The notes: a model not told the origin generated them from the sequence alone. Counted from the first letter of the stretch, positions 1 to 64,000 are shown. The stretch is 64,000 nucleotides of DNA from Actinomycetota bacterium (GCA_046565595.1 JBKHYG010000021.1:1455-65454), one strand, 5' to 3'. Made by a program: numbers and translations.

Positions 1-1716
1 CCTTCAGCCAGCGTCGAAGGACCCGCACTCATCGGGGACCATGTTCGCATCGAAGCCGGAGCCAGGGTCCGCGAGTACTCGATCATCGGAGCCAATGTCG
101 GCATCGGGCAACGGGCCCTGCTCCATCGCACCAGCATCTACGACAACGCGCATGTCGGTGCGAACGCGGTGATCCGTGGCGCGATCGTGGGTCGCGGCGG
201 TGATGTGCGAGCGAACGCGGTGATCGAGGACGGCTGTGTCCTTGGCGACAGCGCCGTGATCGGCCGGGGCGCGACGCTCCAACCAGAGGTCAAGGTCTAC
301 CCCCACAAGCGTGTGGAAGCCGGTGCGAATGTCGCGCGCTCGATCATCTGGGAGTCCCTCGGCGCGCGCACGCTGTTCGGACGCCACGGGGTCAGCGGTC
401 TGGTCAATGTGGACCTAGGGCCAGATACCGCGGTCCGTCTCGGAGCCGCCTTCGCGAGCATCCTCCCGAGGGAAGCCACCGTCGTCACCTCACGCGACGC
501 CAGCCGCGCTTCCCGCACCATCAAACGAGCGATCATCGCCGGGTTGAACGGCGCGGGCGCAGATGTCGAAGACCTGGAGATCGCTCCGGTGCCGCTGCTT
601 CGGAGCCATGTGCGCGCATCGCGCGCGGCCGGGGGAGTGGCCGTCACCTGCGTCCCGGGGGATCCGAGGTCGATATCGATCAGGTTCATCGCGACCGAAG
701 GTGACGATCTTCCCGAAGCCCGCCAGCGTGAGATCGATCGGGTCTATTTCCGAGAGGACGCCAGACGCGCCTTCGTCGAAGAGATCGGCGAACTGAGGTA
801 TCCGCCTCGGGCACTTGAGTTCTATCAGACCGCGATCCTGCGGCGACTCGATCTGGAATCGCTTCGGCGATCGGGCTTGAAGACCGTCATCGATGCGGCA
901 TGGGGTCCGGCTGCCTTCGTGCTCCCCGGACTGGTCGGTCGGCTGGGAACCGACACCCTCACCAGACACGCCGCTATCGACGAACAGCGACCGACCCTGG
1001 ATGAGGCGTCCGAACAGCGCCTCGCCGAAGAGTTGGCCGAGTTGGTGAAGGCCAGCAGGGCCGATCTGGGTGTGCTGATCGCTCCGACCGCCGAGACCTT
1101 CACCCTGGTCGCCGAAGGCGGGTTGGCTCTCGATCGGCAGCAGCAAGCTCTGCTGTTGGCGGATCTGATCTGGGAGATCGATCGAGGCTCGACCGTCGTC
1201 GCTCCCGTATCGCTGACACGCCGTCTCGAGGACCTGGCCAAGGAGCGGGATGGACGGCTGGTCCGAAGCCCGAGGAGCAGTTCCTCGGTGCTGACGACCG
1301 CGCGCGCCGAGGATGCTGCGCTGGCCCTGACCGCTGACGGGGGAGCGGCCTTCATGAGCCTCACCGGCACGATCGACGCCATCGCAGCCACTGCGGCCCT
1401 GCACGAGATGCTCTCCCGATCTGGAGCCGCGATAGGAAGCAGGCTTGCGACCCTCCCTCGGGCCAGCGTGCATCACCGAACCGTCCCTACCCCCTGGGAG
1501 TCCAAGGGCGCTGTGATGCGAGCCTTCAGCGACACCTACCGCGATCGACCTACCGTCGAGATCGACGGGGTCGGCGTCGACCTGGGCGATGCATGGATCC
1601 TCGTCGCCCCCGACCCCGATGAGGCACTGACCCATATCTGGGCCGAATCCGAGGCAGAGGGGCGGGCCATGAGCGCTCTGGACGAGGCGATGAGCCTGGT
1701 TCAGCGGAACGGCTGA
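1..1716 (+). CDS. 5'-truncated CDS: hexapeptide-repeat (left-handed beta-helix) nucleotidyltransferase C-terminal region fused to phosphomannomutase/phosphoglucomutase-like domains
   Basis: Frame-1 ORF open at window edge; hexapeptide repeats (IGANVGIGQRALL, VGANAVIRGAIVG, IEDGCVLGDSAVIG); PGM/PMM-like region (GVSGLVNVDLGPDT..., GVAVTCVPGDP) in which the catalytic TASHNP serine loop is replaced by TCVPGDP. Confidence 0.5.
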   Translation, partial: PSASVEGPALIGDHVRIEAGARVREYSIIGANVGIGQRALLHRTSIYDNAHVGANAVIRGAIVGRGGDVRANAVIEDGCVLGDSAVIGRGATLQPEVKVYPHKRVEAGANVARSIIWESLGARTLFGRHGVSGLVNVDLGPDTAVRLGAAFASILPREATVVTSRDASRASRTIKRAIIAGLNGAGADVEDLEIAPVPLLRSHVRASRAAGGVAVTCVPGDPRSISIRFIATEGDDLPEARQREIDRVYFREDARRAFVEEIGELRYPPRALEFYQTAILRRLDLESLRRSGLKTVIDAAWGPAAFVLPGLVGRLGTDTLTRHAAIDEQRPTLDEASEQRLAEELAELVKASRADLGVLIAPTAETFTLVAEGGLALDRQQQALLLADLIWEIDRGSTVVAPVSLTRRLEDLAKERDGRLVRSPRSSSSVLTTARAEDAALALTADGGAAFMSLTGTIDAIAATAALHEMLSRSGAAIGSRLATLPRASVHHRTVPTPWESKGAVMRAFSDTYRDRPTVEIDGVGVDLGDAWILVAPDPDEALTHIWAESEAEGRAMSALDEAMSLVQRNG

Positions 1717-1757
1717 CCTCGCTATCCTTCGCGCCACCCCGACCAGACGGAGACGAG

Positions 1758-2126
1758 ATGTACCCGACCGAGCTTGGCTACACAGCAGAACATGAGTGGG
1801 CACGCGATGAAGACGGCAGGTTCCGCGTCGGCATAACCCACTACGCGCAAGACGCCCTAGGCGATGTGGTCTATGTGGACCTACCGGCGGTCGGTTCCGA
1901 GGTGACCGTCGGCAAGCCCTTCGGCGAGGTCGAGTCGACCAAGAGCGTCAGCGATCTCTACGCCCCCATGTCCGGCAAGATCGTCGAACGCAACCAAGAC
2001 CTCGAGGACAAGCCTGAGCTCGTCAACTCTGACCCTTACGGTGAAGGTTGGCTGGTTGTCATCGAACCCTCGGGAGAGGTTGAGAAACTCTTGACCTCAG
2101 AGGAATATCAAGGGTTGATCGGCTGA
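1758..2126 (+). CDS. gcvH: glycine cleavage system H protein
   Basis: 122 aa; lipoyl-lysine motif region EVESTKSVSDLYAPMSGKIVERN; typical GcvH length. Confidence 0.9.
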   Translation: MYPTELGYTAEHEWARDEDGRFRVGITHYAQDALGDVVYVDLPAVGSEVTVGKPFGEVESTKSVSDLYAPMSGKIVERNQDLEDKPELVNSDPYGEGWLVVIEPSGEVEKLLTSEEYQGLIG

Positions 2127-2572
2127 TGGAGCGCTGCGGAGTCTGCGAGACCGCGCTTCCTACCGGCGCGCGGTTCTGCCCCTCATGCGGCACCGTCGTC
2201 GAGCGCGAAGACGACAGCACGCTAGCGATGGGGATGGCGCCGGTCCCTCCAGGGCTGGACAGCCTGGGACCCGGCCAAGCGCTCCTGGTCGTGCGATCGG
2301 GGCCAACCTCAGGATCCACGATCGTGTTGGACTCAGACGAGGTGACGGTGGGCCGCGTTCCCGAGGCTGCGGTATTCCTTGATGATGTGACCGTCTCTCG
2401 TGAACATGCCCTGTTCGTGCGGACCAAGAACGGATTCCGCGTCAAGGACCGTCAGAGCCTGAACGGCACCTATGTGAATCGCGAGCGAGTAGACGACGCC
2501 GATCTGACCTCTGGCGACGAGATCCAGATCGGCCGCTTCCGACTCACCTACCACGAGGCTCCGTCGGGATGA
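2126..2572 (+). CDS. FHA-domain protein (GarA-like position) with N-terminal CxxC...CxxC zinc ribbon
   Basis: N-term CGVCE...CPSCG; FHA core TVGRVPEAAVFLDDVTVSREHALF...SLNGTYVNRERV; TGATG overlap with gcvH stop; same neighbourhood as mycobacterial gcvH-garA. Confidence 0.8.
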   Translation: MERCGVCETALPTGARFCPSCGTVVEREDDSTLAMGMAPVPPGLDSLGPGQALLVVRSGPTSGSTIVLDSDEVTVGRVPEAAVFLDDVTVSREHALFVRTKNGFRVKDRQSLNGTYVNRERVDDADLTSGDEIQIGRFRLTYHEAPSG

Positions 2573-3297
2573 GCGAGACGATGAGCATCGGCGAGGTCCT
2601 CGCCGCCCTACGCGAAGAGTTCCCCGATGTCAGCGTCAGCAAGATCCGATTCCTCGAGTCCGAGGGGCTGATAGCGCCGGCACGCTCTCCAAGCGGCTAT
2701 CGCCGGTTCGGCGAGTCCGACATCGAGCGTCTACGCGCCATCTTGAGGGTGCAGCGTGATTCGTTCATGCCGCTGAAGATCATCCGCAAGAGACTCGAGC
2801 AAGCCGATGCCAGGGGAGGATCACCCGAGGAACTCCTTGCGGCCGCAGCCGAGCAGGGATCCGAGGGGGAAGAAGACGAGGAGCGACGGCCCGACGATTT
2901 CCGCACCCCGGTCCCTCGCAGCACTTACACCGAGACCGATCTCGCGCACGAGACCGGACTGACGCTCACACAGGTGCAGCAGTTGCGCGATCTCGGCGTG
3001 CTGTGCGTGCACTCCGTCGACGGACAGACAGTCTTCGACCAGGAGGACACCGCCTTCGGCGCGTACGCCAAGACCCTGCTGACCCTCGGGCTGGACGGAC
3101 GACAGTTGAAGATCCTTCGACGGATCGCCGATCAAGAGGCAGACATCCTCGAGCAGATGAGCGTCGCCGCTCTGCGGAATCCGAACCCCGAAGCCAAGGA
3201 AGCGGCGATCGAACGACTCGCTTCGATGGCTGCGGCGACATCTGGTATCCGCCACGCGTATGTGACCGCGAGGCTCCGAGCCATCCTGCCGCGGTGA
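2569..3297 (+). CDS. MerR-family transcriptional regulator with two MerR-like HTH repeats (Rv1828-like)
   Basis: N-term IGEVLAALREEFPDVSVSKIRFLESEGLIAPARSPSGYRRF (MerR HTH); second HTH-like segment LTLTQVQQLRDLGVL; ATGA overlap with the upstream FHA gene. Confidence 0.75.
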   Translation: MSETMSIGEVLAALREEFPDVSVSKIRFLESEGLIAPARSPSGYRRFGESDIERLRAILRVQRDSFMPLKIIRKRLEQADARGGSPEELLAAAAEQGSEGEEDEERRPDDFRTPVPRSTYTETDLAHETGLTLTQVQQLRDLGVLCVHSVDGQTVFDQEDTAFGAYAKTLLTLGLDGRQLKILRRIADQEADILEQMSVAALRNPNPEAKEAAIERLASMAAATSGIRHAYVTARLRAILPR

Positions 3298-3875
3298 GTT
3301 TCCCTGCCGAGAGGTTCGCCGATCCCTCGCAGATCGCCGAGGCGGTCAGCGCGCTCGCGCGGAGGATCGATCGCGACCACGCCGACGCCGACCCGGTGAT
3401 GGTCGGGGTGCTCAAGGGCTGCATGCCCTTCCTGGCCGATCTGTCTCGCGCGATGCAGACGACCCCGGTGATCGATTTCTTGGCGGTCAGTCGCTTCGGA
3501 GACGAAGCCAAGCAAGGGGGAGTGGTCCGGATCCTGAAGGACCTCGACGAGGAGGTCCGAGGCCGACCGGTCGTGATAGTCGAGGACATCGTTGACACAG
3601 GGCTCACACCCTCGTATCTGCGTCGCCTGTTAGCAGCCCGCGCGCCATCCTCGCTCCGCCTCTGCGGACTCCTAGATCGGAGGGCGGCCCGAACCGGGTC
3701 GTTGAGCGTCGAATACGCCGGATTCGAGGCTCCGCAGGGGTATCTGGTCGGTTACGGACTGGACCTCGACGAAGATCTGCGCGACCTTCGGAGCCTCTGG
3801 CTGCTCCACGATGTCGAAGCGTTCTCGGACCCTGAGATGCGGAAAGCTCTACGCGAAAGGGACCGGACCGGGTGA
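3294..3875 (+). CDS. hpt: hypoxanthine(-guanine) phosphoribosyltransferase
   Basis: GTG start at 3294 overlapping the MerR stop (GTGA); HPRT motifs VLKGCMPFLADL, IDFLAVSRFG, PRPP-binding loop VVIVEDIVDTGLT. Confidence 0.85.
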   Translation: MSFPAERFADPSQIAEAVSALARRIDRDHADADPVMVGVLKGCMPFLADLSRAMQTTPVIDFLAVSRFGDEAKQGGVVRILKDLDEEVRGRPVVIVEDIVDTGLTPSYLRRLLAARAPSSLRLCGLLDRRAARTGSLSVEYAGFEAPQGYLVGYGLDLDEDLRDLRSLWLLHDVEAFSDPEMRKALRERDRTG

Positions 3876-3906
3876 CATCTGCCCGCCCGGTGGTAGATTC
3901 GGTCGC

Positions 3907-4398
3907 ATGGAACCTTCGGAAGCCGTCGAAGTGGACCTCGTCGGGGTCCGCGTCGAACTACCGATGAATAATCCCATCGTCCTGCTCCGCGAGCGCGAGG
4001 GAGAGCGATTCCTGCCCATCTATATCGGGCCGACAGAGGCCCAAGCCATCGCCTTCGCTCTTCAAGGCATCATCACGCAGCGGCCGATGACCCACGATCT
4101 GATGAAGTTGCTGTTCGACGCCCTGGGCGCCCGCGTCGAGAAGGTCGAGGTCACCGACCTCCAGGAAGGAACCTTCTTCGCCGACCTTCACATCGTCACC
4201 AAGGACGAGACCAAGATCATCTCTTGCAGGCCAAGCGACGCCGTTGCTCTGGCTGTGCGCATGGGCGTGAGGCTCTTCGTCCACCCCCATGTCCTTGAGG
4301 AAGCCGGGATCTTGATCCGGGACGAAGACGAGGAGCGCGAGGTCGCCAAGTTCCGCGAGTTCATCGACCAGATCACTCCCGAAGACTTCGCTTCCTGA
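3907..4398 (+). CDS. bifunctional nuclease domain protein (DUF151/BFN family; Rv1829-like)
   Basis: ATG at 3907; conserved RPMTHDLMKLL...ISCRPSDAVALAVRMGVRLFV block typical of DUF151; syntenic position between the two MerR genes. Confidence 0.7.
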   Translation: MEPSEAVEVDLVGVRVELPMNNPIVLLREREGERFLPIYIGPTEAQAIAFALQGIITQRPMTHDLMKLLFDALGARVEKVEVTDLQEGTFFADLHIVTKDETKIISCRPSDAVALAVRMGVRLFVHPHVLEEAGILIRDEDEEREVAKFREFIDQITPEDFAS

Positions 4399-4469
4399 CC
4401 TCTGACGAGGGATTTTAACCCTCTACCCTAGGTCTCAGCAGCCTCTAGTGTCACAAGAGACTTGACCCG

Positions 4470-4498
4470 TTGACACCCTCAACCTCGCTGCCTAGCGT
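4470..4498 (+). promoter_or_regulatory. putative sigma-70-type promoter (TTGACA-17 bp-TAGCGT) upstream of the MerR/gcvP transcription unit
   Basis: TTGACA at 4470-4475 and TAGCGT at 4493-4498 with a 17-bp spacer, about 50 nt upstream of the ATG at 4547. Confidence 0.3.
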
Positions 4499-4546
4499 GC
4501 CACTCGCGTAGTTACACGGCCGTGAGTCGTCAGGCCTGGGGGATAC

Positions 4547-5011
4547 ATGGAGCAGGGGTTCAGCGGACCGAAGGTCAGCAACATCGTTGGCATCACCTAC
4601 CGCCAGTTGGATTACTGGGCGACCAAGGGGATCGTCACGCCGTCGATCGCGAACGCGAAGGGCAGCGGGAGTCGACGCCGATACTCGTTCCAGGATCTCG
4701 TCGAACTGAGGGTGATCAAGAAGCTCCTCGACGCAGGGATATCTCTACCCAAGATCCGTAAGGCGATCGACTTCGTCCAAGGGGAGTTGAAGCTTCCACT
4801 ATCGGATGTGACCTTGGTGTCCGATGGAACCACGATCCACGCCTGCCTCACCGGAGATGAGGTGCTGGACGCTCTCTCGGGCGGGCAGGCCGTGTTCGCG
4901 GTCGCGGTCGGCAGGGTCGCCGAAGAGATGCAAGGCGAGATCGCTCAACTGCACACCCAAGCCGAAGAGACCACCGAGACTCGAGAGGAACCCAAGGCCG
5001 GCCTTTCATAG
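4547..5011 (+). CDS. MerR-family transcriptional regulator (Rv1830-like)
   Basis: N-terminal HTH IVGITYRQLDYWATKGIVTPS...RRYSFQDLVELRVIKKLLDAGISL; sits immediately upstream of gcvPA. Confidence 0.75.
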   Translation: MEQGFSGPKVSNIVGITYRQLDYWATKGIVTPSIANAKGSGSRRRYSFQDLVELRVIKKLLDAGISLPKIRKAIDFVQGELKLPLSDVTLVSDGTTIHACLTGDEVLDALSGGQAVFAVAVGRVAEEMQGEIAQLHTQAEETTETREEPKAGLS

Positions 5012-5056
5012 GATGCGGGCTCCTGCCCCGATACCTATCGAACGCGAAAGGCCGAA

Positions 5057-6418
5057 GTGGAGTTCACCCCACATACCCCGGACGATATCGACAGCATGCT
5101 TGCCGTCATCGGGGCCGGATCCATCGATGAGCTCTTCGAGGTGATCCCTTCCGAGATCCGGCTCGACCGTCCGCTGGATCTTCCTGCCGGCAAGAGCGAG
5201 ACGGAGGTGTTGCGGGAACTCGGTGCTCTCGCCCAGACGAACCTCGACTGTGACCGCCTGATCTGTTTCGCAGGCGCCGGCACCTACGACCATCGCGTCC
5301 CGTCGTTCGTCTGGCCGCTACTTGGCCGTGGTGAGTTCCTGACCGCATACACCCCCTACCAACCCGAACTCTCGCAAGGTGTGCTGCAGGCGCTCTTCGA
5401 GTACCAGTCGATGGTCTGTGCGATGACCGGCATGGCGGTCAGCAACGCGGGCCTGTACGACGGAGCGACCGCTCTGGTCGAAGGCGTGAACCTGTCTGTT
5501 GCCGCTACGGGCCATACCGGTGTGGTGATCGCCGGCGCGGTCCACCCAGCCTCACGCAAGGTGCTCGCGACCCAGGGAGCCGGACTCAGCCTGGTCATCG
5601 ATCATGTTCCTTCTTCGCCGACCGGGACCGCAGATCTTGATGCCATACGAGCGGCCGTAGGCGAGCAGACCGCCGCCGTGGTCGTTCAGCATCCGAACCT
5701 GCTCGGCTGCCTGGAGCAGGTCGATCAGTTGGCCGAGATCGCACACTCTGTCGGCGCGCGCCTGGTCTGTTCCTTCGATCTGGCCTTGAGCGGCGTGCTC
5801 ACCTCGCCAGGCGACCTCGGGGCTGATGTGGTCGTCGCAGACGGAGGGTCCTTCGGCAATCATCTGAACTTCGGCGGACCTTCGACCGGGATCATCGCGG
5901 TGGGGGAGAAGGACATCCGTCGTCTGCCCGGACGGCTCGTAGGCGAGACCAGAGACGCTGCCGGTCGTCGCGCCTTCGTCTTGACGCTGCAGGCGCGCGA
6001 GCAGCACATACGACGCGAGAAGGCGACCAGCAACATCTGCACCAACCAGACGCTGAACACCTTGGCGGTCGCGATGACGATGGCGTGGCTCGGGCCTGCC
6101 GGGCTCCGCGAACTCGGCGAGCAGTGTGTGGCAAGAGCCCACTATGCGCGCGAACGCCTCATCGATGTGGCGGGAGCAGAACCTGTGACGACAGCGGCCT
6201 TCGGCAAGGAGTTCGCCGTGCGCCTGACTGCCGATGCGGCGACCGTGGTCTCGAGGGCTTCTGCCGACCATGTCTTGGCGGGGGTTCCGCTCTCGCGCCT
6301 AGAGCCGGACGCTCATCCGAACGATCTACTGGTCGCGGTAACCGAGCAACGCAGCCGCGATGACATCGACACCCTCGCCGAAGCGGTCGCGCGCGCATCC
6401 AAGGAGACAGCGCGATGA
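5057..6418 (+). CDS. gcvPA: glycine dehydrogenase (decarboxylating) subunit 1 (N-terminal half of P-protein)
   Basis: 453 aa; conserved GcvPA N-terminus and YTPYQPELSQG motif; ATGA overlap with the next gene. Confidence 0.9.
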   Translation: MEFTPHTPDDIDSMLAVIGAGSIDELFEVIPSEIRLDRPLDLPAGKSETEVLRELGALAQTNLDCDRLICFAGAGTYDHRVPSFVWPLLGRGEFLTAYTPYQPELSQGVLQALFEYQSMVCAMTGMAVSNAGLYDGATALVEGVNLSVAATGHTGVVIAGAVHPASRKVLATQGAGLSLVIDHVPSSPTGTADLDAIRAAVGEQTAAVVVQHPNLLGCLEQVDQLAEIAHSVGARLVCSFDLALSGVLTSPGDLGADVVVADGGSFGNHLNFGGPSTGIIAVGEKDIRRLPGRLVGETRDAAGRRAFVLTLQAREQHIRREKATSNICTNQTLNTLAVAMTMAWLGPAGLRELGEQCVARAHYARERLIDVAGAEPVTTAAFGKEFAVRLTADAATVVSRASADHVLAGVPLSRLEPDAHPNDLLVAVTEQRSRDDIDTLAEAVARASKETAR

Positions 6419-7884
6419 CACTGCAAGCTTCGAACACCCCTGCAGAACAGACCCTGATGGAACGAAGCCGTCCGGGACGCCGAGCAGCGAAGATGCCTTC
6501 GCTAGATGTGCCAGAGATCGCGGCTGACGCGATCCCTGCGAACCTGCTGCGGCTAAGCCCCGTGGCTCTGCCGGAGTTGGCCGAACGGGACCTGGTCACC
6601 CACTACACGCGTCTGTCGCGACGCAACTACGGCATCGATCTGGGCTTCTACCCTCTGGGCTCTTGCACTATGAAGTACAACCCCAGGCTGAACGAAGAGG
6701 TCGCCGCGATGCCTGGGTTCAGGAGACTCCATCCTTTGCAGCCAGAGGAGCAGGTCCAGGGCACCCTGCGTCTGCTCGTCGAACTCGAAGAGGCACTGAA
6801 CGAGATGACGGGCATGGCGGCAGCGACCTTCCAGCCGGCGGCGGGCGCGCACGGGGAACTGACCGGGCTGCTGCTGATGCGTGCCTTCCATGCAGCAAAC
6901 GGAGAACTCGACCAGAGGCGCAAGGTCATCATCCCCGCCGCGGCTCACGGAACCAACACAGCCAGCGTCCGGCTGGCCGGCTTCGAGACGGTCGAGGTAC
7001 CTAGCGATCGTCGCGGCCTGGTCGACATCGCCGCGCTGGAGGAACTCGTCGACGATGCGGTGGTCGGGTTGATGATCACGAACCCGAACACCCTTGGGCT
7101 GTTCGAGGACAACATCACCAAGATCGCCTCGCTCATCCACGGCGTAGGTGGGTTGCTCTACTACGACGGCGCCAACCTGAACGCGATCGTCGGCCACTGC
7201 CGGCCCGGAGACATGGGTTTCGACATCGTCCACATGAACCTGCACAAGACCTTCTCGACCCCGCATGGCGGGGGAGGACCCGGTGCCGGGCCGATCGGGG
7301 TCTCCGAACGCTTGATCCCGTTCCTTCCAGGACCCCGACCCGCTCGCAACGCTGACGGGACCTTCGGTTGGCACCCAGCCGACGAGTTGTCGATCGGGCG
7401 GGTGCACGGCACCTGGGGGAACATCGGGGTATTGGTGCGAGCCTTCACCTACATAAGGACGCTCGGCGCCGAAGGGTTGCGAGGCGTCAGCGAGATGGCC
7501 GTGCTGAACGCCAACTACCTCTTGGCGCGGCTGAAGGAACGCTTCGATGTCGCATACGACACCCAGCCGCTACATGAGTTCGTCCTGACCGCCAACCGGC
7601 AGAAGGCTCGCGGCGCCCGGGCCATGGATGTCGCTAAGCGTCTGATCGACCACGGGATGCACCCGATGACGGTCTACTTCCCGCTGGTGGTCGAAGAAGC
7701 GATGATGATCGAGCCGACAGAGACCGAGTCTCGCGAGACGCTGGACGCCTTCGTAGAGGCCCTGTTCTCGATCGACCGCGAGATCGACGAGGATCTTGAC
7801 ACCGTCCTTGGCGCGCCTCACACCGCGCCGATCTCGCGGCCGGATGAAGCGACGGCAGCTCGCAGCCCCAAGGTGCGCTGGTAG
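6415..7884 (+). CDS. gcvPB: glycine dehydrogenase (decarboxylating) subunit 2 (PLP-binding C-terminal half)
   Basis: 489 aa; GSCTMKYNP..., PLP-lysine region NLHKTFSTPHGGGGPG. Confidence 0.9.
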   Translation: MTLQASNTPAEQTLMERSRPGRRAAKMPSLDVPEIAADAIPANLLRLSPVALPELAERDLVTHYTRLSRRNYGIDLGFYPLGSCTMKYNPRLNEEVAAMPGFRRLHPLQPEEQVQGTLRLLVELEEALNEMTGMAAATFQPAAGAHGELTGLLLMRAFHAANGELDQRRKVIIPAAAHGTNTASVRLAGFETVEVPSDRRGLVDIAALEELVDDAVVGLMITNPNTLGLFEDNITKIASLIHGVGGLLYYDGANLNAIVGHCRPGDMGFDIVHMNLHKTFSTPHGGGGPGAGPIGVSERLIPFLPGPRPARNADGTFGWHPADELSIGRVHGTWGNIGVLVRAFTYIRTLGAEGLRGVSEMAVLNANYLLARLKERFDVAYDTQPLHEFVLTANRQKARGARAMDVAKRLIDHGMHPMTVYFPLVVEEAMMIEPTETESRETLDAFVEALFSIDREIDEDLDTVLGAPHTAPISRPDEATAARSPKVRW

Positions 7885-7960
7885 GAGAGCCCGGCCAGTA
7901 GAGGGTCCCAGGCCGAGTGATCCCCTGCCTCCCGGTCTTACTTTACAGAACACACATTAT

Positions 7961-8037
7961 CGGCGTTATGCCTCTGGCCTGGGACCTTCCGAGCGTATCG
8001 GGGTTATGCCTCTGGCCTGGGGCCTTCCGGGCGTCTG
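7961..8037. repeat. imperfect 39-bp tandem duplication (2 units) spanning the 3' end and stop codon of ppm1
   Basis: gcgttatgcctctggcctgggaccttccgagcgt (7963-7996) vs gggttatgcctctggcctggggccttccgggcgt (8002-8035); both copies encode ...EGPRPEA* when read on the minus strand. Confidence 0.6.
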
Positions 8038-8735
8038 CGCTGAGCCGCCCACCGAGCCACCGTCACCAGCGCTTCGAGGACGATCGCGCGACTCATCTTG
8101 CTGCTGCCGGCGCGCCTCTCGGTGAAACAGATCGGGACCTCGCAGATCTCGAAGCCGTTCAGCCAGGTTCGCCAAGCCATCTCGATCTGGAAGCCGTAAC
8201 CGTCGCTGGTGACCGAATCCAGATCGAGCGCCGATAACGCGCGTCGGCTGTATGCGCGGAACCCGCTGGTGGAATCCCTGACCGGTAAGCCCAAGGCTCT
8301 CCTGGCATAGCGATTCCCGAAACGGCTGAGAGCCTCCCTCGCGCGGCTCCAGCCTTGCGTGCGGCCGCCCGGCACATAGCGACTCCCTATCGCCAGGTCG
8401 CATCGTCCCAGGGCCGCGATCAGGCGCGGCACATCCGAAGCATCGTGGCTGCCATCGGCATCCATCTCGAGTATCGCGTGCACGCTCTCATCGGCCAGCA
8501 GGAGCTTGAACGAATCGAGGTACGCCCGCCCGAGGCCCTGTTTGCCGGGTCGGTGATGTACCTGGATGCGAGCGTCGCCAGCTGCCAGGTCATCCGCGAT
8601 GTCCCCCGTCCCGTCCGGCGAAGCGTCGTCGGCTATGAGGATGCGCACTTCGGGAGCCGCGTCACGGATCGCCGCGACCGTCACAGCGAGCATCTCGGCC
8701 TCGTTGTAGGTCGGCAGCACGACCACCGCGCTCAC
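8004..8735 (-). CDS. ppm1: polyprenol-monophosphomannose synthase (GT2 family dolichol-phosphate mannosyltransferase-like)
   Basis: GT2 motifs VVLPTYNEAEM, ILIADDASPDGT, FRAYSRRAL; GTG start at 8735 overlapping the lnt stop (GTGA); the longer ORF in the track is an upstream artefact. Confidence 0.8.
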   Translation of the reverse strand: MSAVVVLPTYNEAEMLAVTVAAIRDAAPEVRILIADDASPDGTGDIADDLAAGDARIQVHHRPGKQGLGRAYLDSFKLLLADESVHAILEMDADGSHDASDVPRLIAALGRCDLAIGSRYVPGGRTQGWSRAREALSRFGNRYARRALGLPVRDSTSGFRAYSRRALSALDLDSVTSDGYGFQIEMAWRTWLNGFEICEVPICFTERRAGSSKMSRAIVLEALVTVARWAAQRRRPEGPRPEA

Positions 8736-10222
8736 GGCTTCGATCTCCGGTAACGAGACTCGTGCGAGATCATGCCCACTGCCAGCAGGAACAGCGCGAT
8801 CTCGAGCATGCGACCGAACCGCGCGTACCAGGTGCGGCCTTGCACCGGACGCAGACCCTGACGGATCACGGTTTCGGCGAAGTGGTCGGTGGCTTGCAGG
8901 ATCCGGCCGTCGGGCATGATGAATGCGCTGATCCCGGTGATCGCGGCTTGGACGACAGGCTTGCCGTGTTCGCGTGCACGCATCCGGCTCATCTCCAGAT
9001 GCTGGCGACTCGCCTTGCTGCGGCCGTAAGAGGCGTTGTTGGTAGAGACCACGATGATCTCGGCGCCGTCGGCAACTATGCGACGGATGTCTCGTGCGTA
9101 GGTGGACTCGAAGCAGATCGCGCTTCCGATCGTCACACCATCGACGGTGACCACACCCGGACCTTCGCCGGGCGCAAGGTCCCCGGGCAGGTATTCCTCG
9201 AGGATCGGCAGCACGCGGCGCGGCCATCCCCACGGGACGAACTCACCGAAGGGCACTAGATGCCTCTTGGCTACCTGATCGGTGATCCCCTGGGGCGTCA
9301 CCAACAGGTTGGTATTGCGTTGCTTCCCGTCCGCGTCGTCGGTGATCGCTCCAACCAGGAAGGGAACACCGAGGCGGCGGACCTGCTGGAGGGTCTCGGC
9401 GAACAGCTCTGGCATATCAGCAGGGTCACGGTCGTAGGCGTTCTCCGGCCAGATGACGAGGTCCGGCGCATCCTCGCTCGAGATGGTCGCGGTCTGGCGG
9501 AGATGCTGGCGGACGATGATCTCGTCCTCTGGACCCACACGACCGCGACGCGGCAAGCCGATCAGCCGTTCCTCGGGGCCACTGCCTTGGACGATCGCTA
9601 CCTCGAAGGGCTCGCGCTCTGCTCCTACGCCTATAGGAAGCACCCCGGCCAGCGTCGGAGTGATGTAGGCCGCGACGATCGCCACCAATATGGGTCTTCG
9701 CAGGCAACGAACGACGCTGAACAGCAGCGCGGCCTCTAGGACCATCCAGAGGCTAACCAGCCTCACTCCGCCGAAGGCGGCGAGGTTGCCGAGCGTGTCG
9801 CCGCCGGAATAGCCGAGCGACCCCCACTCGAACCCTCCGAGCGGGACCGTCGCGCGCGCCAGTTCGATCGCAGCGAACCAGACCGCCACCTGGAAGGCTC
9901 CCCCCGGCTCTCTCCTCCCCCACCTGCCCCATGCAGCCAGCCACCCGAACCCCGCGAGCCAAGCAGCCTGTGAAGCGGCGAGAGCCACCACCGCGTACCA
10001 ACCGAACGGCCCTAGCCACGCCAGCATCGGTCCGAAGAAGGCCACTCCGAACACGGCGCCGATCAAGGCACCCTGTCGGGGAGGGATGTCCCGCAGCAGC
10101 CACAGCAGCGCGACGATGCCGAGGAACCCCCCTGGGGCGAACACCGTCTGCGGGAAGGCCGTCTGGCCTAGGACGCCTGCCACCGCCGCGGCGAGGAGCC
10201 GATGCGGCAGACGCAACATCAT
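8732..10222 (-). CDS. lnt: apolipoprotein N-acyltransferase
   Basis: N-terminal multi-TM region followed by a C-N hydrolase (nitrilase-type) domain with VIWPENAYD; ATG at 10222 abuts the stop (10224-10226) of the upstream gene. Confidence 0.8.
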   Translation of the reverse strand: MMLRLPHRLLAAAVAGVLGQTAFPQTVFAPGGFLGIVALLWLLRDIPPRQGALIGAVFGVAFFGPMLAWLGPFGWYAVVALAASQAAWLAGFGWLAAWGRWGRREPGGAFQVAVWFAAIELARATVPLGGFEWGSLGYSGGDTLGNLAAFGGVRLVSLWMVLEAALLFSVVRCLRRPILVAIVAAYITPTLAGVLPIGVGAEREPFEVAIVQGSGPEERLIGLPRRGRVGPEDEIIVRQHLRQTATISSEDAPDLVIWPENAYDRDPADMPELFAETLQQVRRLGVPFLVGAITDDADGKQRNTNLLVTPQGITDQVAKRHLVPFGEFVPWGWPRRVLPILEEYLPGDLAPGEGPGVVTVDGVTIGSAICFESTYARDIRRIVADGAEIIVVSTNNASYGRSKASRQHLEMSRMRAREHGKPVVQAAITGISAFIMPDGRILQATDHFAETVIRQGLRPVQGRTWYARFGRMLEIALFLLAVGMISHESRYRRSKP

Positions 10223-10223
10223 C

Positions 10224-10502
10224 TCAGGCGCAATCCTGGCAGTACTTCTTCTTCGGGTCAGCCATCTGAGAGCGATGCTTGACCAGGAAGCATGATTGGC
10301 AGACGAACTCGTTGGCCTGCTGAGGCACGGCACGCTCGATCAACTGCTCGGTACGCGAGTCATCCACGACCGGCTCGTCGTCGTCCTCTTCGTCCCCTTC
10401 GCTGATCTCTTCGATGCTGCCGACGCCTTCTTCGGTCACATCGTCGTCGTCATCGTCCTCTTCGGACTCGAGATCGGGCTCTACGACCTCTTCCTCTGCC
10501 AC
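10224..10502 (-). CDS. conserved actinobacterial acidic protein with C-terminal Cys4 zinc-ribbon (DUF4193-like)
   Basis: 92 aa; poly-Asp/Glu N-terminus; C-terminal FVCQSCFLVKHRSQ...KKYCQDCA. Confidence 0.55.
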   Translation of the reverse strand: MAEEEVVEPDLESEEDDDDDDVTEEGVGSIEEISEGDEEDDDEPVVDDSRTEQLIERAVPQQANEFVCQSCFLVKHRSQMADPKKKYCQDCA

Positions 10503-10608
10503 TAACTCTCCTTCGTTGCGTACCTTCCGGCGGGCGCGTTATAGCCGACACCAGGCGCCTCCGCAACGGAGCGGGCATATCCCACCCCACCTATAGGCTC
10601 CCGCCGAG

Positions 10609-11574
10609 ATGGTGAAGTTGCGGGCAGACGCCTGGGATCCCTCCTATGGCCGGGGCTTCGAGGCCCTCGAGGAGGCCTCCGAGACGGCGGTAGATACCAG
10701 CGTGGAAACAGGCTGGGACCAGCCGCTACCTGGATCAGCCGACCCCTCGATGCTGACCTCGCTGGTCGACGGCACGATGCGTCTAGAGATGCGGCTTGTC
10801 GCGTCCGAAGGGCTGCTGCGGGCTCCGGGACTGATCGGTTCGGTCGCGGCCGGATCGTGCGAAGTGGGTCCTCGCAGCGGATTCGGAGCGATCGAGGTTC
10901 GCCGCCTGGCGATCACCGGGGCTGATCTTCGCGTGCCGGGCTTCGATCTCGAGGTAGGAGGCTCGATCCTGTCCTTCGAACCTGTCTCGACGCCTGGGAA
11001 CGATGACCTGGCTGTGATGAATGCCCTCCGAGATGCGATGACAGATCTCGAGGTTTCCGTGGCGACCACGCTCGCATCCGATCCGGACCGACTGGTGATC
11101 GTGGACGGGCCTCTGCGGTTCACCACTCCCACGCAAGCTCCGATCGTCGGGCTCATCAAGAGAGCCGTGCGGCGATATCTGCCGGACGCCGAGGAAGCGC
11201 TGCTCCCCCGTCTGGATCCCGGCCAGAGGACGCCATTGTTCGCCCTCGGCGACCCGCAGGCCGGCAGTCACCGCTACTCGTGGTACTCCCGCATCGGCAT
11301 CCCGCGGATCGGCCAGCACGAGCTCTCTGGCCTGGTCCGTTGCGAGGTCGCCGCCGCCCTAGGTCTCCCAGAAGCCAGACGGCTGGCTGATCTCGTCGCT
11401 GGCAACCTCCCCCGCTTGGGTGGGCGACCAGACGATCCCCGCACGCCGCAGAACCTGCTGCCCGTCTCTGGGCTCGAGCGCAAGCTCCGGCATCATCTAG
11501 GCGACCGGGCACTGGTCGCTCGGGCCTGCAGCAGGTGGATCACCCAGATCGCACGCCAGGAGGCGACAGTATGA
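10609..11574 (+). CDS. nurA: NurA-like 5'-3' nuclease
   Basis: 321 aa; two DG[ST/P] motifs (SLVDGTMRLE, LVIVDGPLRF) as in NurA; first gene of a 4-gene coupled operon; TGA overlaps the herA ATG (ATGA). Confidence 0.55.
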   Translation: MVKLRADAWDPSYGRGFEALEEASETAVDTSVETGWDQPLPGSADPSMLTSLVDGTMRLEMRLVASEGLLRAPGLIGSVAAGSCEVGPRSGFGAIEVRRLAITGADLRVPGFDLEVGGSILSFEPVSTPGNDDLAVMNALRDAMTDLEVSVATTLASDPDRLVIVDGPLRFTTPTQAPIVGLIKRAVRRYLPDAEEALLPRLDPGQRTPLFALGDPQAGSHRYSWYSRIGIPRIGQHELSGLVRCEVAAALGLPEARRLADLVAGNLPRLGGRPDDPRTPQNLLPVSGLERKLRHHLGDRALVARACSRWITQIARQEATV

Positions 11575-13265
11575 CCCAGCAGCACACATCTGAGCCCGTC
11601 GGACTGGTCCAAGGGGTCGATCCGGCGTCACCACTCACCTTCTGGGTAGCGGTCTCTCCTGACTCCTACCTGCAGTTGGATGACGCGGTGTTGATCGATT
11701 CCGAGGTGCCCGGACGCGGACGGGTCCGCATCTCTGGGATAGTCCAGGATGTTCGCGCTCAGCACGAAGGCGCCAGTCTCGCCTCGGATGTGTTCCTGGC
11801 CGACCAGGATGTCCTGCCGGTGCAGACAGCCGTCGACGCTCAGGTCGTCGTGACCCGCGTCTCCCCCGAGATCTTCGTGCCTCCTATGCCCGGCCTACCC
11901 GCGTTCCGGGCGCGGGGCGGCGAGCGTGATGAGGTCCTTGGTTTCAGCACCATCGAGCGGCGCCTGCCAGCCGGATTGTCGCGAGACGGCGAACCGATCT
12001 GGCTCGACCTCGATTTCCTCGACGGTAAGAAGGGCGCGCACATCAACATCTCAGGTATCAGCGGGGTTGCGACCAAGACCTCGTACGCGTTGTTCCTGCT
12101 GTACGCGCTCTTCCACTCTGATGCTCTGGGTCCTACGGCAACCAACGCGAAGGCGCTGATCTTCAATGTGAAGGGCGAGGATCTGCTCTGGCTCGACCAC
12201 CCGACGAACTCGGCTTCCTTCGATCCCACCCAATACGAGGCGCTCGGACTGAAGCCTGGACCCTTCGAGAGCGTCGGCCTATGGGCACCTGCCCGCAGAG
12301 GAAGCGGAGACACTGTGCTGCCGGCGGTATCGGGCAGACAGCGTGGCGTGACCGCCTACGGCTGGACGGTCCGCCAGTTCGTAGAGGACCGGCTCCTTCG
12401 TTTCCTGTTCGCGGAGGCCAACGACGCCAACTCCCAGATCGGGGATCTCGTCGCGAGGATCGAGACCGCTCTGGAACGCGGCCTCCGACCCCCTACCGAA
12501 GACGCGTCTTCGATGGTGACCGAGGAAGGCGTGGTCATCGGTTCGCTGCGAGATCTGGTCGCTCACATCGAGGCGCGTCTAGACGCTGAAGATCCTGCCT
12601 ACCTCGGTCGGATCGCTCCGGGTACCGCCAGCGCCTTCATCAGGCGACTGAACGGAGTCGTCCCAGAGGTTGAGCAACTGATCCTGGATTCCTCGGTCGA
12701 GCATCCCGAGCGTTATCAGATCGATTTCGATGGAGCCCAGGTGACCGTGGTGGATATCCACAACCTCAAGGATCGAGCCAAGAGGTTCGTGACCGGCGTG
12801 GTCGTACGCCGCATGTTCGAGGCCAAGGAGGACACCGGCGAACGCGAGCCGCTGAACTTCCTGGTGCTCGACGAACTGAATCGCTACGCGCCGCGAGAAG
12901 GTTGGAGCCCGATCAAAGAGATCCTGCTGGATATCGCCGAGCGCGGCCGCTCGATGGGCATGATCTTGATCGGCGCCGAACAGACGGCAAGCGAGGTCGA
13001 ACGCCGCATCGTCGCGAACTCGGCCTTCCGGGTCGTTGGGCGCCTGGATGCAGCCGAGTCCGCGCGGAGCGAGTACGCATTCCTGCCTGCGGTCACCCGC
13101 GCACGCGCCAGCATCCTCGAGCCCGGCTCGATGGTGCTGCAGCAGCCCACCATCCCGATCCCCCTTCAGTTGCGGTTCCCCTTCCCCGCTTGGGCCACGC
13201 GCAAGGAAGAAGCCTTGATCGAGACAGATGACGAGGAACTCTTCAAGCGGGCCGGCGGACGATGA
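11571..13265 (+). CDS. herA: HerA/FtsK-superfamily ATPase (HerA-like; DUF87-type)
   Basis: N-terminal barrel-like region, deviant P-loop GISGVATKTS, Walker B FLVLDELNRYAP, arginine-finger-like ERGRSMGMILIGAEQ; ATGA overlaps with nurA and sbcD. Confidence 0.7.
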   Translation: MTQQHTSEPVGLVQGVDPASPLTFWVAVSPDSYLQLDDAVLIDSEVPGRGRVRISGIVQDVRAQHEGASLASDVFLADQDVLPVQTAVDAQVVVTRVSPEIFVPPMPGLPAFRARGGERDEVLGFSTIERRLPAGLSRDGEPIWLDLDFLDGKKGAHINISGISGVATKTSYALFLLYALFHSDALGPTATNAKALIFNVKGEDLLWLDHPTNSASFDPTQYEALGLKPGPFESVGLWAPARRGSGDTVLPAVSGRQRGVTAYGWTVRQFVEDRLLRFLFAEANDANSQIGDLVARIETALERGLRPPTEDASSMVTEEGVVIGSLRDLVAHIEARLDAEDPAYLGRIAPGTASAFIRRLNGVVPEVEQLILDSSVEHPERYQIDFDGAQVTVVDIHNLKDRAKRFVTGVVVRRMFEAKEDTGEREPLNFLVLDELNRYAPREGWSPIKEILLDIAERGRSMGMILIGAEQTASEVERRIVANSAFRVVGRLDAAESARSEYAFLPAVTRARASILEPGSMVLQQPTIPIPLQLRFPFPAWATRKEEALIETDDEELFKRAGGR

Positions 13266-14416
13266 GGTTCCTGCACACCAGCGATTGGCACATCGGGCGA
13301 ACCATCCGGGGTCGTGACCGGATGCAGGAAGCGGCCGCGGTGCTGGACGAGATCGTCGAGATAGCGGCGGACGCTCGACTCGATCTGGTGATCATCGCCG
13401 GCGACCTGTTCGACGCTCGGGTCCCTCCCGCCGAAGCAGAGAAACTCGTCAATCAGACGCTCCTACGCTTGCGGGATACGGGCGCTGCGGTCGTCGCCAT
13501 AGCCGGAAACCACGAGAGCCAGCCTCGGCTGGAAGCGGTCGTGCCGCTGTTCGCCGAGCTGGGCATCCATCTGGTGACCAAGGTTCGCTTGCCCGGTGAC
13601 GGAGGCATCATCACCGTGCCCTCGCGCTCTGGCGAAGAGACAGCCGAGATCGCATGCATCCCGTTCGTACCCGAGCGCGCCTTCGGCGACGCTTCCTCGG
13701 TCTTCGAAGACATCGGTAGTTGGCCGGCGGCTTACGCCGACCAGATGGCTCGGTTGTTGCAGGTCTTCGCCTCGCACATGACGCCGGGGACGCTCCATCT
13801 GATGGCGGCGCATCTGCTGGCGAGCGGCGCCAGGTTCGGTAAGGGTGGCGGTGAACGAGAGGTGACTCTCGGACCTAACTATGCGGTAACTGCATCCTCG
13901 CTCCCACCGACGCTCACCTACCTCGCGTTGGGACACATCCATCAGCCGCAGCGGGTGAAGGGCGCGCCCAGCCCCACCTGGTATTCGGGTAGCCCCTGGA
14001 TGCTGGATTTCGGCGAAGAACGCGACGACAAGTCGGTCCAGATCGTCGAGGCGTCCGCAGGCAAGCCGCCAAAGGTCGAACAGGTCCGGCTGGGCAGGCA
14101 TCGGCGGCTGGTCACCCTCAAGGGGCCCCTCTCAGAGTTGCTTTCTGAAGCCGAGGCTCACGACGAGCACTATGTCCGGCTGCTGGTAGAGCTGGACGGG
14201 CCCCAACCGGGCCTGGCGGACCAACTCCGTGACGCCTTCCCGGGAGCGGTCACCATCACCCCCATCTATCCAGCCGTCGACGAGCAAGAACACGAGCCGA
14301 TCGAGGGCCTGCCGATGCGGGATCGTTTCGAGAGGTTCCTTTCGACCAAAGGCATCGAGGAAGCCGCATGGCTGATGTCAGGCTTCGACGACCTGATCGA
14401 GGGGATCGATCTTTGA
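13262..14416 (+). CDS. sbcD: DNA repair exonuclease SbcD / Mre11-family phosphoesterase
   Basis: Calcineurin-like phosphoesterase motifs DWHIG, IAGDLFD, GNHES, GHIH; 384 aa. Confidence 0.85.
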   Translation: MRFLHTSDWHIGRTIRGRDRMQEAAAVLDEIVEIAADARLDLVIIAGDLFDARVPPAEAEKLVNQTLLRLRDTGAAVVAIAGNHESQPRLEAVVPLFAELGIHLVTKVRLPGDGGIITVPSRSGEETAEIACIPFVPERAFGDASSVFEDIGSWPAAYADQMARLLQVFASHMTPGTLHLMAAHLLASGARFGKGGGEREVTLGPNYAVTASSLPPTLTYLALGHIHQPQRVKGAPSPTWYSGSPWMLDFGEERDDKSVQIVEASAGKPPKVEQVRLGRHRRLVTLKGPLSELLSEAEAHDEHYVRLLVELDGPQPGLADQLRDAFPGAVTITPIYPAVDEQEHEPIEGLPMRDRFERFLSTKGIEEAAWLMSGFDDLIEGIDL

Positions 14417-16926
14417 GGATCCTGTCGCTCCGGATCGAAGGCTTCACCTCTCTGCGCGACGAGGTGCACCTCGACCTTCGAGATGCCGACCTGTTCGCGA
14501 TCACCGGACCGACCGGAGCAGGCAAGACATCCCTGCTGGATGCGATCACCTACGGCCTCTACGGCAAGATCGAGAGGGTCGAGGACACCAGCGATACCTC
14601 GATAACCGATCTGATCAGTCATCATCGGGATCAGGCGAAGGTCCTGGTCGAGTTCGAAGCCAGCGGACACACCTATCGGGTGGTGCGTCGCGTCTCCCGC
14701 AAGGGACAGACGAAGATCCTGTTCGAGCAACTCCAGCCAGACGATTCCTGGGCACCGGCCTGCGAAGGAGCCGACCGGGTCAAGGATGCCACTGCGGCGA
14801 TCACCCGGATCATCGGCGTCAACTATGAGGGCTTCACGCGTGCCGTCCTGCTGCCGCAGGGACGCTTCGCGCAGTTCCTGGTCGGCAAGCCGAGCAAGCG
14901 TCGAGAGATCCTTACCGAGCTCCTCGGGTTGAAGAGGATCCAGGATCTAGGCGGACGCGCCCGAGAGATCGGCAGGGACTGCCTGTCTACCGCCGCATCC
15001 AAGCAAGGGTTCCTCGAGACGACCTTCGCCGACGCGACGCCTGAACGCTTGGACGAACTCATCGGATCCGCCAAGGATGCGGGGCACCGTCGCGAACAGC
15101 TCGAAGAACTGCTGCGAGACCTGCAGACCCTCGAGAAGCGCACCACCAAGGTTGCGCAAGACGCCGAACGCGCAGCCAAGGTGTCATCCGCGTTGCGACG
15201 CTCTGCGGAACAGATCCGGGATCTGCAACTCCAGATCGGGTCCGGCAAGACCAGGTTGATCGAGCTGGATGAAGCCTTCTCCAAGGCTGAGGAGCTCCGC
15301 AAGGAGTCAGTCTCCGCATCCGCGAAGGCCGAGTCCGAGTTGGCGGCACACATCGAAGCCTATGGGGATGCCTCTAGCTTGAGGACCCTGGATCATGCCG
15401 CCGCGGACATGCGGAGAGCACGAGAACAGCTCTCGATCCTGGATGAGCGTCTAGCCAAAGGTGCAGAGACGCTCTCAGCTGATGAAGCACGCGCAGCAGC
15501 AGCCGAAGCCGAGGTCTCGGCTGCCACCCAAGATCTAGAGCGGGCGAGCAGCGCACTGCGGCTCGCCCGAGGAGAACTCGAGCAGGCGCGGACTTCGGAC
15601 ATGGTCGGTGCGCTGTGCACCGAGCTGCATCCAGGCGATCCATGCCCGATCTGCGCATCCCCCCTCTCGACGGTCCCGCCGGCCTCCGATCGAAGCGAAG
15701 CGGCAGCACTAGCGGTCACCGAAGCCGAGCGCATCGAACGCCGAGCGATCGACGAACTGACGCAGGCGTCCTCATCGCTAGAGAGAGCAAGGGCAACCGT
15801 CGAGCGCGACCGCGACCTCATCGAAACGATCACCGCTGACCGAGCCGAAGCTCAACGGCTCTACGACGAAGCAGCCAGCCGCCTACCGGAGCCTCTACGG
15901 GACTCCCAGGATGCTTCGGCCAAGGTCGCCGCGCTCATCCAGGAGCGTACGCATCTGACCGACCAGGTGGCCGGCTTCGACCGAGCCGTTCGCCAGACCG
16001 AGCAGGCGATCACCGGTGTGAGCAGTGCAAGAGAGGCCGTGCGAGCAGACATCGCAAAGGCCGAAGCCCTGCTCGAAGCTCTGCCCGCTTCCCTCCCCCT
16101 GGACGAGACTGCCGAGATCATCGGCGTTCCAGCACCCCCGGCCATCGTTCCCGCGACGCTGCAGGAGTTGGCGGACAAGGTGGATGAGGTAGCGGCGTCG
16201 ACCGCCCAAGCCAAAGACGCCGTGGATCGTGAAGCCCGCGAGCTATGCGCGGATCTGGTGGGACCGACCGAGGATCTCGCAGACGCATTACGGACCGCAT
16301 CGATCGAGAGGGACGCGGCCCTCCGCGCAGAGACCACCGCCAACGATGAGCACGCTCGGGTCTCCAAGCAGATGAAGGAAGCGGACACTCTGCGTGAGGA
16401 GATCTCGGAACTCGATCGACGCGCCGAGTTGTTCACCGAGCTCGGGAAACTGTTGCAGGGGAACGAGTTCCTCCAGTTCCTCCAGGAAGATGCGATGCGC
16501 AGCCTGGCGACCAGCGCCGGGGACCACCTTGCCAGGTTGTCCTCTGGCCGTTACAGGCTGCGCTTCGAAGACAACGATTTCGTCGTCGTCGATACCTGGA
16601 ACGCTGACGAGCGAAGGTCGGCCCGGACGCTGTCAGGGGGCGAAACCTTCCTCGCGTCGCTATCACTGGCCCTCTCGCTGTCAGACGAGGTCGTCCGACA
16701 CGGGCTGGGTACCTCGGTCAGACTCGAGAGCCTGTTCCTCGACGAAGGCTTCGGGACGCTCGATCCCGAAGCTCTGAACGAGGTCGTGGATGCTCTAGAG
16801 AACCTGGCCAGCGGGTCGCGTGTCGTCGGGGTGATAACCCACATAGCCGAGCTAGCTCAGAGGTTGCCGGTCCGGATCGAGGTCGAGAAGCGGCCCGAAG
16901 GCAGCCGGGTCCGTCGGGTCGGTTGA
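14413..16926 (+). CDS. sbcC: DNA repair ATPase SbcC / Rad50-family (SMC-like, zinc hook)
   Basis: TTG start at 14413 overlapping the sbcD stop (TTGA), giving MRILSLRIEGF; Walker A GPTGAGKTS; long coiled-coil; zinc hook CPICASP (15643-15654); signature LSGGETF; Walker B LFLDEGFGTLD. Confidence 0.85.
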   Translation: MRILSLRIEGFTSLRDEVHLDLRDADLFAITGPTGAGKTSLLDAITYGLYGKIERVEDTSDTSITDLISHHRDQAKVLVEFEASGHTYRVVRRVSRKGQTKILFEQLQPDDSWAPACEGADRVKDATAAITRIIGVNYEGFTRAVLLPQGRFAQFLVGKPSKRREILTELLGLKRIQDLGGRAREIGRDCLSTAASKQGFLETTFADATPERLDELIGSAKDAGHRREQLEELLRDLQTLEKRTTKVAQDAERAAKVSSALRRSAEQIRDLQLQIGSGKTRLIELDEAFSKAEELRKESVSASAKAESELAAHIEAYGDASSLRTLDHAAADMRRAREQLSILDERLAKGAETLSADEARAAAAEAEVSAATQDLERASSALRLARGELEQARTSDMVGALCTELHPGDPCPICASPLSTVPPASDRSEAAALAVTEAERIERRAIDELTQASSSLERARATVERDRDLIETITADRAEAQRLYDEAASRLPEPLRDSQDASAKVAALIQERTHLTDQVAGFDRAVRQTEQAITGVSSAREAVRADIAKAEALLEALPASLPLDETAEIIGVPAPPAIVPATLQELADKVDEVAASTAQAKDAVDREARELCADLVGPTEDLADALRTASIERDAALRAETTANDEHARVSKQMKEADTLREEISELDRRAELFTELGKLLQGNEFLQFLQEDAMRSLATSAGDHLARLSSGRYRLRFEDNDFVVVDTWNADERRSARTLSGGETFLASLSLALSLSDEVVRHGLGTSVRLESLFLDEGFGTLDPEALNEVVDALENLASGSRVVGVITHIAELAQRLPVRIEVEKRPEGSRVRRVG

Positions 16927-16933
16927 ACCGTGA

Positions 16934-17233
16934 TCATGCTCCCGGGGACCCAGACGGATCTACCCCGGGGTGTTCCCCTGCCACGGTCCCGAGGATCCGA
17001 GCACACTGTTCCTGGGTCAACTGTGGCGGACAAGTCGGGATGCCGCCGGTGCGTTCGTAGTCGCAGATGATCTGGCGTTCAGCGGCCGTGGGAGCCTCCG
17101 CATCGCAGGTGTCCCGCTCTAAAGCGACGGCAAGCAAGATCGCCACGACCAGAGATCCAAGGACCGCCCCAACCAGGAGCATCCGTCGGCGCCTGTCTCG
17201 TCTCGCTTCCGCGGTATCAGCCATCCCCATCAA
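16934..17233 (-). CDS. hypothetical small membrane-anchored protein
   Basis: 99 aa ORF with a hydrophobic segment LLVGAVLGSLVVAILLAVAL; ATGA overlap with the stop of the upstream acyl-CoA dehydrogenase. Confidence 0.3.
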   Translation of the reverse strand: MMGMADTAEARRDRRRRMLLVGAVLGSLVVAILLAVALERDTCDAEAPTAAERQIICDYERTGGIPTCPPQLTQEQCARILGTVAGEHPGVDPSGSPGA

Positions 17234-18390
17234 CCTCTGGCCAAGGCGCGTCCGATCACGACACGCTGGATCTGATTGGTTCCTTCGACGATCTGCAAGA
17301 CCTTCGCCTCGCGCATGTAGCGCTCGACCGGGAACTCTTCCACATACCCATAGCCTCCGAGGACCTGAACCGCGTCGGTGGTCACCTTCATGCAGGTGTC
17401 CGTCGCGTTCAACTTGGCCATCGCAGCTTGCGGCGAATACGGCTGGCCAGCGTCCCGCCGGGCGGCTGCCGCTCGCACCAACGACCTCGCTCCCTCGATG
17501 GCGGTAGCCATGTCGGCCAGCATGAAACTCAGCCCCTGCTGCTCGATGATCGGACGCCCGAACTGGACCCTCTCGCGCGCATAGGCCACCGCGGTCGTTG
17601 TCGCTTCGCGAGCCAACCCAACCGCACCGCTAGCGATCCCTAGCCGGCCCCCGTCCAAGGCAGCCATCGCGATACGGAACCCTTCGCCTTCTCGTCCGAT
17701 GAGGTGGTCTGCGGGGAGACGCACATCGTCGAAGACCATCTGCGCGGTGGGCGAGGCGTTCATGCCCATCTTGTGTTCCAGTTTGGCGCGCGTCACGCCC
17801 TCGGTATCGGTCGGCACGAACAGGCAACTGATCCCCGTAGCGCCCTCCCCGCCGGTACGGCAGAAGACCACGGCGTAAGCGCTCTCTCCACCGTGGGTAA
17901 CCCAAGCCTTGGTTCCGTTCAACACCCAGGAGTCGCCGTCTCTGCCCGCTCGGGTGGTCATCGCGGCCGCATCAGACCCAGAGCCGGGCTCGCTCAGGCA
18001 GTACGAACCCACCCACTCTCCTGCCGCCGCTCGCGGTACCCATGCGTCCCTCTGATCGTCGGTGCCGAAGGCGATCGTCGGGAACATGGTCAAGACCTGG
18101 ACGCTCACGCCTAGGCCGACCGCGAGCATGGCGGCAGCGAGCTCTTCGATCGCTGCCAGGTAAGAGGTCTGTGAGACTTCGCTGCCGCCCCACCGTTCGG
18201 GATAGGGAAGCGCGAGCAGCCCGGCCTCTCCGAGGGCCGTGAAGGCCTTGCGCGGGAAGACCGCTTCCCGCTCCCAGATGTCCGCTTCAGGGCGGATGAC
18301 TCGGTCTGCTACCTCTCTGGCGAGCCCGGCGACCTCCGCATCCTCGGGCGGATACCCGATGACCGGATCAAGGATGCCTGCGGGTTCCAT
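17230..18390 (-). CDS. acyl-CoA dehydrogenase
   Basis: ACAD fold motifs (YCLSEPGSGSDAAAM, WVLNGTKAWVTHGGES, C-terminal QIVEGTNQIQRVVIGR); start at MEPAG (18390) chosen over the longer ORF. Confidence 0.8.
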   Translation of the reverse strand: MEPAGILDPVIGYPPEDAEVAGLAREVADRVIRPEADIWEREAVFPRKAFTALGEAGLLALPYPERWGGSEVSQTSYLAAIEELAAAMLAVGLGVSVQVLTMFPTIAFGTDDQRDAWVPRAAAGEWVGSYCLSEPGSGSDAAAMTTRAGRDGDSWVLNGTKAWVTHGGESAYAVVFCRTGGEGATGISCLFVPTDTEGVTRAKLEHKMGMNASPTAQMVFDDVRLPADHLIGREGEGFRIAMAALDGGRLGIASGAVGLAREATTTAVAYARERVQFGRPIIEQQGLSFMLADMATAIEGARSLVRAAAARRDAGQPYSPQAAMAKLNATDTCMKVTTDAVQVLGGYGYVEEFPVERYMREAKVLQIVEGTNQIQRVVIGRALARG

Positions 18391-18472
18391 GGGGCGCGAG
18401 GGTAGCAAGCGCAGGCCGGATATGACCTCTACGCTCGGAACCTGTGAGTGAGGTTCCTCGTTGTACAGGTTG

Positions 18473-19036
18473 ATGCCACGCGGGCTCAGGTTCAACCTGC
18501 CAGCAGCCGTCTTCGTCACGGCACTGCTGCTCATGCCTCTCCCCGCGTCGGCTCAGGTCTGCGGCGTGGAAACCCCTGTGGCTTGCCCGACCGGCTCACC
18601 CTCGCCATCCCCCTCGCCTTCACCGAGCAAGAGTCCGTCCCCGAAACCCAGCCCGAAGCCGAGCCCCAAGCCCAGCCCCAGCCCATCGCGATCCTCCTCT
18701 CCCACGCCCACTCGATCCGGCACCCCAAGCAAGAGGCCAACCAGCTCGCCTGCGCCGACCCGGACCGCGACGCTCGAGCCGCAACCAAGCGAGACGACGA
18801 CCCCGCCGGCGTTCCCGCCAGCTAGCCCTCCTGCCCCGCCGTGGGACGGACGCGGCGAGCGAGCGGAACCGGTCACCGACTACACGGCACCGACAGCTAC
18901 CGGATTGGCCCAGACCCCTGGCGAGACCAGCGACCCAGGACCGATGCTCCGGATAGTCGTGATGCTGCTGGGTGCGGTCGGGATCTCGGGAGCGTTGATC
19001 CGCGCGCGGGTCCGCCGCTGGATGATCGGTATCTAG
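18473..19036 (+). CDS. secreted/anchored low-complexity Pro/Ser/Lys-rich repeat protein
   Basis: Signal-peptide-like N-terminus ...LLMPLPASA; SPSPSPSPSKSPSPKPSPKPSPKPSPSPS repeats; C-terminal hydrophobic anchor IVVMLLGAVGISGALI. Confidence 0.45.
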   Translation: MPRGLRFNLPAAVFVTALLLMPLPASAQVCGVETPVACPTGSPSPSPSPSPSKSPSPKPSPKPSPKPSPSPSRSSSPTPTRSGTPSKRPTSSPAPTRTATLEPQPSETTTPPAFPPASPPAPPWDGRGERAEPVTDYTAPTATGLAQTPGETSDPGPMLRIVVMLLGAVGISGALIRARVRRWMIGI

Positions 19037-19827
19037 AGCCACAACGCCAAGGGCGTCTGGTGAACCTCGATCCGTAGTGGGCCTTCGATGCCAACATGCG
19101 CGTCGACCGCCAGGAACACCGGCCCGTCGATCTCGATCAGATCCACCAGATGCGCTTGGAATAGTTCCGGTCCGACGCGGTCGCCCCGCGCGATCTTCCT
19201 CCACACTCCGCCCTCACGGAACCTCCCGGCTCGCATGATGCCGACATCTAGAGCTCCGTCGTAGGGAACGGCCTTTGGTGCGACTCGAGTGTCCAATAGG
19301 AACTGGCCGTTGGAGATCACCATCGAAGCGCCCCGCAGCGAGTGTCGAGACGATCCCGGGTCTTCGCGTCCGGGGCGTCGATCCACCTCGGATAGCACCA
19401 GAGGTGTGTCGTCTCCCTGTTGTTCGACCGTCGCTCCGACGACGAGATGGGCCGATGAGCCACCGCTACCAGTGACCCGCCCAACATCGAGGTTCGCTGA
19501 CAGCAACCGCTGAGGATCCGCCGGGATCGCGTGTCCAGACAGTCCAAAGGTGGCTGCCAGCCCGTTCGGCCCGAGCGGGCGAAGTGCGACCGTCGCCGGT
19601 CGGGCGGAGGCCGCGAATGGGTCATCCAGCCGCGGCGCATCCAACGGTGAGAGGCATTCGCCGTACTCCAACAGGGCCGACACGGCGATGTGTAGGTACG
19701 GATCCTCCCCCCAGATGCCGAACCATCGCTCGCCGTCGTGCAAGGCATCCGCGATCCGATGCGCGAGCTCGTCCGCCGGAACATGCTCGCCCGTCGCAAG
19801 CCGCTCGGCGGTCAGTACCAGGCTCAT
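19033..19827 (-). CDS. diacylglycerol-kinase-catalytic-domain-like protein (possibly degenerate; no GGDGT motif seen)
   Basis: C-terminal DAGK_cat-like block YDGALDVGIMRAG...LIEIDGPVFLAVDAHVG...PLRIEVHQTPLALW and RPLGPNGLAATFGL (PLGTGNDFAR-like); canonical GGDGT not identifiable. Confidence 0.4.
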   Translation of the reverse strand: MSLVLTAERLATGEHVPADELAHRIADALHDGERWFGIWGEDPYLHIAVSALLEYGECLSPLDAPRLDDPFAASARPATVALRPLGPNGLAATFGLSGHAIPADPQRLLSANLDVGRVTGSGGSSAHLVVGATVEQQGDDTPLVLSEVDRRPGREDPGSSRHSLRGASMVISNGQFLLDTRVAPKAVPYDGALDVGIMRAGRFREGGVWRKIARGDRVGPELFQAHLVDLIEIDGPVFLAVDAHVGIEGPLRIEVHQTPLALWL

Positions 19828-22445
19828 CTCTCTAGCTCCAGATCGACCACGCCCCTGCGGAGGAGCTTCGAGGCTTCGTCGGCGACCCTGGCTACCTGCG
19901 GATCGGCTTCGCTGGTCGCCAACTGCCGAAGCAGGTCATCGACCTGCTTCATCCATCGCACGAAGTCCCCCGGCTGAAGTCGCTCATCCAGGATCGAGGT
20001 CTGCAGGTCCTCTCCCCTGGCCCACCAATAGGTAGCAGCGCTCAAGCCATGATCGATGCCGCCCGTCAACTCGACGCGAGCCTCCTCTTCGACCTCCGCG
20101 ATCTCGAGGCTCAGCTTCTTCAGAGAGCGGATCGCATCATGCACATCTTCGGTCGGGGGTGACTCTGGCGGGCCTTGGCCCGGGCGGGTCTCGTACAGCA
20201 CGCTCGACATCACGGCCGCAAGGCTCGGGGCATCGAGTCGCTGAAGGATCCCTCGCCGAAGGGCTTCCATCACCAGTAGATCCGAGCCAGAGTAGATGCG
20301 GGCGAGGTATCGGCCTGCCGGTGTCAACTCATCCTGGTCGTCCACATAGCCGTAGCGTTTCAAGATCCCGACCACGGCGTCGAAGGCTCGCGCCAACGCT
20401 CCGGTTCGGCGACGGACCTGACGACGCAGCTTCTCGACCTCACCTTCCAACAGTTCGACCTGGCGGCACCAGTGTTCGTGCGCACGGCGGTGCTCACAGA
20501 GTTGCACCGGATCCTCGGGGCCTTCAGAGGGTGATCCATCGAGGCTCGGAGTGGCATCCCTGGGAAGCGGCATGGACGCAAGGACCTCACGGAGAGACTC
20601 GAGGAATCCCGGGTCGCGGGGGCCCTTCCTGGGCAGATCGAGCGCACCTATCGGCGTCGGGGGCTCTTGCAGGATCATCGAAGAGAGCCGGCCCTGCTCA
20701 CCGTGCTCGTAGATGCCATAGCAGCGGAACTCCCCCCGTTTGGTGCGGCGCCGATCGGTGACAACGAACCTGTCACCCGAGACCGCGAGCACATCTCCCG
20801 GCTTCGCGTGCGCCAGGACCTGGTCCACCCGACGCTGCCGATCGGTTCTGCGTCGACGCCGCTGCTCTGCCTCGCTCGACTCGCGCTTGCGTTTCTCGGT
20901 CCACCAACCCCACACATCTCCACACTCGCAGACCAGATGCTCCCGATAGGACGCCAGGAACCGTTCCTGGCGAGCCAGACGCGCCTCGGCAGCTCCGATG
21001 TCCTCGTCTGCCAGGAACTGAGCGAAGGATCGGCCGATCGTTTCGGTCGCAGCGGCGCGATCCATGCGTGCCAGCAGATTGACCGCCATGTTGTAAGAGG
21101 GACGGAAGGCCGAGCGCAGCGGGAATGAACTGCCGCTCGCCAGTTCAGCCAACATGCCCACATCGACATCAGGTTGAGAGAGCACGACCCCGTACCCGAT
21201 CGGATCTATGCCTCGGCGACCGGCACGACCGGTCAGCTGGGTGTACTCGCCCACGGTCAGCAGCGCGTGACCCTCGCCGGTGTACTTGGTCACGCGTTCG
21301 ATGACCACGGTACGGGCGGGCATGTTGATCCCTAACGCGAGGGTCTCGGTCGCGTACACGACCTTCAGCAGTGCCTGGGTGAAGAGTTCCTCGACGGTCT
21401 CCTTGAACAGCGGGATCAGGCCAGCGTGGTGAGCGGCGACCCCCGCACGCAGCGCGGTCTGCCATCTCGCTGCTCCCAGCGCCTCTCGGTCGTTCGGACT
21501 GAGTGGTTCGAGGTTGCGGGCAACGATCTCGTCTATGCGTTCACGCTCTTGGCTAGAGGTCAGTTTGATCCCGCGAGCCAGCACCTCTTCGACCGCCGCT
21601 TGGCACCCTGCGCGGCTGAAGACGAAGCAGATCGCGGGCAGCATCTCGTCGGACTTCAGTCGCTCGATCACCTTCGGACGATCCACGCGCTGGCGTGCCG
21701 GACGGCCTCGACGACCGCCTCGGCCGCGGCTCTCCTGGCGTGCGCGCGGCGGGGCCTCATTGGCTCGGCGAGCCTCACGGCTGGGGCCGCGGCCCGCCTC
21801 ATCCAGCAGAGGGAACAGCGCGCCGCCAGCCATGATCTGGTGCTGGATGGGAACGGGCCGCGATGTCTCCAACACCAGGGCCACATCGCCCCGCAGCGCC
21901 CGTAGCCAGGCGGCGAACCTCTCGTGGTTGCTGACCGTCGCAGAAAGTGCAGCTATCCGAACGCGAGGGTCCAGATGGATGATCACCTCTTCCCAGGTGG
22001 CGCCTCGCTCGCGATCACCGAGGTAATGAACCTCATCCAGGACCACCACGCCCAACCCTCTCAGAGCATCGGATCCTTCGTACAGCATGTTGCGAAGCAC
22101 TTCCGTGGTCATGACCACTATCGGCGCATGTCCGCGGATCTGATTGTCGCCGGTGAGCAAGCCCACCTGCTCCGCGCCGTACCTCTCGGAGAGGTCCCGG
22201 AACTTCTGATTGCTGAGCGCCTTCATCGGCGTCGTGTAGAAGGTCCGGGTGGAAGTTTCGACCGCCAACCAGGCGCCGAACTCTCCGATCACCGTCTTGC
22301 CCGAGCCGGTCGGAGCGCAGACCAGCACGCCATCGCCGGTCAGCATCTCGATGCAGGCTTGCTCCTGGAACCTGTCCATCGTGTACGGCAGCGTGGCGGC
22401 GTAAGCCTCTACCAGCGCCGAAGGGTCCGGACCGTCGAGGGTCAC
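19824..22445 (-). CDS. helY: Ski2-like DEAD/DEAH-box helicase HelY
   Basis: 873 aa; helicase motifs CAPTGSGKT, VLDEVHY, ALSATVSN; position next to tatC as in mycobacteria. Confidence 0.85.
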   Translation of the reverse strand: MTLDGPDPSALVEAYAATLPYTMDRFQEQACIEMLTGDGVLVCAPTGSGKTVIGEFGAWLAVETSTRTFYTTPMKALSNQKFRDLSERYGAEQVGLLTGDNQIRGHAPIVVMTTEVLRNMLYEGSDALRGLGVVVLDEVHYLGDRERGATWEEVIIHLDPRVRIAALSATVSNHERFAAWLRALRGDVALVLETSRPVPIQHQIMAGGALFPLLDEAGRGPSREARRANEAPPRARQESRGRGGRRGRPARQRVDRPKVIERLKSDEMLPAICFVFSRAGCQAAVEEVLARGIKLTSSQERERIDEIVARNLEPLSPNDREALGAARWQTALRAGVAAHHAGLIPLFKETVEELFTQALLKVVYATETLALGINMPARTVVIERVTKYTGEGHALLTVGEYTQLTGRAGRRGIDPIGYGVVLSQPDVDVGMLAELASGSSFPLRSAFRPSYNMAVNLLARMDRAAATETIGRSFAQFLADEDIGAAEARLARQERFLASYREHLVCECGDVWGWWTEKRKRESSEAEQRRRRRTDRQRRVDQVLAHAKPGDVLAVSGDRFVVTDRRRTKRGEFRCYGIYEHGEQGRLSSMILQEPPTPIGALDLPRKGPRDPGFLESLREVLASMPLPRDATPSLDGSPSEGPEDPVQLCEHRRAHEHWCRQVELLEGEVEKLRRQVRRRTGALARAFDAVVGILKRYGYVDDQDELTPAGRYLARIYSGSDLLVMEALRRGILQRLDAPSLAAVMSSVLYETRPGQGPPESPPTEDVHDAIRSLKKLSLEIAEVEEEARVELTGGIDHGLSAATYWWARGEDLQTSILDERLQPGDFVRWMKQVDDLLRQLATSEADPQVARVADEASKLLRRGVVDLELER

Positions 22446-23158
22446 TTGCGTAGGACGAATCGGATGAACAACAACGCCCCTTCGTAGAGGAGATAGAGAG
22501 GCACAGCCAGCATGATCTGGGATAGCGGGTCACCAGATGGGGTCGCAACAGCCGCGATGATGAACATCCCCAGGAAGGCCCACCGTCTCTTGCCGCGCAA
22601 GGTGTCGCTGCCGATCATCCCGACGGCGGCTAGGAACACCAGGATCAGCGGGAACTCGAAACTGATGCCGAAGGCGAGGATCATCAGCGTGACGAAGTTG
22701 ATGTAGTCGTTGAACTGCAGCAACGGCGTGAGGCCGGGCTCGACCGCGAAAGCGAGCAGCCAGTTGATGCCAACCGGCAGCAGCACATACGCGATGAAGG
22801 CGCCTAGAGCGAAGAGCAGCACCGACGCAGCTACGAAGCCGACCGCCCAGCGCTTCTCGTTCTTGCGGAGTCCAGGGGTGATGAATCGCCAGATCTGCCA
22901 GAAGATCACCGGCCAGGCGAGCACGAGTCCCGCGAACGCCGACACCTTGATCTTCAGGAAGAACGCGGTGCCGATCCCGCTCACATATAGGTCGTCTACG
23001 ACGACATCGCCGATCCGGCCGCCCTCTTCCAAGGGCAGGCGCAGCAATCCGAGTATCTGGTCGTAGAAGGCGTAGGCCACACAGGCCAAGACGATCCACG
23101 CGATGATCGCGTAGAAGAGGCGCCGCCGGAATTCCTCGAGGTGCTGGACGACGCTCAT
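22442..23158 (-). CDS. tatC: twin-arginine translocase subunit TatC
   Basis: Six-TM TatC; N-term MSVVQHLEEFRRRLFYAII; start at the internal Met chosen over the longer ORF. Confidence 0.85.
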   Translation of the reverse strand: MSVVQHLEEFRRRLFYAIIAWIVLACVAYAFYDQILGLLRLPLEEGGRIGDVVVDDLYVSGIGTAFFLKIKVSAFAGLVLAWPVIFWQIWRFITPGLRKNEKRWAVGFVAASVLLFALGAFIAYVLLPVGINWLLAFAVEPGLTPLLQFNDYINFVTLMILAFGISFEFPLILVFLAAVGMIGSDTLRGKRRWAFLGMFIIAAVATPSGDPLSQIMLAVPLYLLYEGALLFIRFVLRK

Positions 23159-23223
23159 CGTCCCCTCGGGGTCGCGGCGCCGACGCAGTTTGGGCAACGC
23201 CAACGCCATGGGGCTCGGCTAGG

Positions 23224-23418
23224 TCAGTCCTTGGGAGTTTCCGAAGTCTTGGCTTCGTCGTCGTCGGCCTGTGCCTCCTTGGCTGCCGACTTGAACTCCT
23301 TGATCCCCTGCCCGAGGCCGCGACCGATATCCGGAAGCTTCCTCGCGCCGAAGATCACCACGATGACCAGAGCGATCAGGATGCCTTCCTGGGTGCCGAT
23401 AGCTGCGAACGGTGTCAT
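23224..23418 (-). CDS. tatA: twin-arginine translocase subunit TatA
   Basis: 64 aa; LIALVIVVIFGARKLPDIGRGLGQGIKEFKSA. Confidence 0.85.
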   Translation of the reverse strand: MTPFAAIGTQEGILIALVIVVIFGARKLPDIGRGLGQGIKEFKSAAKEAQADDDEAKTSETPKD

Positions 23419-23663
23419 CTGTCCTCCGACTCTTTCGATGCGCCGAGTCGCTCCATACGCTCCTCGACGAGGGCTTTCTCTTCCTTGAGGACCATCGTGG
23501 CTTCCTCTATACGCTCACTGGCCTCCGAGACCGTGGATGCCAGCCCTCTGATGGCCTTCCAGGTCACCAACATCGCTCGGATCGCCACGAGTACCGCGAA
23601 GGCGACCAGGGCCCACAGGAGGACCGAGGCGACCGTCGGGATCGCGGCGAACATGAGGTTCAT
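23415..23663 (-). CDS. hypothetical small membrane protein (N-terminal TM plus charged helical tail)
   Basis: 82 aa; TM segment VASVLLWALVAFAVLVAI; ATGA overlap with tatA. Confidence 0.35.
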   Translation of the reverse strand: MNLMFAAIPTVASVLLWALVAFAVLVAIRAMLVTWKAIRGLASTVSEASERIEEATMVLKEEKALVEERMERLGASKESEDR

Positions 23664-23750
23664 GGTAGTCGCGTAGATGCTGGTCGTGTGAACGGTCGAC
23701 GCCGCCCGCGCTTATGGCGTCAGGCGGCGTCGAGTCCTGGATGGGACGAT

Positions 23751-24074
23751 TCAGGTGGTCGTCCGCAGTAGCTGTTCGAACCAGTCCTCCGTCTGCAGCA
23801 GCAGGCGGAAGTCCAGCAGGTCATCGATCGTGAAGGCTGGTGCGTCGTGATCGGCCCCTTCGCCCGGCAGCTCGAAGATCGAGGCCTGGACGCCACCGGA
23901 GATCAGCAGCTGGACGATGCGATCATCGGCCGGCTTGCGCACATCCTCGTGGCATAGGGGACAGTCGAAGCGATAGAAGCTGGCGGGCGAGTAGGTGCAG
24001 ACCTTCAGTTCGAGGTCCTTCGAGGTGAGCTCGACCTCGCCGCATGTTGGGCAAGTGGCCCTGATGGTGGTCAT
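23751..24074 (-). CDS. hypothetical zinc-ribbon protein
   Basis: Start at MTTIRATCPTCGEV; Cys pairs CPTCG ... CPLCH. Confidence 0.4.
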   Translation of the reverse strand: MTTIRATCPTCGEVELTSKDLELKVCTYSPASFYRFDCPLCHEDVRKPADDRIVQLLISGGVQASIFELPGEGADHDAPAFTIDDLLDFRLLLQTEDWFEQLLRTTT

Positions 24075-24211
24075 CGCACTGTCCTCCCGTTCCGTTGGCT
24101 TCTGTCCGTTGTATCGGCACTTCGGTCTTGCCGACTTGAGCCATTCACACGGGATAACGAGGAACACGACCTGAGGTTTCGCCCCGAACGGCGATAGATG
24201 ATCCTTTCGGG

Positions 24212-25132
24212 CTATCGGTAGTTAGAGAGGGTGGCTCGCAGAACGGCCACGACACGGTCACGCAGGGTTTCGGGCTCGAGGATCTGAACGCCGGGCCCTG
24301 CGTTGACGAGGATCGGGACCAGCCAATCGGTCTCATCGGCGTTCAGCTCGATGCGGAGCGATCCATCCTCCTTCGCTTCGCAAGCCGCGACATGAAGGGA
24401 GTCAGCGATCCAGGCACTCTCGGGACGGCAGGCCAGCACGATGCGCTGTGCCGCCTGGGAGGGTTCGATGTTGAAGCCGGTACGCATGGGAGCCTGGCTC
24501 GCCTTCTCGTCCAAACGCTCCACCTCTCGGATCCGGTCCAGTCGGAAGGTACGCCGTTCGCCGGTCAGGTGATCGAAGGCGTCCAGGTACCAGGCCCGGT
24601 CCTGTACGAACACCCCATACGGGTCGAGGGTCCGGTCCCTCTCCTGATCGCCTGGTTTCCGGTAGACCACGCGCACCTGTACCCCATCGGCCGCAGCGGC
24701 CCGCAGTTGCGGGACCATGCTGGCTCCGGGCAGATCGAGATCGGCTTGAAGGGCGTCTGGATCGACTCCCCTCTTGGTCAGGAACGCGTGGAGCGCTTGC
24801 TTCGCGCCCTCGAGGGCTTCCCGGTGATCTGCGAGCAAGGGCAGGACCATGTCCGCGGCCTGATACGCGGCTGCAGCTTCGGTGACGCTTGGCTGCAAGG
24901 GGACATCGAGCCCCTCATAGGGGATCGCGTGGACGGTGCCGTCGATGATCTGACAGTCCAGGTAATCCAGCGGCGAGAAGGGCGCGACTCCGACCATCAG
25001 CCCATCGTCAAGGGTCTGCTCGAGTTCGTCCTCGGTCAACCCGAACCTGGAGCAGACCTCTTGGACCGGTACCCCATCAGGATGCCGCATCAGCCAGGGC
25101 AGCAGTTGGACGAGGGTACGCAACCGATCCAT
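24212..25132 (-). CDS. pafC: proteasome accessory factor PafC (HTH-WYL regulator)
   Basis: WYL-domain region WYLDAFDHLTGERRTFRLDRI; syntenic with tatA/pafB. Confidence 0.75.
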   Translation of the reverse strand: MDRLRTLVQLLPWLMRHPDGVPVQEVCSRFGLTEDELEQTLDDGLMVGVAPFSPLDYLDCQIIDGTVHAIPYEGLDVPLQPSVTEAAAAYQAADMVLPLLADHREALEGAKQALHAFLTKRGVDPDALQADLDLPGASMVPQLRAAAADGVQVRVVYRKPGDQERDRTLDPYGVFVQDRAWYLDAFDHLTGERRTFRLDRIREVERLDEKASQAPMRTGFNIEPSQAAQRIVLACRPESAWIADSLHVAACEAKEDGSLRIELNADETDWLVPILVNAGPGVQILEPETLRDRVVAVLRATLSNYR

Positions 25133-26067
25133 CAGGCGGCCCCGTGCGCATCTAGGGCGCCGCGCAGATGATCGGTCAGGGCATCGACCAGCGAGCCGGG
25201 CGACAGGACCTTGACCTCGGGACCGAACCCGGCCAGGAACGCCGCGAAACTCTGATCGTGGCCGTATGGCACACGGATGATCAACTCGCCGTCTCGTTCC
25301 TCCACTTCGACACCGAAACGCCTAGCGAGCATCCACGACACCGAGTCGTCAACGGCGATGACAGCTTCTCGATCCGGATCCGCCTCCCAGGGTGCGACCA
25401 CCTCGGTGGCTTGCTCCCCAGGCTCGAACGCCCCGGGCTCCCCTCTCAGTTCGATCTCGCCCAGGATCCTGTTCAACCTGAAATGCCGAACGCCTTCGCG
25501 GTCCAGATCGAAGCCGGTCAGGTAGCGCTCTCCTCGCCAGGTGAGGGTCCATGGTTGAACCAGACGACGGGTTTCTTCCCCTCGCGAATCTCGATAACGG
25601 AACGAGATCTCGGTGCGCGAGATGATCGCTGCCAGCAGGATCTCTCCACGCGCGTCCAGGCCGATGTTGGGCAGCGCCCAACCAGCCGAGCCGATCACAG
25701 GCAGATCAGCAGCAGCCTCGATCACCGCTGCAGCAGGATCGGCTTCGGCCGATCGCATCGCCAGGGACAACGCCACCTTCTGTTCCGGGGTGAGCCTGAG
25801 GTCCCCTCTACTCACCTCACGGGTCAGGCGATACACATCCTCGATCGCGTCGTAGTCGATCTTCACCCGCATGGTCTCGCAGATGACGGATATGTCTCTG
25901 CGGAGCAACCGACGCGCGGCTTCGATGCCTCTGTCGGCATAGCCGTCGACGCCGGCGAAGATGTCCGCTCTAGACGCGGCGCGCTTGCGCCCGAGGAACG
26001 CCGCCAGCGCGAGGATCCTCGTCACCCTCTGGTTTCCGGTCTCAGTCATCACTAGGTTGGCGGCCAT
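25132..26067 (-). CDS. pafB: proteasome accessory factor PafB (HTH-WYL regulator)
   Basis: WYL-type region ISFRYRDSRGEETRRLVQPWTLTWRGERYLTGFDLDREGVRHFRLNRI; start ambiguous (ATG 26067 or 26049). Confidence 0.7.
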   Translation of the reverse strand: MAANLVMTETGNQRVTRILALAAFLGRKRAASRADIFAGVDGYADRGIEAARRLLRRDISVICETMRVKIDYDAIEDVYRLTREVSRGDLRLTPEQKVALSLAMRSAEADPAAAVIEAAADLPVIGSAGWALPNIGLDARGEILLAAIISRTEISFRYRDSRGEETRRLVQPWTLTWRGERYLTGFDLDREGVRHFRLNRILGEIELRGEPGAFEPGEQATEVVAPWEADPDREAVIAVDDSVSWMLARRFGVEVEERDGELIIRVPYGHDQSFAAFLAGFGPEVKVLSPGSLVDALTDHLRGALDAHGAA

Positions 26068-27085
26068 GATAAGAGTGGCCGAGGGGCGGGTCGTCGGATT
26101 GGGCCCCAGGCGTCGCGGCGCCACCCATCTGATAGTGGAACTGGATGGCCGCAACGAACCTGCGGTCGCCTACACCGGGCTGGTCGGAGAGCCGCTCGAG
26201 GGTGACCTGGTCATGTGCAACACGACCGCGGTCGATCTTCGTCTTGGAACAGGCGGTCTGCATCTGGTGGTGTCGATCCTCGGTCGCGAACTGCGCCAGG
26301 GTTCCGACGGGCATGGCATGAAGCTCCGTTACTCCCCTAGCCAGGTGGCCGTCACCTGCGTCGAGGAGACCCATCCCGACGCCTTCTCGTCGGACGACCC
26401 CCTCGACATCCCCGTGATCGTTCTCCCACTGCATTCGCTTCTGGCGCCCGTAGCTGTCACCGCTCAGTCGATCCGCCCGGGCTTGAAGATCGCCTATGTC
26501 ATGAGCGATCAGGGAGCTTTACCCATCGCCTTCAGCTCGTTGGTCAGCCAACTCCTGGACGATGGGACGCTCTCTACGACGGTGACAGCCGGGCAGTCCT
26601 TCGGCGGCCACCATGAGGCTGTCACGGTCGCCAGCGGCCTGATCGCAGCCGAACGCGTCGCCGGAGCCGACCTGGTACTCGTCGGTATGGGGCCTGGCAA
26701 CCTTGGAACCGGGACTCGGTTCGGGTTCGCCGGCCTCGATCTCGCAAACAGCGTCATGCAGTCCTTGGCGGTGGGCGCAGCCCCCGTGGTGTGTGCGCGT
26801 CTCTCGGACGCTGATCCTCGTGATCGACACCGGGGTCTCAGCCACCACCTTCGCACCGCGCTCGAGGTCGCGCCCCCGGGGTGGCGGTTGGCCCTGCCCC
26901 AGATGCCGGCCGGGTTCTCATGGTCGCCGGACCCTCCGCAACCGTACGAGACGGTAGGTACCGAGCCGTTCATGCCGGCCTTGCATGCTCGAAGCGAGCT
27001 GATGCACAGCATGGGACGAGGACTCGCAGACGACCCTTGGTTCTTCAGGGCCGGCGCGGCAGCCGCAGCACTAGCGCTGCGCTGA
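26066..27085 (+). CDS. conserved hypothetical protein (possibly DUF3866-like: NTTAVDLxLGTGG motif)
   Basis: Start MIRVAEGRVVG at 26066; motif VMCNTTAVDLRLGTGGLHLVVS; divergent from pafB with overlapping start codons (CATG at 26065-26068). Confidence 0.45.
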   Translation: MIRVAEGRVVGLGPRRRGATHLIVELDGRNEPAVAYTGLVGEPLEGDLVMCNTTAVDLRLGTGGLHLVVSILGRELRQGSDGHGMKLRYSPSQVAVTCVEETHPDAFSSDDPLDIPVIVLPLHSLLAPVAVTAQSIRPGLKIAYVMSDQGALPIAFSSLVSQLLDDGTLSTTVTAGQSFGGHHEAVTVASGLIAAERVAGADLVLVGMGPGNLGTGTRFGFAGLDLANSVMQSLAVGAAPVVCARLSDADPRDRHRGLSHHLRTALEVAPPGWRLALPQMPAGFSWSPDPPQPYETVGTEPFMPALHARSELMHSMGRGLADDPWFFRAGAAAAALALR

Positions 27086-27146
27086 TCGGGCTCGGTCGGC
27101 TACAGGTTGCGTTCCTGACAGCACGCGAACGGATAGAAGTCACCGG

Positions 27147-30100
27147 CTACTGGTTGCGTTCCTCGCAGCGAGCGAACCGATCGAAGCCTGCGTTTCCGTC
27201 ACACCGGTCGTTACCGTTACCGCCGTCCAACAGATCGTTGCCGTCGTTGCCGGCCAACCCGTCGTTGCCGTCCTCTCCATACACCTTGTCGTTGCCGCCG
27301 CCGGCTGCGATCCGATCATGGCCACCCCGGCCCCTCAGCAGATCCGCGCGGCCGCTGCCGTACATGATGTCATCGAACCTCGACCCGAGGACGCGCTCGA
27401 TGCTCGCGAGCCGGTCGCGTCCGTGCCCGCCGCTGGCCTTGCCGGTCGTCAGGTTGACCACGACCTTGGCACCTGCGCCCTCGTACGAGATGAGGTCGCT
27501 TCCGGGACCCCCGAACAACTGGTCATCTCCGGGACCGCCCACCAGACTGTCATTGCCCTTGTTCCCGTAGATCCGGTCGTTGCCTGGGCCTCCGCGTAGA
27601 ACCTCAGAACCGGGGCCTCCGACCAGCTTGTCGTGCTTGTCGCTTCCGATCACGCGCTCGATGCCTCCCAGGGTGTCGTTACCGGCGCCTCCACTCGCCA
27701 ACGACTTGAAGAGGTTGACGACCACCCCGTAGCGCGCATCCTGATAGTCGACTACATCGGCTCCGCCTGCTCCGCCGAAGATCCGATCGGTGCCTTGCCC
27801 ACCCTGCAGGCTGTCCTGGCCGGCCTCGCCGTCCAGATAGTCGCGACCCTCGCCTCCCTCGAGGCGATCATCGCCGTCGCCGCCCTTCAGCGTGTCGTGG
27901 CCTTCACCGCCGATGAGGGTGTCGTCCCCTGGACCTCCGAAGAGCCGGTCGCCGAAGGGCGACCCTATGACGCCCTCTATCGAAGCGAAGGTGTCCTGGC
28001 CATAACTCGAGGACGAATTGGCAGCGAGGTCTACTATCACCCGGCTCGGGGCGTCCTCGAACGAGATGAAGTCTCTTCCGGCGCCTCCGTCCAGGGTGTC
28101 ATCGTCAGGGCCCCCGATGAGCACATCATCTCCGGCCTTGCCGAAGATGCGGTCGTCGCCACCTCCACCATCCAGCCGGTCAGCCCCGATGGTTCCTTGG
28201 ATCAGGTCGTCTCCCTCTCCACCGATCACCGCCTCGATCCCGGCAAGGCTGTCTCCGTCGCTGCCGTCGACCGTTCCAGCACCGAGATCGATCGTGAGGC
28301 TGAGGGCTTCATCCTCATAGGAGACGGTGTCGATCCCTGCGCCACCTATTACGGTGTCCGAGCCCGAGCCTGGTGTGATCAGGTCGTCTCCGCCGGCGCC
28401 ATCCAGGCCATTGGCGCCCGAGTCGCCCGACAAGACATCTGCTTGCGGCGATCCGATGAGGTTCTCGATGTTGGACAGCGTGTCGTTGCCTGCACCGGTC
28501 GCAGTTCCGCTCGCTAAGGATGCGACCACTCCGATCTTGGCCGTGACGAAGGACGCCGCATCCGAGCCGCCACCCCCGTCGATCGTGTCGTCGCCGCCGC
28601 CTCCGATGAAGGTTTCAGAGGCGTCGCTGCCAAGCAGCGTGTCCGCGAGAGCGGATCCGAAGATGATCTCGAAACCGGCGACCGTGTCGGTTCCGTCTCC
28701 CTCGACGGTCCCTGCGTCCAGGTCCACCGTCACGGCCGTCTGCAGCGATCGAAGGTCGAGGGTGTCGTTACCCTCCTGGCCGTCGAGTGTGTCGTCTCCG
28801 GCGCCGCCATCCAGCAGGTCGTCTCCGTCGCCCCCGGCGATCGAGTCTGCACCAGGCCCCGAGTAGATGCGGTCATCGCCAGCAGAGCCGGTGATCTGGT
28901 CATCGCCAGATCCGGTCCTGATGATCTCGAGGTTGCCGATCACATCGGCACCGTCGCCCGCGACCGTACCGGCTGTGAGGTCCACGGTCAGAGCTTGCTC
29001 GCTCGCGGTTTCGTCGAGGGTGTCGGTGCCGTCCTCGCCGTCGATCGCGTCGTCGCCGGCGCCACCTCCGAGGATGTCATCGCCTGCTCCTCCGAGGATC
29101 GTGTCGGGTCCGTCGCCTCCGAAGATCCATTGCTTGCCATCAGCGCCGGTGAGTGTGTCTCCCTGCGGACTGCCGAGCAAGATCTCTATGCCATCGAAAG
29201 CGTCGTCGCCGTCGCCGGTCGAGCGCCCGGTCGCGAACGAAGCCTCTATCGCTTCGGGGCTGTCTTGGAAGCTCAGGGTGTCAAGGCCGCTCGAACCGTG
29301 GATGGTGTCATCGTCGCCGCCCGGGATGATCGTGTCGTCCCCGCCTTGTGCGAAGAACAGGTCGCCGCCACCAAGCCCGACGAAGGTCTCGTCGGCAGCC
29401 GATCCGATGAAGAGGTCAGAGGTGTCGGTACCGGTCAGATGCTCGATCGAGGCGACGGTGTCGCGTGCGGTGCCGTGCTCTGCCAGACCGAGCTCCAGGT
29501 CTACCGACAGCGCGTCACCTGCCGGATCCCAACTGGCACGGTCGAAGCCTTCGCCACCGTCCAAGCTGTTCGAACCAGTCCCTCCCGCGACTTGGTCGTC
29601 TCCCTTGCCGGCGCTGATCGTGTCCGCACCCGCTGCCCCGTCGAGGACATCGTCGCCTGCCAGGCCGGTCAAGACATCGTCCCCACCCAGACCCAGAAGC
29701 GTGTTCGCCGAAGCGTTGCCGGTGAGCCGATCGTTGCCGGCCGTGCCTGTCACATCTTCGATGTCGCCGGGGGTGAGCGAGTCGACGCCTTCGCCGCTGG
29801 AGGTCCCGGCGGTCAGATCGACCACCACGCCAGCGGTGACCGCGAACGAGAGGTGATCGCGGCCGTCTCCCCCGCTGACGGCGTCATTCCCGCTGCCTGG
29901 ACGCAGATCATCGTCGCCGTCTCCGCCGGCGAGCACATCCGAACCGACACCGGCGTCGAGGATGTCGTTGCCCTCCCCGCCATCCAGATCGTCGTCCCCC
30001 GCTCCGCCGTTCAACTCGTCGTCGCCACCGCCGCCTGTCAGCTCATCGTTTCCGTCACCACCGATCAGCACATCATCGCCGTCACCACCGATCAGCACAT

Positions 30101-30551
30101 CGTTGCCGCCGCCCCCGTCCAGTTTGTTCGCTGCTGACGATCCGGTGATGTTGTCCGAGTTGACCGTCCCGACGACATCCTCGATGTTCTGGACGGTCAG
30201 GGACCCGAATCCGGTTGCCTGACTGGAAGTGTTTGACAGGTCGATCGTGAAGCCTTGACTGGCAGAGACGATCTCGTAGTGGCTCGCATCGATCGTGTCC
30301 ACACCGGCGCCGCCGTCGATCGAATCGTCACCACCGCCGGTCAGGAACACATCGTTTCCGCCTTGGCCCAGGAATGTCTGGGCGCTGGCGTTGCCGCACA
30401 GAACATCGTCTCCCGAGGTTCCTATGATCACAGGCGCTGTAGGGACACTGTTCGTGCAGGTCAGATGGTCAGCGTTCGCTGGGAGCGCGAACACGAGGGG
30501 CAGCAGGAGGCCGGAAATGGCCGCGGTCGTGCGGCCGATGCGGGAAGGCAT
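27147..30551 (-). CDS. giant secreted RTX/hemolysin-type calcium-binding repeat protein
   Basis: 1134 aa from MPSRIGRTTAAISGLLLPLVFALPANA (signal peptide); dozens of GGxGxDxL nonapeptide repeats (GGDGDDVLIGGDGNDELTGGGGDDELNGGAGDDDLDGGEGNDIL); highly repetitive DNA. Confidence 0.8.
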   Translation of the reverse strand: MPSRIGRTTAAISGLLLPLVFALPANADHLTCTNSVPTAPVIIGTSGDDVLCGNASAQTFLGQGGNDVFLTGGGDDSIDGGAGVDTIDASHYEIVSASQGFTIDLSNTSSQATGFGSLTVQNIEDVVGTVNSDNITGSSAANKLDGGGGNDVLIGGDGDDVLIGGDGNDELTGGGGDDELNGGAGDDDLDGGEGNDILDAGVGSDVLAGGDGDDDLRPGSGNDAVSGGDGRDHLSFAVTAGVVVDLTAGTSSGEGVDSLTPGDIEDVTGTAGNDRLTGNASANTLLGLGGDDVLTGLAGDDVLDGAAGADTISAGKGDDQVAGGTGSNSLDGGEGFDRASWDPAGDALSVDLELGLAEHGTARDTVASIEHLTGTDTSDLFIGSAADETFVGLGGGDLFFAQGGDDTIIPGGDDDTIHGSSGLDTLSFQDSPEAIEASFATGRSTGDGDDAFDGIEILLGSPQGDTLTGADGKQWIFGGDGPDTILGGAGDDILGGGAGDDAIDGEDGTDTLDETASEQALTVDLTAGTVAGDGADVIGNLEIIRTGSGDDQITGSAGDDRIYSGPGADSIAGGDGDDLLDGGAGDDTLDGQEGNDTLDLRSLQTAVTVDLDAGTVEGDGTDTVAGFEIIFGSALADTLLGSDASETFIGGGGDDTIDGGGGSDAASFVTAKIGVVASLASGTATGAGNDTLSNIENLIGSPQADVLSGDSGANGLDGAGGDDLITPGSGSDTVIGGAGIDTVSYEDEALSLTIDLGAGTVDGSDGDSLAGIEAVIGGEGDDLIQGTIGADRLDGGGGDDRIFGKAGDDVLIGGPDDDTLDGGAGRDFISFEDAPSRVIVDLAANSSSSYGQDTFASIEGVIGSPFGDRLFGGPGDDTLIGGEGHDTLKGGDGDDRLEGGEGRDYLDGEAGQDSLQGGQGTDRIFGGAGGADVVDYQDARYGVVVNLFKSLASGGAGNDTLGGIERVIGSDKHDKLVGGPGSEVLRGGPGNDRIYGNKGNDSLVGGPGDDQLFGGPGSDLISYEGAGAKVVVNLTTGKASGGHGRDRLASIERVLGSRFDDIMYGSGRADLLRGRGGHDRIAAGGGNDKVYGEDGNDGLAGNDGNDLLDGGNGNDRCDGNAGFDRFARCEERNQ

Positions 30552-30591
30552 GGACACAATGTCACCAGACCTCGGATGTCCCCGCAAGCGC

Positions 30592-31950
30592 TCACATGGA
30601 AGAGATGAGGCGTTCGACCCGTTCGTCGTGCGCCCTGAAGGGGTCTTTGCATAACACGGTTCGCTGCGCCTGGTCATTCAGCTTCAGATGTACCCAGTCC
30701 ACCGTGAAATCCCGCCGTCTGGCCTTGGCGCGCTTGATGAATTCGCCACGCAACCTGGCCCTGGTCGTCTGCGGCGGCGCCTCTGTCGCCTCCTCGATCT
30801 GATCATCTGTCACGACACGCTGCATCCGGCCCTTGGTCGTCAGCAGATGCGCCAAGCCTCGCGTCCTGGTCACATCGTGGTATGCGAGATCCAACAGCGC
30901 GACCTTGGGATGGCCAAGCGGCAGGTCATCTCGCGAACGGAAGGCCTCGATGAGGTTCCGCTTGGTCACCCAGTCCAGCTTGCCGTCCAGGACATCCAGC
31001 CGGCCGGTGCGCAGCGCATCGAGGGTCGCTGCCCAATCATCTAGGACCTGCTGCCTGAGCGGATCGAGCCCTCGCCGCTCGCAGAAGTTCGCGACCTTCT
31101 CCAGGTAGGCCTCCTGGATGTCTAGGGCGCTCATCTCCCGGCCCGCGGTCAGTCGAACCGGTTTCGAGAAGGTCAGGTCGTGGCTGATCTCGCGGATGGC
31201 GCGGATCGGGTTCTCGATCGTCAGGTCCCTCATCGTCTGACCCTCTTCCAGCATCCGCAGGATCAGGTCGGTCGTGCCCACCTTCAGAAGCGTCGTGTAC
31301 TCGCTCATGTTGGAGTCTCCGACGATCACATGCAGCCTTCGGTACTTCTCCGCATCCGCGTGCGGCTCATCACGGGTGTTGATGATCGGCCTGGATCGGG
31401 TGGTGGCGCTGCTCACTCCCTCCCAGATGTGTTCGGCTCGCTGGGCAAGAGTGAAGGTCGCGCCACGCGGGGTCTGCAGGATCTTGCCCGCCCCCGCGAA
31501 CACCTGCCGGGTAACCAGGAACGGGATCAACACATCGGCGATCTTCTGGAACTCGCCGTATCTAGAGACCAGGTAGTTCTCGTGACACCCATACGAGTTA
31601 CCTGCCGAGTCGGTGTTGTTCTTGAACAGGTAGATGTCTCCGGCGATCCCTTCCTCGTGGAGTCGCCGTTCGGCCGATCTGAGAAGGCCCTCGAGGATCC
31701 GCTCCCCCGCCTTATCGTGAGCGACGAGTTCCTTCAGGTCATCACATTCGGGGGTCGCGTATTCGGGATGGCTGCCGACATCCAGATAGAGGCGTGCGCC
31801 GTTCTCGAGGAACACATTGGAGCTGCGCCCCCAACTGACGACCCGCCGGAACAGGTAACGAGCCACCTCGTCTGGGGATAGCCGTCGCTGTCCTCGGAAG
31901 GTGCAGGTGATCCCGTACTCGGTCTCCAGGCCGTAGATGCGACGCTCCAC
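30592..31950 (-). CDS. pafA: Pup–protein ligase PafA
   Basis: GTG start at 31950 gives [13 protein letters not shown]; conserved [40 protein letters not shown]; 452 aa. Confidence 0.85.
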
Positions 31951-32008
31951 ACCCGGAGGATACGAGCCGACAGGTCCAGACGGGCCAACGCCGCTACCCT
32001 TGCGTCCC

Positions 32009-32962
32009 ATGTTCTGGTTAGCTGCCATCGGATGGCGCGTCATCGACCGGTTCCGTTTCGGCCCGATCGAGATATCTCCTCATGGGATCGGTATCGCGGC
32101 CGGCTTCCTTGCCGGCGGTTCGCTCCTTGCCCGTCGCGCCGAGAGGATCCTCGGCATCCGCAAGGAACACACCTGGAACATGCTCATGTGGGCGATCGTC
32201 GGCGTCATCATCGGCGCCCGGCTGGCCTTCGTGATCGGCAATCCCGACCTGTTCTTCCCCGACGATCCGCTCGGTGTCTTCCGGATCTGGGAGGGCGGCG
32301 TGGCCCTCTACGGAGGCATCTTCGGGGGCATACTCGCCGCGATCCCGTACCAGAGGAAGCATGGGCTGCCTTCGATCGAGCTGCTCGATGCTGCCGCACC
32401 CGGATTCCCGCTCGGCATCGCGATCGGACGCATCGGCGATCTGATCATCGGGGACCACCTCGGGTCCTCGACCGATTTCTTCCTGGGTTACCGCTACCTC
32501 GGCGGTCCTCTGCCTGACCGGACCCTGGCGGTCGGAGAGGTCGTCCACCAGACCGCGCTCTACGACATGCTGATCGCCGCGATCATCTTCCCAGTGGTCA
32601 TGGTGCTATCCCGCCGGCATCTCGCACGAGGACGGCTCATCGCTATGACCGCGATGCTCTACGCGGCGGGCCGCTTCGTGACCGATTTCTCTAGGACCGA
32701 GGTGGCATCCTTCGGTGGCCTCTACGGAACCCAGTGGACCTCTATCGCGCTCATCCTCGCGGGTGCGGCGTGGCTGTCACGCCGCCCGCGACGCGGCTAC
32801 ACGCTCCCGCTGGATCAGCCGCTGCACGAGCCGGCTGTCATCGCCGACGACGAGCCCGATCTTGGCGGCTTCCCTGAAGAAGGACCCAGCGGTGTTGGGC
32901 CCGCTCCGGGCGATGCCTCCGGGGATGACCCTGTCAGTCCCGCCGGGGATCCGCGCAGCTAG
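32009..32962 (+). CDS. lgt: prolipoprotein diacylglyceryl transferase
   Basis: Lgt motifs [31 protein letters not shown]; low-complexity C-terminal tail; start taken at MFWLAAIGW (32009). Confidence 0.7.
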
Positions 32963-34144
32963 CCAATCGTCGAGGGCCTCCGCTGCTTCTCGAGCCTCTT
33001 CGGCATCGTCGAATATCAGTCTCACGGCGATCGCAGAATCCGAGCGCGACCGGACGGTCTCGTAGCGGCCTCCTCCCCACCCCTCCCCCACCTTCACTGC
33101 GACCCCTTCGGTCAACCCGGTCCCCAGTTCCGAGTCTCCGTCGATCGTTGTGACGAGATCGAACATCCCGAAGGCTCCGGTCGAGACCCGCTCTATGCCT
33201 TCCAAGGAGGCGAACGGCCCGACCGGGATCGCCTTCTCGCGGGAGAGGTAGCGCTGCGGGTCGTAGATCTGCTCGCTCGTGGTGGGCGGTTCTTGGTAGG
33301 CGCGGTTGACCAACGCCCAGCCTTCGTGCTCGAGGAGTGCCCCGACGAACCTCTCCCCCATCTCGTAGGGGAATCTCGTGCTATCGACCAGGAACTCAGG
33401 TGCATCCACATCGAAGTCTTCGGCTTCGAAGTCCCGCAGCATCTGCTGGCGTTCGGCGGCGGTCATGAAGCGTCGCATCCAGCGAACCGCGGTGATGTCC
33501 GCATCACCCTCGGATAGCGCCTGCATCGCGAGGCCAGCGTCGTAGCTTTCCCGATCCTCGAAGAGCTCTTCGAGCACCGACAGTTCGAAGTGTTGATCCA
33601 CCAAGGCATGAGCAAGTTCGTGGGCTGCATAGAAGCGACCAGCCTGCGACAGCTCTCCGCCGCGTTCGGTCGTCACGAAGAAGTGGCGGTCCTCGGGTCG
33701 GTAGAAGCCAGCGATCGTGCCCGAGTAGAACTCGCGCAGGATCTCGACGAGGTTCGCGTCATCAGAGAGCAGGCCTAGATGCCTAAGCGAGAGGGCATCG
33801 GCCTCCAGTTCCGACGGGTCAACATCCTGGTCGATCTGTTGGTTGATGATCTGCCTCATCCCTGCCCTGGTGATCACCTTGACGGTGAAGGCCCCGGTGA
33901 ACCGCAGCCCTCGGATGCGCTCGACCTGTTGAGCGATACTGCGGATGGCCGGAGGAAGATCCTCCAGCGGCGACACCGCCGGGGGCTCCTCCCCTGGAGG
34001 CTGCGTGGTCGCCGAAGGCAAGGGAGGCAACGGCGGAAGCGGCTCGAGCGTCGAGGGGCGCAGTACCGTCAGCCTGAAGATCGAGCCCAGTAACGCTGCG
34101 GCGGCGAGCAGGGCTATGACCCCTCGCGCCCGGCCCCAGATCAT
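32777..34144 (-). CDS. putative secreted/membrane-anchored zinc metallopeptidase (HExxH)
   Basis: N-terminal TM VIALLAAAALLGSIF; HELAHAL motif; ATGA overlap with the prcA stop (34141-34144). Confidence 0.5.
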   Translation of the reverse strand: MIWGRARGVIALLAAAALLGSIFRLTVLRPSTLEPLPPLPPLPSATTQPPGEEPPAVSPLEDLPPAIRSIAQQVERIRGLRFTGAFTVKVITRAGMRQIINQQIDQDVDPSELEADALSLRHLGLLSDDANLVEILREFYSGTIAGFYRPEDRHFFVTTERGGELSQAGRFYAAHELAHALVDQHFELSVLEELFEDRESYDAGLAMQALSEGDADITAVRWMRRFMTAAERQQMLRDFEAEDFDVDAPEFLVDSTRFPYEMGERFVGALLEHEGWALVNRAYQEPPTTSEQIYDPQRYLSREKAIPVGPFASLEGIERVSTGAFGMFDLVTTIDGDSELGTGLTEGVAVKVGEGWGGGRYETVRSRSDSAIAVRLIFDDAEEAREAAEALDDWLAARIPGGTDRVIPGGIARSGPNTAGSFFREAAKIGLVVGDDSRLVQRLIQRERVAASRAA

Positions 34145-34830
34145 CCCTGCAGCAACTGTGCGATCTCGGGCGACTCGAGGCGCCTGAAGGCGCGTCGCGG
34201 CGCTTCACGAGCCAGCAGCGCAACCTCCAATGCGTCCGGATCGAGCTCGCGTTCCTCTCCGGATGCGCTCTTCAAGGCCTCGATCCCAAGCTTGGTTGCC
34301 GCAGGTAGATCGAGGCCGGGCTGATAACCCTGGCTGAGCAGATCGACGAGGGCCTCAGCGTGGCCTCCCATGGCCATGAAACCGGTCTCGTCGTAGAGGC
34401 TGCCGTCGTAGACGACCCGATATAGCTCGTCACGATCCTGGGTCGCCCCCACCTGGGCGACGAGCACCTCTACCTCGAAGGGCTTCATCTGTTCGGTGAA
34501 GACCGATCCGATCGCCTGTGCGTACGCGTTCGCGATCGCCTTGGCGGTCACATCCTCGCGGCCGTAGGAGTACCCCTTCATGTCTGCCAGCCGAACACCA
34601 GCTATCCGCAGGTTCTCGAACTCGTTGTACTTGCCGACCGCAGCGAAAGCGATACGGTCGTACAGTTCGCCGATCTTGTGAAGCGTGGCACTGGGGTTCT
34701 CTGCGACGATCAGGATGCCAGGCGCGGATTCGATGGCGACGATCGAACGCCCCCTCGCGATCCCTTTCCGCGCGTAGTCCGCGCGGTCCTTCATCACCTG
34801 CTCTGGCGAAACATAGTAAGGCATCGCCAT
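34141..34830 (-). CDS. prcA: 20S proteasome alpha subunit
   Basis: N-term [29 protein letters not shown], matching actinobacterial PrcA. Confidence 0.9.
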   Translation of the reverse strand: MAMPYYVSPEQVMKDRADYARKGIARGRSIVAIESAPGILIVAENPSATLHKIGELYDRIAFAAVGKYNEFENLRIAGVRLADMKGYSYGREDVTAKAIANAYAQAIGSVFTEQMKPFEVEVLVAQVGATQDRDELYRVVYDGSLYDETGFMAMGGHAEALVDLLSQGYQPGLDLPAATKLGIEALKSASGEERELDPDALEVALLAREAPRRAFRRLESPEIAQLLQG

Positions 34831-35630
34831 CAGAGGGCTCCCTCATCTGCGAGCTCTGCGGTTATCGTCGCCAGGGTGGCGTCGGGCACGCGCAGGTACC
34901 CATCCGATGTGACGGTCGCCACGATCGGGAAGATGCCGCGCACCAGGTCGGGTCCTCCGGTCGCGGCGTCCTCCTGAGCAGCGTCTGCCAGCGCACGGAC
35001 CGCCAACTTGATCGCGTCGTCGTTCGCGATCCCTGGCTTCCACTCACGACGCAGCGTACCTCGGGCATGCACCCCGCCCGAGCCGGTCGCATGGAACTGG
35101 GTCTCCTCGTAACGGCCGCCCACCGCGTCGTAGCGGTATATCCGACCCTCACCTCGACGATCGTCATAGCCGGAGAAGACCGGGACGACGACCAACCCTT
35201 GCATGGCCATCGGGAAGTTGGCCCGGATCATCTGCGCCAACCGGTTTGCCTTGCCTTCCAGCGAGAGGTTCTCACCTTCTAGTTTCTCGTAATGCTCGAG
35301 CTCGGTCTGGAAGAGCCGCACCATCTCGATCGCAGGTCCGGCAGCGCCCGCGATCGCGACCGCCGAGAACCGATCGGCAGGGAACACCTTCTCCATCTTC
35401 CGGTCCGCGATCGTGTGGCCCTCGGTGGCCCGTCTGTCACCCGCAACGACGACACCGTCTGAGGTGACCATGGCGAGGATGGTCGTACCTTCGGGGAAGG
35501 TCACCATGCCGCCGGGGCTCTGGGGATGTGTGGCCTCAGGCGTGACCGTCCGCAGTAGATCCACGAAGGACGGGTTTGGTTCGAACGAGAACGCGGCCTT
35601 GGTCCAGGCCGTCGGGAAGTCCTTGCTCAC
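34830..35630 (-). CDS. prcB: 20S proteasome beta subunit (propeptide followed by catalytic Thr)
   Basis: Cleavage site ...[23 protein letters not shown]; immediately downstream of pup. Confidence 0.9.
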
Positions 35631-35818
35631 TGGCCGCCCTTCTGGACATAGGACCTGACGAATTCCTCGGCGTTGGTCTCCAACACCTCATCGATCTCGT
35701 CGAGGATGTCGTCCAGGTCTTCCTTCAGATCTTCAGCGGTTTCGGTCGCCTCTGGGGCGTCCTCGACCTGCTGGTCTGCGGTCTCACCCTGTGTCTTCTT
35801 CTGGCGTTGTTCAGCCAT
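35627..35818 (-). CDS. pup: prokaryotic ubiquitin-like protein Pup (C-terminal GGQ)
   Basis: 63 aa acidic protein ending ...[10 protein letters not shown]. Confidence 0.9.
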
Positions 35819-35847
35819 GGTTCACCTCGCTGTGATGGACACCCATC

Positions 35848-37350
35848 CTACGAGCGTGGAGGGACATCGCCCGGCGCGCCGCGTAGGGCCGCCACCAAAG
35901 CTTCGGCATCCTCGGCCTGCTCGAGGATCTCACCGACCATCTCCTCGGTCCCCTTCAACGGCTCGTGCATGGGCAGCCTCTGCAGCCGGTCGCCGCCCAG
36001 ATCGAAGATGATCGAGTCCCACGAGGCGGCCGCGACCCGGTCCCCGAACCTCTCCAGGACCTTGCCCCGGAAGTAGGCGCGGGTGTCGTTCGGCGGCTCG
36101 GTCATCGCTCGATCAACAGATGCGTCGTCGGTCAGGCGCTCGAGCTTGCCGCTGCGTTCCAGGACATAAGAGATGCCCTTGCTACGACGGACATCGTGGT
36201 ACTGCAGATCCAGCATATGCAGCTTGGCGTGACGAGCATCCAGCGAGTGCTTCTCCCGATACTCCTGCAAGACCTTGTATTTCGCGACCCAATCGATCGT
36301 CCTAGACATGCTCATCGGATCTCGTTCGAGTCCAGCGAGGGCCTCCTCCCAGCGCCTGAGTATGTCCGGACCCCAGTCAGGGAGGTCGGCTCGGGTCGCC
36401 CATTTCGAGACGGACTCATGCAAGAGCCACTGGACCTGGACGGGCGTCATCGAACGGCCGTCCTTCAACCGGATCTGCTCGGCGCAGGTTATGTCTCGAG
36501 AGATGCGGCGCAGCGTCGCGACAGGCTTGTCGATGTGGAGGTCTTCGGGAGCCTGATCATCCTCGAGCATGGACAGGATCAAGGCTGTCACACCCGTCTT
36601 CAGCCAGGTCGCTACCTCGCTCATGTTCGCATCGCCGATGATCACATGCAGGCGCCGGTACTTCTCCGGATCCGCATGCGGTTCGTCGCGCGTGTTGACG
36701 ATCGGCCGCTTGAGCGTGGTCTCAAGTCCGACCTCGACCTCGAAGAAGTCTGCCCTCTGGCTGATCCGGTACGGCTGTTCCTCGTCTCGGTCGGTGAGCA
36801 GGCCGGCACCCAGGTAGACCTGACGGGTCACGAAGTGCGGGATCATCAGCTCCACGATCGCCGGGAACGGGATCTGCCGCGAGACCAGATAGTTCTCGTG
36901 ACAGCCGTAGGAGACCCCCTTGTTGTCGGTGTTGTTCTTGTAGACCAGGAACCTGCGGCCGTCGGGGAAGCGCGCACCAGCCATCTCGATGGCTGATTCC
37001 ATGATCCGCTCCCCCGCCCGGTCGTGTACGACGAGGTCGTAAGGGTCGGTGCATTCGGGGGTCGAGTACTCCGGGTGGGCATGATCGACATAGAAGCGCG
37101 CACCGTTGGTCAGAACGACGCTCGCCAGCCCTAGATCCTCATCGGTCGGAGCATCCAAGAGAACCGCGGTCTCGAACCCTCGAGCGTCCCGCAGGGGATG
37201 TTCATCTTCGAAGTCCCACCGGATGCGTCGGAGCTCGCCCGCGTACGAGGTCACCACCGCGCTGGATGCGGTGACCGGGTTCCAGTCCTCGACACCGGTT
37301 ACGGTGATGCCGTATTCGGTCTCGATCCCAAGGATCTTCGGGATGGCCAC
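35848..37350 (-). CDS. dop: Pup deamidase/depupylase Dop
   Basis: N-term ILGIETEYGITVTG, carboxylate-amine ligase (PafA/Dop) fold; 500 aa. Confidence 0.85.
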   Translation of the reverse strand: MAIPKILGIETEYGITVTGVEDWNPVTASSAVVTSYAGELRRIRWDFEDEHPLRDARGFETAVLLDAPTDEDLGLASVVLTNGARFYVDHAHPEYSTPECTDPYDLVVHDRAGERIMESAIEMAGARFPDGRRFLVYKNNTDNKGVSYGCHENYLVSRQIPFPAIVELMIPHFVTRQVYLGAGLLTDRDEEQPYRISQRADFFEVEVGLETTLKRPIVNTRDEPHADPEKYRRLHVIIGDANMSEVATWLKTGVTALILSMLEDDQAPEDLHIDKPVATLRRISRDITCAEQIRLKDGRSMTPVQVQWLLHESVSKWATRADLPDWGPDILRRWEEALAGLERDPMSMSRTIDWVAKYKVLQEYREKHSLDARHAKLHMLDLQYHDVRRSKGISYVLERSGKLERLTDDASVDRAMTEPPNDTRAYFRGKVLERFGDRVAAASWDSIIFDLGGDRLQRLPMHEPLKGTEEMVGEILEQAEDAEALVAALRGAPGDVPPRS

Positions 37351-37360
37351 GCGTCAGAGC

Positions 37361-39166
37361 CTAGAGGTACTGCCCCGTGTTTATGTTCTCGATGGACTTC
37401 GCACCCTTGTCGGTCTCACCCTGGCTGACGAGCGTACGGACATACACGATCCGTTCACCCTTCTTACCCGAGATCCGAGCCCAGTCATCGGGGTTGGTCG
37501 TGTTAGGCAGATCCTCGTTCTCCTTGAACTCCGCACGGATCGCGTGGATCAGGTCCTCGGTACGGATGCCCTTGATGTTGGTCTCGAGGAACCGCTTGAT
37601 CGCGTCCTTCTTGGCGCGCGCAACGATGTTCTCGATCATCGCACCCGAGTTGAAGTCCTTGAAGTAGAGGATCTCCTTATCCCCGTTGGCATAGGTCACC
37701 TCGAGGAAACGGTTGGAGTCGTCCTCGGCGTACATGCGCTCGACCGTCTCCTCGATCATGCGCTCGATCAACTTCTCGCGTCCGCCGGCGACCTGCGTCT
37801 CCTCCTCGGCGAGCGGTAGCCCTTCGGTCAGGTAGATCTTCAGGATCTGCGCCGCGCCGTCACGGTCGGGGCGTTCGATCTTGATCTTCACATCGAGTCG
37901 GCCTGGCCGAAGGATCGCGGGATCGATCATGTCTTCACGGTTGGAGGCGCCGATCACGATCACATTGCTCAGCGTCTCCACCCCGTCGATCTCGGCCAGC
38001 AGCTGCGGGACGATCGTGTTCTCCACATCGCTGCTGACACCGCTGCCTCGCGTGCGGAACAGCGAATCCATCTCATCAAAGAACACGATGACCGGATGGC
38101 CCTCGTCGCTCTTCTCCTTGGCGCGTTGGAATATCTCGCGGATCTGGCGTTCGGTCTCGCCGACATACTTGTTCAGCAGTTCGGGGCCCTTGATGTTCAG
38201 GAAGTACGCCTTGCCGCTGTGCTCGTCGTTCGCATCAGCCATCCGCTTCGCCAGCGAGTTCGCCACCGCTTTCGCGATCAAGGTCTTGCCGCATCCCGGT
38301 GGCCCGTACAGCAGCACACCCTTGGGTGGCTTGAGCTCATGTTCGACGAACAGTTCGGCATGCAGGAACGGCAACTCGACCGCATCCATGATCTGTTCGA
38401 TCTGCGGACCCAGTCCGCCGATGTCCTCGTAGGAGATATCTGGAACCTCTTCCAGGACCAGTTCCTCGACCTCGGCTCTCGGGAGTCGCTCGTAGGCGTA
38501 TGCGCTGCGAGGTTCGACCATCAACTTGTCCCCGGCCTTCAACGGCAGATGCTGCAGAGGTTCGGCCAGGTAGACGACCCGCTCGTCGTCGGTGTGTCCT
38601 ACGACGATGGCACGCTCGGTATCGAGGACCTCTTTGAGGCTCATCACCTCACCGACCATCTCGAAGCCGACCGCCGCGACAGCGTTCATCGCCTCGTTCA
38701 AGATGACCTCTTGGCCTCGAGCCAGGCTCTTCGGGTCTAGGTCCACGGCGACATTGACCCGCAGTTTGCGGCCGGAAGTGACGATGTCGATGCTTCCATC
38801 CTCGTTCGTCTGAAGGTAGACGCCGAACCCCGATGGGGGTTGCGTCAGTTTCTCGACCTCATCCTTCAGCGCCTCGACCTGCTCACGGATCTCGGTTAGA
38901 GCACCGACGAGCCGCTCGTTCTGAGACTGCGCGCGCACCAGCCGTTCCCGCGTGTCATCCAGCCGTTGCTCGAGGAGTCGTACCTCGCGGGCGGGCGTTC
39001 CTAGGCGCTCGCGGAGGAGCTCAGCCTCTTCGCGCAGCTGGTCGACCTCGTGCTGGAGTTCGGCGACGCGGTCGCGGTCACCGTCTGCTCCAGGCTCTTG
39101 ACGCCTTGCCACGGCTGCTCCTCTCCGTCGGATCGGTCGAACCGACATGATGACTCGATCCGGCAA
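37361..39166 (-). CDS. arc: proteasome-associated AAA+ ATPase ARC/Mpa
   Basis: N-terminal coiled coil, Walker [10 protein letters not shown]-terminal GQYL; exact start uncertain. Confidence 0.9.
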
Positions 39167-39189
39167 GATCTGGTCATCGATGCGAACGA

Positions 39190-40011
39190 TTATAGGTTCG
39201 GGTCCGTTCCATCCCGGCTTGAGGGAGCATCCGTACCGGCCAGTAACCGGGCGATGGTCAGGAAGCCCGTGTGCCCAACCATCCGATGATCAGGACGAAC
39301 GCTGCGTCCTTCCACATGCCAGGTGCGTATGAGAGTTTCCGAAGTGATTATGTCGATGAAGCCCAGACGGCGCAGGGTGGCGACCGTCTCTTGCACCTGG
39401 GTGGTCGAGGGCACATAGGCGCAGAAGATGCCTCCGGGCCGCAGCAGCACCTCCGCACGCTCGGCGACGCGCCAAGGCTCGGGCAGGTCAAGGACCACTC
39501 GATCGCTCGGTTCGCTCGGCTCGTAACTGGTGATATCTCCGACCAGCAACTGCAGTTCGTCCGGGACCGAACCGAGCATCGCGACGATGTTCGACTCGGC
39601 CCTGCGGGCATGATCCTCACGCTGCTCGAGGCTCACGACCCTCCCGTTCGGGCCGACCGCGCGCACCAGCGCCATCGTCAACGCCCCGCTGCCGGTGCCG
39701 GCCTCCAAGACGGACACCCCCGGTGCGATGTCCGCTCCGACGATGATGCTGCCGATATCCTTGGGGTAGACGACCTGAGCGCCACGCGGCATCTTCACGA
39801 TGACATCGCTGAGCGTCGGACGCACGACCGTAACCTTGCTTCCACCCGACAGCGTCAGCCTGGTGCCCTCTTCGATCCCGATGACATCATCATGGGATAC
39901 GAATCCTGCGTGCGTGTGGAACTGCTGCCCCTTCTTCAGGGTCACCAGGTAGCGCCTGTCTCTGCCATCCAGGAACAGCGCTCGTTCGCCATCACGCAGA
40001 GGGCCTCTCAT
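39190..40011 (-). CDS. trmI: tRNA (adenine58-N1)-methyltransferase TrmI
   Basis: Start at MRGPL (40011); SAM-binding [15 protein letters not shown]; syntenic downstream of arc. Confidence 0.8.
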
Positions 40012-40781
40012 CGTGGGTCGTCGCCTCCTTCGGTCTCTTCGGCCACACCTGCAGCGGAGAACAGGAAGGTGCCGATCAGCATCGTCCATAGACCCCCTGC
40101 GTCCGGGCTCGATCCGCGCCCCAGAGGTTCGAGCAGAACGAAGACGCCAAGCACGATCAGTCCCGTGGCGAAGGCTCGAGCTACGCGGGCGGCCCAGCGG
40201 GTTGCGCGGCCTCGTGCCCCGGTCACACGCCAAAGTATCGAACGCAGGATGCGCCCTCCATCCATCGGGAACGCAGGGATCAGGTTGAACACGGCGAGGG
40301 CGAGGTTGATCCACGCGTAGGCGCCCCAAGCGCCGCTCAGTCCCTCGGCTGCGGGCTCCAAGGTGCGCGCGATACCCGCGAGCGTGGTCGCTACGACCAG
40401 AGAGAGGATCGGGCCAGCGATCGCGACCTGATATTCGATCTGGGGCCGCTTGGCTAGCCCCACGATCTGACTGACGCCTCCGAAGGCGAACAGCGTGATC
40501 TGGTCACATCTCATGCCGTGGGCGCGTGCTACGAGAGCATGTGCAAGCTCGTGGGCCACGATGCTGGCTGCTACCGGGATCACCGAGACGAGGGCAGCGA
40601 CGACCAACACCGTCCTAGATGAGCCGCGGAACAGCGGCAGCGCGATCACGGGGTAGGTGAACAGCGTCAGGATCATGACGCTCAGCAACCACGAAGGATG
40701 GATGACCAGCGGGATGCCGGAGAGGCTGAAGAGGCGGAAGCCCTCGGCGGGCGGCCGCGGGGAGCGCGGTCCCTTCGCCAT
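40008..40781 (-). CDS. M50-family (site-2 protease-like) integral membrane zinc metalloprotease
   Basis: Multi-TM protein; HELAHAL within a TM helix; FPMDGGR motif. Confidence 0.6.
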   Translation of the reverse strand: MAKGPRSPRPPAEGFRLFSLSGIPLVIHPSWLLSVMILTLFTYPVIALPLFRGSSRTVLVVAALVSVIPVAASIVAHELAHALVARAHGMRCDQITLFAFGGVSQIVGLAKRPQIEYQVAIAGPILSLVVATTLAGIARTLEPAAEGLSGAWGAYAWINLALAVFNLIPAFPMDGGRILRSILWRVTGARGRATRWAARVARAFATGLIVLGVFVLLEPLGRGSSPDAGGLWTMLIGTFLFSAAGVAEETEGGDDPR

Positions 40782-40903
40782 GTGGGCGATGTTAGTCGCC
40801 TGCTGAGGTGGGTTCCGCGGGATCCGCGGCGATCTAGTTCCTTTCAGGGCCGCGCCAGGTCCTCACTTCGAACCGGCCGCACACCCCGCTAGAACCCTGC
40901 CCC

Positions 40904-41680
40904 TCAGAGTTTCTGCCAGATCACCAACACGCCGGCGATGTCTCCGGCATCGAGGGTCCGCATATGCGTGCTCCCCCGGTAGGTCCATCTGTACATGGTC
41001 TGTGTGTGTCGCCCCGCGTCACTTAGCGCGAAGGGCCAAGAGGTCGTCTTATTGCCGATGTCGTCGAGTCCCAGGGCGTGCCCGAGCTCATGGGTGATGA
41101 CCGATTGGACATCTAGCCATGCTGCCGTCGCAGTGCCGATGGTGCCACTGGCTTCGCCCGCTAGTGCTTCGACGCCGGAAGCCTGCTTCCAGGTCTCGGT
41201 CTTGTTCAAGACGATGTCTACCTCGACGATCGAGTGGGCAGCTCGACCTGAGGATCCTTCGAACCAGATGCAAGCGACCGCAGCCGCCCCAGGTATCCCG
41301 CAACTGTTCGGGTTCCCCCAGGAGATCGTGTTCTTCCCATCGCGACCGAAGCCGCTGCTGGTCGTCCCACCGTAGGTGAAAGCGTTCCCGGAGGGCCATG
41401 CCATGTTCCACGCATCGAGCGAGCCTTCGACCGCAGCGAGGAAGTCTGCGTTCGCTACCTTGGATCCGCTGGTATCTGCGAGGAAACTCATCGGCACGGA
41501 GGCCGGATACTCGCGGCAGGTTCGGAACAGAAGGCCTGGCGTGTCGGGCGTGCATTCGTGTGAGGCCTTCACGGCGCCGGTGGCCGATCCGAGCACAGCC
41601 GTCGGTGCCGCCGCTAGAGCGAGGACCGCAAGCCCAGCGACCATCCTGGTCGCGAACTTGGAGGTACTGCGCTCTGTCAT
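40904..41680 (-). CDS. secreted metzincin (matrixin-like) zinc metalloprotease
   Basis: Signal peptide; HELGHALGLDD zinc motif followed by a Met-turn TMY. Confidence 0.6.
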   Translation of the reverse strand: MTERSTSKFATRMVAGLAVLALAAAPTAVLGSATGAVKASHECTPDTPGLLFRTCREYPASVPMSFLADTSGSKVANADFLAAVEGSLDAWNMAWPSGNAFTYGGTTSSGFGRDGKNTISWGNPNSCGIPGAAAVACIWFEGSSGRAAHSIVEVDIVLNKTETWKQASGVEALAGEASGTIGTATAAWLDVQSVITHELGHALGLDDIGNKTTSWPFALSDAGRHTQTMYRWTYRGSTHMRTLDAGDIAGVLVIWQKL

Positions 41681-41690
41681 GTCGGTTCCG

Positions 41691-41849
41691 TCAGCGGGTC
41701 GCGAGCATCGTCTCGACGGCGTTCAGAGCCTTCGAGCGCACACGCTCTAGCCGCAGCATCGCCTCGGCGAGCCGGCGGTCGAGGTCGTCATCGTTCGGGC
41801 GCGCGAAAGCCTCCTGCGCTGAACGCTGGTTGCGATCCCTCTCAGTCAT
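41691..41849 (-). CDS. putative small ORF (52 aa) immediately upstream of the metzincin gene
   Basis: ATG 41849 ... TGA 41691-41693, 10 nt before the metzincin ATG; MTERDRNQRSAQEAF...; below the ORF-track size cut-off; speculative. Confidence 0.25.
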   Translation of the reverse strand: MTERDRNQRSAQEAFARPNDDDLDRRLAEAMLRLERVRSKALNAVETMLATR

Positions 41850-42154
41850 ATTCCCCATCTCCCCATCAGTGCCCCGAAGGGCTGTCGGTCACGGTGCCTT
41901 CGCTCCTCCCATGAGCTGGGGTCCGTGTTCCCTCTCGACACTGATAACGAGCCCGAGGCTTGAGCGTTCGGGGTGCGTGCAAGGAGTTTCGCAGAAAGGT
42001 TCCTCACGAAAGGGAACATCCCTGCTTCCGAGACATCTCGGGTGTGCACCGCCGTGAGCGAGGATCTTCGCGGAAACCGACATCAACACCGCGGAAGCGG
42101 TCCCCGTGGGGACCGCTTCCAACTTCTGCGCACCACCGCAGAGGTTCTTGGTGG

Positions 42155-43216
42155 TTAGAGGGTTGCCGAAGCGCACACCTCGTCGGTCTGGCCTAGCAGG
42201 GCTTCGAGTTCGTACTGGCCCGGCAGTTGGCATCCGTAGGACTTAGCTCCCTGAACCGCCTTGCCCGCTGGCTGATCGCTGCCCTTGTTGCCGCCATCGT
42301 CGGTGGCACCCTTGTCGGTGGTCGAGCCGTGATCAGTAGACGTGGTCGTGGAAGTCGTTCCTGTGGTGGGTTCGCTCACCGTCGGCGCAGATCCGGGTGC
42401 GGTCGGAGCTGTCGGAGCAACCTCGCTGAGGATCCTCGAGAGCGTACCTTCGTCGGTGATACCGAGCGCCTTGGCGACTGCCTGCGTCAAGGAGCGGCTG
42501 GCGTCCATGGCGCGATCGAAGGCTTCGGTCGCTTCTGGTGCCAGTACAGGCGCAGACTTGGCGAGCAGCGCTTCGGTCTCGGCAGCCTTGGCTGCGAAGC
42601 CGGCCAGACGCTCAGAGTCGTTCTCTCCGACGACCGTCTGCTCGGCACGGCTGATCTCGTAGGCGGCCATGTCGAGAGCCTGACCGACCAAGGAACTGTC
42701 AGCACCCAGGGCCACCAGTTGCTCTGCCTCCCAGATGTGTTCTGCAGCGAAGCCCAGACGACGGTCTGCGTCGGCGAAGGCGTCACCGAACAGAGCGATC
42801 TGAGCGGCGTGGATCTTCTGCTTGAGTCCGTAGAAGGGGCTGCCCGGCAGCGCCTTGGCTGCGGCCAGCACCGGGAAGGCGCTGAGGGTCATGGCGGCTG
42901 CGATCGCGACGATCGAGCGGCGCATGGCGACGCGACGACGCGGCAGTGAGACCACGACATCGATCACCGGCTCGGTTTCGACCGGGGTCTCGGGCTCGAC
43001 GAGGCGCAGCGAGGGACGCCCTGTCGGGGCCTGCTCGAAGGCTTCGTTCATCAGACGCTGCTCGAGCGCGTTCGCGAAGACCGGATCGATCTGAGGATCC
43101 GGCAGGTTGCGTAGCGCGTCAGCGACAGCCAGCAGATCGGCCGTCTCGCGGTCGTATACCGACGCCCGACCGTCTAGGGCCAGCGCCAGCGCGACTTCAC
43201 CGTTGATGTTACTCAT
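42155..43216 (-). CDS. membrane-spanning anti-sigma factor with extracytoplasmic DUF5667-like domain
   Basis: TM IVAIAAAMTLSAFPVLAAA; PGSPFYGLKQKIH motif; Thr/Ser-rich tail; ATGA overlap with the sigma factor stop. Confidence 0.55.
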   Translation of the reverse strand: MSNINGEVALALALDGRASVYDRETADLLAVADALRNLPDPQIDPVFANALEQRLMNEAFEQAPTGRPSLRLVEPETPVETEPVIDVVVSLPRRRVAMRRSIVAIAAAMTLSAFPVLAAAKALPGSPFYGLKQKIHAAQIALFGDAFADADRRLGFAAEHIWEAEQLVALGADSSLVGQALDMAAYEISRAEQTVVGENDSERLAGFAAKAAETEALLAKSAPVLAPEATEAFDRAMDASRSLTQAVAKALGITDEGTLSRILSEVAPTAPTAPGSAPTVSEPTTGTTSTTTSTDHGSTTDKGATDDGGNKGSDQPAGKAVQGAKSYGCQLPGQYELEALLGQTDEVCASATL

Positions 43217-43980
43217 CGTTCACCATCCGATACCCCATAACGAGCCGCTTCGGATTCCGTTACGTCTCCGGTTCGGCCGTTGGTGGATTCCCGAACTCCG
43301 GAAGGGTTGATGCCCCACTCGGTCGGGTCCACGATCTGGTGTTTGACCAGGACTTTCTGCAAACTCTTGAGACCCCGGAACTGCAATGTCCGGATGGTCC
43401 CTTCCTTCTTACCTAGGGCTTCTGCGACCTCAGAGACCTCCATGCCTTGGAGGAACCTCATGGTCACGACATCACGCTGATCGGGTGATAGGTGCTGGAT
43501 CGCCTTGACGACCTCGCCCTGCTCGATCCCGGCCACGACCTCATCTTCGGTGGTCTCGGTTGCCCCCATCGAGGCTTCCGGGAACTTCTCGGAGAGCTGT
43601 TCGAGACGGTTGCGAGCTGACTTGGCGTTGTCGTAGATCAGGTTCCTGGCTATCCGCACCAGCCAGGCGCCGAAATCTGCGCCGGTTACCTTGTAGTCGC
43701 CGATCTTGCGGAGCGCCCTGACGAAGGTCTCGCCGGTCATGTCCTCGGCCATCGCCTTGTTGCCGTTCAGGCGGTAGTAGAGGAACTTGTAGACGGTCGG
43801 CAGGTATGCGCGGTAGAGCGCGGCGAAGGCTTCCTTGTCGCCCTCTCGAGCGCGTTCCACCAGGTCAACGACCTCTGGGCTTCCCGCTTCGACCTGGACG
43901 GCCCGCAACGACGACTGGACCGGGCGGCTCGAGGCTTGCGCCTCCGCTCCGGTCTCGATCGTTGCGGTCTCTTGCGTCAT
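43213..43980 (-). CDS. ECF-family RNA polymerase sigma factor
   Basis: Sigma-70 region 2 (FAALYRAYLPTVYKFLYYRL...AEDMTGETFVRAL) and region 4 (LSPDQRDVVTMRFLQGMEVSEVAEALG); start uncertain. Confidence 0.8.
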   Translation of the reverse strand: MTQETATIETGAEAQASSRPVQSSLRAVQVEAGSPEVVDLVERAREGDKEAFAALYRAYLPTVYKFLYYRLNGNKAMAEDMTGETFVRALRKIGDYKVTGADFGAWLVRIARNLIYDNAKSARNRLEQLSEKFPEASMGATETTEDEVVAGIEQGEVVKAIQHLSPDQRDVVTMRFLQGMEVSEVAEALGKKEGTIRTLQFRGLKSLQKVLVKHQIVDPTEWGINPSGVRESTNGRTGDVTESEAARYGVSDGER

Positions 43981-44184
43981 CGATCCGAATCCCCTCAGCG
44001 ACCCTCGGGTCGCCCCTCGGTCCTTCCGATCCCTCGTGCGAAAGGTCCACCGGTTACCCGGCTTGCTCTTGAAACGAGTATGACGGACTCCGGTTACGGG
44101 GTCACGCAGGAAAATCTGTTCCGCGGCACATCTTTCCTCGTCGCGGCATGCGTCAGCAGATGTCCGGGTTGCCGGCGATGAGCC

Positions 44185-45012
44185 CTATGCGAACCAGGCG
44201 AGCAGGCAATCGCGGATCAGTTCGGCCGCAACGACAGGGCTGAGGCCGCTGGGATCTATAGGCGGGGCGACCTCTACGATGTCGAAACCGACGATGTTGT
44301 TCCCTGTCAAGGCCAACAGCGCGGCCCGGAGCTCTCTGTAGCTTGGACCACCAGGCTCAGGTGTGCCGGTACCCGGCAGGATGCTCGGATCGAGCACATC
44401 CATGTCCAGCGATACGAAGAGCGGGCGTCCAGACATCTGCTGGCGGAACTCCAGCGGGATCTCGAGGTCGGGCCCGAACCCGGTCAGAAGCTTCGGAGCG
44501 TCGGAGTATTCCTCTCGGCTGCCGCTGCGAACCCCGAGAACGCAGGTGGGACCGGCGGCTGCCATATGGCGCGAACCGCAAGCATGGGAAAGCGGAGTCC
44601 CGTCGTATTCGGCGCGCAGGTCCATGTGGGCGTCGTAGACGAGGTGGACCAGGTCCGGGTAGACCTCACGGAGGCCTCGGGAGGTTCCGATCGAGATCGA
44701 ATGGTCGCCCCCGATCGTGAGCACGGTCGCGCCGGTCCGGGCCAGAAGTTCGGTGGCATCGGCGATGCGATCGATGGCCGTCACATCGTCACAGCCCGCC
44801 AGATCGATATCGCCTGCATCGGCGATGTCTAGATCCTGGAGATCCTTCCCGCTGATCGGCGAATAACTCTCGATCGAGTCGCTCGCCTCTCGAACCGCTG
44901 CGGGAGCGGCTGCTGCTCCCCTCCGATACGAGGTCGCTTCATCCCAGGGCGCCCCTTGGATGACCGCCCTAGCGGGATCCTGGCCTACCGCGCGGGCCTC
45001 CAGATACCTCAT
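44185..45012 (-). CDS. speB: agmatinase (arginase/ureohydrolase family)
   Basis: Mn-binding motifs GGDHSIS, DAHMDL, SLDMDVLDP; start at MRYLEA. Confidence 0.8.
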   Translation of the reverse strand: MRYLEARAVGQDPARAVIQGAPWDEATSYRRGAAAAPAAVREASDSIESYSPISGKDLQDLDIADAGDIDLAGCDDVTAIDRIADATELLARTGATVLTIGGDHSISIGTSRGLREVYPDLVHLVYDAHMDLRAEYDGTPLSHACGSRHMAAAGPTCVLGVRSGSREEYSDAPKLLTGFGPDLEIPLEFRQQMSGRPLFVSLDMDVLDPSILPGTGTPEPGGPSYRELRAALLALTGNNIVGFDIVEVAPPIDPSGLSPVVAAELIRDCLLAWFA

Positions 45013-45944
45013 CCCTGACGGCCTTCCTGGCGCCGAGCCTCCTCTGGGGTCGGGCCGAACAGGTGTGGGGGATCGTCGCTGGAGAGGATCTCGCGCACGA
45101 ACATGGGTAGAGCGAAGCACGCTTCGACCAGGGGTGGGCTCACATACCGCAGGCCCGTGATGCCTCGCATCTCAAGGCGATCCTCGACCTCGGGGGCGGG
45201 CGGGATCTCGTCGGCTCGGCTGAGCAGGTAGGACCAGCCCGTGCCGGGATATGTGGGCACATTGCCCATGTAAAGGCAGACCTCGGGGAAGGCGGCCTTC
45301 ATGGAACGGTAGGCGCGTTGGAGTTCGGCCTGGTGGAAATACACCCCGCCGGCTTGGGCGGCGAGGATCCCGTCGACCTCGAGTCGCTGCTCTGCTGTCT
45401 TGTAGAACTCCTCGGTGAACAGGCCCTCGCCGGGTCCGACCGGGTCGCTCGAATCGATGATGATCGCGTCGAACATCTCGTCGGTGTCGCGAAGGAACGC
45501 GATCCCGTCGTCGAACCGGACCTCAGCTCTCGGATCGTTCCAGGCGTTGGCCCCCAGCGAAGGCATGAACTCCTTGCAGACCTCGGTGACCCGCTGGTCG
45601 ATCTCGATCATCAAGACGCGCTCCACGCAAGAGTGGCGCAACACTTCGCGCAAGGTCCCGCCGTCACCACCGCCGATTATCAGCACCGACTTCGGCTCGG
45701 GATGGATCAGCAGAGGGACATGGACGAGCATCTCGTGGTAGCAGAACTCGTCTCGTTCGGTGGTCTGTACCAGGCCGTCGAGGATCAGTATCCGACCGAA
45801 GGCCGGATTGTCGAAGATCTCGATGAGCTGGAAGGGGCTCTGTTCGCGGTGGACCGGTTGCCCGTCGAACCGATAGTGGAATCCGTCAACGCCGGTCTCG
45901 CCGTAATCGCCCGAAGCTCCGCTGGTCGCCTTGGTTCCGCTCAT
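45009..45944 (-). CDS. speE: spermidine synthase (aminopropyltransferase)
   Basis: LIIGGGDGGTLREVLRH, IIIDSSDPVGPGEGLFT. Confidence 0.85.
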   Translation of the reverse strand: MSGTKATSGASGDYGETGVDGFHYRFDGQPVHREQSPFQLIEIFDNPAFGRILILDGLVQTTERDEFCYHEMLVHVPLLIHPEPKSVLIIGGGDGGTLREVLRHSCVERVLMIEIDQRVTEVCKEFMPSLGANAWNDPRAEVRFDDGIAFLRDTDEMFDAIIIDSSDPVGPGEGLFTEEFYKTAEQRLEVDGILAAQAGGVYFHQAELQRAYRSMKAAFPEVCLYMGNVPTYPGTGWSYLLSRADEIPPAPEVEDRLEMRGITGLRYVSPPLVEACFALPMFVREILSSDDPPHLFGPTPEEARRQEGRQG

Positions 45945-46324
45945 CGCGCAACCGGCATCCGGTCAGGAAGGATCCCGCGCTTGATCTCCTGGACCTCGAC
46001 CGTGCCTGGTTCGAAATGAGCTTTGAGCGTTGCCAGCCCCGCGTCATAGTCCATGTTCGGCCCGCAGGTGAACATGTCGATGGCGGCGTAGCCATGCTCG
46101 GGCCAGGTGTGGATCGTCAGGTGACTCTCGGCGAGGATGCAGACCCCCGAGTATCCACCGTTCGGGAACGGAACCATCCGCGTATCCAGCAGCGTCGCCC
46201 CGGTAGCACGGACGGTGGCGATCAACGCCTCCTCCCCTGCCTGCGGGTCGTCCAGGAGTTTCGCGTCCCAGAGTTCGATCAGCATGTGCTGTCCCAGCGT
46301 TTGCATCACCGTCACCCCCTCCAC
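45941..46324 (-). CDS. speH: S-adenosylmethionine decarboxylase proenzyme (pyruvoyl-dependent)
   Basis: ESHLTIHTWPE self-processing serine motif; about 125 aa. Confidence 0.8.
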   Translation of the reverse strand: MEGVTVMQTLGQHMLIELWDAKLLDDPQAGEEALIATVRATGATLLDTRMVPFPNGGYSGVCILAESHLTIHTWPEHGYAAIDMFTCGPNMDYDAGLATLKAHFEPGTVEVQEIKRGILPDRMPVAR

Positions 46325-46785
46325 CAGAGCACCGCAGCAGCGATCGCGGCTCCGATCTTCTGCACCGTGTGCTCGCTTGTAGCGAACCTGACTTCGTAGT
46401 CCGTGAAACCACGGACACGCATGCCCTCCTCGACCATGAGGGAGCAGCGTTTCTCTATCTCACCGGCTGTCTCGTCGACGCCGTGAGCCTCCATGATGAC
46501 GCCGCCCTGGGGCGTCCAACCAACCCCGATGCATGCCGAGATGACCTGGCCGGGGGTGGTAGAGACCTGCTCTGCGTACGCCGTTGGCGTCAACGAGCCG
46601 TACGGCAGGTCGGGTAGTTCAGCGAAAACCGCGCCGGTCGGCACGATGGATGAGACCCTGATGAGGTTCACATCACCGATGCGTCCAGCGCGGAGCGCGT
46701 TATCGAAAGCGGTTAGTTCAGACTCGCCTTCCGCCGCACCAGCGGCGAGACAGACGATGTTCGGGTTCTGGTTGAACAATTCCAC
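46312..46785 (-). CDS. pdaD: pyruvoyl-dependent arginine decarboxylase
   Basis: GTG at 46785 with upstream GAAGGGGG Shine-Dalgarno-like sequence; ELTAFDNALRAGRIGDVNLIRVSSIVP matches the PdaD family. Confidence 0.7.
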   Translation of the reverse strand: MELFNQNPNIVCLAAGAAEGESELTAFDNALRAGRIGDVNLIRVSSIVPTGAVFAELPDLPYGSLTPTAYAEQVSTTPGQVISACIGVGWTPQGGVIMEAHGVDETAGEIEKRCSLMVEEGMRVRGFTDYEVRFATSEHTVQKIGAAIAAAVLWWRG

Positions 46786-46976
46786 CCCCCTTCGTGGGGC
46801 CTCGCAGCGGAAGCGAGGAGGCCGGACAGGGAAGAACCCGGCCGGGCTGGCCGGGCTCTGCACAACGGTCGGCAATTATGAAGCATCCTGGGGGGTCGCG
46901 CAAGCACGCCGACCCAGGCAGACCAGCCGCATCCTGGTCACTATGTCCTGGTCACCGGGCCGGCACTCGCGAGCTC

Positions 46977-48428
46977 CTAGACGATCCCCACGGTGAAGGT
47001 CATCGAGTCGGATGCGGATGCGGCCCGCAGGACGGCGCTCGCCTCGACCGCGTACTCGCCAGGTAGGGCAAACAGAGCCGGCACATCGAAGGTGAAACGA
47101 CCGTCAGAACCACTGCTGCCTTCGAAGGTCATCGACTCGCTCAGGGTTTGGCGGGTGAGGGTGACCGATACCGCCGCCCCCTCTGCTGGCGATCCATCCA
47201 GGTACGCCAGACTGATCGAAGCCGAGTATCCGAGACCGTCCGGGACGACATTTCGCTCGTCGAAACCCTCTAGATCGAGGGTGATGACCTCTTCCACCCT
47301 GACGCCGAATGTCGTTGGTGTCGCGATGTTGCCCGCGGCGTCGACAGCCGAGCAGGTCACCGTCGTGTCTCCGATCGGGAACAGGGACCCAGAGGCTGGC
47401 AGACAGGACGCGACACCTTCGCCATCTACGATGTCGTTTGTTGCAGGAGCCTCGTACTCGACGATCGCACCATCTGGACCGGTCCCTGGGACGGTGAGGT
47501 CCGGATGCTCATCGATCACAGGCGCGGTCGTGTCTACGACATCGATCGTGAACGAGCTGGTCGTGGTCTCGTTGACCAGATCGACGGCTGAGCACTCGAC
47601 CACGGTGCTACCGATCGGGAACTCCGCACCCGATTCCGCGTCGCAGGTGACCGTCAGCGGTGTTCCAGCACCATCCTCGGCGGTCGGCTTCGAGAATGAG
47701 ACGGTAGCGCCCGAAGCGCTGGTTGCTTCGGCCGTGATGTCGGGGACACTTGCAACCGTCGGCGCTTGGTACTGGCGGACTGCCACATCGTCGAAGCTGA
47801 CGACACCGTTGTGCCAGGTCCAGAAGCCGAGGGCCATGGCGCCTGGCGAGGTCGGCAACTGCATGGTGGCCATGTGGGTTCCATCAACGGCGGCGGCGAC
47901 CTTGGTTCCGCGGACGACGAGCGTCCACCTGTGCCATCCCGATGGCGTAGGAGCCGATACGATGGGTCCGGCGTACTCGGTCCCATTCAGATAACGCGTC
48001 AGGCGGTATCTGCCGCCACTCTGCAGGTAGTCGAAGGTGACGGCGTTGCCGCTGCCGTAACGGTACTGCCCCGTCGAAGAAAGGAGCATCCCGCCGTGCA
48101 TGCCCTGGACAGACGGCGCATCGAATCGAACATCGACATCGTATCTGGTGCCATCAGCGAACTTGGAGCCTGCGGCAACCACCGCTGCGGTCTCGGTGGT
48201 GACCGTCTGAGGCAAGCAGAACGGGTTGCACACCGTTGCTGTCATCGTTCCCTGAAGCCGGAGAGCTCCACCAGACAGACCAGGCTGGCCGCCTCGAACG
48301 GAATAGACGCCGTTCAGATCGTTGAACGAGTTCGCGTAGACGACTGGCGCGACCGCTTCGGCGGGAGACGCAAGTAGGAAGGTGAGGAACAGGGGCGCCC
48401 AAGCAGCCCGGCGGGTCTTAAGGTTCAT
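46977..48428 (-). CDS. secreted protein with LamG/concanavalin-like region and two HYR (hyalin-repeat)-like domains
   Basis: Signal peptide LFLTFLLASPAEA; repeated FPIGSTVVECSAVD / FPIGDTTVTCSAVDAAGN. Confidence 0.5.
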   Translation of the reverse strand: MNLKTRRAAWAPLFLTFLLASPAEAVAPVVYANSFNDLNGVYSVRGGQPGLSGGALRLQGTMTATVCNPFCLPQTVTTETAAVVAAGSKFADGTRYDVDVRFDAPSVQGMHGGMLLSSTGQYRYGSGNAVTFDYLQSGGRYRLTRYLNGTEYAGPIVSAPTPSGWHRWTLVVRGTKVAAAVDGTHMATMQLPTSPGAMALGFWTWHNGVVSFDDVAVRQYQAPTVASVPDITAEATSASGATVSFSKPTAEDGAGTPLTVTCDAESGAEFPIGSTVVECSAVDLVNETTTSSFTIDVVDTTAPVIDEHPDLTVPGTGPDGAIVEYEAPATNDIVDGEGVASCLPASGSLFPIGDTTVTCSAVDAAGNIATPTTFGVRVEEVITLDLEGFDERNVVPDGLGYSASISLAYLDGSPAEGAAVSVTLTRQTLSESMTFEGSSGSDGRFTFDVPALFALPGEYAVEASAVLRAASASDSMTFTVGIV

Positions 48429-48503
48429 GACCGGACGATACCCACTTTTCGGGCACTGTGCCAGGGTCTTCCAGTTCGCTTGGTGCGGATATATCCGCTC
48501 TTG

Positions 48504-49382
48504 CTACATCTTCACCCATGACGCGCCGCCATCGGCGGTTCGGTAGACGCTCATCGTGTCAGCCGCATAGGCGACAGACCCGTCGGTGGGGCTGATCGCC
48601 AGCGCCAAGACCCCTTCCGGCAGTCCGCTCGTGACGAGCCGCCAGGTCCCTCCACCGTCTGATGTCGTCTGCACCCCTTCGGGGGTAGCGGCGAGGTATC
48701 GGTCGGGATCGGATGGGTCGGCTGCCACGGCCAGCACGGGACCCTGTGTGATCCCGTCGAGCTTCACCCAGGTGAGGCCGCTATCTCCAGAGCGATAGAG
48801 GCCGTTCGCGGTCCCGGCGAGCACGACCTCGGCCTCGAGCGAACCAGCCATCGCGAAGATCTGACCATCTATGCCCGTGGGCGAAAGCGTGGCCCAGGTT
48901 CGGCCGCCATCCTTCGAGGAGAACATGCCTGCGGCCGCCGACCAGCCCCAGAGGGCTTGCGAGTCACCCAGACTGACCGCCATGACATGGAAGTCGACAG
49001 GAGGATCGGTCACATCGGCTAGCAAGGTCCAAGATCGGCCGCTGTCGGTTGAGGATTCGACCCCGAGGCTCGGACGCTGCATCGAATGACCGCTTCTGTA
49101 CATGATGCCGTCTGCTGGATGCAGACTGAAACCCATGTGATCGTGAACATCGGGACCGGCGTACACCCAGCCGCCTTCGTCCCCGGGCGTCAACAGACCG
49201 TTGTGGGTGGCGACGAACAATTTGCTGGAACCATCCACTCCCAAACCGTGGATGTGGGTCAGGGGCGCAGCCGTTCCGATGTATCGAGGGTCCACGCCCG
49301 ACTTGTCCAGGGGCGGCGAACTAGAGCAAGCACCGAAGAGGATAGCCAGGGCGAGGGGGGCGAGGCGCCGGATGCTAGGCAA
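48504..49382 (-). CDS. BNR/Ycf48-like repeat lipoprotein
   Basis: Lipobox LAILFGAC; repeated S.DGG.TW beta-propeller motifs; overlaps the copB stop. Confidence 0.5.
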   Translation of the reverse strand: MPSIRRLAPLALAILFGACSSSPPLDKSGVDPRYIGTAAPLTHIHGLGVDGSSKLFVATHNGLLTPGDEGGWVYAGPDVHDHMGFSLHPADGIMYRSGHSMQRPSLGVESSTDSGRSWTLLADVTDPPVDFHVMAVSLGDSQALWGWSAAAGMFSSKDGGRTWATLSPTGIDGQIFAMAGSLEAEVVLAGTANGLYRSGDSGLTWVKLDGITQGPVLAVAADPSDPDRYLAATPEGVQTTSDGGGTWRLVTSGLPEGVLALAISPTDGSVAYAADTMSVYRTADGGASWVKM

Positions 49383-51432
49383 GTGTCGACCTCCGTCGTA
49401 GGAGTTGCGCGTTGAGGGCTACGACGACCGTGCTTACCGACATCAGCAACGCACCGATGGCGGGCGCGAGGACGAACCCGATGGGAGCGAGGATCCCTGC
49501 CGCCAGTGGGATCGCGAAGACGTTGTAGCCGGTAGCCCACACGAGGTTCTGAACCATCTTCCGGTAGGTCGCTTGGGATAGTCCGACCACACGGACCACA
49601 TCGCGCGGGTCGTCGCGCACCAGGATCACATCGGCGGACTCTATGGCGACATCCGTGCCGGCGCCGATGGCGATCCCCACATCAGCCTGGGCGAGGGCCG
49701 GTGCGTCGTTGACACCGTCGCCGACCATGGCGACACGATCACCACGCTCTTGGAGTTCACGGATCCGTGCGGCCTTGTCTTCGGGCAAGACCTGTGCGAA
49801 GAACTCGTCGATCTCGAGGCTCGCCGCGACGGCGCGGGCGACCTCTTCTGAATCTCCGGTGATCATCGCAACCCGCATGCCCAGGTCGTGAAGCGAGCGC
49901 ACGGCTTCACGCGACTCGTCACGGATGACATCGGCCAGAGCGAAGGATGCGACCACTCGTCCTGCGGCGATCAACGAGATGACGGTGTTGCCGTTGGCAG
50001 CTCGTTCCTTCATGAAGCGAGCTACTTGCCCGGAAGAACTCGCGTTGGTCTCCTCGATCAACCGAGGCCCCCCTAGCAGCATCTCTTCCCCGTCGATCTG
50101 ACCCTTGACACCTCGTCCGGCCAACGCCTTGAAGGCCTGAACGGTTGGCGATCTGATGCCTCGCCGCTCGGCCTCTGCAACGATCGCACGCCCGAGCGGA
50201 TGCTCAGAATCCCCTTCGAGCGCGGCGGCCACGCCCAGCGCTCTGTCTTCGTTCCAATCTTCGGCGGTGGCTATGGCTGCGAGTCCCAACTGACCCTTGG
50301 TGAGTGTCCCTGTCTTGTCGAAGACGACGACCTTCAGATCCTTCGCTTGTTCGAGTGCCAGTCGGTCGCGTACCAGCAGTCCGTTGCGTGCCGCCAGCGA
50401 TGTCGAGATCGTGATGACGAGTGGAACCGCTAGACCCAGTGCGTGAGGACATGCGATGACTATCACCGTCACGGTGCGTTCGATGATGAACGCAGCTCCC
50501 CTATCGGTCAGCACGATCCATGCGAGCGCGGTGATGACTCCTGAAGCGATCGCTACATATGTCAACACCGTGGCTGCGCGGTCGGCGATCGCCTGTGCGC
50601 GCGACTTCGCGGCCTGAGCTTCACGCACGAGGCGCCCGATCCCAGCCAGCGCCGTCGCGTCTCCGGTCGCCGTTACGCGGATCCGGAGCGAGCCCTCCTG
50701 GTTGACAGCACCAGCCACGAGCGAGTCCCCCACTCGTCTGGCGACCGGCTTCGATTCACCGGTCAGCATGGATTCGTCGAGGTGCGATTCGCCTTCGACG
50801 ATCTCGCCATCGGCCGGGACGCGGCCGCCCGGCCTGACCACGACGATGTCATCCGTCTGAAGCGTCGAGACAGGGACCTCTTCTGTTCCGCCTCCGCTCA
50901 CGCGTTCCGCAGTGTCAGGCAACAGCTTCGCGAGTTCGGCCAACGCGCCTTGCGCACGACCGATCGACCTCATCTCGATCCAATGACCGAGCAGCATCAC
51001 ATCGACCAGCGTCGCCATCTCCCAGTAGAAGCCTTCGCCCTCGAGCACGAAGGTGGTTGCGACGCTGTATGCGTAAGCGGTTCCGATGCCGAGAGAGACG
51101 AGGGTCATCATCGCTGGCGTGCCCACCCGCAATTCGCCGGCCGCAGAACGGAAGAAGACCTGCCCTCCGTAGATGAAGATCACCGTCGCTAGGGCGAACG
51201 GCACGACCTTTGGCCCGGGCAGTTCTGGGGCGGTAGCTCCGAGCCACTCCCAGACCATCGGCGAGTAGGCGACCACCGGCAGGGTCAGACCAAGGCACAC
51301 CCAGAATCGGTCGCGGAACATCGTCGTCGAGTGTCCGGCGTGCCGGTCATGTCCTTGATCTTCAGAAGTGTGGGTAGCGGACGACTCCGGCATGTGGGAG
51401 CCGTGGCCGCCCGCGTGTGTCTCGGTGTCCAC
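49375..51432 (-). CDS. P1B-type heavy-metal (copper) translocating ATPase with His-rich N-terminus (CopB-like)
   Basis: DKTGTLT phosphorylation site; TM CPH motif ([12 protein letters not shown]); HAGGHGSH...HDRHAGH N-terminus; [10 protein letters not shown]. Confidence 0.85.
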
Positions 51433-51495
51433 GCCGACACGTTACAGCCCACGGTCAACGCCTCGCGGCGTCGCAAGGCCCAGGCGTACTCCGGG

Positions 51496-52365
51496 TCAGG
51501 GCAGTTCGATGATCGCAGCCGCCAGAGTCACTTCGGTCGAACCGAACGACCCCGCCCCGACGCCGCTGCTGCGGAAGGTGTAGTTGCCGCCCGTGGCGGC
51601 ATCTGGCCCCACCAGGTCGTGGAAGAAACAGCCTGAAGCAACAGGGATCCCGACGGGATCGGCGTCTGCCCACAGTGTCGTCGGGCAGCGCCTCGACCCG
51701 CCGGGGCCGTCGACCTCGAGCGTGGCGACCGACCCTTCTGCCTGGGTGAAGGACCCGACTATCACGCGTCCACCCGGGCGAAGGGTGATGCTGCCGTCCA
51801 CCTGGACCCTCGCGCCGTAGGGAGCGAAGACCGCTAGGTGGGCTGCGCTCTCGAGATCGATCGAGGAGAGCATGAAGACATCGTCGCCGCGAGTGAGGCC
51901 GAGGATCTCGACGCCCGGAGCCGCCTCGAGCCTCAGGGTCCATGGGGCTTGGCCGAACCACCACACGACGATCGTCGTCTGGCCTGGCGACGAAACTGCG
52001 ACCTCGACCGTGATCGGGCCCTGCTCCTCTCCGTCGCTTCCGTCCTCGCGGAGGTACACCCCGAAGCCAGGCAAAGCCAGGTCGATGTAGGTGAGTTCGC
52101 GATCGGGGGTTCCGCTCATACTGGACCCACCGATGCGGTCAAGGTTCTCGTCATAGAGATCGATCGAGCCAGCGATAGGACCGCGGATGCCGCTCGTCGA
52201 GGAAACTTCGAGGCTGAAGTCCGATCCGTCGCTATCGATCGTGACCGCAAGCCAACCACTGGAGAGCGGACCTTCCTGGATGATCAGAGGCGGTTCGGCA
52301 GCTGATGCGGGAGCGTTCGTGACGAGCACACAGAGCGCCGAGAGGACAGCAGCGAGACTACGCAT
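51496..52365 (-). CDS. hypothetical secreted protein
   Basis: Signal peptide LSALCVLVTNAPASA; no recognised motifs. Confidence 0.35.
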   Translation of the reverse strand: MRSLAAVLSALCVLVTNAPASAAEPPLIIQEGPLSSGWLAVTIDSDGSDFSLEVSSTSGIRGPIAGSIDLYDENLDRIGGSSMSGTPDRELTYIDLALPGFGVYLREDGSDGEEQGPITVEVAVSSPGQTTIVVWWFGQAPWTLRLEAAPGVEILGLTRGDDVFMLSSIDLESAAHLAVFAPYGARVQVDGSITLRPGGRVIVGSFTQAEGSVATLEVDGPGGSRRCPTTLWADADPVGIPVASGCFFHDLVGPDAATGGNYTFRSSGVGAGSFGSTEVTLAAAIIELP

Positions 52366-52505
52366 GGTGAGTACAGCGATTCGCCTCGGCCTGGGGTGAT
52401 TCCTTCTCCCCGGCGCATCTACTCGTGTGTGACAGCCGACCGATCAATAGCCGCGGGGCATCTGCCATCAGCTCTGCCCTACCGGTGTTCGGCAATCCCT
52501 TGACA

Positions 52506-52922
52506 TCAACTACGGTGCTCGATGATCCGGCCTCGTTGTGTGTCCATCACTCGCGTGCCTGCGACAAGGTCATGCAGGCCTCGATTCCGCGGGTTGAGTA
52601 GAGCTACGGCGGCGAAGGGCAGCAGGGGCCCGACCAACATCGCGTTGCGCACGAACGCTTGCCCCAATCCGACCGGCCCAAAGGACTCAGCAGTGACTAC
52701 ACGGCAGTTGAACATCCACTTGCCTACGGTTGATCCCGTTGCTCCCTCGGTGATCGGCTTGTAGAGCCAGAATGCCGCTGCTGGGATCAGAACGCCCGCC
52801 ATCCCCGATGAATTCAATAGTCCACCCGCGAAGAAGAACAGCAGGTATGCCACGAGCAGATCGATACCGAAGGCGGCCGATCGACGCCAGATCGGTGTGC
52901 AGCCCGCCCAGTAACTGCTCAT
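52506..52922 (-). CDS. RDD-family membrane protein
   Basis: 138 aa; multi-TM with RDD-like layout (WRRSAAFGIDLLVAYLLFF...). Confidence 0.5.
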   Translation of the reverse strand: MSSYWAGCTPIWRRSAAFGIDLLVAYLLFFFAGGLLNSSGMAGVLIPAAAFWLYKPITEGATGSTVGKWMFNCRVVTAESFGPVGLGQAFVRNAMLVGPLLPFAAVALLNPRNRGLHDLVAGTRVMDTQRGRIIEHRS

Positions 52923-53010
52923 CAGTCCGGGCTCATCCTATGGACAGCAGGCATCCGGTTCCCAGCGAAACCCGGACCCCCAACGACGCGACGATCGACG
53001 CCCCGCAGAG

Positions 53011-54120
53011 TTAGGCCCGGTCGATCGAGGCCGCGATGCGACGGAAGAGGGCTTCCATGCCGGGGACATCGCACCCGTACAGCGAGAGCGCCAGTCGACG
53101 CTCTTCGCCCGGCTCTGGCGGCAAGGATGCGACGCCCTGCCATTCGGGGCCGTCCGCGCAGAACCCACCTGCCGCCGGGATCCCGTGACCGATCACGATG
53201 TCGACCGTTCCCGCGCCCGTCGCCATCGTGCCTGTGAAGCTCACTTCCCATTGAGGTCCGAGATCGTGGTCGCGATCGGTTGCGAACTCTTCGACTTTGA
53301 GCGATGCCTCACCGGGGCGAGCGAAGAAGTGGATCAGTGTGCCCACGAAGTTCCTTCGTTGCATGAGGATGCGGTACACATCGCCGCCTCGATCCGGATC
53401 GACTTCATCGCGGAACCACGATGCGGGCAACTCGACCGAGATAGGCGTGCCGGGGACTTGCGAGCGCTCGAGGACAGGTTCGCCGATCCGCGACCGCAGC
53501 GCATCAGGGCCGGGGGGTCGCTGCACATCCGGGGGGATCTCCTCTGGGAACTCCAGCCCATGCAACAACGCCAGATAGGCGTTCTCGCCCTCTTCCGCCT
53601 CGGTTGACAGGAACTCGATCCGCACGACCTGCCCGGCAGAGAACCGAAGGTGCGTCACCGCGACGAACCTCCAGCCTTGACTCTCGGCGTATGGATCGAG
53701 CGAACCGACACGCTGGATGCGGGCAGTCCCCGGCCGACCAGCAACCTCGAAGCGTGTGAGCGGAGCGTCTCTCCGGAAACTCTCGCCGACCTCGAGTGGA
53801 GCTTCCTGCACCATCAGCGCGACATCGTGGCTCGCGGGAAGTGAACCGTCCTCGCCGAATCCGCCCTGCATCCGGACCACTCTGGATCGCCAGACCTCCC
53901 ACGATTCCGGCACATCGAAAGTGAGGTCCTTGAAACGCCATGTCGTCGTCGGCTCGGACGACGACGCGGTCGGTGAGGGTATCGTCGGAGACGGATGGGA
54001 TGAAGCCCCGACATCGGGCTGCCCACGACCACACGCGACAGCCAGCAAGGCTCCCGCGAGAGCCCCCGCTACCCAAGCGCCATGCTTCACCGGACCCAAT
54101 CGTATGCCCATGAGAACCAA
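53011..54120 (-). CDS. hypothetical lipoprotein/secreted protein
   Basis: Lipobox-like ALLAVACG after a signal peptide; Ser/Pro/Thr linker. Confidence 0.35.
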   Translation of the reverse strand: MVLMGIRLGPVKHGAWVAGALAGALLAVACGRGQPDVGASSHPSPTIPSPTASSSEPTTTWRFKDLTFDVPESWEVWRSRVVRMQGGFGEDGSLPASHDVALMVQEAPLEVGESFRRDAPLTRFEVAGRPGTARIQRVGSLDPYAESQGWRFVAVTHLRFSAGQVVRIEFLSTEAEEGENAYLALLHGLEFPEEIPPDVQRPPGPDALRSRIGEPVLERSQVPGTPISVELPASWFRDEVDPDRGGDVYRILMQRRNFVGTLIHFFARPGEASLKVEEFATDRDHDLGPQWEVSFTGTMATGAGTVDIVIGHGIPAAGGFCADGPEWQGVASLPPEPGEERRLALSLYGCDVPGMEALFRRIAASIDRA

Positions 54121-54133
54121 GGCAGCGCGCGCG

Positions 54134-54430
54134 TCAGCGGGTCCGCAACCAGCGGTCGAGATCTTTCCGGTGGACGATTCCGAGGATCAGCAGAACACGA
54201 TCCTCCTCGATGATGTCGTACATCACACGATGGTCGCCCACGCGGAGTCGATGGAACTTGTCTCTCGCGCCCTGCAGGGTCTTGGACTTCTTCCCCGCCA
54301 CGCGCCCCGGGATTCCGACCTGGGCCGCGAGTTCCTTGAGCGCCTTCTTCAGCCGTCGGCGTTCGGCCTCGGGCAACTTGCGGAAGGCGCGCGCAGCACC
54401 CGGGGCGAGTTCGACCGAGTAGGCGCTCAG
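54134..54430 (-). CDS. RelE/ParE-family type II toxin (N-terminus continuous with the antitoxin stop; canonical ATG replaced by CTG)
   Basis: C-terminal core FHRLRVGDHRVMYDIIEEDRVLLILGIVHRKD; conserved N-terminal strand SAYSVELAPGAARAFRKL lies in frame directly after the antitoxin TGA with only a CTG at 54428-54430; first ATG/GTG/TTG is the TTG at 54376. Confidence 0.65.
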   Translation of the reverse strand: MSAYSVELAPGAARAFRKLPEAERRRLKKALKELAAQVGIPGRVAGKKSKTLQGARDKFHRLRVGDHRVMYDIIEEDRVLLILGIVHRKDLDRWLRTR

Positions 54431-54663
54431 TCCAGGTCCTCAAGGTTGGTCGTCTTGCCCGCGCGGTACGCGGCCCTGGCCTGTCGGCGCTGCTTCACGA
54501 ACTCGTCCGCGTTCGCCAGAACGATGTCCTCAGCCTCATCGATCGGCAAGAGAACAGCGGCCGGCCGGCCGCGGCGAGTCACGACATATGCGGCTCCGTG
54601 TTCGACCGCCTCGACCACGCTAGAAGCCGATGCCTTCAATTCTTTGATGCCGATCTCGGCCAT
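54427..54663 (-). CDS. Phd/YefM-family antitoxin
   Basis: 78 aa; MAEIGIKELKASASSVVEAVEHGAAYVVTRRGRPAAVLLPIDEAE. Confidence 0.75.
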   Translation of the reverse strand: MAEIGIKELKASASSVVEAVEHGAAYVVTRRGRPAAVLLPIDEAEDIVLANADEFVKQRRQARAAYRAGKTTNLEDLD

Positions 54664-54854
54664 GGTGCACTCTCCGCGAAGTGGTCACTTAGGGAACCAC
54701 CTTAGCGGATCCACCCCCTATCCGCAAGGGGATCCAACAGAGGTCGTCTGGCCGCTTTGGAGCCTCCAGCTGCGGACCTGTTACCGACGCGGGCCCACGG
54801 CAGGGTCGAAACGGCAGGGAACGAGCGGTGGCCGCTCGATGTGCGTGACGAAGG

Positions 54855-55142
54855 TCAGCTCGGCCAAAGAGTCTTCGATCTTGTTGAGAGGCGAGGAGAT
54901 GTGTCCTCCGGCAGGTCGATCTCCAAGGGCTGCTCGCCGGGTTCGGCTGGGACCGTGAGTCCGTACCCCACCGGGTCGATCTGCAGGATGCGCACCGCTG
55001 CCGCCTGGAGTTCGGGGGCTTCGACAGCCGTCGTCGTGTCCACGATGAACCGGTGCCGACCGCACCCGATCGGGTTCGTCTGCGGCGCGCATGCGCTCAG
55101 TGCCAGCAGGAGCGCCAGCACCCATCCGAGGTAGTTGCTCAC
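54855..55142 (-). CDS. hypothetical small lipoprotein
   Basis: LALLLALSACAP lipobox-like N-terminus. Confidence 0.3.
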   Translation of the reverse strand: MSNYLGWVLALLLALSACAPQTNPIGCGRHRFIVDTTTAVEAPELQAAAVRILQIDPVGYGLTVPAEPGEQPLEIDLPEDTSPRLSTRSKTLWPS

Positions 55143-55579
55143 CCGGGCAGGGGGTCCGCCGAGAATTCGACGGTGAAAGTGCCTGTGGGGACCACCCGAA
55201 GCTCACTGTCGCAGTCATTCAGCAGCCTACATCTCGGCCCAAGGAAGGCGACCGTTGCAACAAAATCCTTCGGCGCGTCGAAGCGCAGGCGGGGCCTTCC
55301 GCCCCCCTCGATGCCCCCAGGGACTCCGATTGCTAAGTCGCACGTGTACCGAGGCCCGGTGAAGTCACAAATCCAGCGCACGATCAGCACACCGTCGACG
55401 GTTATCTCCACCATCACATCCCCAACCGAAGACGGTCCATGGTCCATGGCCATGAACCACTCCTTGGCTGCCGTTCCGACCGAGCGCTGGCACGGGTCGG
55501 ATGTCGCCATGGGATACGACTGGCCGGAACACGCCGGCACGCCATCATCGGCGGACGCCGACGGCGCGGCCACGAACAT
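55139..55579 (-). CDS. hypothetical secreted protein
   Basis: ORF with Cys-rich N-terminus; coupled overlap with the downstream ORF; no motif recognised. Confidence 0.3.
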   Translation of the reverse strand: MFVAAPSASADDGVPACSGQSYPMATSDPCQRSVGTAAKEWFMAMDHGPSSVGDVMVEITVDGVLIVRWICDFTGPRYTCDLAIGVPGGIEGGGRPRLRFDAPKDFVATVAFLGPRCRLLNDCDSELRVVPTGTFTVEFSADPLPG

Positions 55580-55843
55580 GGCCGTAGCAAGCGCAACTGC
55601 TGCCAGGATCGCTGTAGTCCTTGGACTGACTCTGATGATGTCTTCCCCCTTTGAGGTGCGCCTGGAAGTTGTTTCGACAGGCGGCCAAGCCGGACCTGCA
55701 TACGCGTGACTACCTTCGGACCTCGTTGACTCCCGGCTGATCAGAGTGGGTGATGGAGAGGCTCTCGCGCGCGTTCATCGACCGGTGAGGGGCCGTCGCC
55801 GCGGGTGGTCAATCAGACAGTGGGGTCGAGCCGGACTTCTGCG

Positions 55844-56638
55844 TCAGCAGGACTGGGCTCGCACATCAAGCACCCGCAGCAACGCTCGCGCCTCTGCCCG
55901 ACCCGAATCCGGAAGCAGCCCAGGACTGAGTTTCAGGCCGGCATGAATCTCGATCGAAACCCGATACTCGCCGGCCCCCAGCGACTCATTCGCATAGCAG
56001 CTACCCGCTATGAGTCTTACCTCGGTCGGTGTGGGCCCCGGGGAACTCTCCCTGGCCAAGAACCGGCGGTCGTGAGCGAACTCACAACATCCAGAACGAC
56101 CTATCGATAGCGTGGCTGCTACCGCACCGTCCCCCTCAGACCCCTCATAGATGAGTCCGCTACGCACGAAGCCGATGTAGGAGACGGCCAGATCGACGAC
56201 CACGCGCTCTCGTGCACCGACAGCGATGGTTTCAGCCCGGTCGATGGAACTGATGCCACCGCAAGAGCCCTCCGAGGGAACGAGTCCCGAAGCCGTGGAC
56301 TCCACCCAGCAGGTCACGCCCACTGAACCGTCCTCCGTGCCTACATGCGTGATGTCGCAGGAAGCCGCGATAGGGGCGTAGCAACCGCCGTCGACCCGGT
56401 TAGCCGACCATGACCCCGGTGCAGCTGCAGAAGGCGACGCAGACAAGGCGACCAGGCTGGCCATCGCCAATCCGAGGGCGATAGCCGCCCGTCCACTGGA
56501 AAGGTGGGCCGCCCTCTTCCGGCATTGGCGATCGATCCAATATGCCTCGTGGCGAGTCGCCTCGGGGGTCAGCGCAAAGCGGGATAGGTCTGCGTTCTGC
56601 CACGCAACCACCTCGAGGCGTCGCGTCCCGGCGAACAC
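55844..56638 (-). CDS. hypothetical secreted protein
   Basis: Internal signal-peptide-like AIALGLAMASLVALSASPSAAAP; no motif recognised. Confidence 0.3.
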   Translation of the reverse strand: MFAGTRRLEVVAWQNADLSRFALTPEATRHEAYWIDRQCRKRAAHLSSGRAAIALGLAMASLVALSASPSAAAPGSWSANRVDGGCYAPIAASCDITHVGTEDGSVGVTCWVESTASGLVPSEGSCGGISSIDRAETIAVGARERVVVDLAVSYIGFVRSGLIYEGSEGDGAVAATLSIGRSGCCEFAHDRRFLARESSPGPTPTEVRLIAGSCYANESLGAGEYRVSIEIHAGLKLSPGLLPDSGRAEARALLRVLDVRAQSC

Positions 56639-56870
56639 TCAGCCCCCCGCGTGCACATGGCACAGTCCGCATCGAAGATGAACAGACCAACATGCCGGCG
56701 GGCTGGGGTTGTCGGGGCCACAGTCAGGCCTCCGAAAGCCAACTCAAGAGCGGGACATGGGCTAGGGAATGTGCCATCTACGGAGTCCTCTCCTCGAGGC
56801 ACCTACCTTCAAGGACGGTAGCAGAACGATCCCACCTAGGACCAAGAACAAGTACGAACCTTTGGTGCGG

Positions 56871-56957
56871 GTGATAGGACAGCTTTTGAACCTCCGGGAA
56901 GAGGTCGAGAGTCTCCTCACCGCCAGCCTCCGTCCGCCGCGGCGGCGGAGCCGTTAG
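56871..56957 (+). other. small ORF (28 aa, GTG start) MIGQLLNLREEVESLLTASL..., paralogous to 59383-59517
   Basis: About 60-nt block TGATAGGACAGCTTTTGAACCTCCGGGAAGAGGT shared with 59383ff; differences concentrated at synonymous codon positions in the same + frame. Confidence 0.35.
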
Positions 56958-57249
56958 GTGAAGGGCGTCGCCGCGCTCCACGCCTGGTCGAAGTCGGCGT
57001 ACGACAACCGACCGGGCGCGCCGGCCTGGCAACACCGCCGAGCGATACCGGTACGCGGTAGCTCTTGACCCGCCCGAGGGTTCGGGCTTGAATCCGCGTT
57101 TGCGCGGCCCAGCGCACAGCCGAAGCGGACGCTCCCCAGCGGCACCGTCGCGGTGAAGGGGAGCACATCCTCGGGCCACGAGCACGCACCCTGTGCCGAT
57201 CGTGCGCATGTCGCTGGGGGACGGCGCCTCATCGGCGGAGGAAGCTGCG

Positions 57250-57825
57250 ATGACTCGAGATGCGGACCTCAAGCGCCTGGTGCGCGCCCGCATGGCCTCG
57301 ACCGGCGAGAACTACACCACCGCACGCGCCGCCCTCCTCCGCCCGAAGGAGGTTCCGATGCTCACAGTCACCGTCGATGTCCGCGTCTACAACCGCTCCG
57401 AGCAGGAGATCGAGACCATGCGCGCGCGGCTCCAAGAGAAGTCCGGTCCGGGGTCTACGGAAGGCATGGATCTGTCCAAACAGGATGTGATCGTGCTCAG
57501 CGAGGACAGCGGCCCGCGGAAACTGGCCATCTGGTGCGCCAACGCGGAGGCAACTTCGATCAGGTGGGCACTTGATGGAGTCGAGACCGAGCGCCCCATG
57601 ACGCACGATCTGCTGCGAGACGTCGTCACGGCCATGGGCGAACCCCGTGCTGTGCGCGTCACCGGCTTGCGCGACAAGACCTACTACGCCGAGCTCGTCG
57701 TCGTCGATCGCGCAGGCGTCGAGCAAACGATCTCCTGCAGGCCCTCCGACGGGATCGCCTTCGGGCTACGCGCCAGCATCCCAATCCTCGTAGCCGATGA
57801 GCTGATGTCGACATACGAGGACTGA
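57250..57825 (+). CDS. second DUF151/bifunctional-nuclease paralog with a ~30-aa N-terminal extension
   Basis: RPMTHDLLRDVV...ISCRPSDGIAFGLRASIPILV aligns with the 3907-4398 protein; N-terminus MTRDADLKRLVRARMASTGENYTTARAAL. Confidence 0.6.
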   Translation: MTRDADLKRLVRARMASTGENYTTARAALLRPKEVPMLTVTVDVRVYNRSEQEIETMRARLQEKSGPGSTEGMDLSKQDVIVLSEDSGPRKLAIWCANAEATSIRWALDGVETERPMTHDLLRDVVTAMGEPRAVRVTGLRDKTYYAELVVVDRAGVEQTISCRPSDGIAFGLRASIPILVADELMSTYED

Positions 57826-57942
57826 GGCTCGCCTCGACACAGCCACGCGCAGCCGCCCGATCATCGCCGCCAGGTCGCCGAGGAGCGATGCAGATGCGCG
57901 TTCTTCGCCGGCATGAACTCTGCTTCGACGCCGAGATGCCGA

Positions 57943-58683
57943 TCAGAACCCGCCGTCGCTGCGGATGATCTGACCGTTGATCCAGGCCCCTCGGTCCGAG
58001 CACAAGAACGCGACCAGGTTCGCGGCATCCTCGGGTCGCCCGAGGCGTCCCAACAGCGTTCGTGCCCGCAACTGGTCTGCGAGCTCGGGCGACATCCACC
58101 CGGTGTCGGTCGGCCCCGGATGCACGATGTTCGCGGTGATGCCCTGGCCGCGGAACTCGTGAGCTGCGGCCACGACGATCCGCTCCATCGCGCCCTTGCT
58201 CGCCCCGTATGGAAGATTGCCCGCCGTGTGGTCGCTCGTCATCGCGATGATGCGGCCTGTCCCGAACGGACCTGGGAACCGACGACCGAACTCCCTCACC
58301 AGCAGCCAAACGGCTCTCGCGTTGACCGAGAAGTGCAGGTCGAATGATTCGACGGTCGTGGCCTCGATGTCGGTGACGATGTCGTGGCAATGATTCGCGA
58401 TCAAAGCCGTAACTGGACCGAGCTGAGCCTCGACTTCATCGAACACCTCGACCGCCGCGTCCGGACGCGACAAGTCTGCCTCGATCTCGATCGCTTGCGC
58501 GCCTAGGTCTCTCAGCATCGCCACAAGGTTCGGCTCGTCGGCACCCCACGGCATCTCTGCGTCGTACGGTTTCCACACCGTCGTGGCCACATCCCAGCCC
58601 TCGGACGCCAGTGCGCGGGCAATGCCAGCGCCGATACCGATCCTTCGACTCGCGCCTGTGACCAGAGCAACAGGTCTCTTCAC
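57943..58683 (-). CDS. short-chain dehydrogenase/reductase (SDR) family oxidoreductase
   Basis: VALVTGASRRIGIGAGIARALA (TGxxxGIG), catalytic YGASKGA. Confidence 0.8.
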   Translation of the reverse strand: MKRPVALVTGASRRIGIGAGIARALASEGWDVATTVWKPYDAEMPWGADEPNLVAMLRDLGAQAIEIEADLSRPDAAVEVFDEVEAQLGPVTALIANHCHDIVTDIEATTVESFDLHFSVNARAVWLLVREFGRRFPGPFGTGRIIAMTSDHTAGNLPYGASKGAMERIVVAAAHEFRGQGITANIVHPGPTDTGWMSPELADQLRARTLLGRLGRPEDAANLVAFLCSDRGAWINGQIIRSDGGF

Positions 58684-59270
58684 GAGGGCATCCTCCCCCG
58701 GCCGCTTTCATTGACATGCTTGAGGATGGCGTCAGCGGCCTGCTCCGGCGTCAGATCCGATGTGTCCAGGCGAAACGCGTTGGGGTGGTCGATCTCGAGA
58801 AGTCGGAACGAGTTGCGCCAACGATCGATCGACGAAGCATCGGTCGTCTTCCGTCGCTCACGCCGCTGCGGCGTATCGATGCGTTGCCGCATCACTGCCT
58901 CGCTCGCCTCTAGCCAGATCGGCACGAACGTCCCGCCCCGATCGAGCGCGAGCGCCTCAATGGTCTCGAACAAGGCGACCGAGGGCGGATCATCGGCATC
59001 GAGGACGTTCGTGAACACGAAGCAGTCCTCGGGAGCGCAGTCTTCGCGGATCGTGTCGAGAACCGCCTCGCGGATGCGCTCGATCTTGTCCCAGGCGCCC
59101 TTGGGGAACGGGAAGGCATCGGTGCCGTCGAAACCAACAGCGGTGAACACCGGTACATTGATGAGCTGGTTATCGATCACTCGCGCGCCGGTTCGGGCGG
59201 CGATGGCCGTAGCGATCGTGTGCTTGCCGACCGCCGGCAAGCCGATCAAGTAGATGATGGTTCTTCTCAC
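58680..59270 (-). CDS. P-loop NTPase / small-molecule kinase-like protein
   Basis: GTG start; Walker A GLPAVGKHT; ATGA-type overlap with the SDR gene. Confidence 0.55.
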   Translation of the reverse strand: MRRTIIYLIGLPAVGKHTIATAIAARTGARVIDNQLINVPVFTAVGFDGTDAFPFPKGAWDKIERIREAVLDTIREDCAPEDCFVFTNVLDADDPPSVALFETIEALALDRGGTFVPIWLEASEAVMRQRIDTPQRRERRKTTDASSIDRWRNSFRLLEIDHPNAFRLDTSDLTPEQAADAILKHVNESGRGRMPS

Positions 59271-59382
59271 CAGACGAGTGTCTCACGAACGAACGCGCCT
59301 TGTACAGAGTTTCGGCTGCCGCACGCTCAGACGCGATCAGGAAGCTCGACCTGCCGAGCCCTGGTACCCAGGGTCAGTGCAC

Positions 59383-59517
59383 TTGATAGGACAGCTTTCA
59401 AACCTGCGAGCGGAGGTTCAAGAGCTCTTGCGAGCTTGCCTAGCGATCAACCCGGACTACCCAGCGGGTCATCGCTCCGATGGTTCTCGGTCTGGTCCTC
59501 CAGCGCTGCCTGGCTAA
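59383..59517 (+). other. small ORF (44 aa, TTG start) MIGQLSNLRAEVQELLRACLA..., paralog of 56871-56957
   Basis: Shares the TGATAGGACAGCTTT...GGAGGT block; flanked by the palindromes CCCTGGTACCCAGGG (59359-59373) and CAAGAGCTCTTG (59419-59430). Confidence 0.35.
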
Positions 59518-59785
59518 GGGCGGACCGGTACTCGTCTTCCGAGACAGGTCTCGCAACCCTACGCATCCACGCCCCGAATCGCGCACGAAACTCCCGATCG
59601 CTCATCGCCAACGCGAGGTTTCGCCTTAGCACAAGCATCGCCTCTTCTTCGGTTACGCCAGTGCCCTCAAGGCCAAGCCCTGCGACGCGCGCCGCGAAAC
59701 GCTCCCCGTCCGCTTCGACGGATGCGACTTCAGACAGATCGACAGCCATCCCCCAGCTTCCACTGGGGGATGGCTGATCGTTCAT
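59447..59785 (-). CDS. HicB-like/DUF1902-like small protein
   Basis: GERFAARVAGLGLEGTGVTEEEAMLVLRRNLALAM resembles HicB/UPF0150-type antitoxin N-domains. Confidence 0.4.
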   Translation of the reverse strand: MNDQPSPSGSWGMAVDLSEVASVEADGERFAARVAGLGLEGTGVTEEEAMLVLRRNLALAMSDREFRARFGAWMRRVARPVSEDEYRSALSQAALEDQTENHRSDDPLGSPG

Positions 59786-59790
59786 TGGGG

Positions 59791-60093
59791 TCACTCGTCG
59801 ATCCAGTAGAGGGTCCCTCCGATGTCGCAAACCATGAACGTTGCGTTCGGCACAGGGGGCTGCTGACCCGCGGTCGGCGGTGTCGGAGCGTCCAAGGCAC
59901 CTGGAGTCACATCTCCGGGGAGCGGGTCCCCGATCTGCCACCCGACAGGCGTCCAATCCGGATCCACCCGAACCGTGACGCCATTCGCGGGACCCAGCTC
60001 GGCAGTCCAGATCCAGCAGATGATCACTCCGTCGGCGTGAGCCGGGGCGAGCCAGGGGCCAAGAGATAGCGCCGCGACGGCAGCGACCGTCAT
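59791..60093 (-). CDS. hypothetical small secreted protein
   Basis: Signal peptide MTVAAVAALSLGPWLAPAHADG. Confidence 0.3.
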   Translation of the reverse strand: MTVAAVAALSLGPWLAPAHADGVIICWIWTAELGPANGVTVRVDPDWTPVGWQIGDPLPGDVTPGALDAPTPPTAGQQPPVPNATFMVCDIGGTLYWIDE

Positions 60094-60138
60094 GACCTTG
60101 CGTCGGATAGTTCGCACACCGATCTCCTTCCTGATCAG

Positions 60139-60188
60139 GAGATCCCTTGTCCTTGGGATCCCTTGTCCTTGGGATCCCTTGTCCGCGA
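60139..60188. repeat. 16-bp tandem repeat GATCCCTTGTCCTTGG x ~3
   Basis: Units at 60141-60156, 60157-60172 and a degenerate third copy 60173-60188; lies between the small secreted gene and tRNA-Leu. Confidence 0.6.
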
Positions 60189-60346
60189 GATGGTGCCTGA
60201 CTCCTTTCTATATGTCAAGCTTTTCTGGACATAAGGGACCCGCGGTGCTGATCGCGCTGGGCCGGGGAACATCCCACTCGACGCGGAATCATCCCCACGA
60301 ACTCCTAGGCCAATTACCCCTGATGGCCGAGGCTCCTGAGAGCCTG

Positions 60347-60430
60347 TGCGGGTGAGAGGACTCGAACCTCCACGTCCTTGCGAACACATGGCCCTCAACC
60401 ATGCCTGTCTACCAATTTCAGCACACCCGC
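60347..60430 (-). tRNA. tRNA-Leu (anticodon GAG), class II with long variable arm
   Basis: Reverse complement folds as acceptor GCGGGTG / CACCCGC, D-arm CTGAAATTGGTAGACAG, anticodon stem CATGG/CCATG with loop TTGAGGG, long variable arm, T-arm GGAGGTTCGAGTCCTCT; no encoded CCA. Confidence 0.85.
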
Positions 60431-60473
60431 TTGCGGGCGCCGAGTGTACCAGCGCCGCTAGTGGCGTTCAGCC

Positions 60474-61868
60474 TCAGGCGACGATCGGAGCGAGCCAAAC
60501 GGTGGCCGGATCGAACGATCCGGATCCGTCGGGAACGAGCCCTCGGAGTCGTTCGGTGCCCTGGATACGGGTCACGAGGTGGATGAGCGGGATGTTCGGC
60601 AACTGACCCAGCGCTCGCTGCTGAGCCGACGCGTAAGCCTCCAGCCGCTGCCCAGGATCCACGGTCCTCCTGGCCCTCGCGATCGCTTGATCGAACGCAT
60701 CGTCTTGGAATCCGGTCTTGTTGTCGACACTGGTGGACAGAAGTTGGCCCGCAAGGAACCCGTCGGGACTTGGCACCTCTGCAAGCCACCCGAGTTGGAT
60801 CAGGTCGAATCTCTTCTCAGCCAGCACGCGCGGATACGCCGCGGGAGAGACAGGCACGGTGCGCGCCGGGATACCGGCGGCGTTCAACTGGCGGCGAACC
60901 TCCGCCATCAGTTCGCGGCTGGGGTCATCGTTCAGGTGCACCAGACGCAGTCGAGATGCAGGCTTGTTCGCTCGGCTCCAGCGTTCCCGCGCCTCGACGG
61001 GATCTCGTCTGGGAGCTTGGGGCGCAGGCAGGATCGAGCCGGGAACCAGACCCGGTGCCGGAACGCCCCGCGGCCCCTTCTGGCTGAGCGTCTCGAGATC
61101 GAGGGCGAGACGGATCGCGCGCCTGGCTGATAGATCACCGAGTCGGCCAAGGTTGACGCCAAGCGAGAGCGTCGCCCAGACCGGAGATACCGTCGCATCC
61201 AGGTTCGCTTCGCCTCGCACATAGGCCACATCGACGGTCCGGGCCCGGAGTGCGCGCGCACCGTCCTGCACGACGCGCAACTCGATCCGCTCGAGCAGAG
61301 CGGTCGGACCGCGTGAGGTCAGGTTGCGTTCCAGTACCGCACGCCGGCCGAGCTCCACCTCACGCAGCACGAAAGGTCCAGTCGAAGCCCGCGATGGACC
61401 GAACTTCTCGCCCGGGCCAGGGACTATCCCCGCGGCCGGGTGCGCGAGCATGACCGGGAACTCTGAGAAGGGCGCGGACAGGCGGAACACGATCTTGCGA
61501 GGAGTGGGAGTGTCGATCCCCCGGAGTTGTCGACGCGAACCGAGCAGGTTCACCTCGCGGAAGCCGACGATCTGGGAGAGCACGAAAGCGTGTGGGCTTC
61601 CCGTAGAACGCCTCGCGAGCCGGTCGAACCATGCCCTGACCGCACCGGAGGTGATCGGCGACCCGTCGCTGGAGCGCAGGCCCTCGCGAAGCACGAACTC
61701 GTACCGGGTCGCATCAGCCGACGCCTTCCACGATGATGCGAGTCCACCTTCGACCCGGCGTTCGGTGACGGCAGAGATGACCGTCAAGCCTTGGAAGCGT
61801 GCGCGCGCGAGCAACAGTTCTGCGGGCTGCAACGCCTTGGCGGGATCGAGCGAGTCGAGGCTTCCCAC
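60474..61868 (-). CDS. ABC-transporter solute-binding protein, family 5 (peptide/nickel type)-like
   Basis: 464 aa periplasmic-binding-like protein; family assignment from overall composition and motifs only. Confidence 0.45.
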   Translation of the reverse strand: MGSLDSLDPAKALQPAELLLARARFQGLTVISAVTERRVEGGLASSWKASADATRYEFVLREGLRSSDGSPITSGAVRAWFDRLARRSTGSPHAFVLSQIVGFREVNLLGSRRQLRGIDTPTPRKIVFRLSAPFSEFPVMLAHPAAGIVPGPGEKFGPSRASTGPFVLREVELGRRAVLERNLTSRGPTALLERIELRVVQDGARALRARTVDVAYVRGEANLDATVSPVWATLSLGVNLGRLGDLSARRAIRLALDLETLSQKGPRGVPAPGLVPGSILPAPQAPRRDPVEARERWSRANKPASRLRLVHLNDDPSRELMAEVRRQLNAAGIPARTVPVSPAAYPRVLAEKRFDLIQLGWLAEVPSPDGFLAGQLLSTSVDNKTGFQDDAFDQAIARARRTVDPGQRLEAYASAQQRALGQLPNIPLIHLVTRIQGTERLRGLVPDGSGSFDPATVWLAPIVA

Positions 61869-61978
61869 GCCGACCCGAAGGGTGCCTCCTGGGACGGGCG
61901 TTTCGACCGGCGGCTTGGATGAGCCCGTGCATGCGACCAGGGCGGCTAGCGCTGCCCCGGCCAGGCGTCTACCGAGTG

Positions 61979-62335
61979 TCAGGAGCTGGTGGGGGTCGGT
62001 TCTGCGCCCGTCGGCGGTGTGGCGTCGCCGGTGGGCAGCGGGATGTCGGTCGGGAGGTCTGTCGGGATCGTGGTCGGGACCGTCGTCGGCGTCGCAGGTG
62101 CGCGATCACGGTCAGAGATCAGGAAGCCCAGAGATACCGTCGTGACCAGGAAGAGGCTCGCGGCGAAGACGGTCAACCGGTCCAGGTTCTTCTCTGCCAG
62201 GGTGGAGCCTCCGAGGCTCATGCCGCCACCGAACATGTCTGACAGGCCGCCGCCACGGCCGGCGTGCAGCAGGATGAAGGTGATCAGCAGACCAGTCGCG
62301 ATCAGGTGCAACACCGTTACAAGGATGAACAGCAC
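61979..62335 (-). CDS. secG: preprotein translocase subunit SecG
   Basis: HAGRGGGLSDMFGGG...STLAEKNLDRLTVF closely matches actinobacterial SecG; Pro/Thr-rich C-terminal extension. Confidence 0.8.
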   Translation of the reverse strand: MLFILVTVLHLIATGLLITFILLHAGRGGGLSDMFGGGMSLGGSTLAEKNLDRLTVFAASLFLVTTVSLGFLISDRDRAPATPTTVPTTIPTDLPTDIPLPTGDATPPTGAEPTPTSS

Positions 62336-62392
62336 TAAGAACCCTTCCTAGAGGACAAGCGGCGGGCATCGTACCACGGGGCGAGGGCCCCC

Positions 62393-63970
62393 CTAGCGCC
62401 TGGAGAGGTTGGCTGGGTCGCCTTGAGGGAACATCGGCGTGGCCATCGGGTTGGTCAGATCTCGGCCGAAAGCTCCGCGCTCTGGTGTGACCGACGAGGC
62501 CATGATCAGAGCCTCCCGCGCGATGGTCTGAGCGACCCTCTTCCACCGGTTCCTAGCGACCTCTGGATCGACAGCGGCTCGAGCGCTGTTGATCTCGCGA
62601 GCCAGGCGGCTGGAACGCGGCGCGAATCCGGCGGGCCCGAAGAGATCCTCGAGCATGGCAGCCGCTCCCTGGCCCGGCACCGCTCCACACCAGGTGAATA
62701 GGACCAGCGCAGGACGGCTCCTTGATGTCAGGACCTCACCGAGCCGATCGGGTGGGACCAAGATGACGCGGATGTCGGCGACCGGCTGAAGGGCGTTACG
62801 GAGACGCGTCGTGTCGGTTCGGTCCCGGCCGCTCTGTGTGGCTACCAGCGTCAGGGATGGCCTGCTCGAGATCTCGCTCAAGGGAGGCCGCGGATCGCCT
62901 CCGCCGCCGACGATGATCGGCGGGAGCGCGTTGGCGGTCCACGCTCCAACCGTAGCGCCGGCCACCCGTCTGGCCAGTCGCTGTCTGATCGCTGCGTCGC
63001 CCAGGGGCGAGACCCGGTGATTGGCGAGCACCAACCGGGTGCATCGGCTGGCGGCTTCCAAGGGAGACCGATGATCGGATGGCCAGATGTCTGGAGGTCC
63101 AGGCTCGCCCACCATGTCGGCCATCCCCGAACCGACCGCCGCGAAGGCGTCTGCAGGCGAGGACTTGACGGTCAGCATGATCCCGTCCGACGGCGCATCC
63201 CGGACGGGGTCGTCGCGCCAGTGCGGATTGCGCTCTAACACGGTGCGGCCGTCGGGTATGTCTTGGGTCACGCGATAAGGCCCGAGTCCCGGGACCGTGC
63301 CTCTGGCAGCAGGTGTCCCCGCCGGCAGGATCGCGGCGCTTGGATGCGCCAGCAGCCATGCCAGGTCATACGCGGGCCGCGCCAGCGTTATCTCTAGCGT
63401 CCGGTCGTCGGGTGCGCGCGCCGATCGGAAGGGGATGGCGCGCGCAACCTCGCCGTCGGCGGAGACGAACCGCGAGATGCTCGAAGCGGCATCGGATGCT
63501 TTGAACACGCGACCGCCAGAGAACCGCAGTCCGCCTCGGAGAGGGATGGTGACGGTGAGACCGTCATCAGAGAAGACCGGCATCTCGGTCGCAACATCGG
63601 GGACGGGCATCGCGCCGGCGGGGAACGGCGCCTGCGGGAAGGCGTACAAGCCACGGTGCAGCAGCCGCGCGAACAGCCATCCGACCGGAAGGCGACTTCG
63701 GTGAGGGTCTCTCGAATCTGGCGGATCGGCGAGGGTGATCCGCAGCGTGCCCGCGGCTCGAGCATGCTGAACCTTGCCGGGAAGCAGCGTCGCCATCATG
63801 CCGACGGCGAGGAGCCCGATCACGCCCAGGCGGATCAGGTCGGCAGGACCGCGTCGGACAGGGGGAAGTAGCAAGCGGCCTCGTGCTCGCTGCCGTGGGC
63901 AGTCATCGGGGGCTGTTCTGCTGCGCATGTGGGAAGTTGGGCCTTCGGGCACCGAGGATGGAACCGGCAA
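62393..63970 (-). CDS. solute-binding-protein-like (family 5-like) secreted protein; start uncertain
   Basis: Long ORF with an N-terminal TM/signal region [13 protein letters not shown]; weak similarity in layout to the 60474-61868 product. Confidence 0.35.
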
Positions 63971-64000
63971 CCGCTCGGAGGGTCTATCGGACTTGGAACA

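Follow-up and report, generated by a model that had tools for sequence, protein, structure and literature searches.

The window analysed here, a stretch of 64,000 nucleotides from an Actinomycetota bacterium, carries a chromosomal and probably single-transcript operon of nurA, herA, sbcD and sbcC. The preferred reading, to which we attribute a probability of roughly 0.7, is that its products resect DNA ends, HerA-NurA driving the reaction and SbcCD assisting it. Sequence comparison establishes the four protein identities, the conservation of the nuclease, ATPase and translocation residues, and a tight linkage of the genes that spans phyla.

Organization of the operon

The operon begins with nurA (10609-11574, + strand; 321 aa), which encodes a bacterial-type NurA nuclease, as judged from sequence homology to PDB entries. 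It is followed on the same strand by herA (11571-13265; 564 aa), coding for a predicted bacterial-type hexameric DNA translocase/ATPase, by sbcD (13262-14416; 384 aa), for the Mre11-family nuclease subunit, and by sbcC (14413-16926; 837 aa from the TTG at 14413), for the Rad50-family ATPase subunit. An earlier note on this DNA described four successive + strand genes with a 4-bp stop/start overlap at each junction, and both the ORFs and the sequence confirm it: the overlaps are ATGA at 11571-11574 (nurA/herA), ATGA at 13262-13265 (herA/sbcD) and TTGA at 14413-14416 (sbcD/sbcC). Every motif quoted there for the four genes is present in the translations.

The start sites are consistent with this layout. 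Upstream of the herA ATG, at a distance of 9 nt, there is an AGGAGG (11556-11561), and a GAGGGG precedes the sbcC TTG by about 9 nt. The homologue alignments of the TTG-initiated SbcC begin at residue 1, and in the closest relatives the gene callers picked the same starts. In the mechanical ORF list herA begins at a GTG at 11535, and an in-frame ATG at 14368 is an alternative start for sbcC.

The operon is bordered upstream by a divergent gene (intergenic region 10503-10608) and downstream, after 7 nt, by a convergent one. A scan of positions 10200-17400 found neither an internal sigma-70-like promoter nor a + strand terminator, but was uninformative; it returned no consensus sigma-70 promoter and one minus-strand terminator-like site, fewer than in shuffled sequences. 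Judging from the overlaps and the gene orientation, the four genes are probably co-transcribed.

Identity of NurA and HerA

The first two genes escape the general family libraries. The Pfam NurA family (PF09376) gives the first protein 13.9 bits (E 0.039), where its cut-off demands 21, and HerA matches no Pfam family at E<=10 and no NCBIfam family at E<=0.01. The comparison with the PDB, on the other hand, supports the identities proposed in the earlier note. In phmmer searches, NurA matches the Deinococcus radiodurans protein (drNurA; 7f6d_H) at E 5e-16 and Thermotoga TM1739 (1zup) at E 2e-7; a profile built from 17 NurA orthologues (alignment A2) finds the same two proteins in the PDB at 8.4e-53 and 6.4e-21, respectively. 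HerA matches D. radiodurans HerA (drHerA; 7f6d_B) at E 5e-129, residues 7-548 aligning with 12-601 of the chain, and the HerA profile (alignment A1) reaches drHerA at 6.9e-163.

The catalytic residues point in the same direction. NurA carries the motifs LVDGT and IVDGPL, and its W9, D54, K184 and R278 align with W8, D53, K201 and R309 of drNurA, which are essential by mutagenesis (PMC9960219). These four positions, together with E148 and D166, are invariant across the 17 orthologues. HerA contains the motifs FLVLDELN and ERGRSMG; its Walker A K169/T170, Walker B D434/E435 and pore residues R442 and R499 are invariant in alignment A1. The two arginines correspond to R495 and R552 of drHerA, pore residues required for translocation (PMC9960219). 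By alignment, all residues shown to be essential in the D. radiodurans NurA-HerA pair are thus conserved in the window's proteins. The first gene is a clear homologue of the bacterial-clade NurA nucleases, and the second is an equally clear homologue of the bacterial-clade HerA ATPases/translocases, for which a hexameric ring is predicted.

PF09376 is matched at E<=1 by all 17 NurA orthologues, with a best value of 2.1e-7; this family under-covers the bacterial NurA clade. The window's HerA is 100% identical to an NCBI protein from a metagenome-assembled genome, named 'ATP-binding protein [Actinomycetota bacterium]'. In public records the cluster appears as 'hypothetical / ATP-binding / SbcD / SMC ATPase' because Pfam and NCBIfam miss NurA and HerA.

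SbcD and SbcC

The assignment of the third and fourth genes is borne out by the Pfam and NCBIfam scans and by the motifs. SbcD scores 164.9 bits with TIGR00619 (sbcd; cut-off 77.65), 46.6 with Pfam Metallophos (cut-off 21.5) and 35.8 with SbcD_C (cut-off 24.4), and contains the phosphoesterase motifs DWHIG, GDLFD, GNHE and GHIH. SbcC exceeds the Pfam cut-offs of AAA_23 (87.8 bits, residues 5-242), SMC_N and SbcC_Walker_B (residues 727-796). Its motifs comprise the Walker A GPTGAGKTS, the zinc hook CPICASP (CPIC at about residue 419), the signature LSGGETF and the Walker B LFLDEG. With TIGR00618 (sbcc) it reaches 292 bits in two stretches, under the cut-off of 478.5; the shortfall falls in the coiled coil because the protein has 837 aa and the model 1043 positions, which is consistent with a short coiled coil. 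Among the NCBIfam models, both proteins score best against the bacterial sbcd and sbcc ones; for SbcD, the bacterial models give 165-191 bits versus at most 58 bits for the archaeal Mre11 models.

Distribution and genomic context

Close relatives of the window's HerA occur in at least 594 species genomes. A locus was assessable if it extended for at least 1.2 kb upstream of herA and 6.5 kb downstream. In 34 of the 35 such loci all four genes are present and share a strand; the genes are therefore not together by chance juxtaposition. Two orders are conserved, nurA-herA-sbcD-sbcC and herA-sbcD-sbcC-nurA, and overlaps of -4 or -1 are common at the junctions across loci. The carriers sampled belong to Actinomycetota, Chloroflexota, Dormibacterota, Acidobacteriota, Gemmatimonadota and Cyanobacteriota; adding Deinococcota from the literature, the cluster is present in at least seven bacterial phyla. 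Cultured carriers include Salinilacustrithrix flava, Longispora albida and Nonomuraea gerenzanensis. The four-gene cluster was found in the last of these and also on two plasmids, a linear one of Streptomyces and one of a cyanobacterium. A search of 72,556 plasmid records gave six with a relative, one of these six being in fact a chromosome of 11.85 Mb, and two phage records gave weak partial matches.

Blesa et al. 2017 (PMC5448004) had drawn attention to the order nurA-hepA-sbcD-sbcC in Oceanithermus profundus, and Actinobacteria are listed among NurA/HerA carriers in a review (PMC8708640). Any rarity of the four-gene unit implied by the earlier note is overstated, the cluster being the rule for this HerA clade in several phyla, cultured actinomycetes included, with the Oceanithermus precedent. 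Within the literature searched, the earlier note does appear to be right that no experimental characterisation of the arrangement has been published. The window's cluster is not special by itself, being a typical case of a group that has received little study.

At some loci inserts of 1.2-2.8 kb occupy the herA-sbcD gap or precede nurA. These were considered as a possible fifth component and rejected, as the ORFs with a Pfam match, in or beside the inserts, are unrelated to each other and on the opposite strand (three of eight: a luciferase-like monooxygenase, PhoX and an EndoU/PrsW protein). At one locus (L064) an AlkZ-like glycosylase gene follows herA, and the partner genes are not detectable.

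In the window the operon has the same G+C as its surroundings. Its neighbours are gcvP, lnt, an acyl-CoA dehydrogenase gene, helY, tatC, pafBC, pafA, dop and mpa, so that the context is that of housekeeping genes, in the Pup-proteasome region. The local synteny is identical in the closest relatives and partial in three other loci (L008, L011 and L017).

Candidate DNA-damage promoter

The RecA-NDp promoter reportedly has, after Gamulin in 2004, the consensus TGTC(R)GTG-N8-TANNNT, placed shortly before the start. A degenerate element of this type, with a putative promoter function, lies at 10578-10599 on the + strand of the window (TATCCCAC-N8-TAGGCT). From the end of its -10-like hexamer, TAGGCT (10594-10599), to the nurA ATG there are 9 nt, a spacing suggestive of a transcript with little or no leader. 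The hexamer is retained and the TGTC core is broken: the window departs from the strict RecA-NDp motif because TATC replaces TGTC. Strict searches of the window showed no enrichment and placed no site in the vicinity of the operon, and the motif emerged solely from the alignment of relatives.

At the aligned position the closest relatives have TGTCCCAG-N8-TAACAT (L086), TGTCCCGG-N8-TACCAT (L087) and CGTCCCAT-N8-TAGCAT (L085); Actinomycetota that are less closely related carry TGTCGGTG-N8-TATCAT or the like. An exact TGTC-N12-TANNNT stands beside the start of the first gene in 24 of 82 loci, the background frequency in random windows of 90 nt being 0.18%. At the order-A loci, 6-8 nt separate the end of the -10-like hexamer from the start codon. 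The LexA/SOS box, with the consensus GAAC-N4-GTTC, is absent upstream of nurA, and the nearest copy lies inside herA. Both pafB and pafC are encoded in the window. The RecA-NDp promoter of SCO6735, TGTCAGTG-N8-TACGGT, has the same form as the motif of the relatives (PMC5087735). In many actinobacterial relatives the operon lies behind a motif resembling a RecA-NDp/PafBC DNA-damage promoter, of which the window holds a degenerate copy.

Comparison with known systems

The closest characterised system is the NurA-HerA pair of D. radiodurans (DR_0837/DR_0836; PDB 7F6D, 7WRW and 7WRX; Yang et al. 2023, PMC9960219). As in the window, nurA precedes herA, and drHerA has the same unusual Walker A as the window's HerA (GISGVATKTS) and a conserved Walker B. 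The D. radiodurans pair is located away from sbcCD (PMC5448004), whereas that of the window is part of a four-gene unit with sbcD and sbcC, and its NurA is shorter (321 aa versus about 349 aa), with several deletions. O. profundus has the same four genes, sbcD and sbcC being downstream of herA, and the authors likewise read it as an archaeal-like architecture for double-strand-break repair (PMC5448004). That cluster belongs to another phylum, the Deinococcota, and was described only as genomic context.

In the archaeal herA-mre11-rad50-nurA operon (Sulfolobus, Pyrococcus) the same four roles are clustered and presumably co-expressed, and the product is a resection machine of a HerA hexamer and a NurA dimer that works with Mre11-Rad50. 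The gene order differs from that of the window, whose SbcCD is bacterial in type. Neither single sequences nor family profiles matched an archaeal HerA or NurA structure in the PDB at E<=10. The identity between bacterial and archaeal NurA/HerA is reported to be below 20%, and the contacts that join NurA to HerA are ionic in bacteria but hydrophobic in archaea (PMC9960219). The description of the module as 'archaeal-type' therefore stands for the logic of the operon, which resembles the archaeal one, and not for the proteins, which belong to bacterial clades, lack a match to archaeal structures and, for SbcD and SbcC, are best described by bacterial models.

The mycobacterial AdnAB, as well as RecBCD and AddAB, have the same predicted job, the production of 3' tails at double-strand breaks, but belong to unrelated families of UvrD-like helicase-nucleases. 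None of the three is encoded within the 64-kb window.

Proposed function and alternative readings

In the proposed mechanism, SbcCD, the bacterial Mre11-Rad50, would recognise and trim broken, hairpin-capped or protein-blocked DNA ends. The HerA hexamer, of the bacterial type, would next thread the duplex into the NurA dimer, and NurA would separate the strands and degrade the 5' one, so that RecA is provided with a 3' single-stranded tail. In vitro biochemistry of the D. radiodurans complex has revealed a translocation-dependent resection of the 5' strand (PMC9960219).

A broader proposal is put forward tentatively, as it falls clearly short of an even chance. The four-gene operon could represent an ancient and widespread bacterial pathway of double-strand-break resection, damage-inducible in Actinomycetota through the PafBC/RecA-NDp-type promoter, in which SbcCD hands the ends to HerA-NurA as Mre11-Rad50 does in archaea, and it might be the main resection machine in lineages like the present one, replacing RecBCD, AddAB or AdnAB. 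Deinococcus and Thermus would then be atypical, having lost the linkage to sbcCD, and their puzzling phenotypes would be explained. In textbook accounts, resection by HerA-NurA belongs to archaea, and bacteria use RecBCD, AddAB, AdnAB or RecJ (e.g. PMC7752040). The bacterial HerA-NurA clade is almost always joined to sbcCD; this linkage, the annotation gap and the promoter motif together yield a hypothesis of what NurA-HerA does in bacteria, and one that can be tested.

The two bacteria studied give conflicting phenotypes, and the authors of the D. radiodurans work call the in vivo role of bacterial NurA-HerA controversial (PMC9960219). In D. radiodurans, the published knock-out of nurA-herA raises the resistance to UV and mitomycin C about 10-fold. 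The published hepA mutants of T. thermophilus are sensitive to UV and heat, with defects in natural competence and in DNA donation (transjugation). Such phenotypes favour a reading in which HerA-NurA restrains or redirects recombinational repair, by over-resection or by antagonism of RecJ/RecFOR, or has a part in DNA uptake or donation, SbcCD being simply another end-processing nuclease that is co-expressed; an interaction of drHerA with RecJ (PMC4663267) fits it as well. This reading is nevertheless doubtful, since D. radiodurans and T. thermophilus lack the sbcCD linkage that is usual elsewhere and for this reason may be atypical. The near-obligate linkage and the damage-type promoter motif fit repair better, and the D. 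radiodurans complex yields a recombinogenic 3' tail in vitro.

The earlier note had also raised a defence module, in which SbcCD has been recruited to a HerA-based motor. Such a module would degrade foreign or unprotected linear DNA, as a defence against phages or plasmids. HerA-family ATPases are indeed found in defence systems, and HerA-like ATP-binding proteins appear in the PDB search (8xau, 8yho and 9c1m, E 0.004-0.01). Matches of the PADLOC HerA models to the C-terminal ATPase core are weak (E 6e-8 to 5e-3), and mad8 matches at 7e-9, yet these matches span about 110 residues of a common core (best HerA model 6.4e-8, residues 388-493), compared with the full-length match to drHerA. None of the four proteins scores strongly against the 5,027 PADLOC models, NurA matches none, and the partners are SbcCD instead of an effector typical of HerA-based defence. 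The defence reading is therefore rejected as very improbable, the weak matches being confined to the ATPase core; the housekeeping position conserved in the closest relatives, the native G+C, the near-absence from plasmid and phage records and the damage-promoter-like motif of the relatives also speak against it. In its favour, the Streptomyces sp. BB1-1-1 cluster lies on a linear plasmid beside TIGR02680/TIGR02678/DUF2397 genes and an ImmA/IrrE peptidase gene. A very slight chance is given to HerA-NurA as a DNA pump for chromosome or replicon segregation, an older proposal of comparative genomics for the HerA clade, reportedly from the FtsK-HerA study of Iyer et al. in 2004. HerA does belong to the FtsK-HerA superfamily, but the linkage is with SbcCD and not with par, ftsK or division genes, and the closest characterised homologue performs nuclease-coupled end resection.

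Identity of the NurA, HerA, SbcD and SbcC Proteins

The gene identities proposed for the operon are correct, the clade is bacterial, and the arrangement is widespread, previously noted and poorly studied. The four ORFs, nurA (gene 1, 10609-11574), herA (gene 2, 11571-13265), sbcD (gene 3, 13262-14416) and sbcC (gene 4, 14413-16926), are placed on the + strand and overlap by 4 bp at the three stop/start junctions (ATGA 11571-11574, ATGA 13262-13265 and TTGA 14413-14416). The coordinates and overlaps described in the earlier note are exact, and all the motifs that it quoted are found in the four translations. A mechanical ORF list contains alternative starts for gene 2 (GTG 11535) and gene 4 (ATG 14368). 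The overlapping starts are preferred because an AGGAGG lies 9 nt 5' of the herA ATG at 11571, the homologue alignments begin at residue 1 of the TTG-start SbcC, and the gene calls of the closest relatives have equal lengths and equal 4-bp overlaps (4320-4323, 6011-6014 and 7165-7168 in locus L085). The operon is limited upstream by a divergent gene, across a 106-nt intergenic region (10503-10608), and downstream by a convergent ORF whose end is 7 nt past the sbcC stop. Its G+C content (0.64-0.66) is the same as in the remainder of the window. We infer that the four genes form one transcript.

Genes 1 and 2 have no significant match in Pfam or NCBIfam scans: gene 1 reaches 13.9 bits against the NurA model PF09376 (E 0.039, not significant in Pfam), and gene 2 matches nothing in either collection. 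Among solved-structure sequences, gene 2 matches the D. radiodurans HerA (7F6D chain B) over residues 7-548 with an E of 5e-129, and gene 1 matches the D. radiodurans NurA (7F6D chain H, E 5e-16) and Thermotoga TM1739, a bacterial NurA (1ZUP, E 2e-7). With orthologue profiles, these values become 6.9e-163, 8.4e-53 and 6.4e-21, respectively. PF09376 is itself matched at E<=1 by 17 of 17 NurA orthologues, the best at 2e-7. The naming of genes 1 and 2 as NurA and HerA is thus upheld by the D. radiodurans structure sequences.

The residues W9, D54, K184 and R278 of the window NurA correspond to W8, D53, K201 and R309 of the D. radiodurans NurA, whereas R442 and R499 of the window HerA correspond to R495 and R552 of its Deinococcus counterpart and D434/E435 to its Walker B. 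All are invariant among orthologues, and the aligned residues are essential in the Deinococcus enzyme by mutagenesis (PMC9960219). Given the structure-sequence matches and these conserved essential residues, both proteins belong to the bacterial NurA-HerA clade and, judging from their sequences, look active. None of the archaeal HerA or NurA structures is matched at E<=10 by single sequences or profiles, which fits the identity of less than 20% between the bacterial and archaeal proteins (PMC9960219). The description of the module as archaeal-type is therefore replaced by membership of the bacterial clade.

No Pfam or NCBIfam model recognises the HerA clade of the window, and NurA is sub-threshold (10609-13265; also the related loci L082 and L083). 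In public records, the two proteins are labelled 'ATP-binding protein' and 'hypothetical protein', next to neighbours named SbcD and SbcC.

Genes 3 and 4 are classified by sequence as ordinary bacterial SbcD and SbcC, and their earlier assignment stands on family models and motifs. SbcD scores 164.9 bits against TIGR00619 (cut-off 77.65), and its Metallophos and SbcD_C matches exceed the cut-offs, as do AAA_23, SMC_N and SbcC_Walker_B in SbcC, where the CPIC zinc hook is present. SbcC falls under the TIGR00618 cut-off (292 versus 478.5 bits), in keeping with its short coiled coil.

Distribution and Gene Order

The window HerA has a 100% identical counterpart in an NCBI Actinomycetota MAG (71.7-kb contig). 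HerA homologues form more than 7,900 clusters at E<=1e-10, NurA has 539 relatives at the same threshold (50%-identity representatives), and a close HerA relative occurs in at least 594 genomes when each GTDB species is represented by a single genome. The four window proteins were compared by tblastn with 80 retained loci, and the genes are clustered almost wherever the contig permits. Where herA has flanks of at least 1.2 kb upstream and 6.5 kb downstream (35 loci), all four are on one strand in 34. At each junction, 4- or 1-bp overlaps are common. Inserts of 1-3 kb occasionally interrupt the cluster; those of their ORFs with a Pfam match are mutually unrelated and on the opposite strand.

The order nurA-herA-sbcD-sbcC is found in Actinomycetota MAGs near the window, Solirubrobacterales, Chloroflexia, Limnocylindria, Dehalococcoidia, Dormibacterota, Acidobacteriota, Palauibacter (a Gemmatimonadota genus), one 'Proteobacteria' MAG and a Sphaerospermopsis (Cyanobacteriota) plasmid. 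The order herA-sbcD-sbcC-nurA is found in Acidimicrobiia, Nitriliruptoria, Longispora albida (Micromonosporaceae), Nonomuraea gerenzanensis and a Streptomyces linear plasmid. Cultured carriers include Salinilacustrithrix flava, L. albida and N. gerenzanensis, and complete chromosomes with this HerA clade include OY970161.1, NZ_CP133888.1 and NZ_OZ253465.1. In Oceanithermus profundus, nurA-hepA (hepA being the herA name used there) followed by sbcD-sbcC is already on record (PMC5448004), as are NurA/HerA homologues in Actinobacteria, Cyanobacteria and Firmicutes (PMC8708640). These reports and the locus counts indicate that the four-gene arrangement is the norm for the bacterial HerA clade and no peculiarity of this genome. 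Its supposed rarity is consequently not sustained. The view that it lacks experimental characterisation appears to be borne out in the searched literature.

The window HerA has 63-64% similarity to those of Chloroflexota/Dormibacterota MAGs (L012, L013, L016 and L023), and a lower one (54-58%) to those of same-phylum Acidimicrobiia/Nitriliruptoria (L025-L080). Gene order divides along the same line. As read from the sequences, this division suggests that the operon either was transferred laterally long ago or has two lineages of ancient origin.

Genomic Neighbourhood

In its gene content, the window is typical of the actinobacterial core genome, with gcvPA, gcvPB, a glycosyltransferase, lnt, an acyl-CoA dehydrogenase, helY, tatC, pafC, pafB, pafA, dop and mpa. 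The closest relatives (L085-L087; HerA identity to the window 75-79%) have a common layout of GT2 and Lnt, a small upstream ORF and nurA-herA-sbcD-sbcC on the opposite strand. GT2 and Lnt are one fused gene in L087, a small minus-strand ORF lies 3' of sbcC in L085 and L087, and an acyl-CoA dehydrogenase comes after the operon in L085 and L086. Parts of the layout are retained in more distant Actinomycetota. A HerA-based defence module was one alternative in the earlier note; the PADLOC matches to defence HerA models are weak and partial. Relatives are present in 6 of 72,556 plasmid records, and phage records gave two weak matches. The near-absence from plasmids and phages, the weak PADLOC matches, the core neighbourhood and the kept layout argue for a vertically inherited housekeeping unit, not a defence island.

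The herA-sbcD-sbcC-nurA cluster of L082, on the 451-kb linear plasmid of Streptomyces sp. BB1-1-1 (NZ_CP134205.1, 413745-429376), adjoins an ImmA/IrrE peptidase and genes of the TIGR02680/TIGR02678/DUF2397 families, a rare mobile and possibly defence-associated setting.

Upstream Promoter-Like Element

Aligned upstream regions of related Actinomycetota contain a conserved element, TGTC(G/A)(G/C)NG-N8-TANNNT, upstream of nurA. The survey covered the region upstream of the first operon gene (nurA or herA) in L001-L021 and L026-L080, and 10578-10599 of the window. In loci with nurA first, the -10-like hexamer ends 6-8 nt 5' of the start codon, as exemplified by L008 (TGTCGGTG-ACCGGACG-TATCAT). 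Acidimicrobiia have a class-specific variant, TGTCAC(A/C)C-N8-TACNNT, 5' of herA. In 24 of 82 loci, an exact TGTC-N12-TANNNT adjoins the start of the first gene; the background, measured in random 90-nt stretches of these loci, is 0.18%.

By its sequence, the element resembles in form the RecA-NDp promoter of actinobacteria, for which Gamulin et al. 2004 reportedly gave the consensus. This consensus agrees with the SCO6735 promoter quoted in PMC5087735, TGTCAGTG-N8-TACGGT-N6-ATG. PafBC, which activates the LexA-independent DNA-damage response, acts on the RecA-NDp promoter (PMC6789036, PMC8223512). The motif supports a putative DNA-damage role for the operon family. The aligned element of the window (TATCCCAC-N8-TAGGCT, 10578-10599) is a degenerate copy in which the -10 is kept and the TGTC core is broken (TATC), and strict motif searches of the window found no site near the operon. 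In the closest relatives this position is occupied by TGTCCCAG, TGTCCCGG and CGTCCCAT.

Mechanism and Role In Vivo

In the D. radiodurans complex, the HerA hexamer translocates duplex DNA into the NurA dimer, where a pin-like motif of NurA separates the strands, and, as translocation proceeds, the 5' strand is cleaved so that a 3' tail remains (PMC9960219). By analogy, SbcCD might open or clean the DNA end and then pass it to HerA-NurA, as proposed for the archaeal Mre11-Rad50. The present analysis establishes the protein identities, the intact catalytic and translocation residues, the near-obligate linkage and the housekeeping context. The main caveat concerns what bacterial NurA-HerA does in vivo, where the two organisms studied give conflicting phenotypes. 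Knocking out nurA-herA in Deinococcus raises UV and MMC resistance; hepA mutants of Thermus show sensitivity to UV and heat, with impaired DNA uptake and donation. In both organisms nurA-herA is without the sbcCD linkage present in the window.

The value of the locus lies in the comparison more than in the window: a phylum-spanning nurA-herA-sbcDC unit, which in Actinomycetota frequently follows a damage-type promoter motif, has been overlooked by standard annotation. Linkage and promoter pattern together offer a concrete route to settle the function of bacterial NurA-HerA.

Other Genes of the Window

An extremely acidic ORF of 92 aa with D/E runs (10224-10502, - strand) is located upstream of lnt and oriented divergently to nurA; the ORF at the equivalent position in L085 and L086 has PF13834 (DUF4193). 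Convergent with sbcC, a 99-aa ORF (16934-17233, - strand) with a hydrophobic N-terminus and several cysteines has no Pfam match and shares 4 bp with the stop of the acyl-CoA dehydrogenase gene. L085 and L087 have ORFs of comparable length at this position (96 aa and 97 aa, respectively).

A complete actinobacterial Pup-proteasome neighbourhood extends over 24212-39166 on the - strand, with pafC (24212-25132), pafB (25132-26154), pafA (30592-32043), dop (35848-37350) and mpa/arc (37361-39166), adjoined by tatC (22442-23209) and helY (19824-22445). The operon is thus about 8 kb away from the genes for PafBC, the DNA-damage regulator. Between pafB and pafA, a 1176-aa protein (27147-30677, - strand) with 13 RTX calcium-binding (HemolysinCabind) stretches is an unexpected insertion in an otherwise conserved locus. 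The window also encodes a 483-aa protein (46977-48428, - strand) with two HYR domains, which are better known in eukaryotic extracellular proteins.
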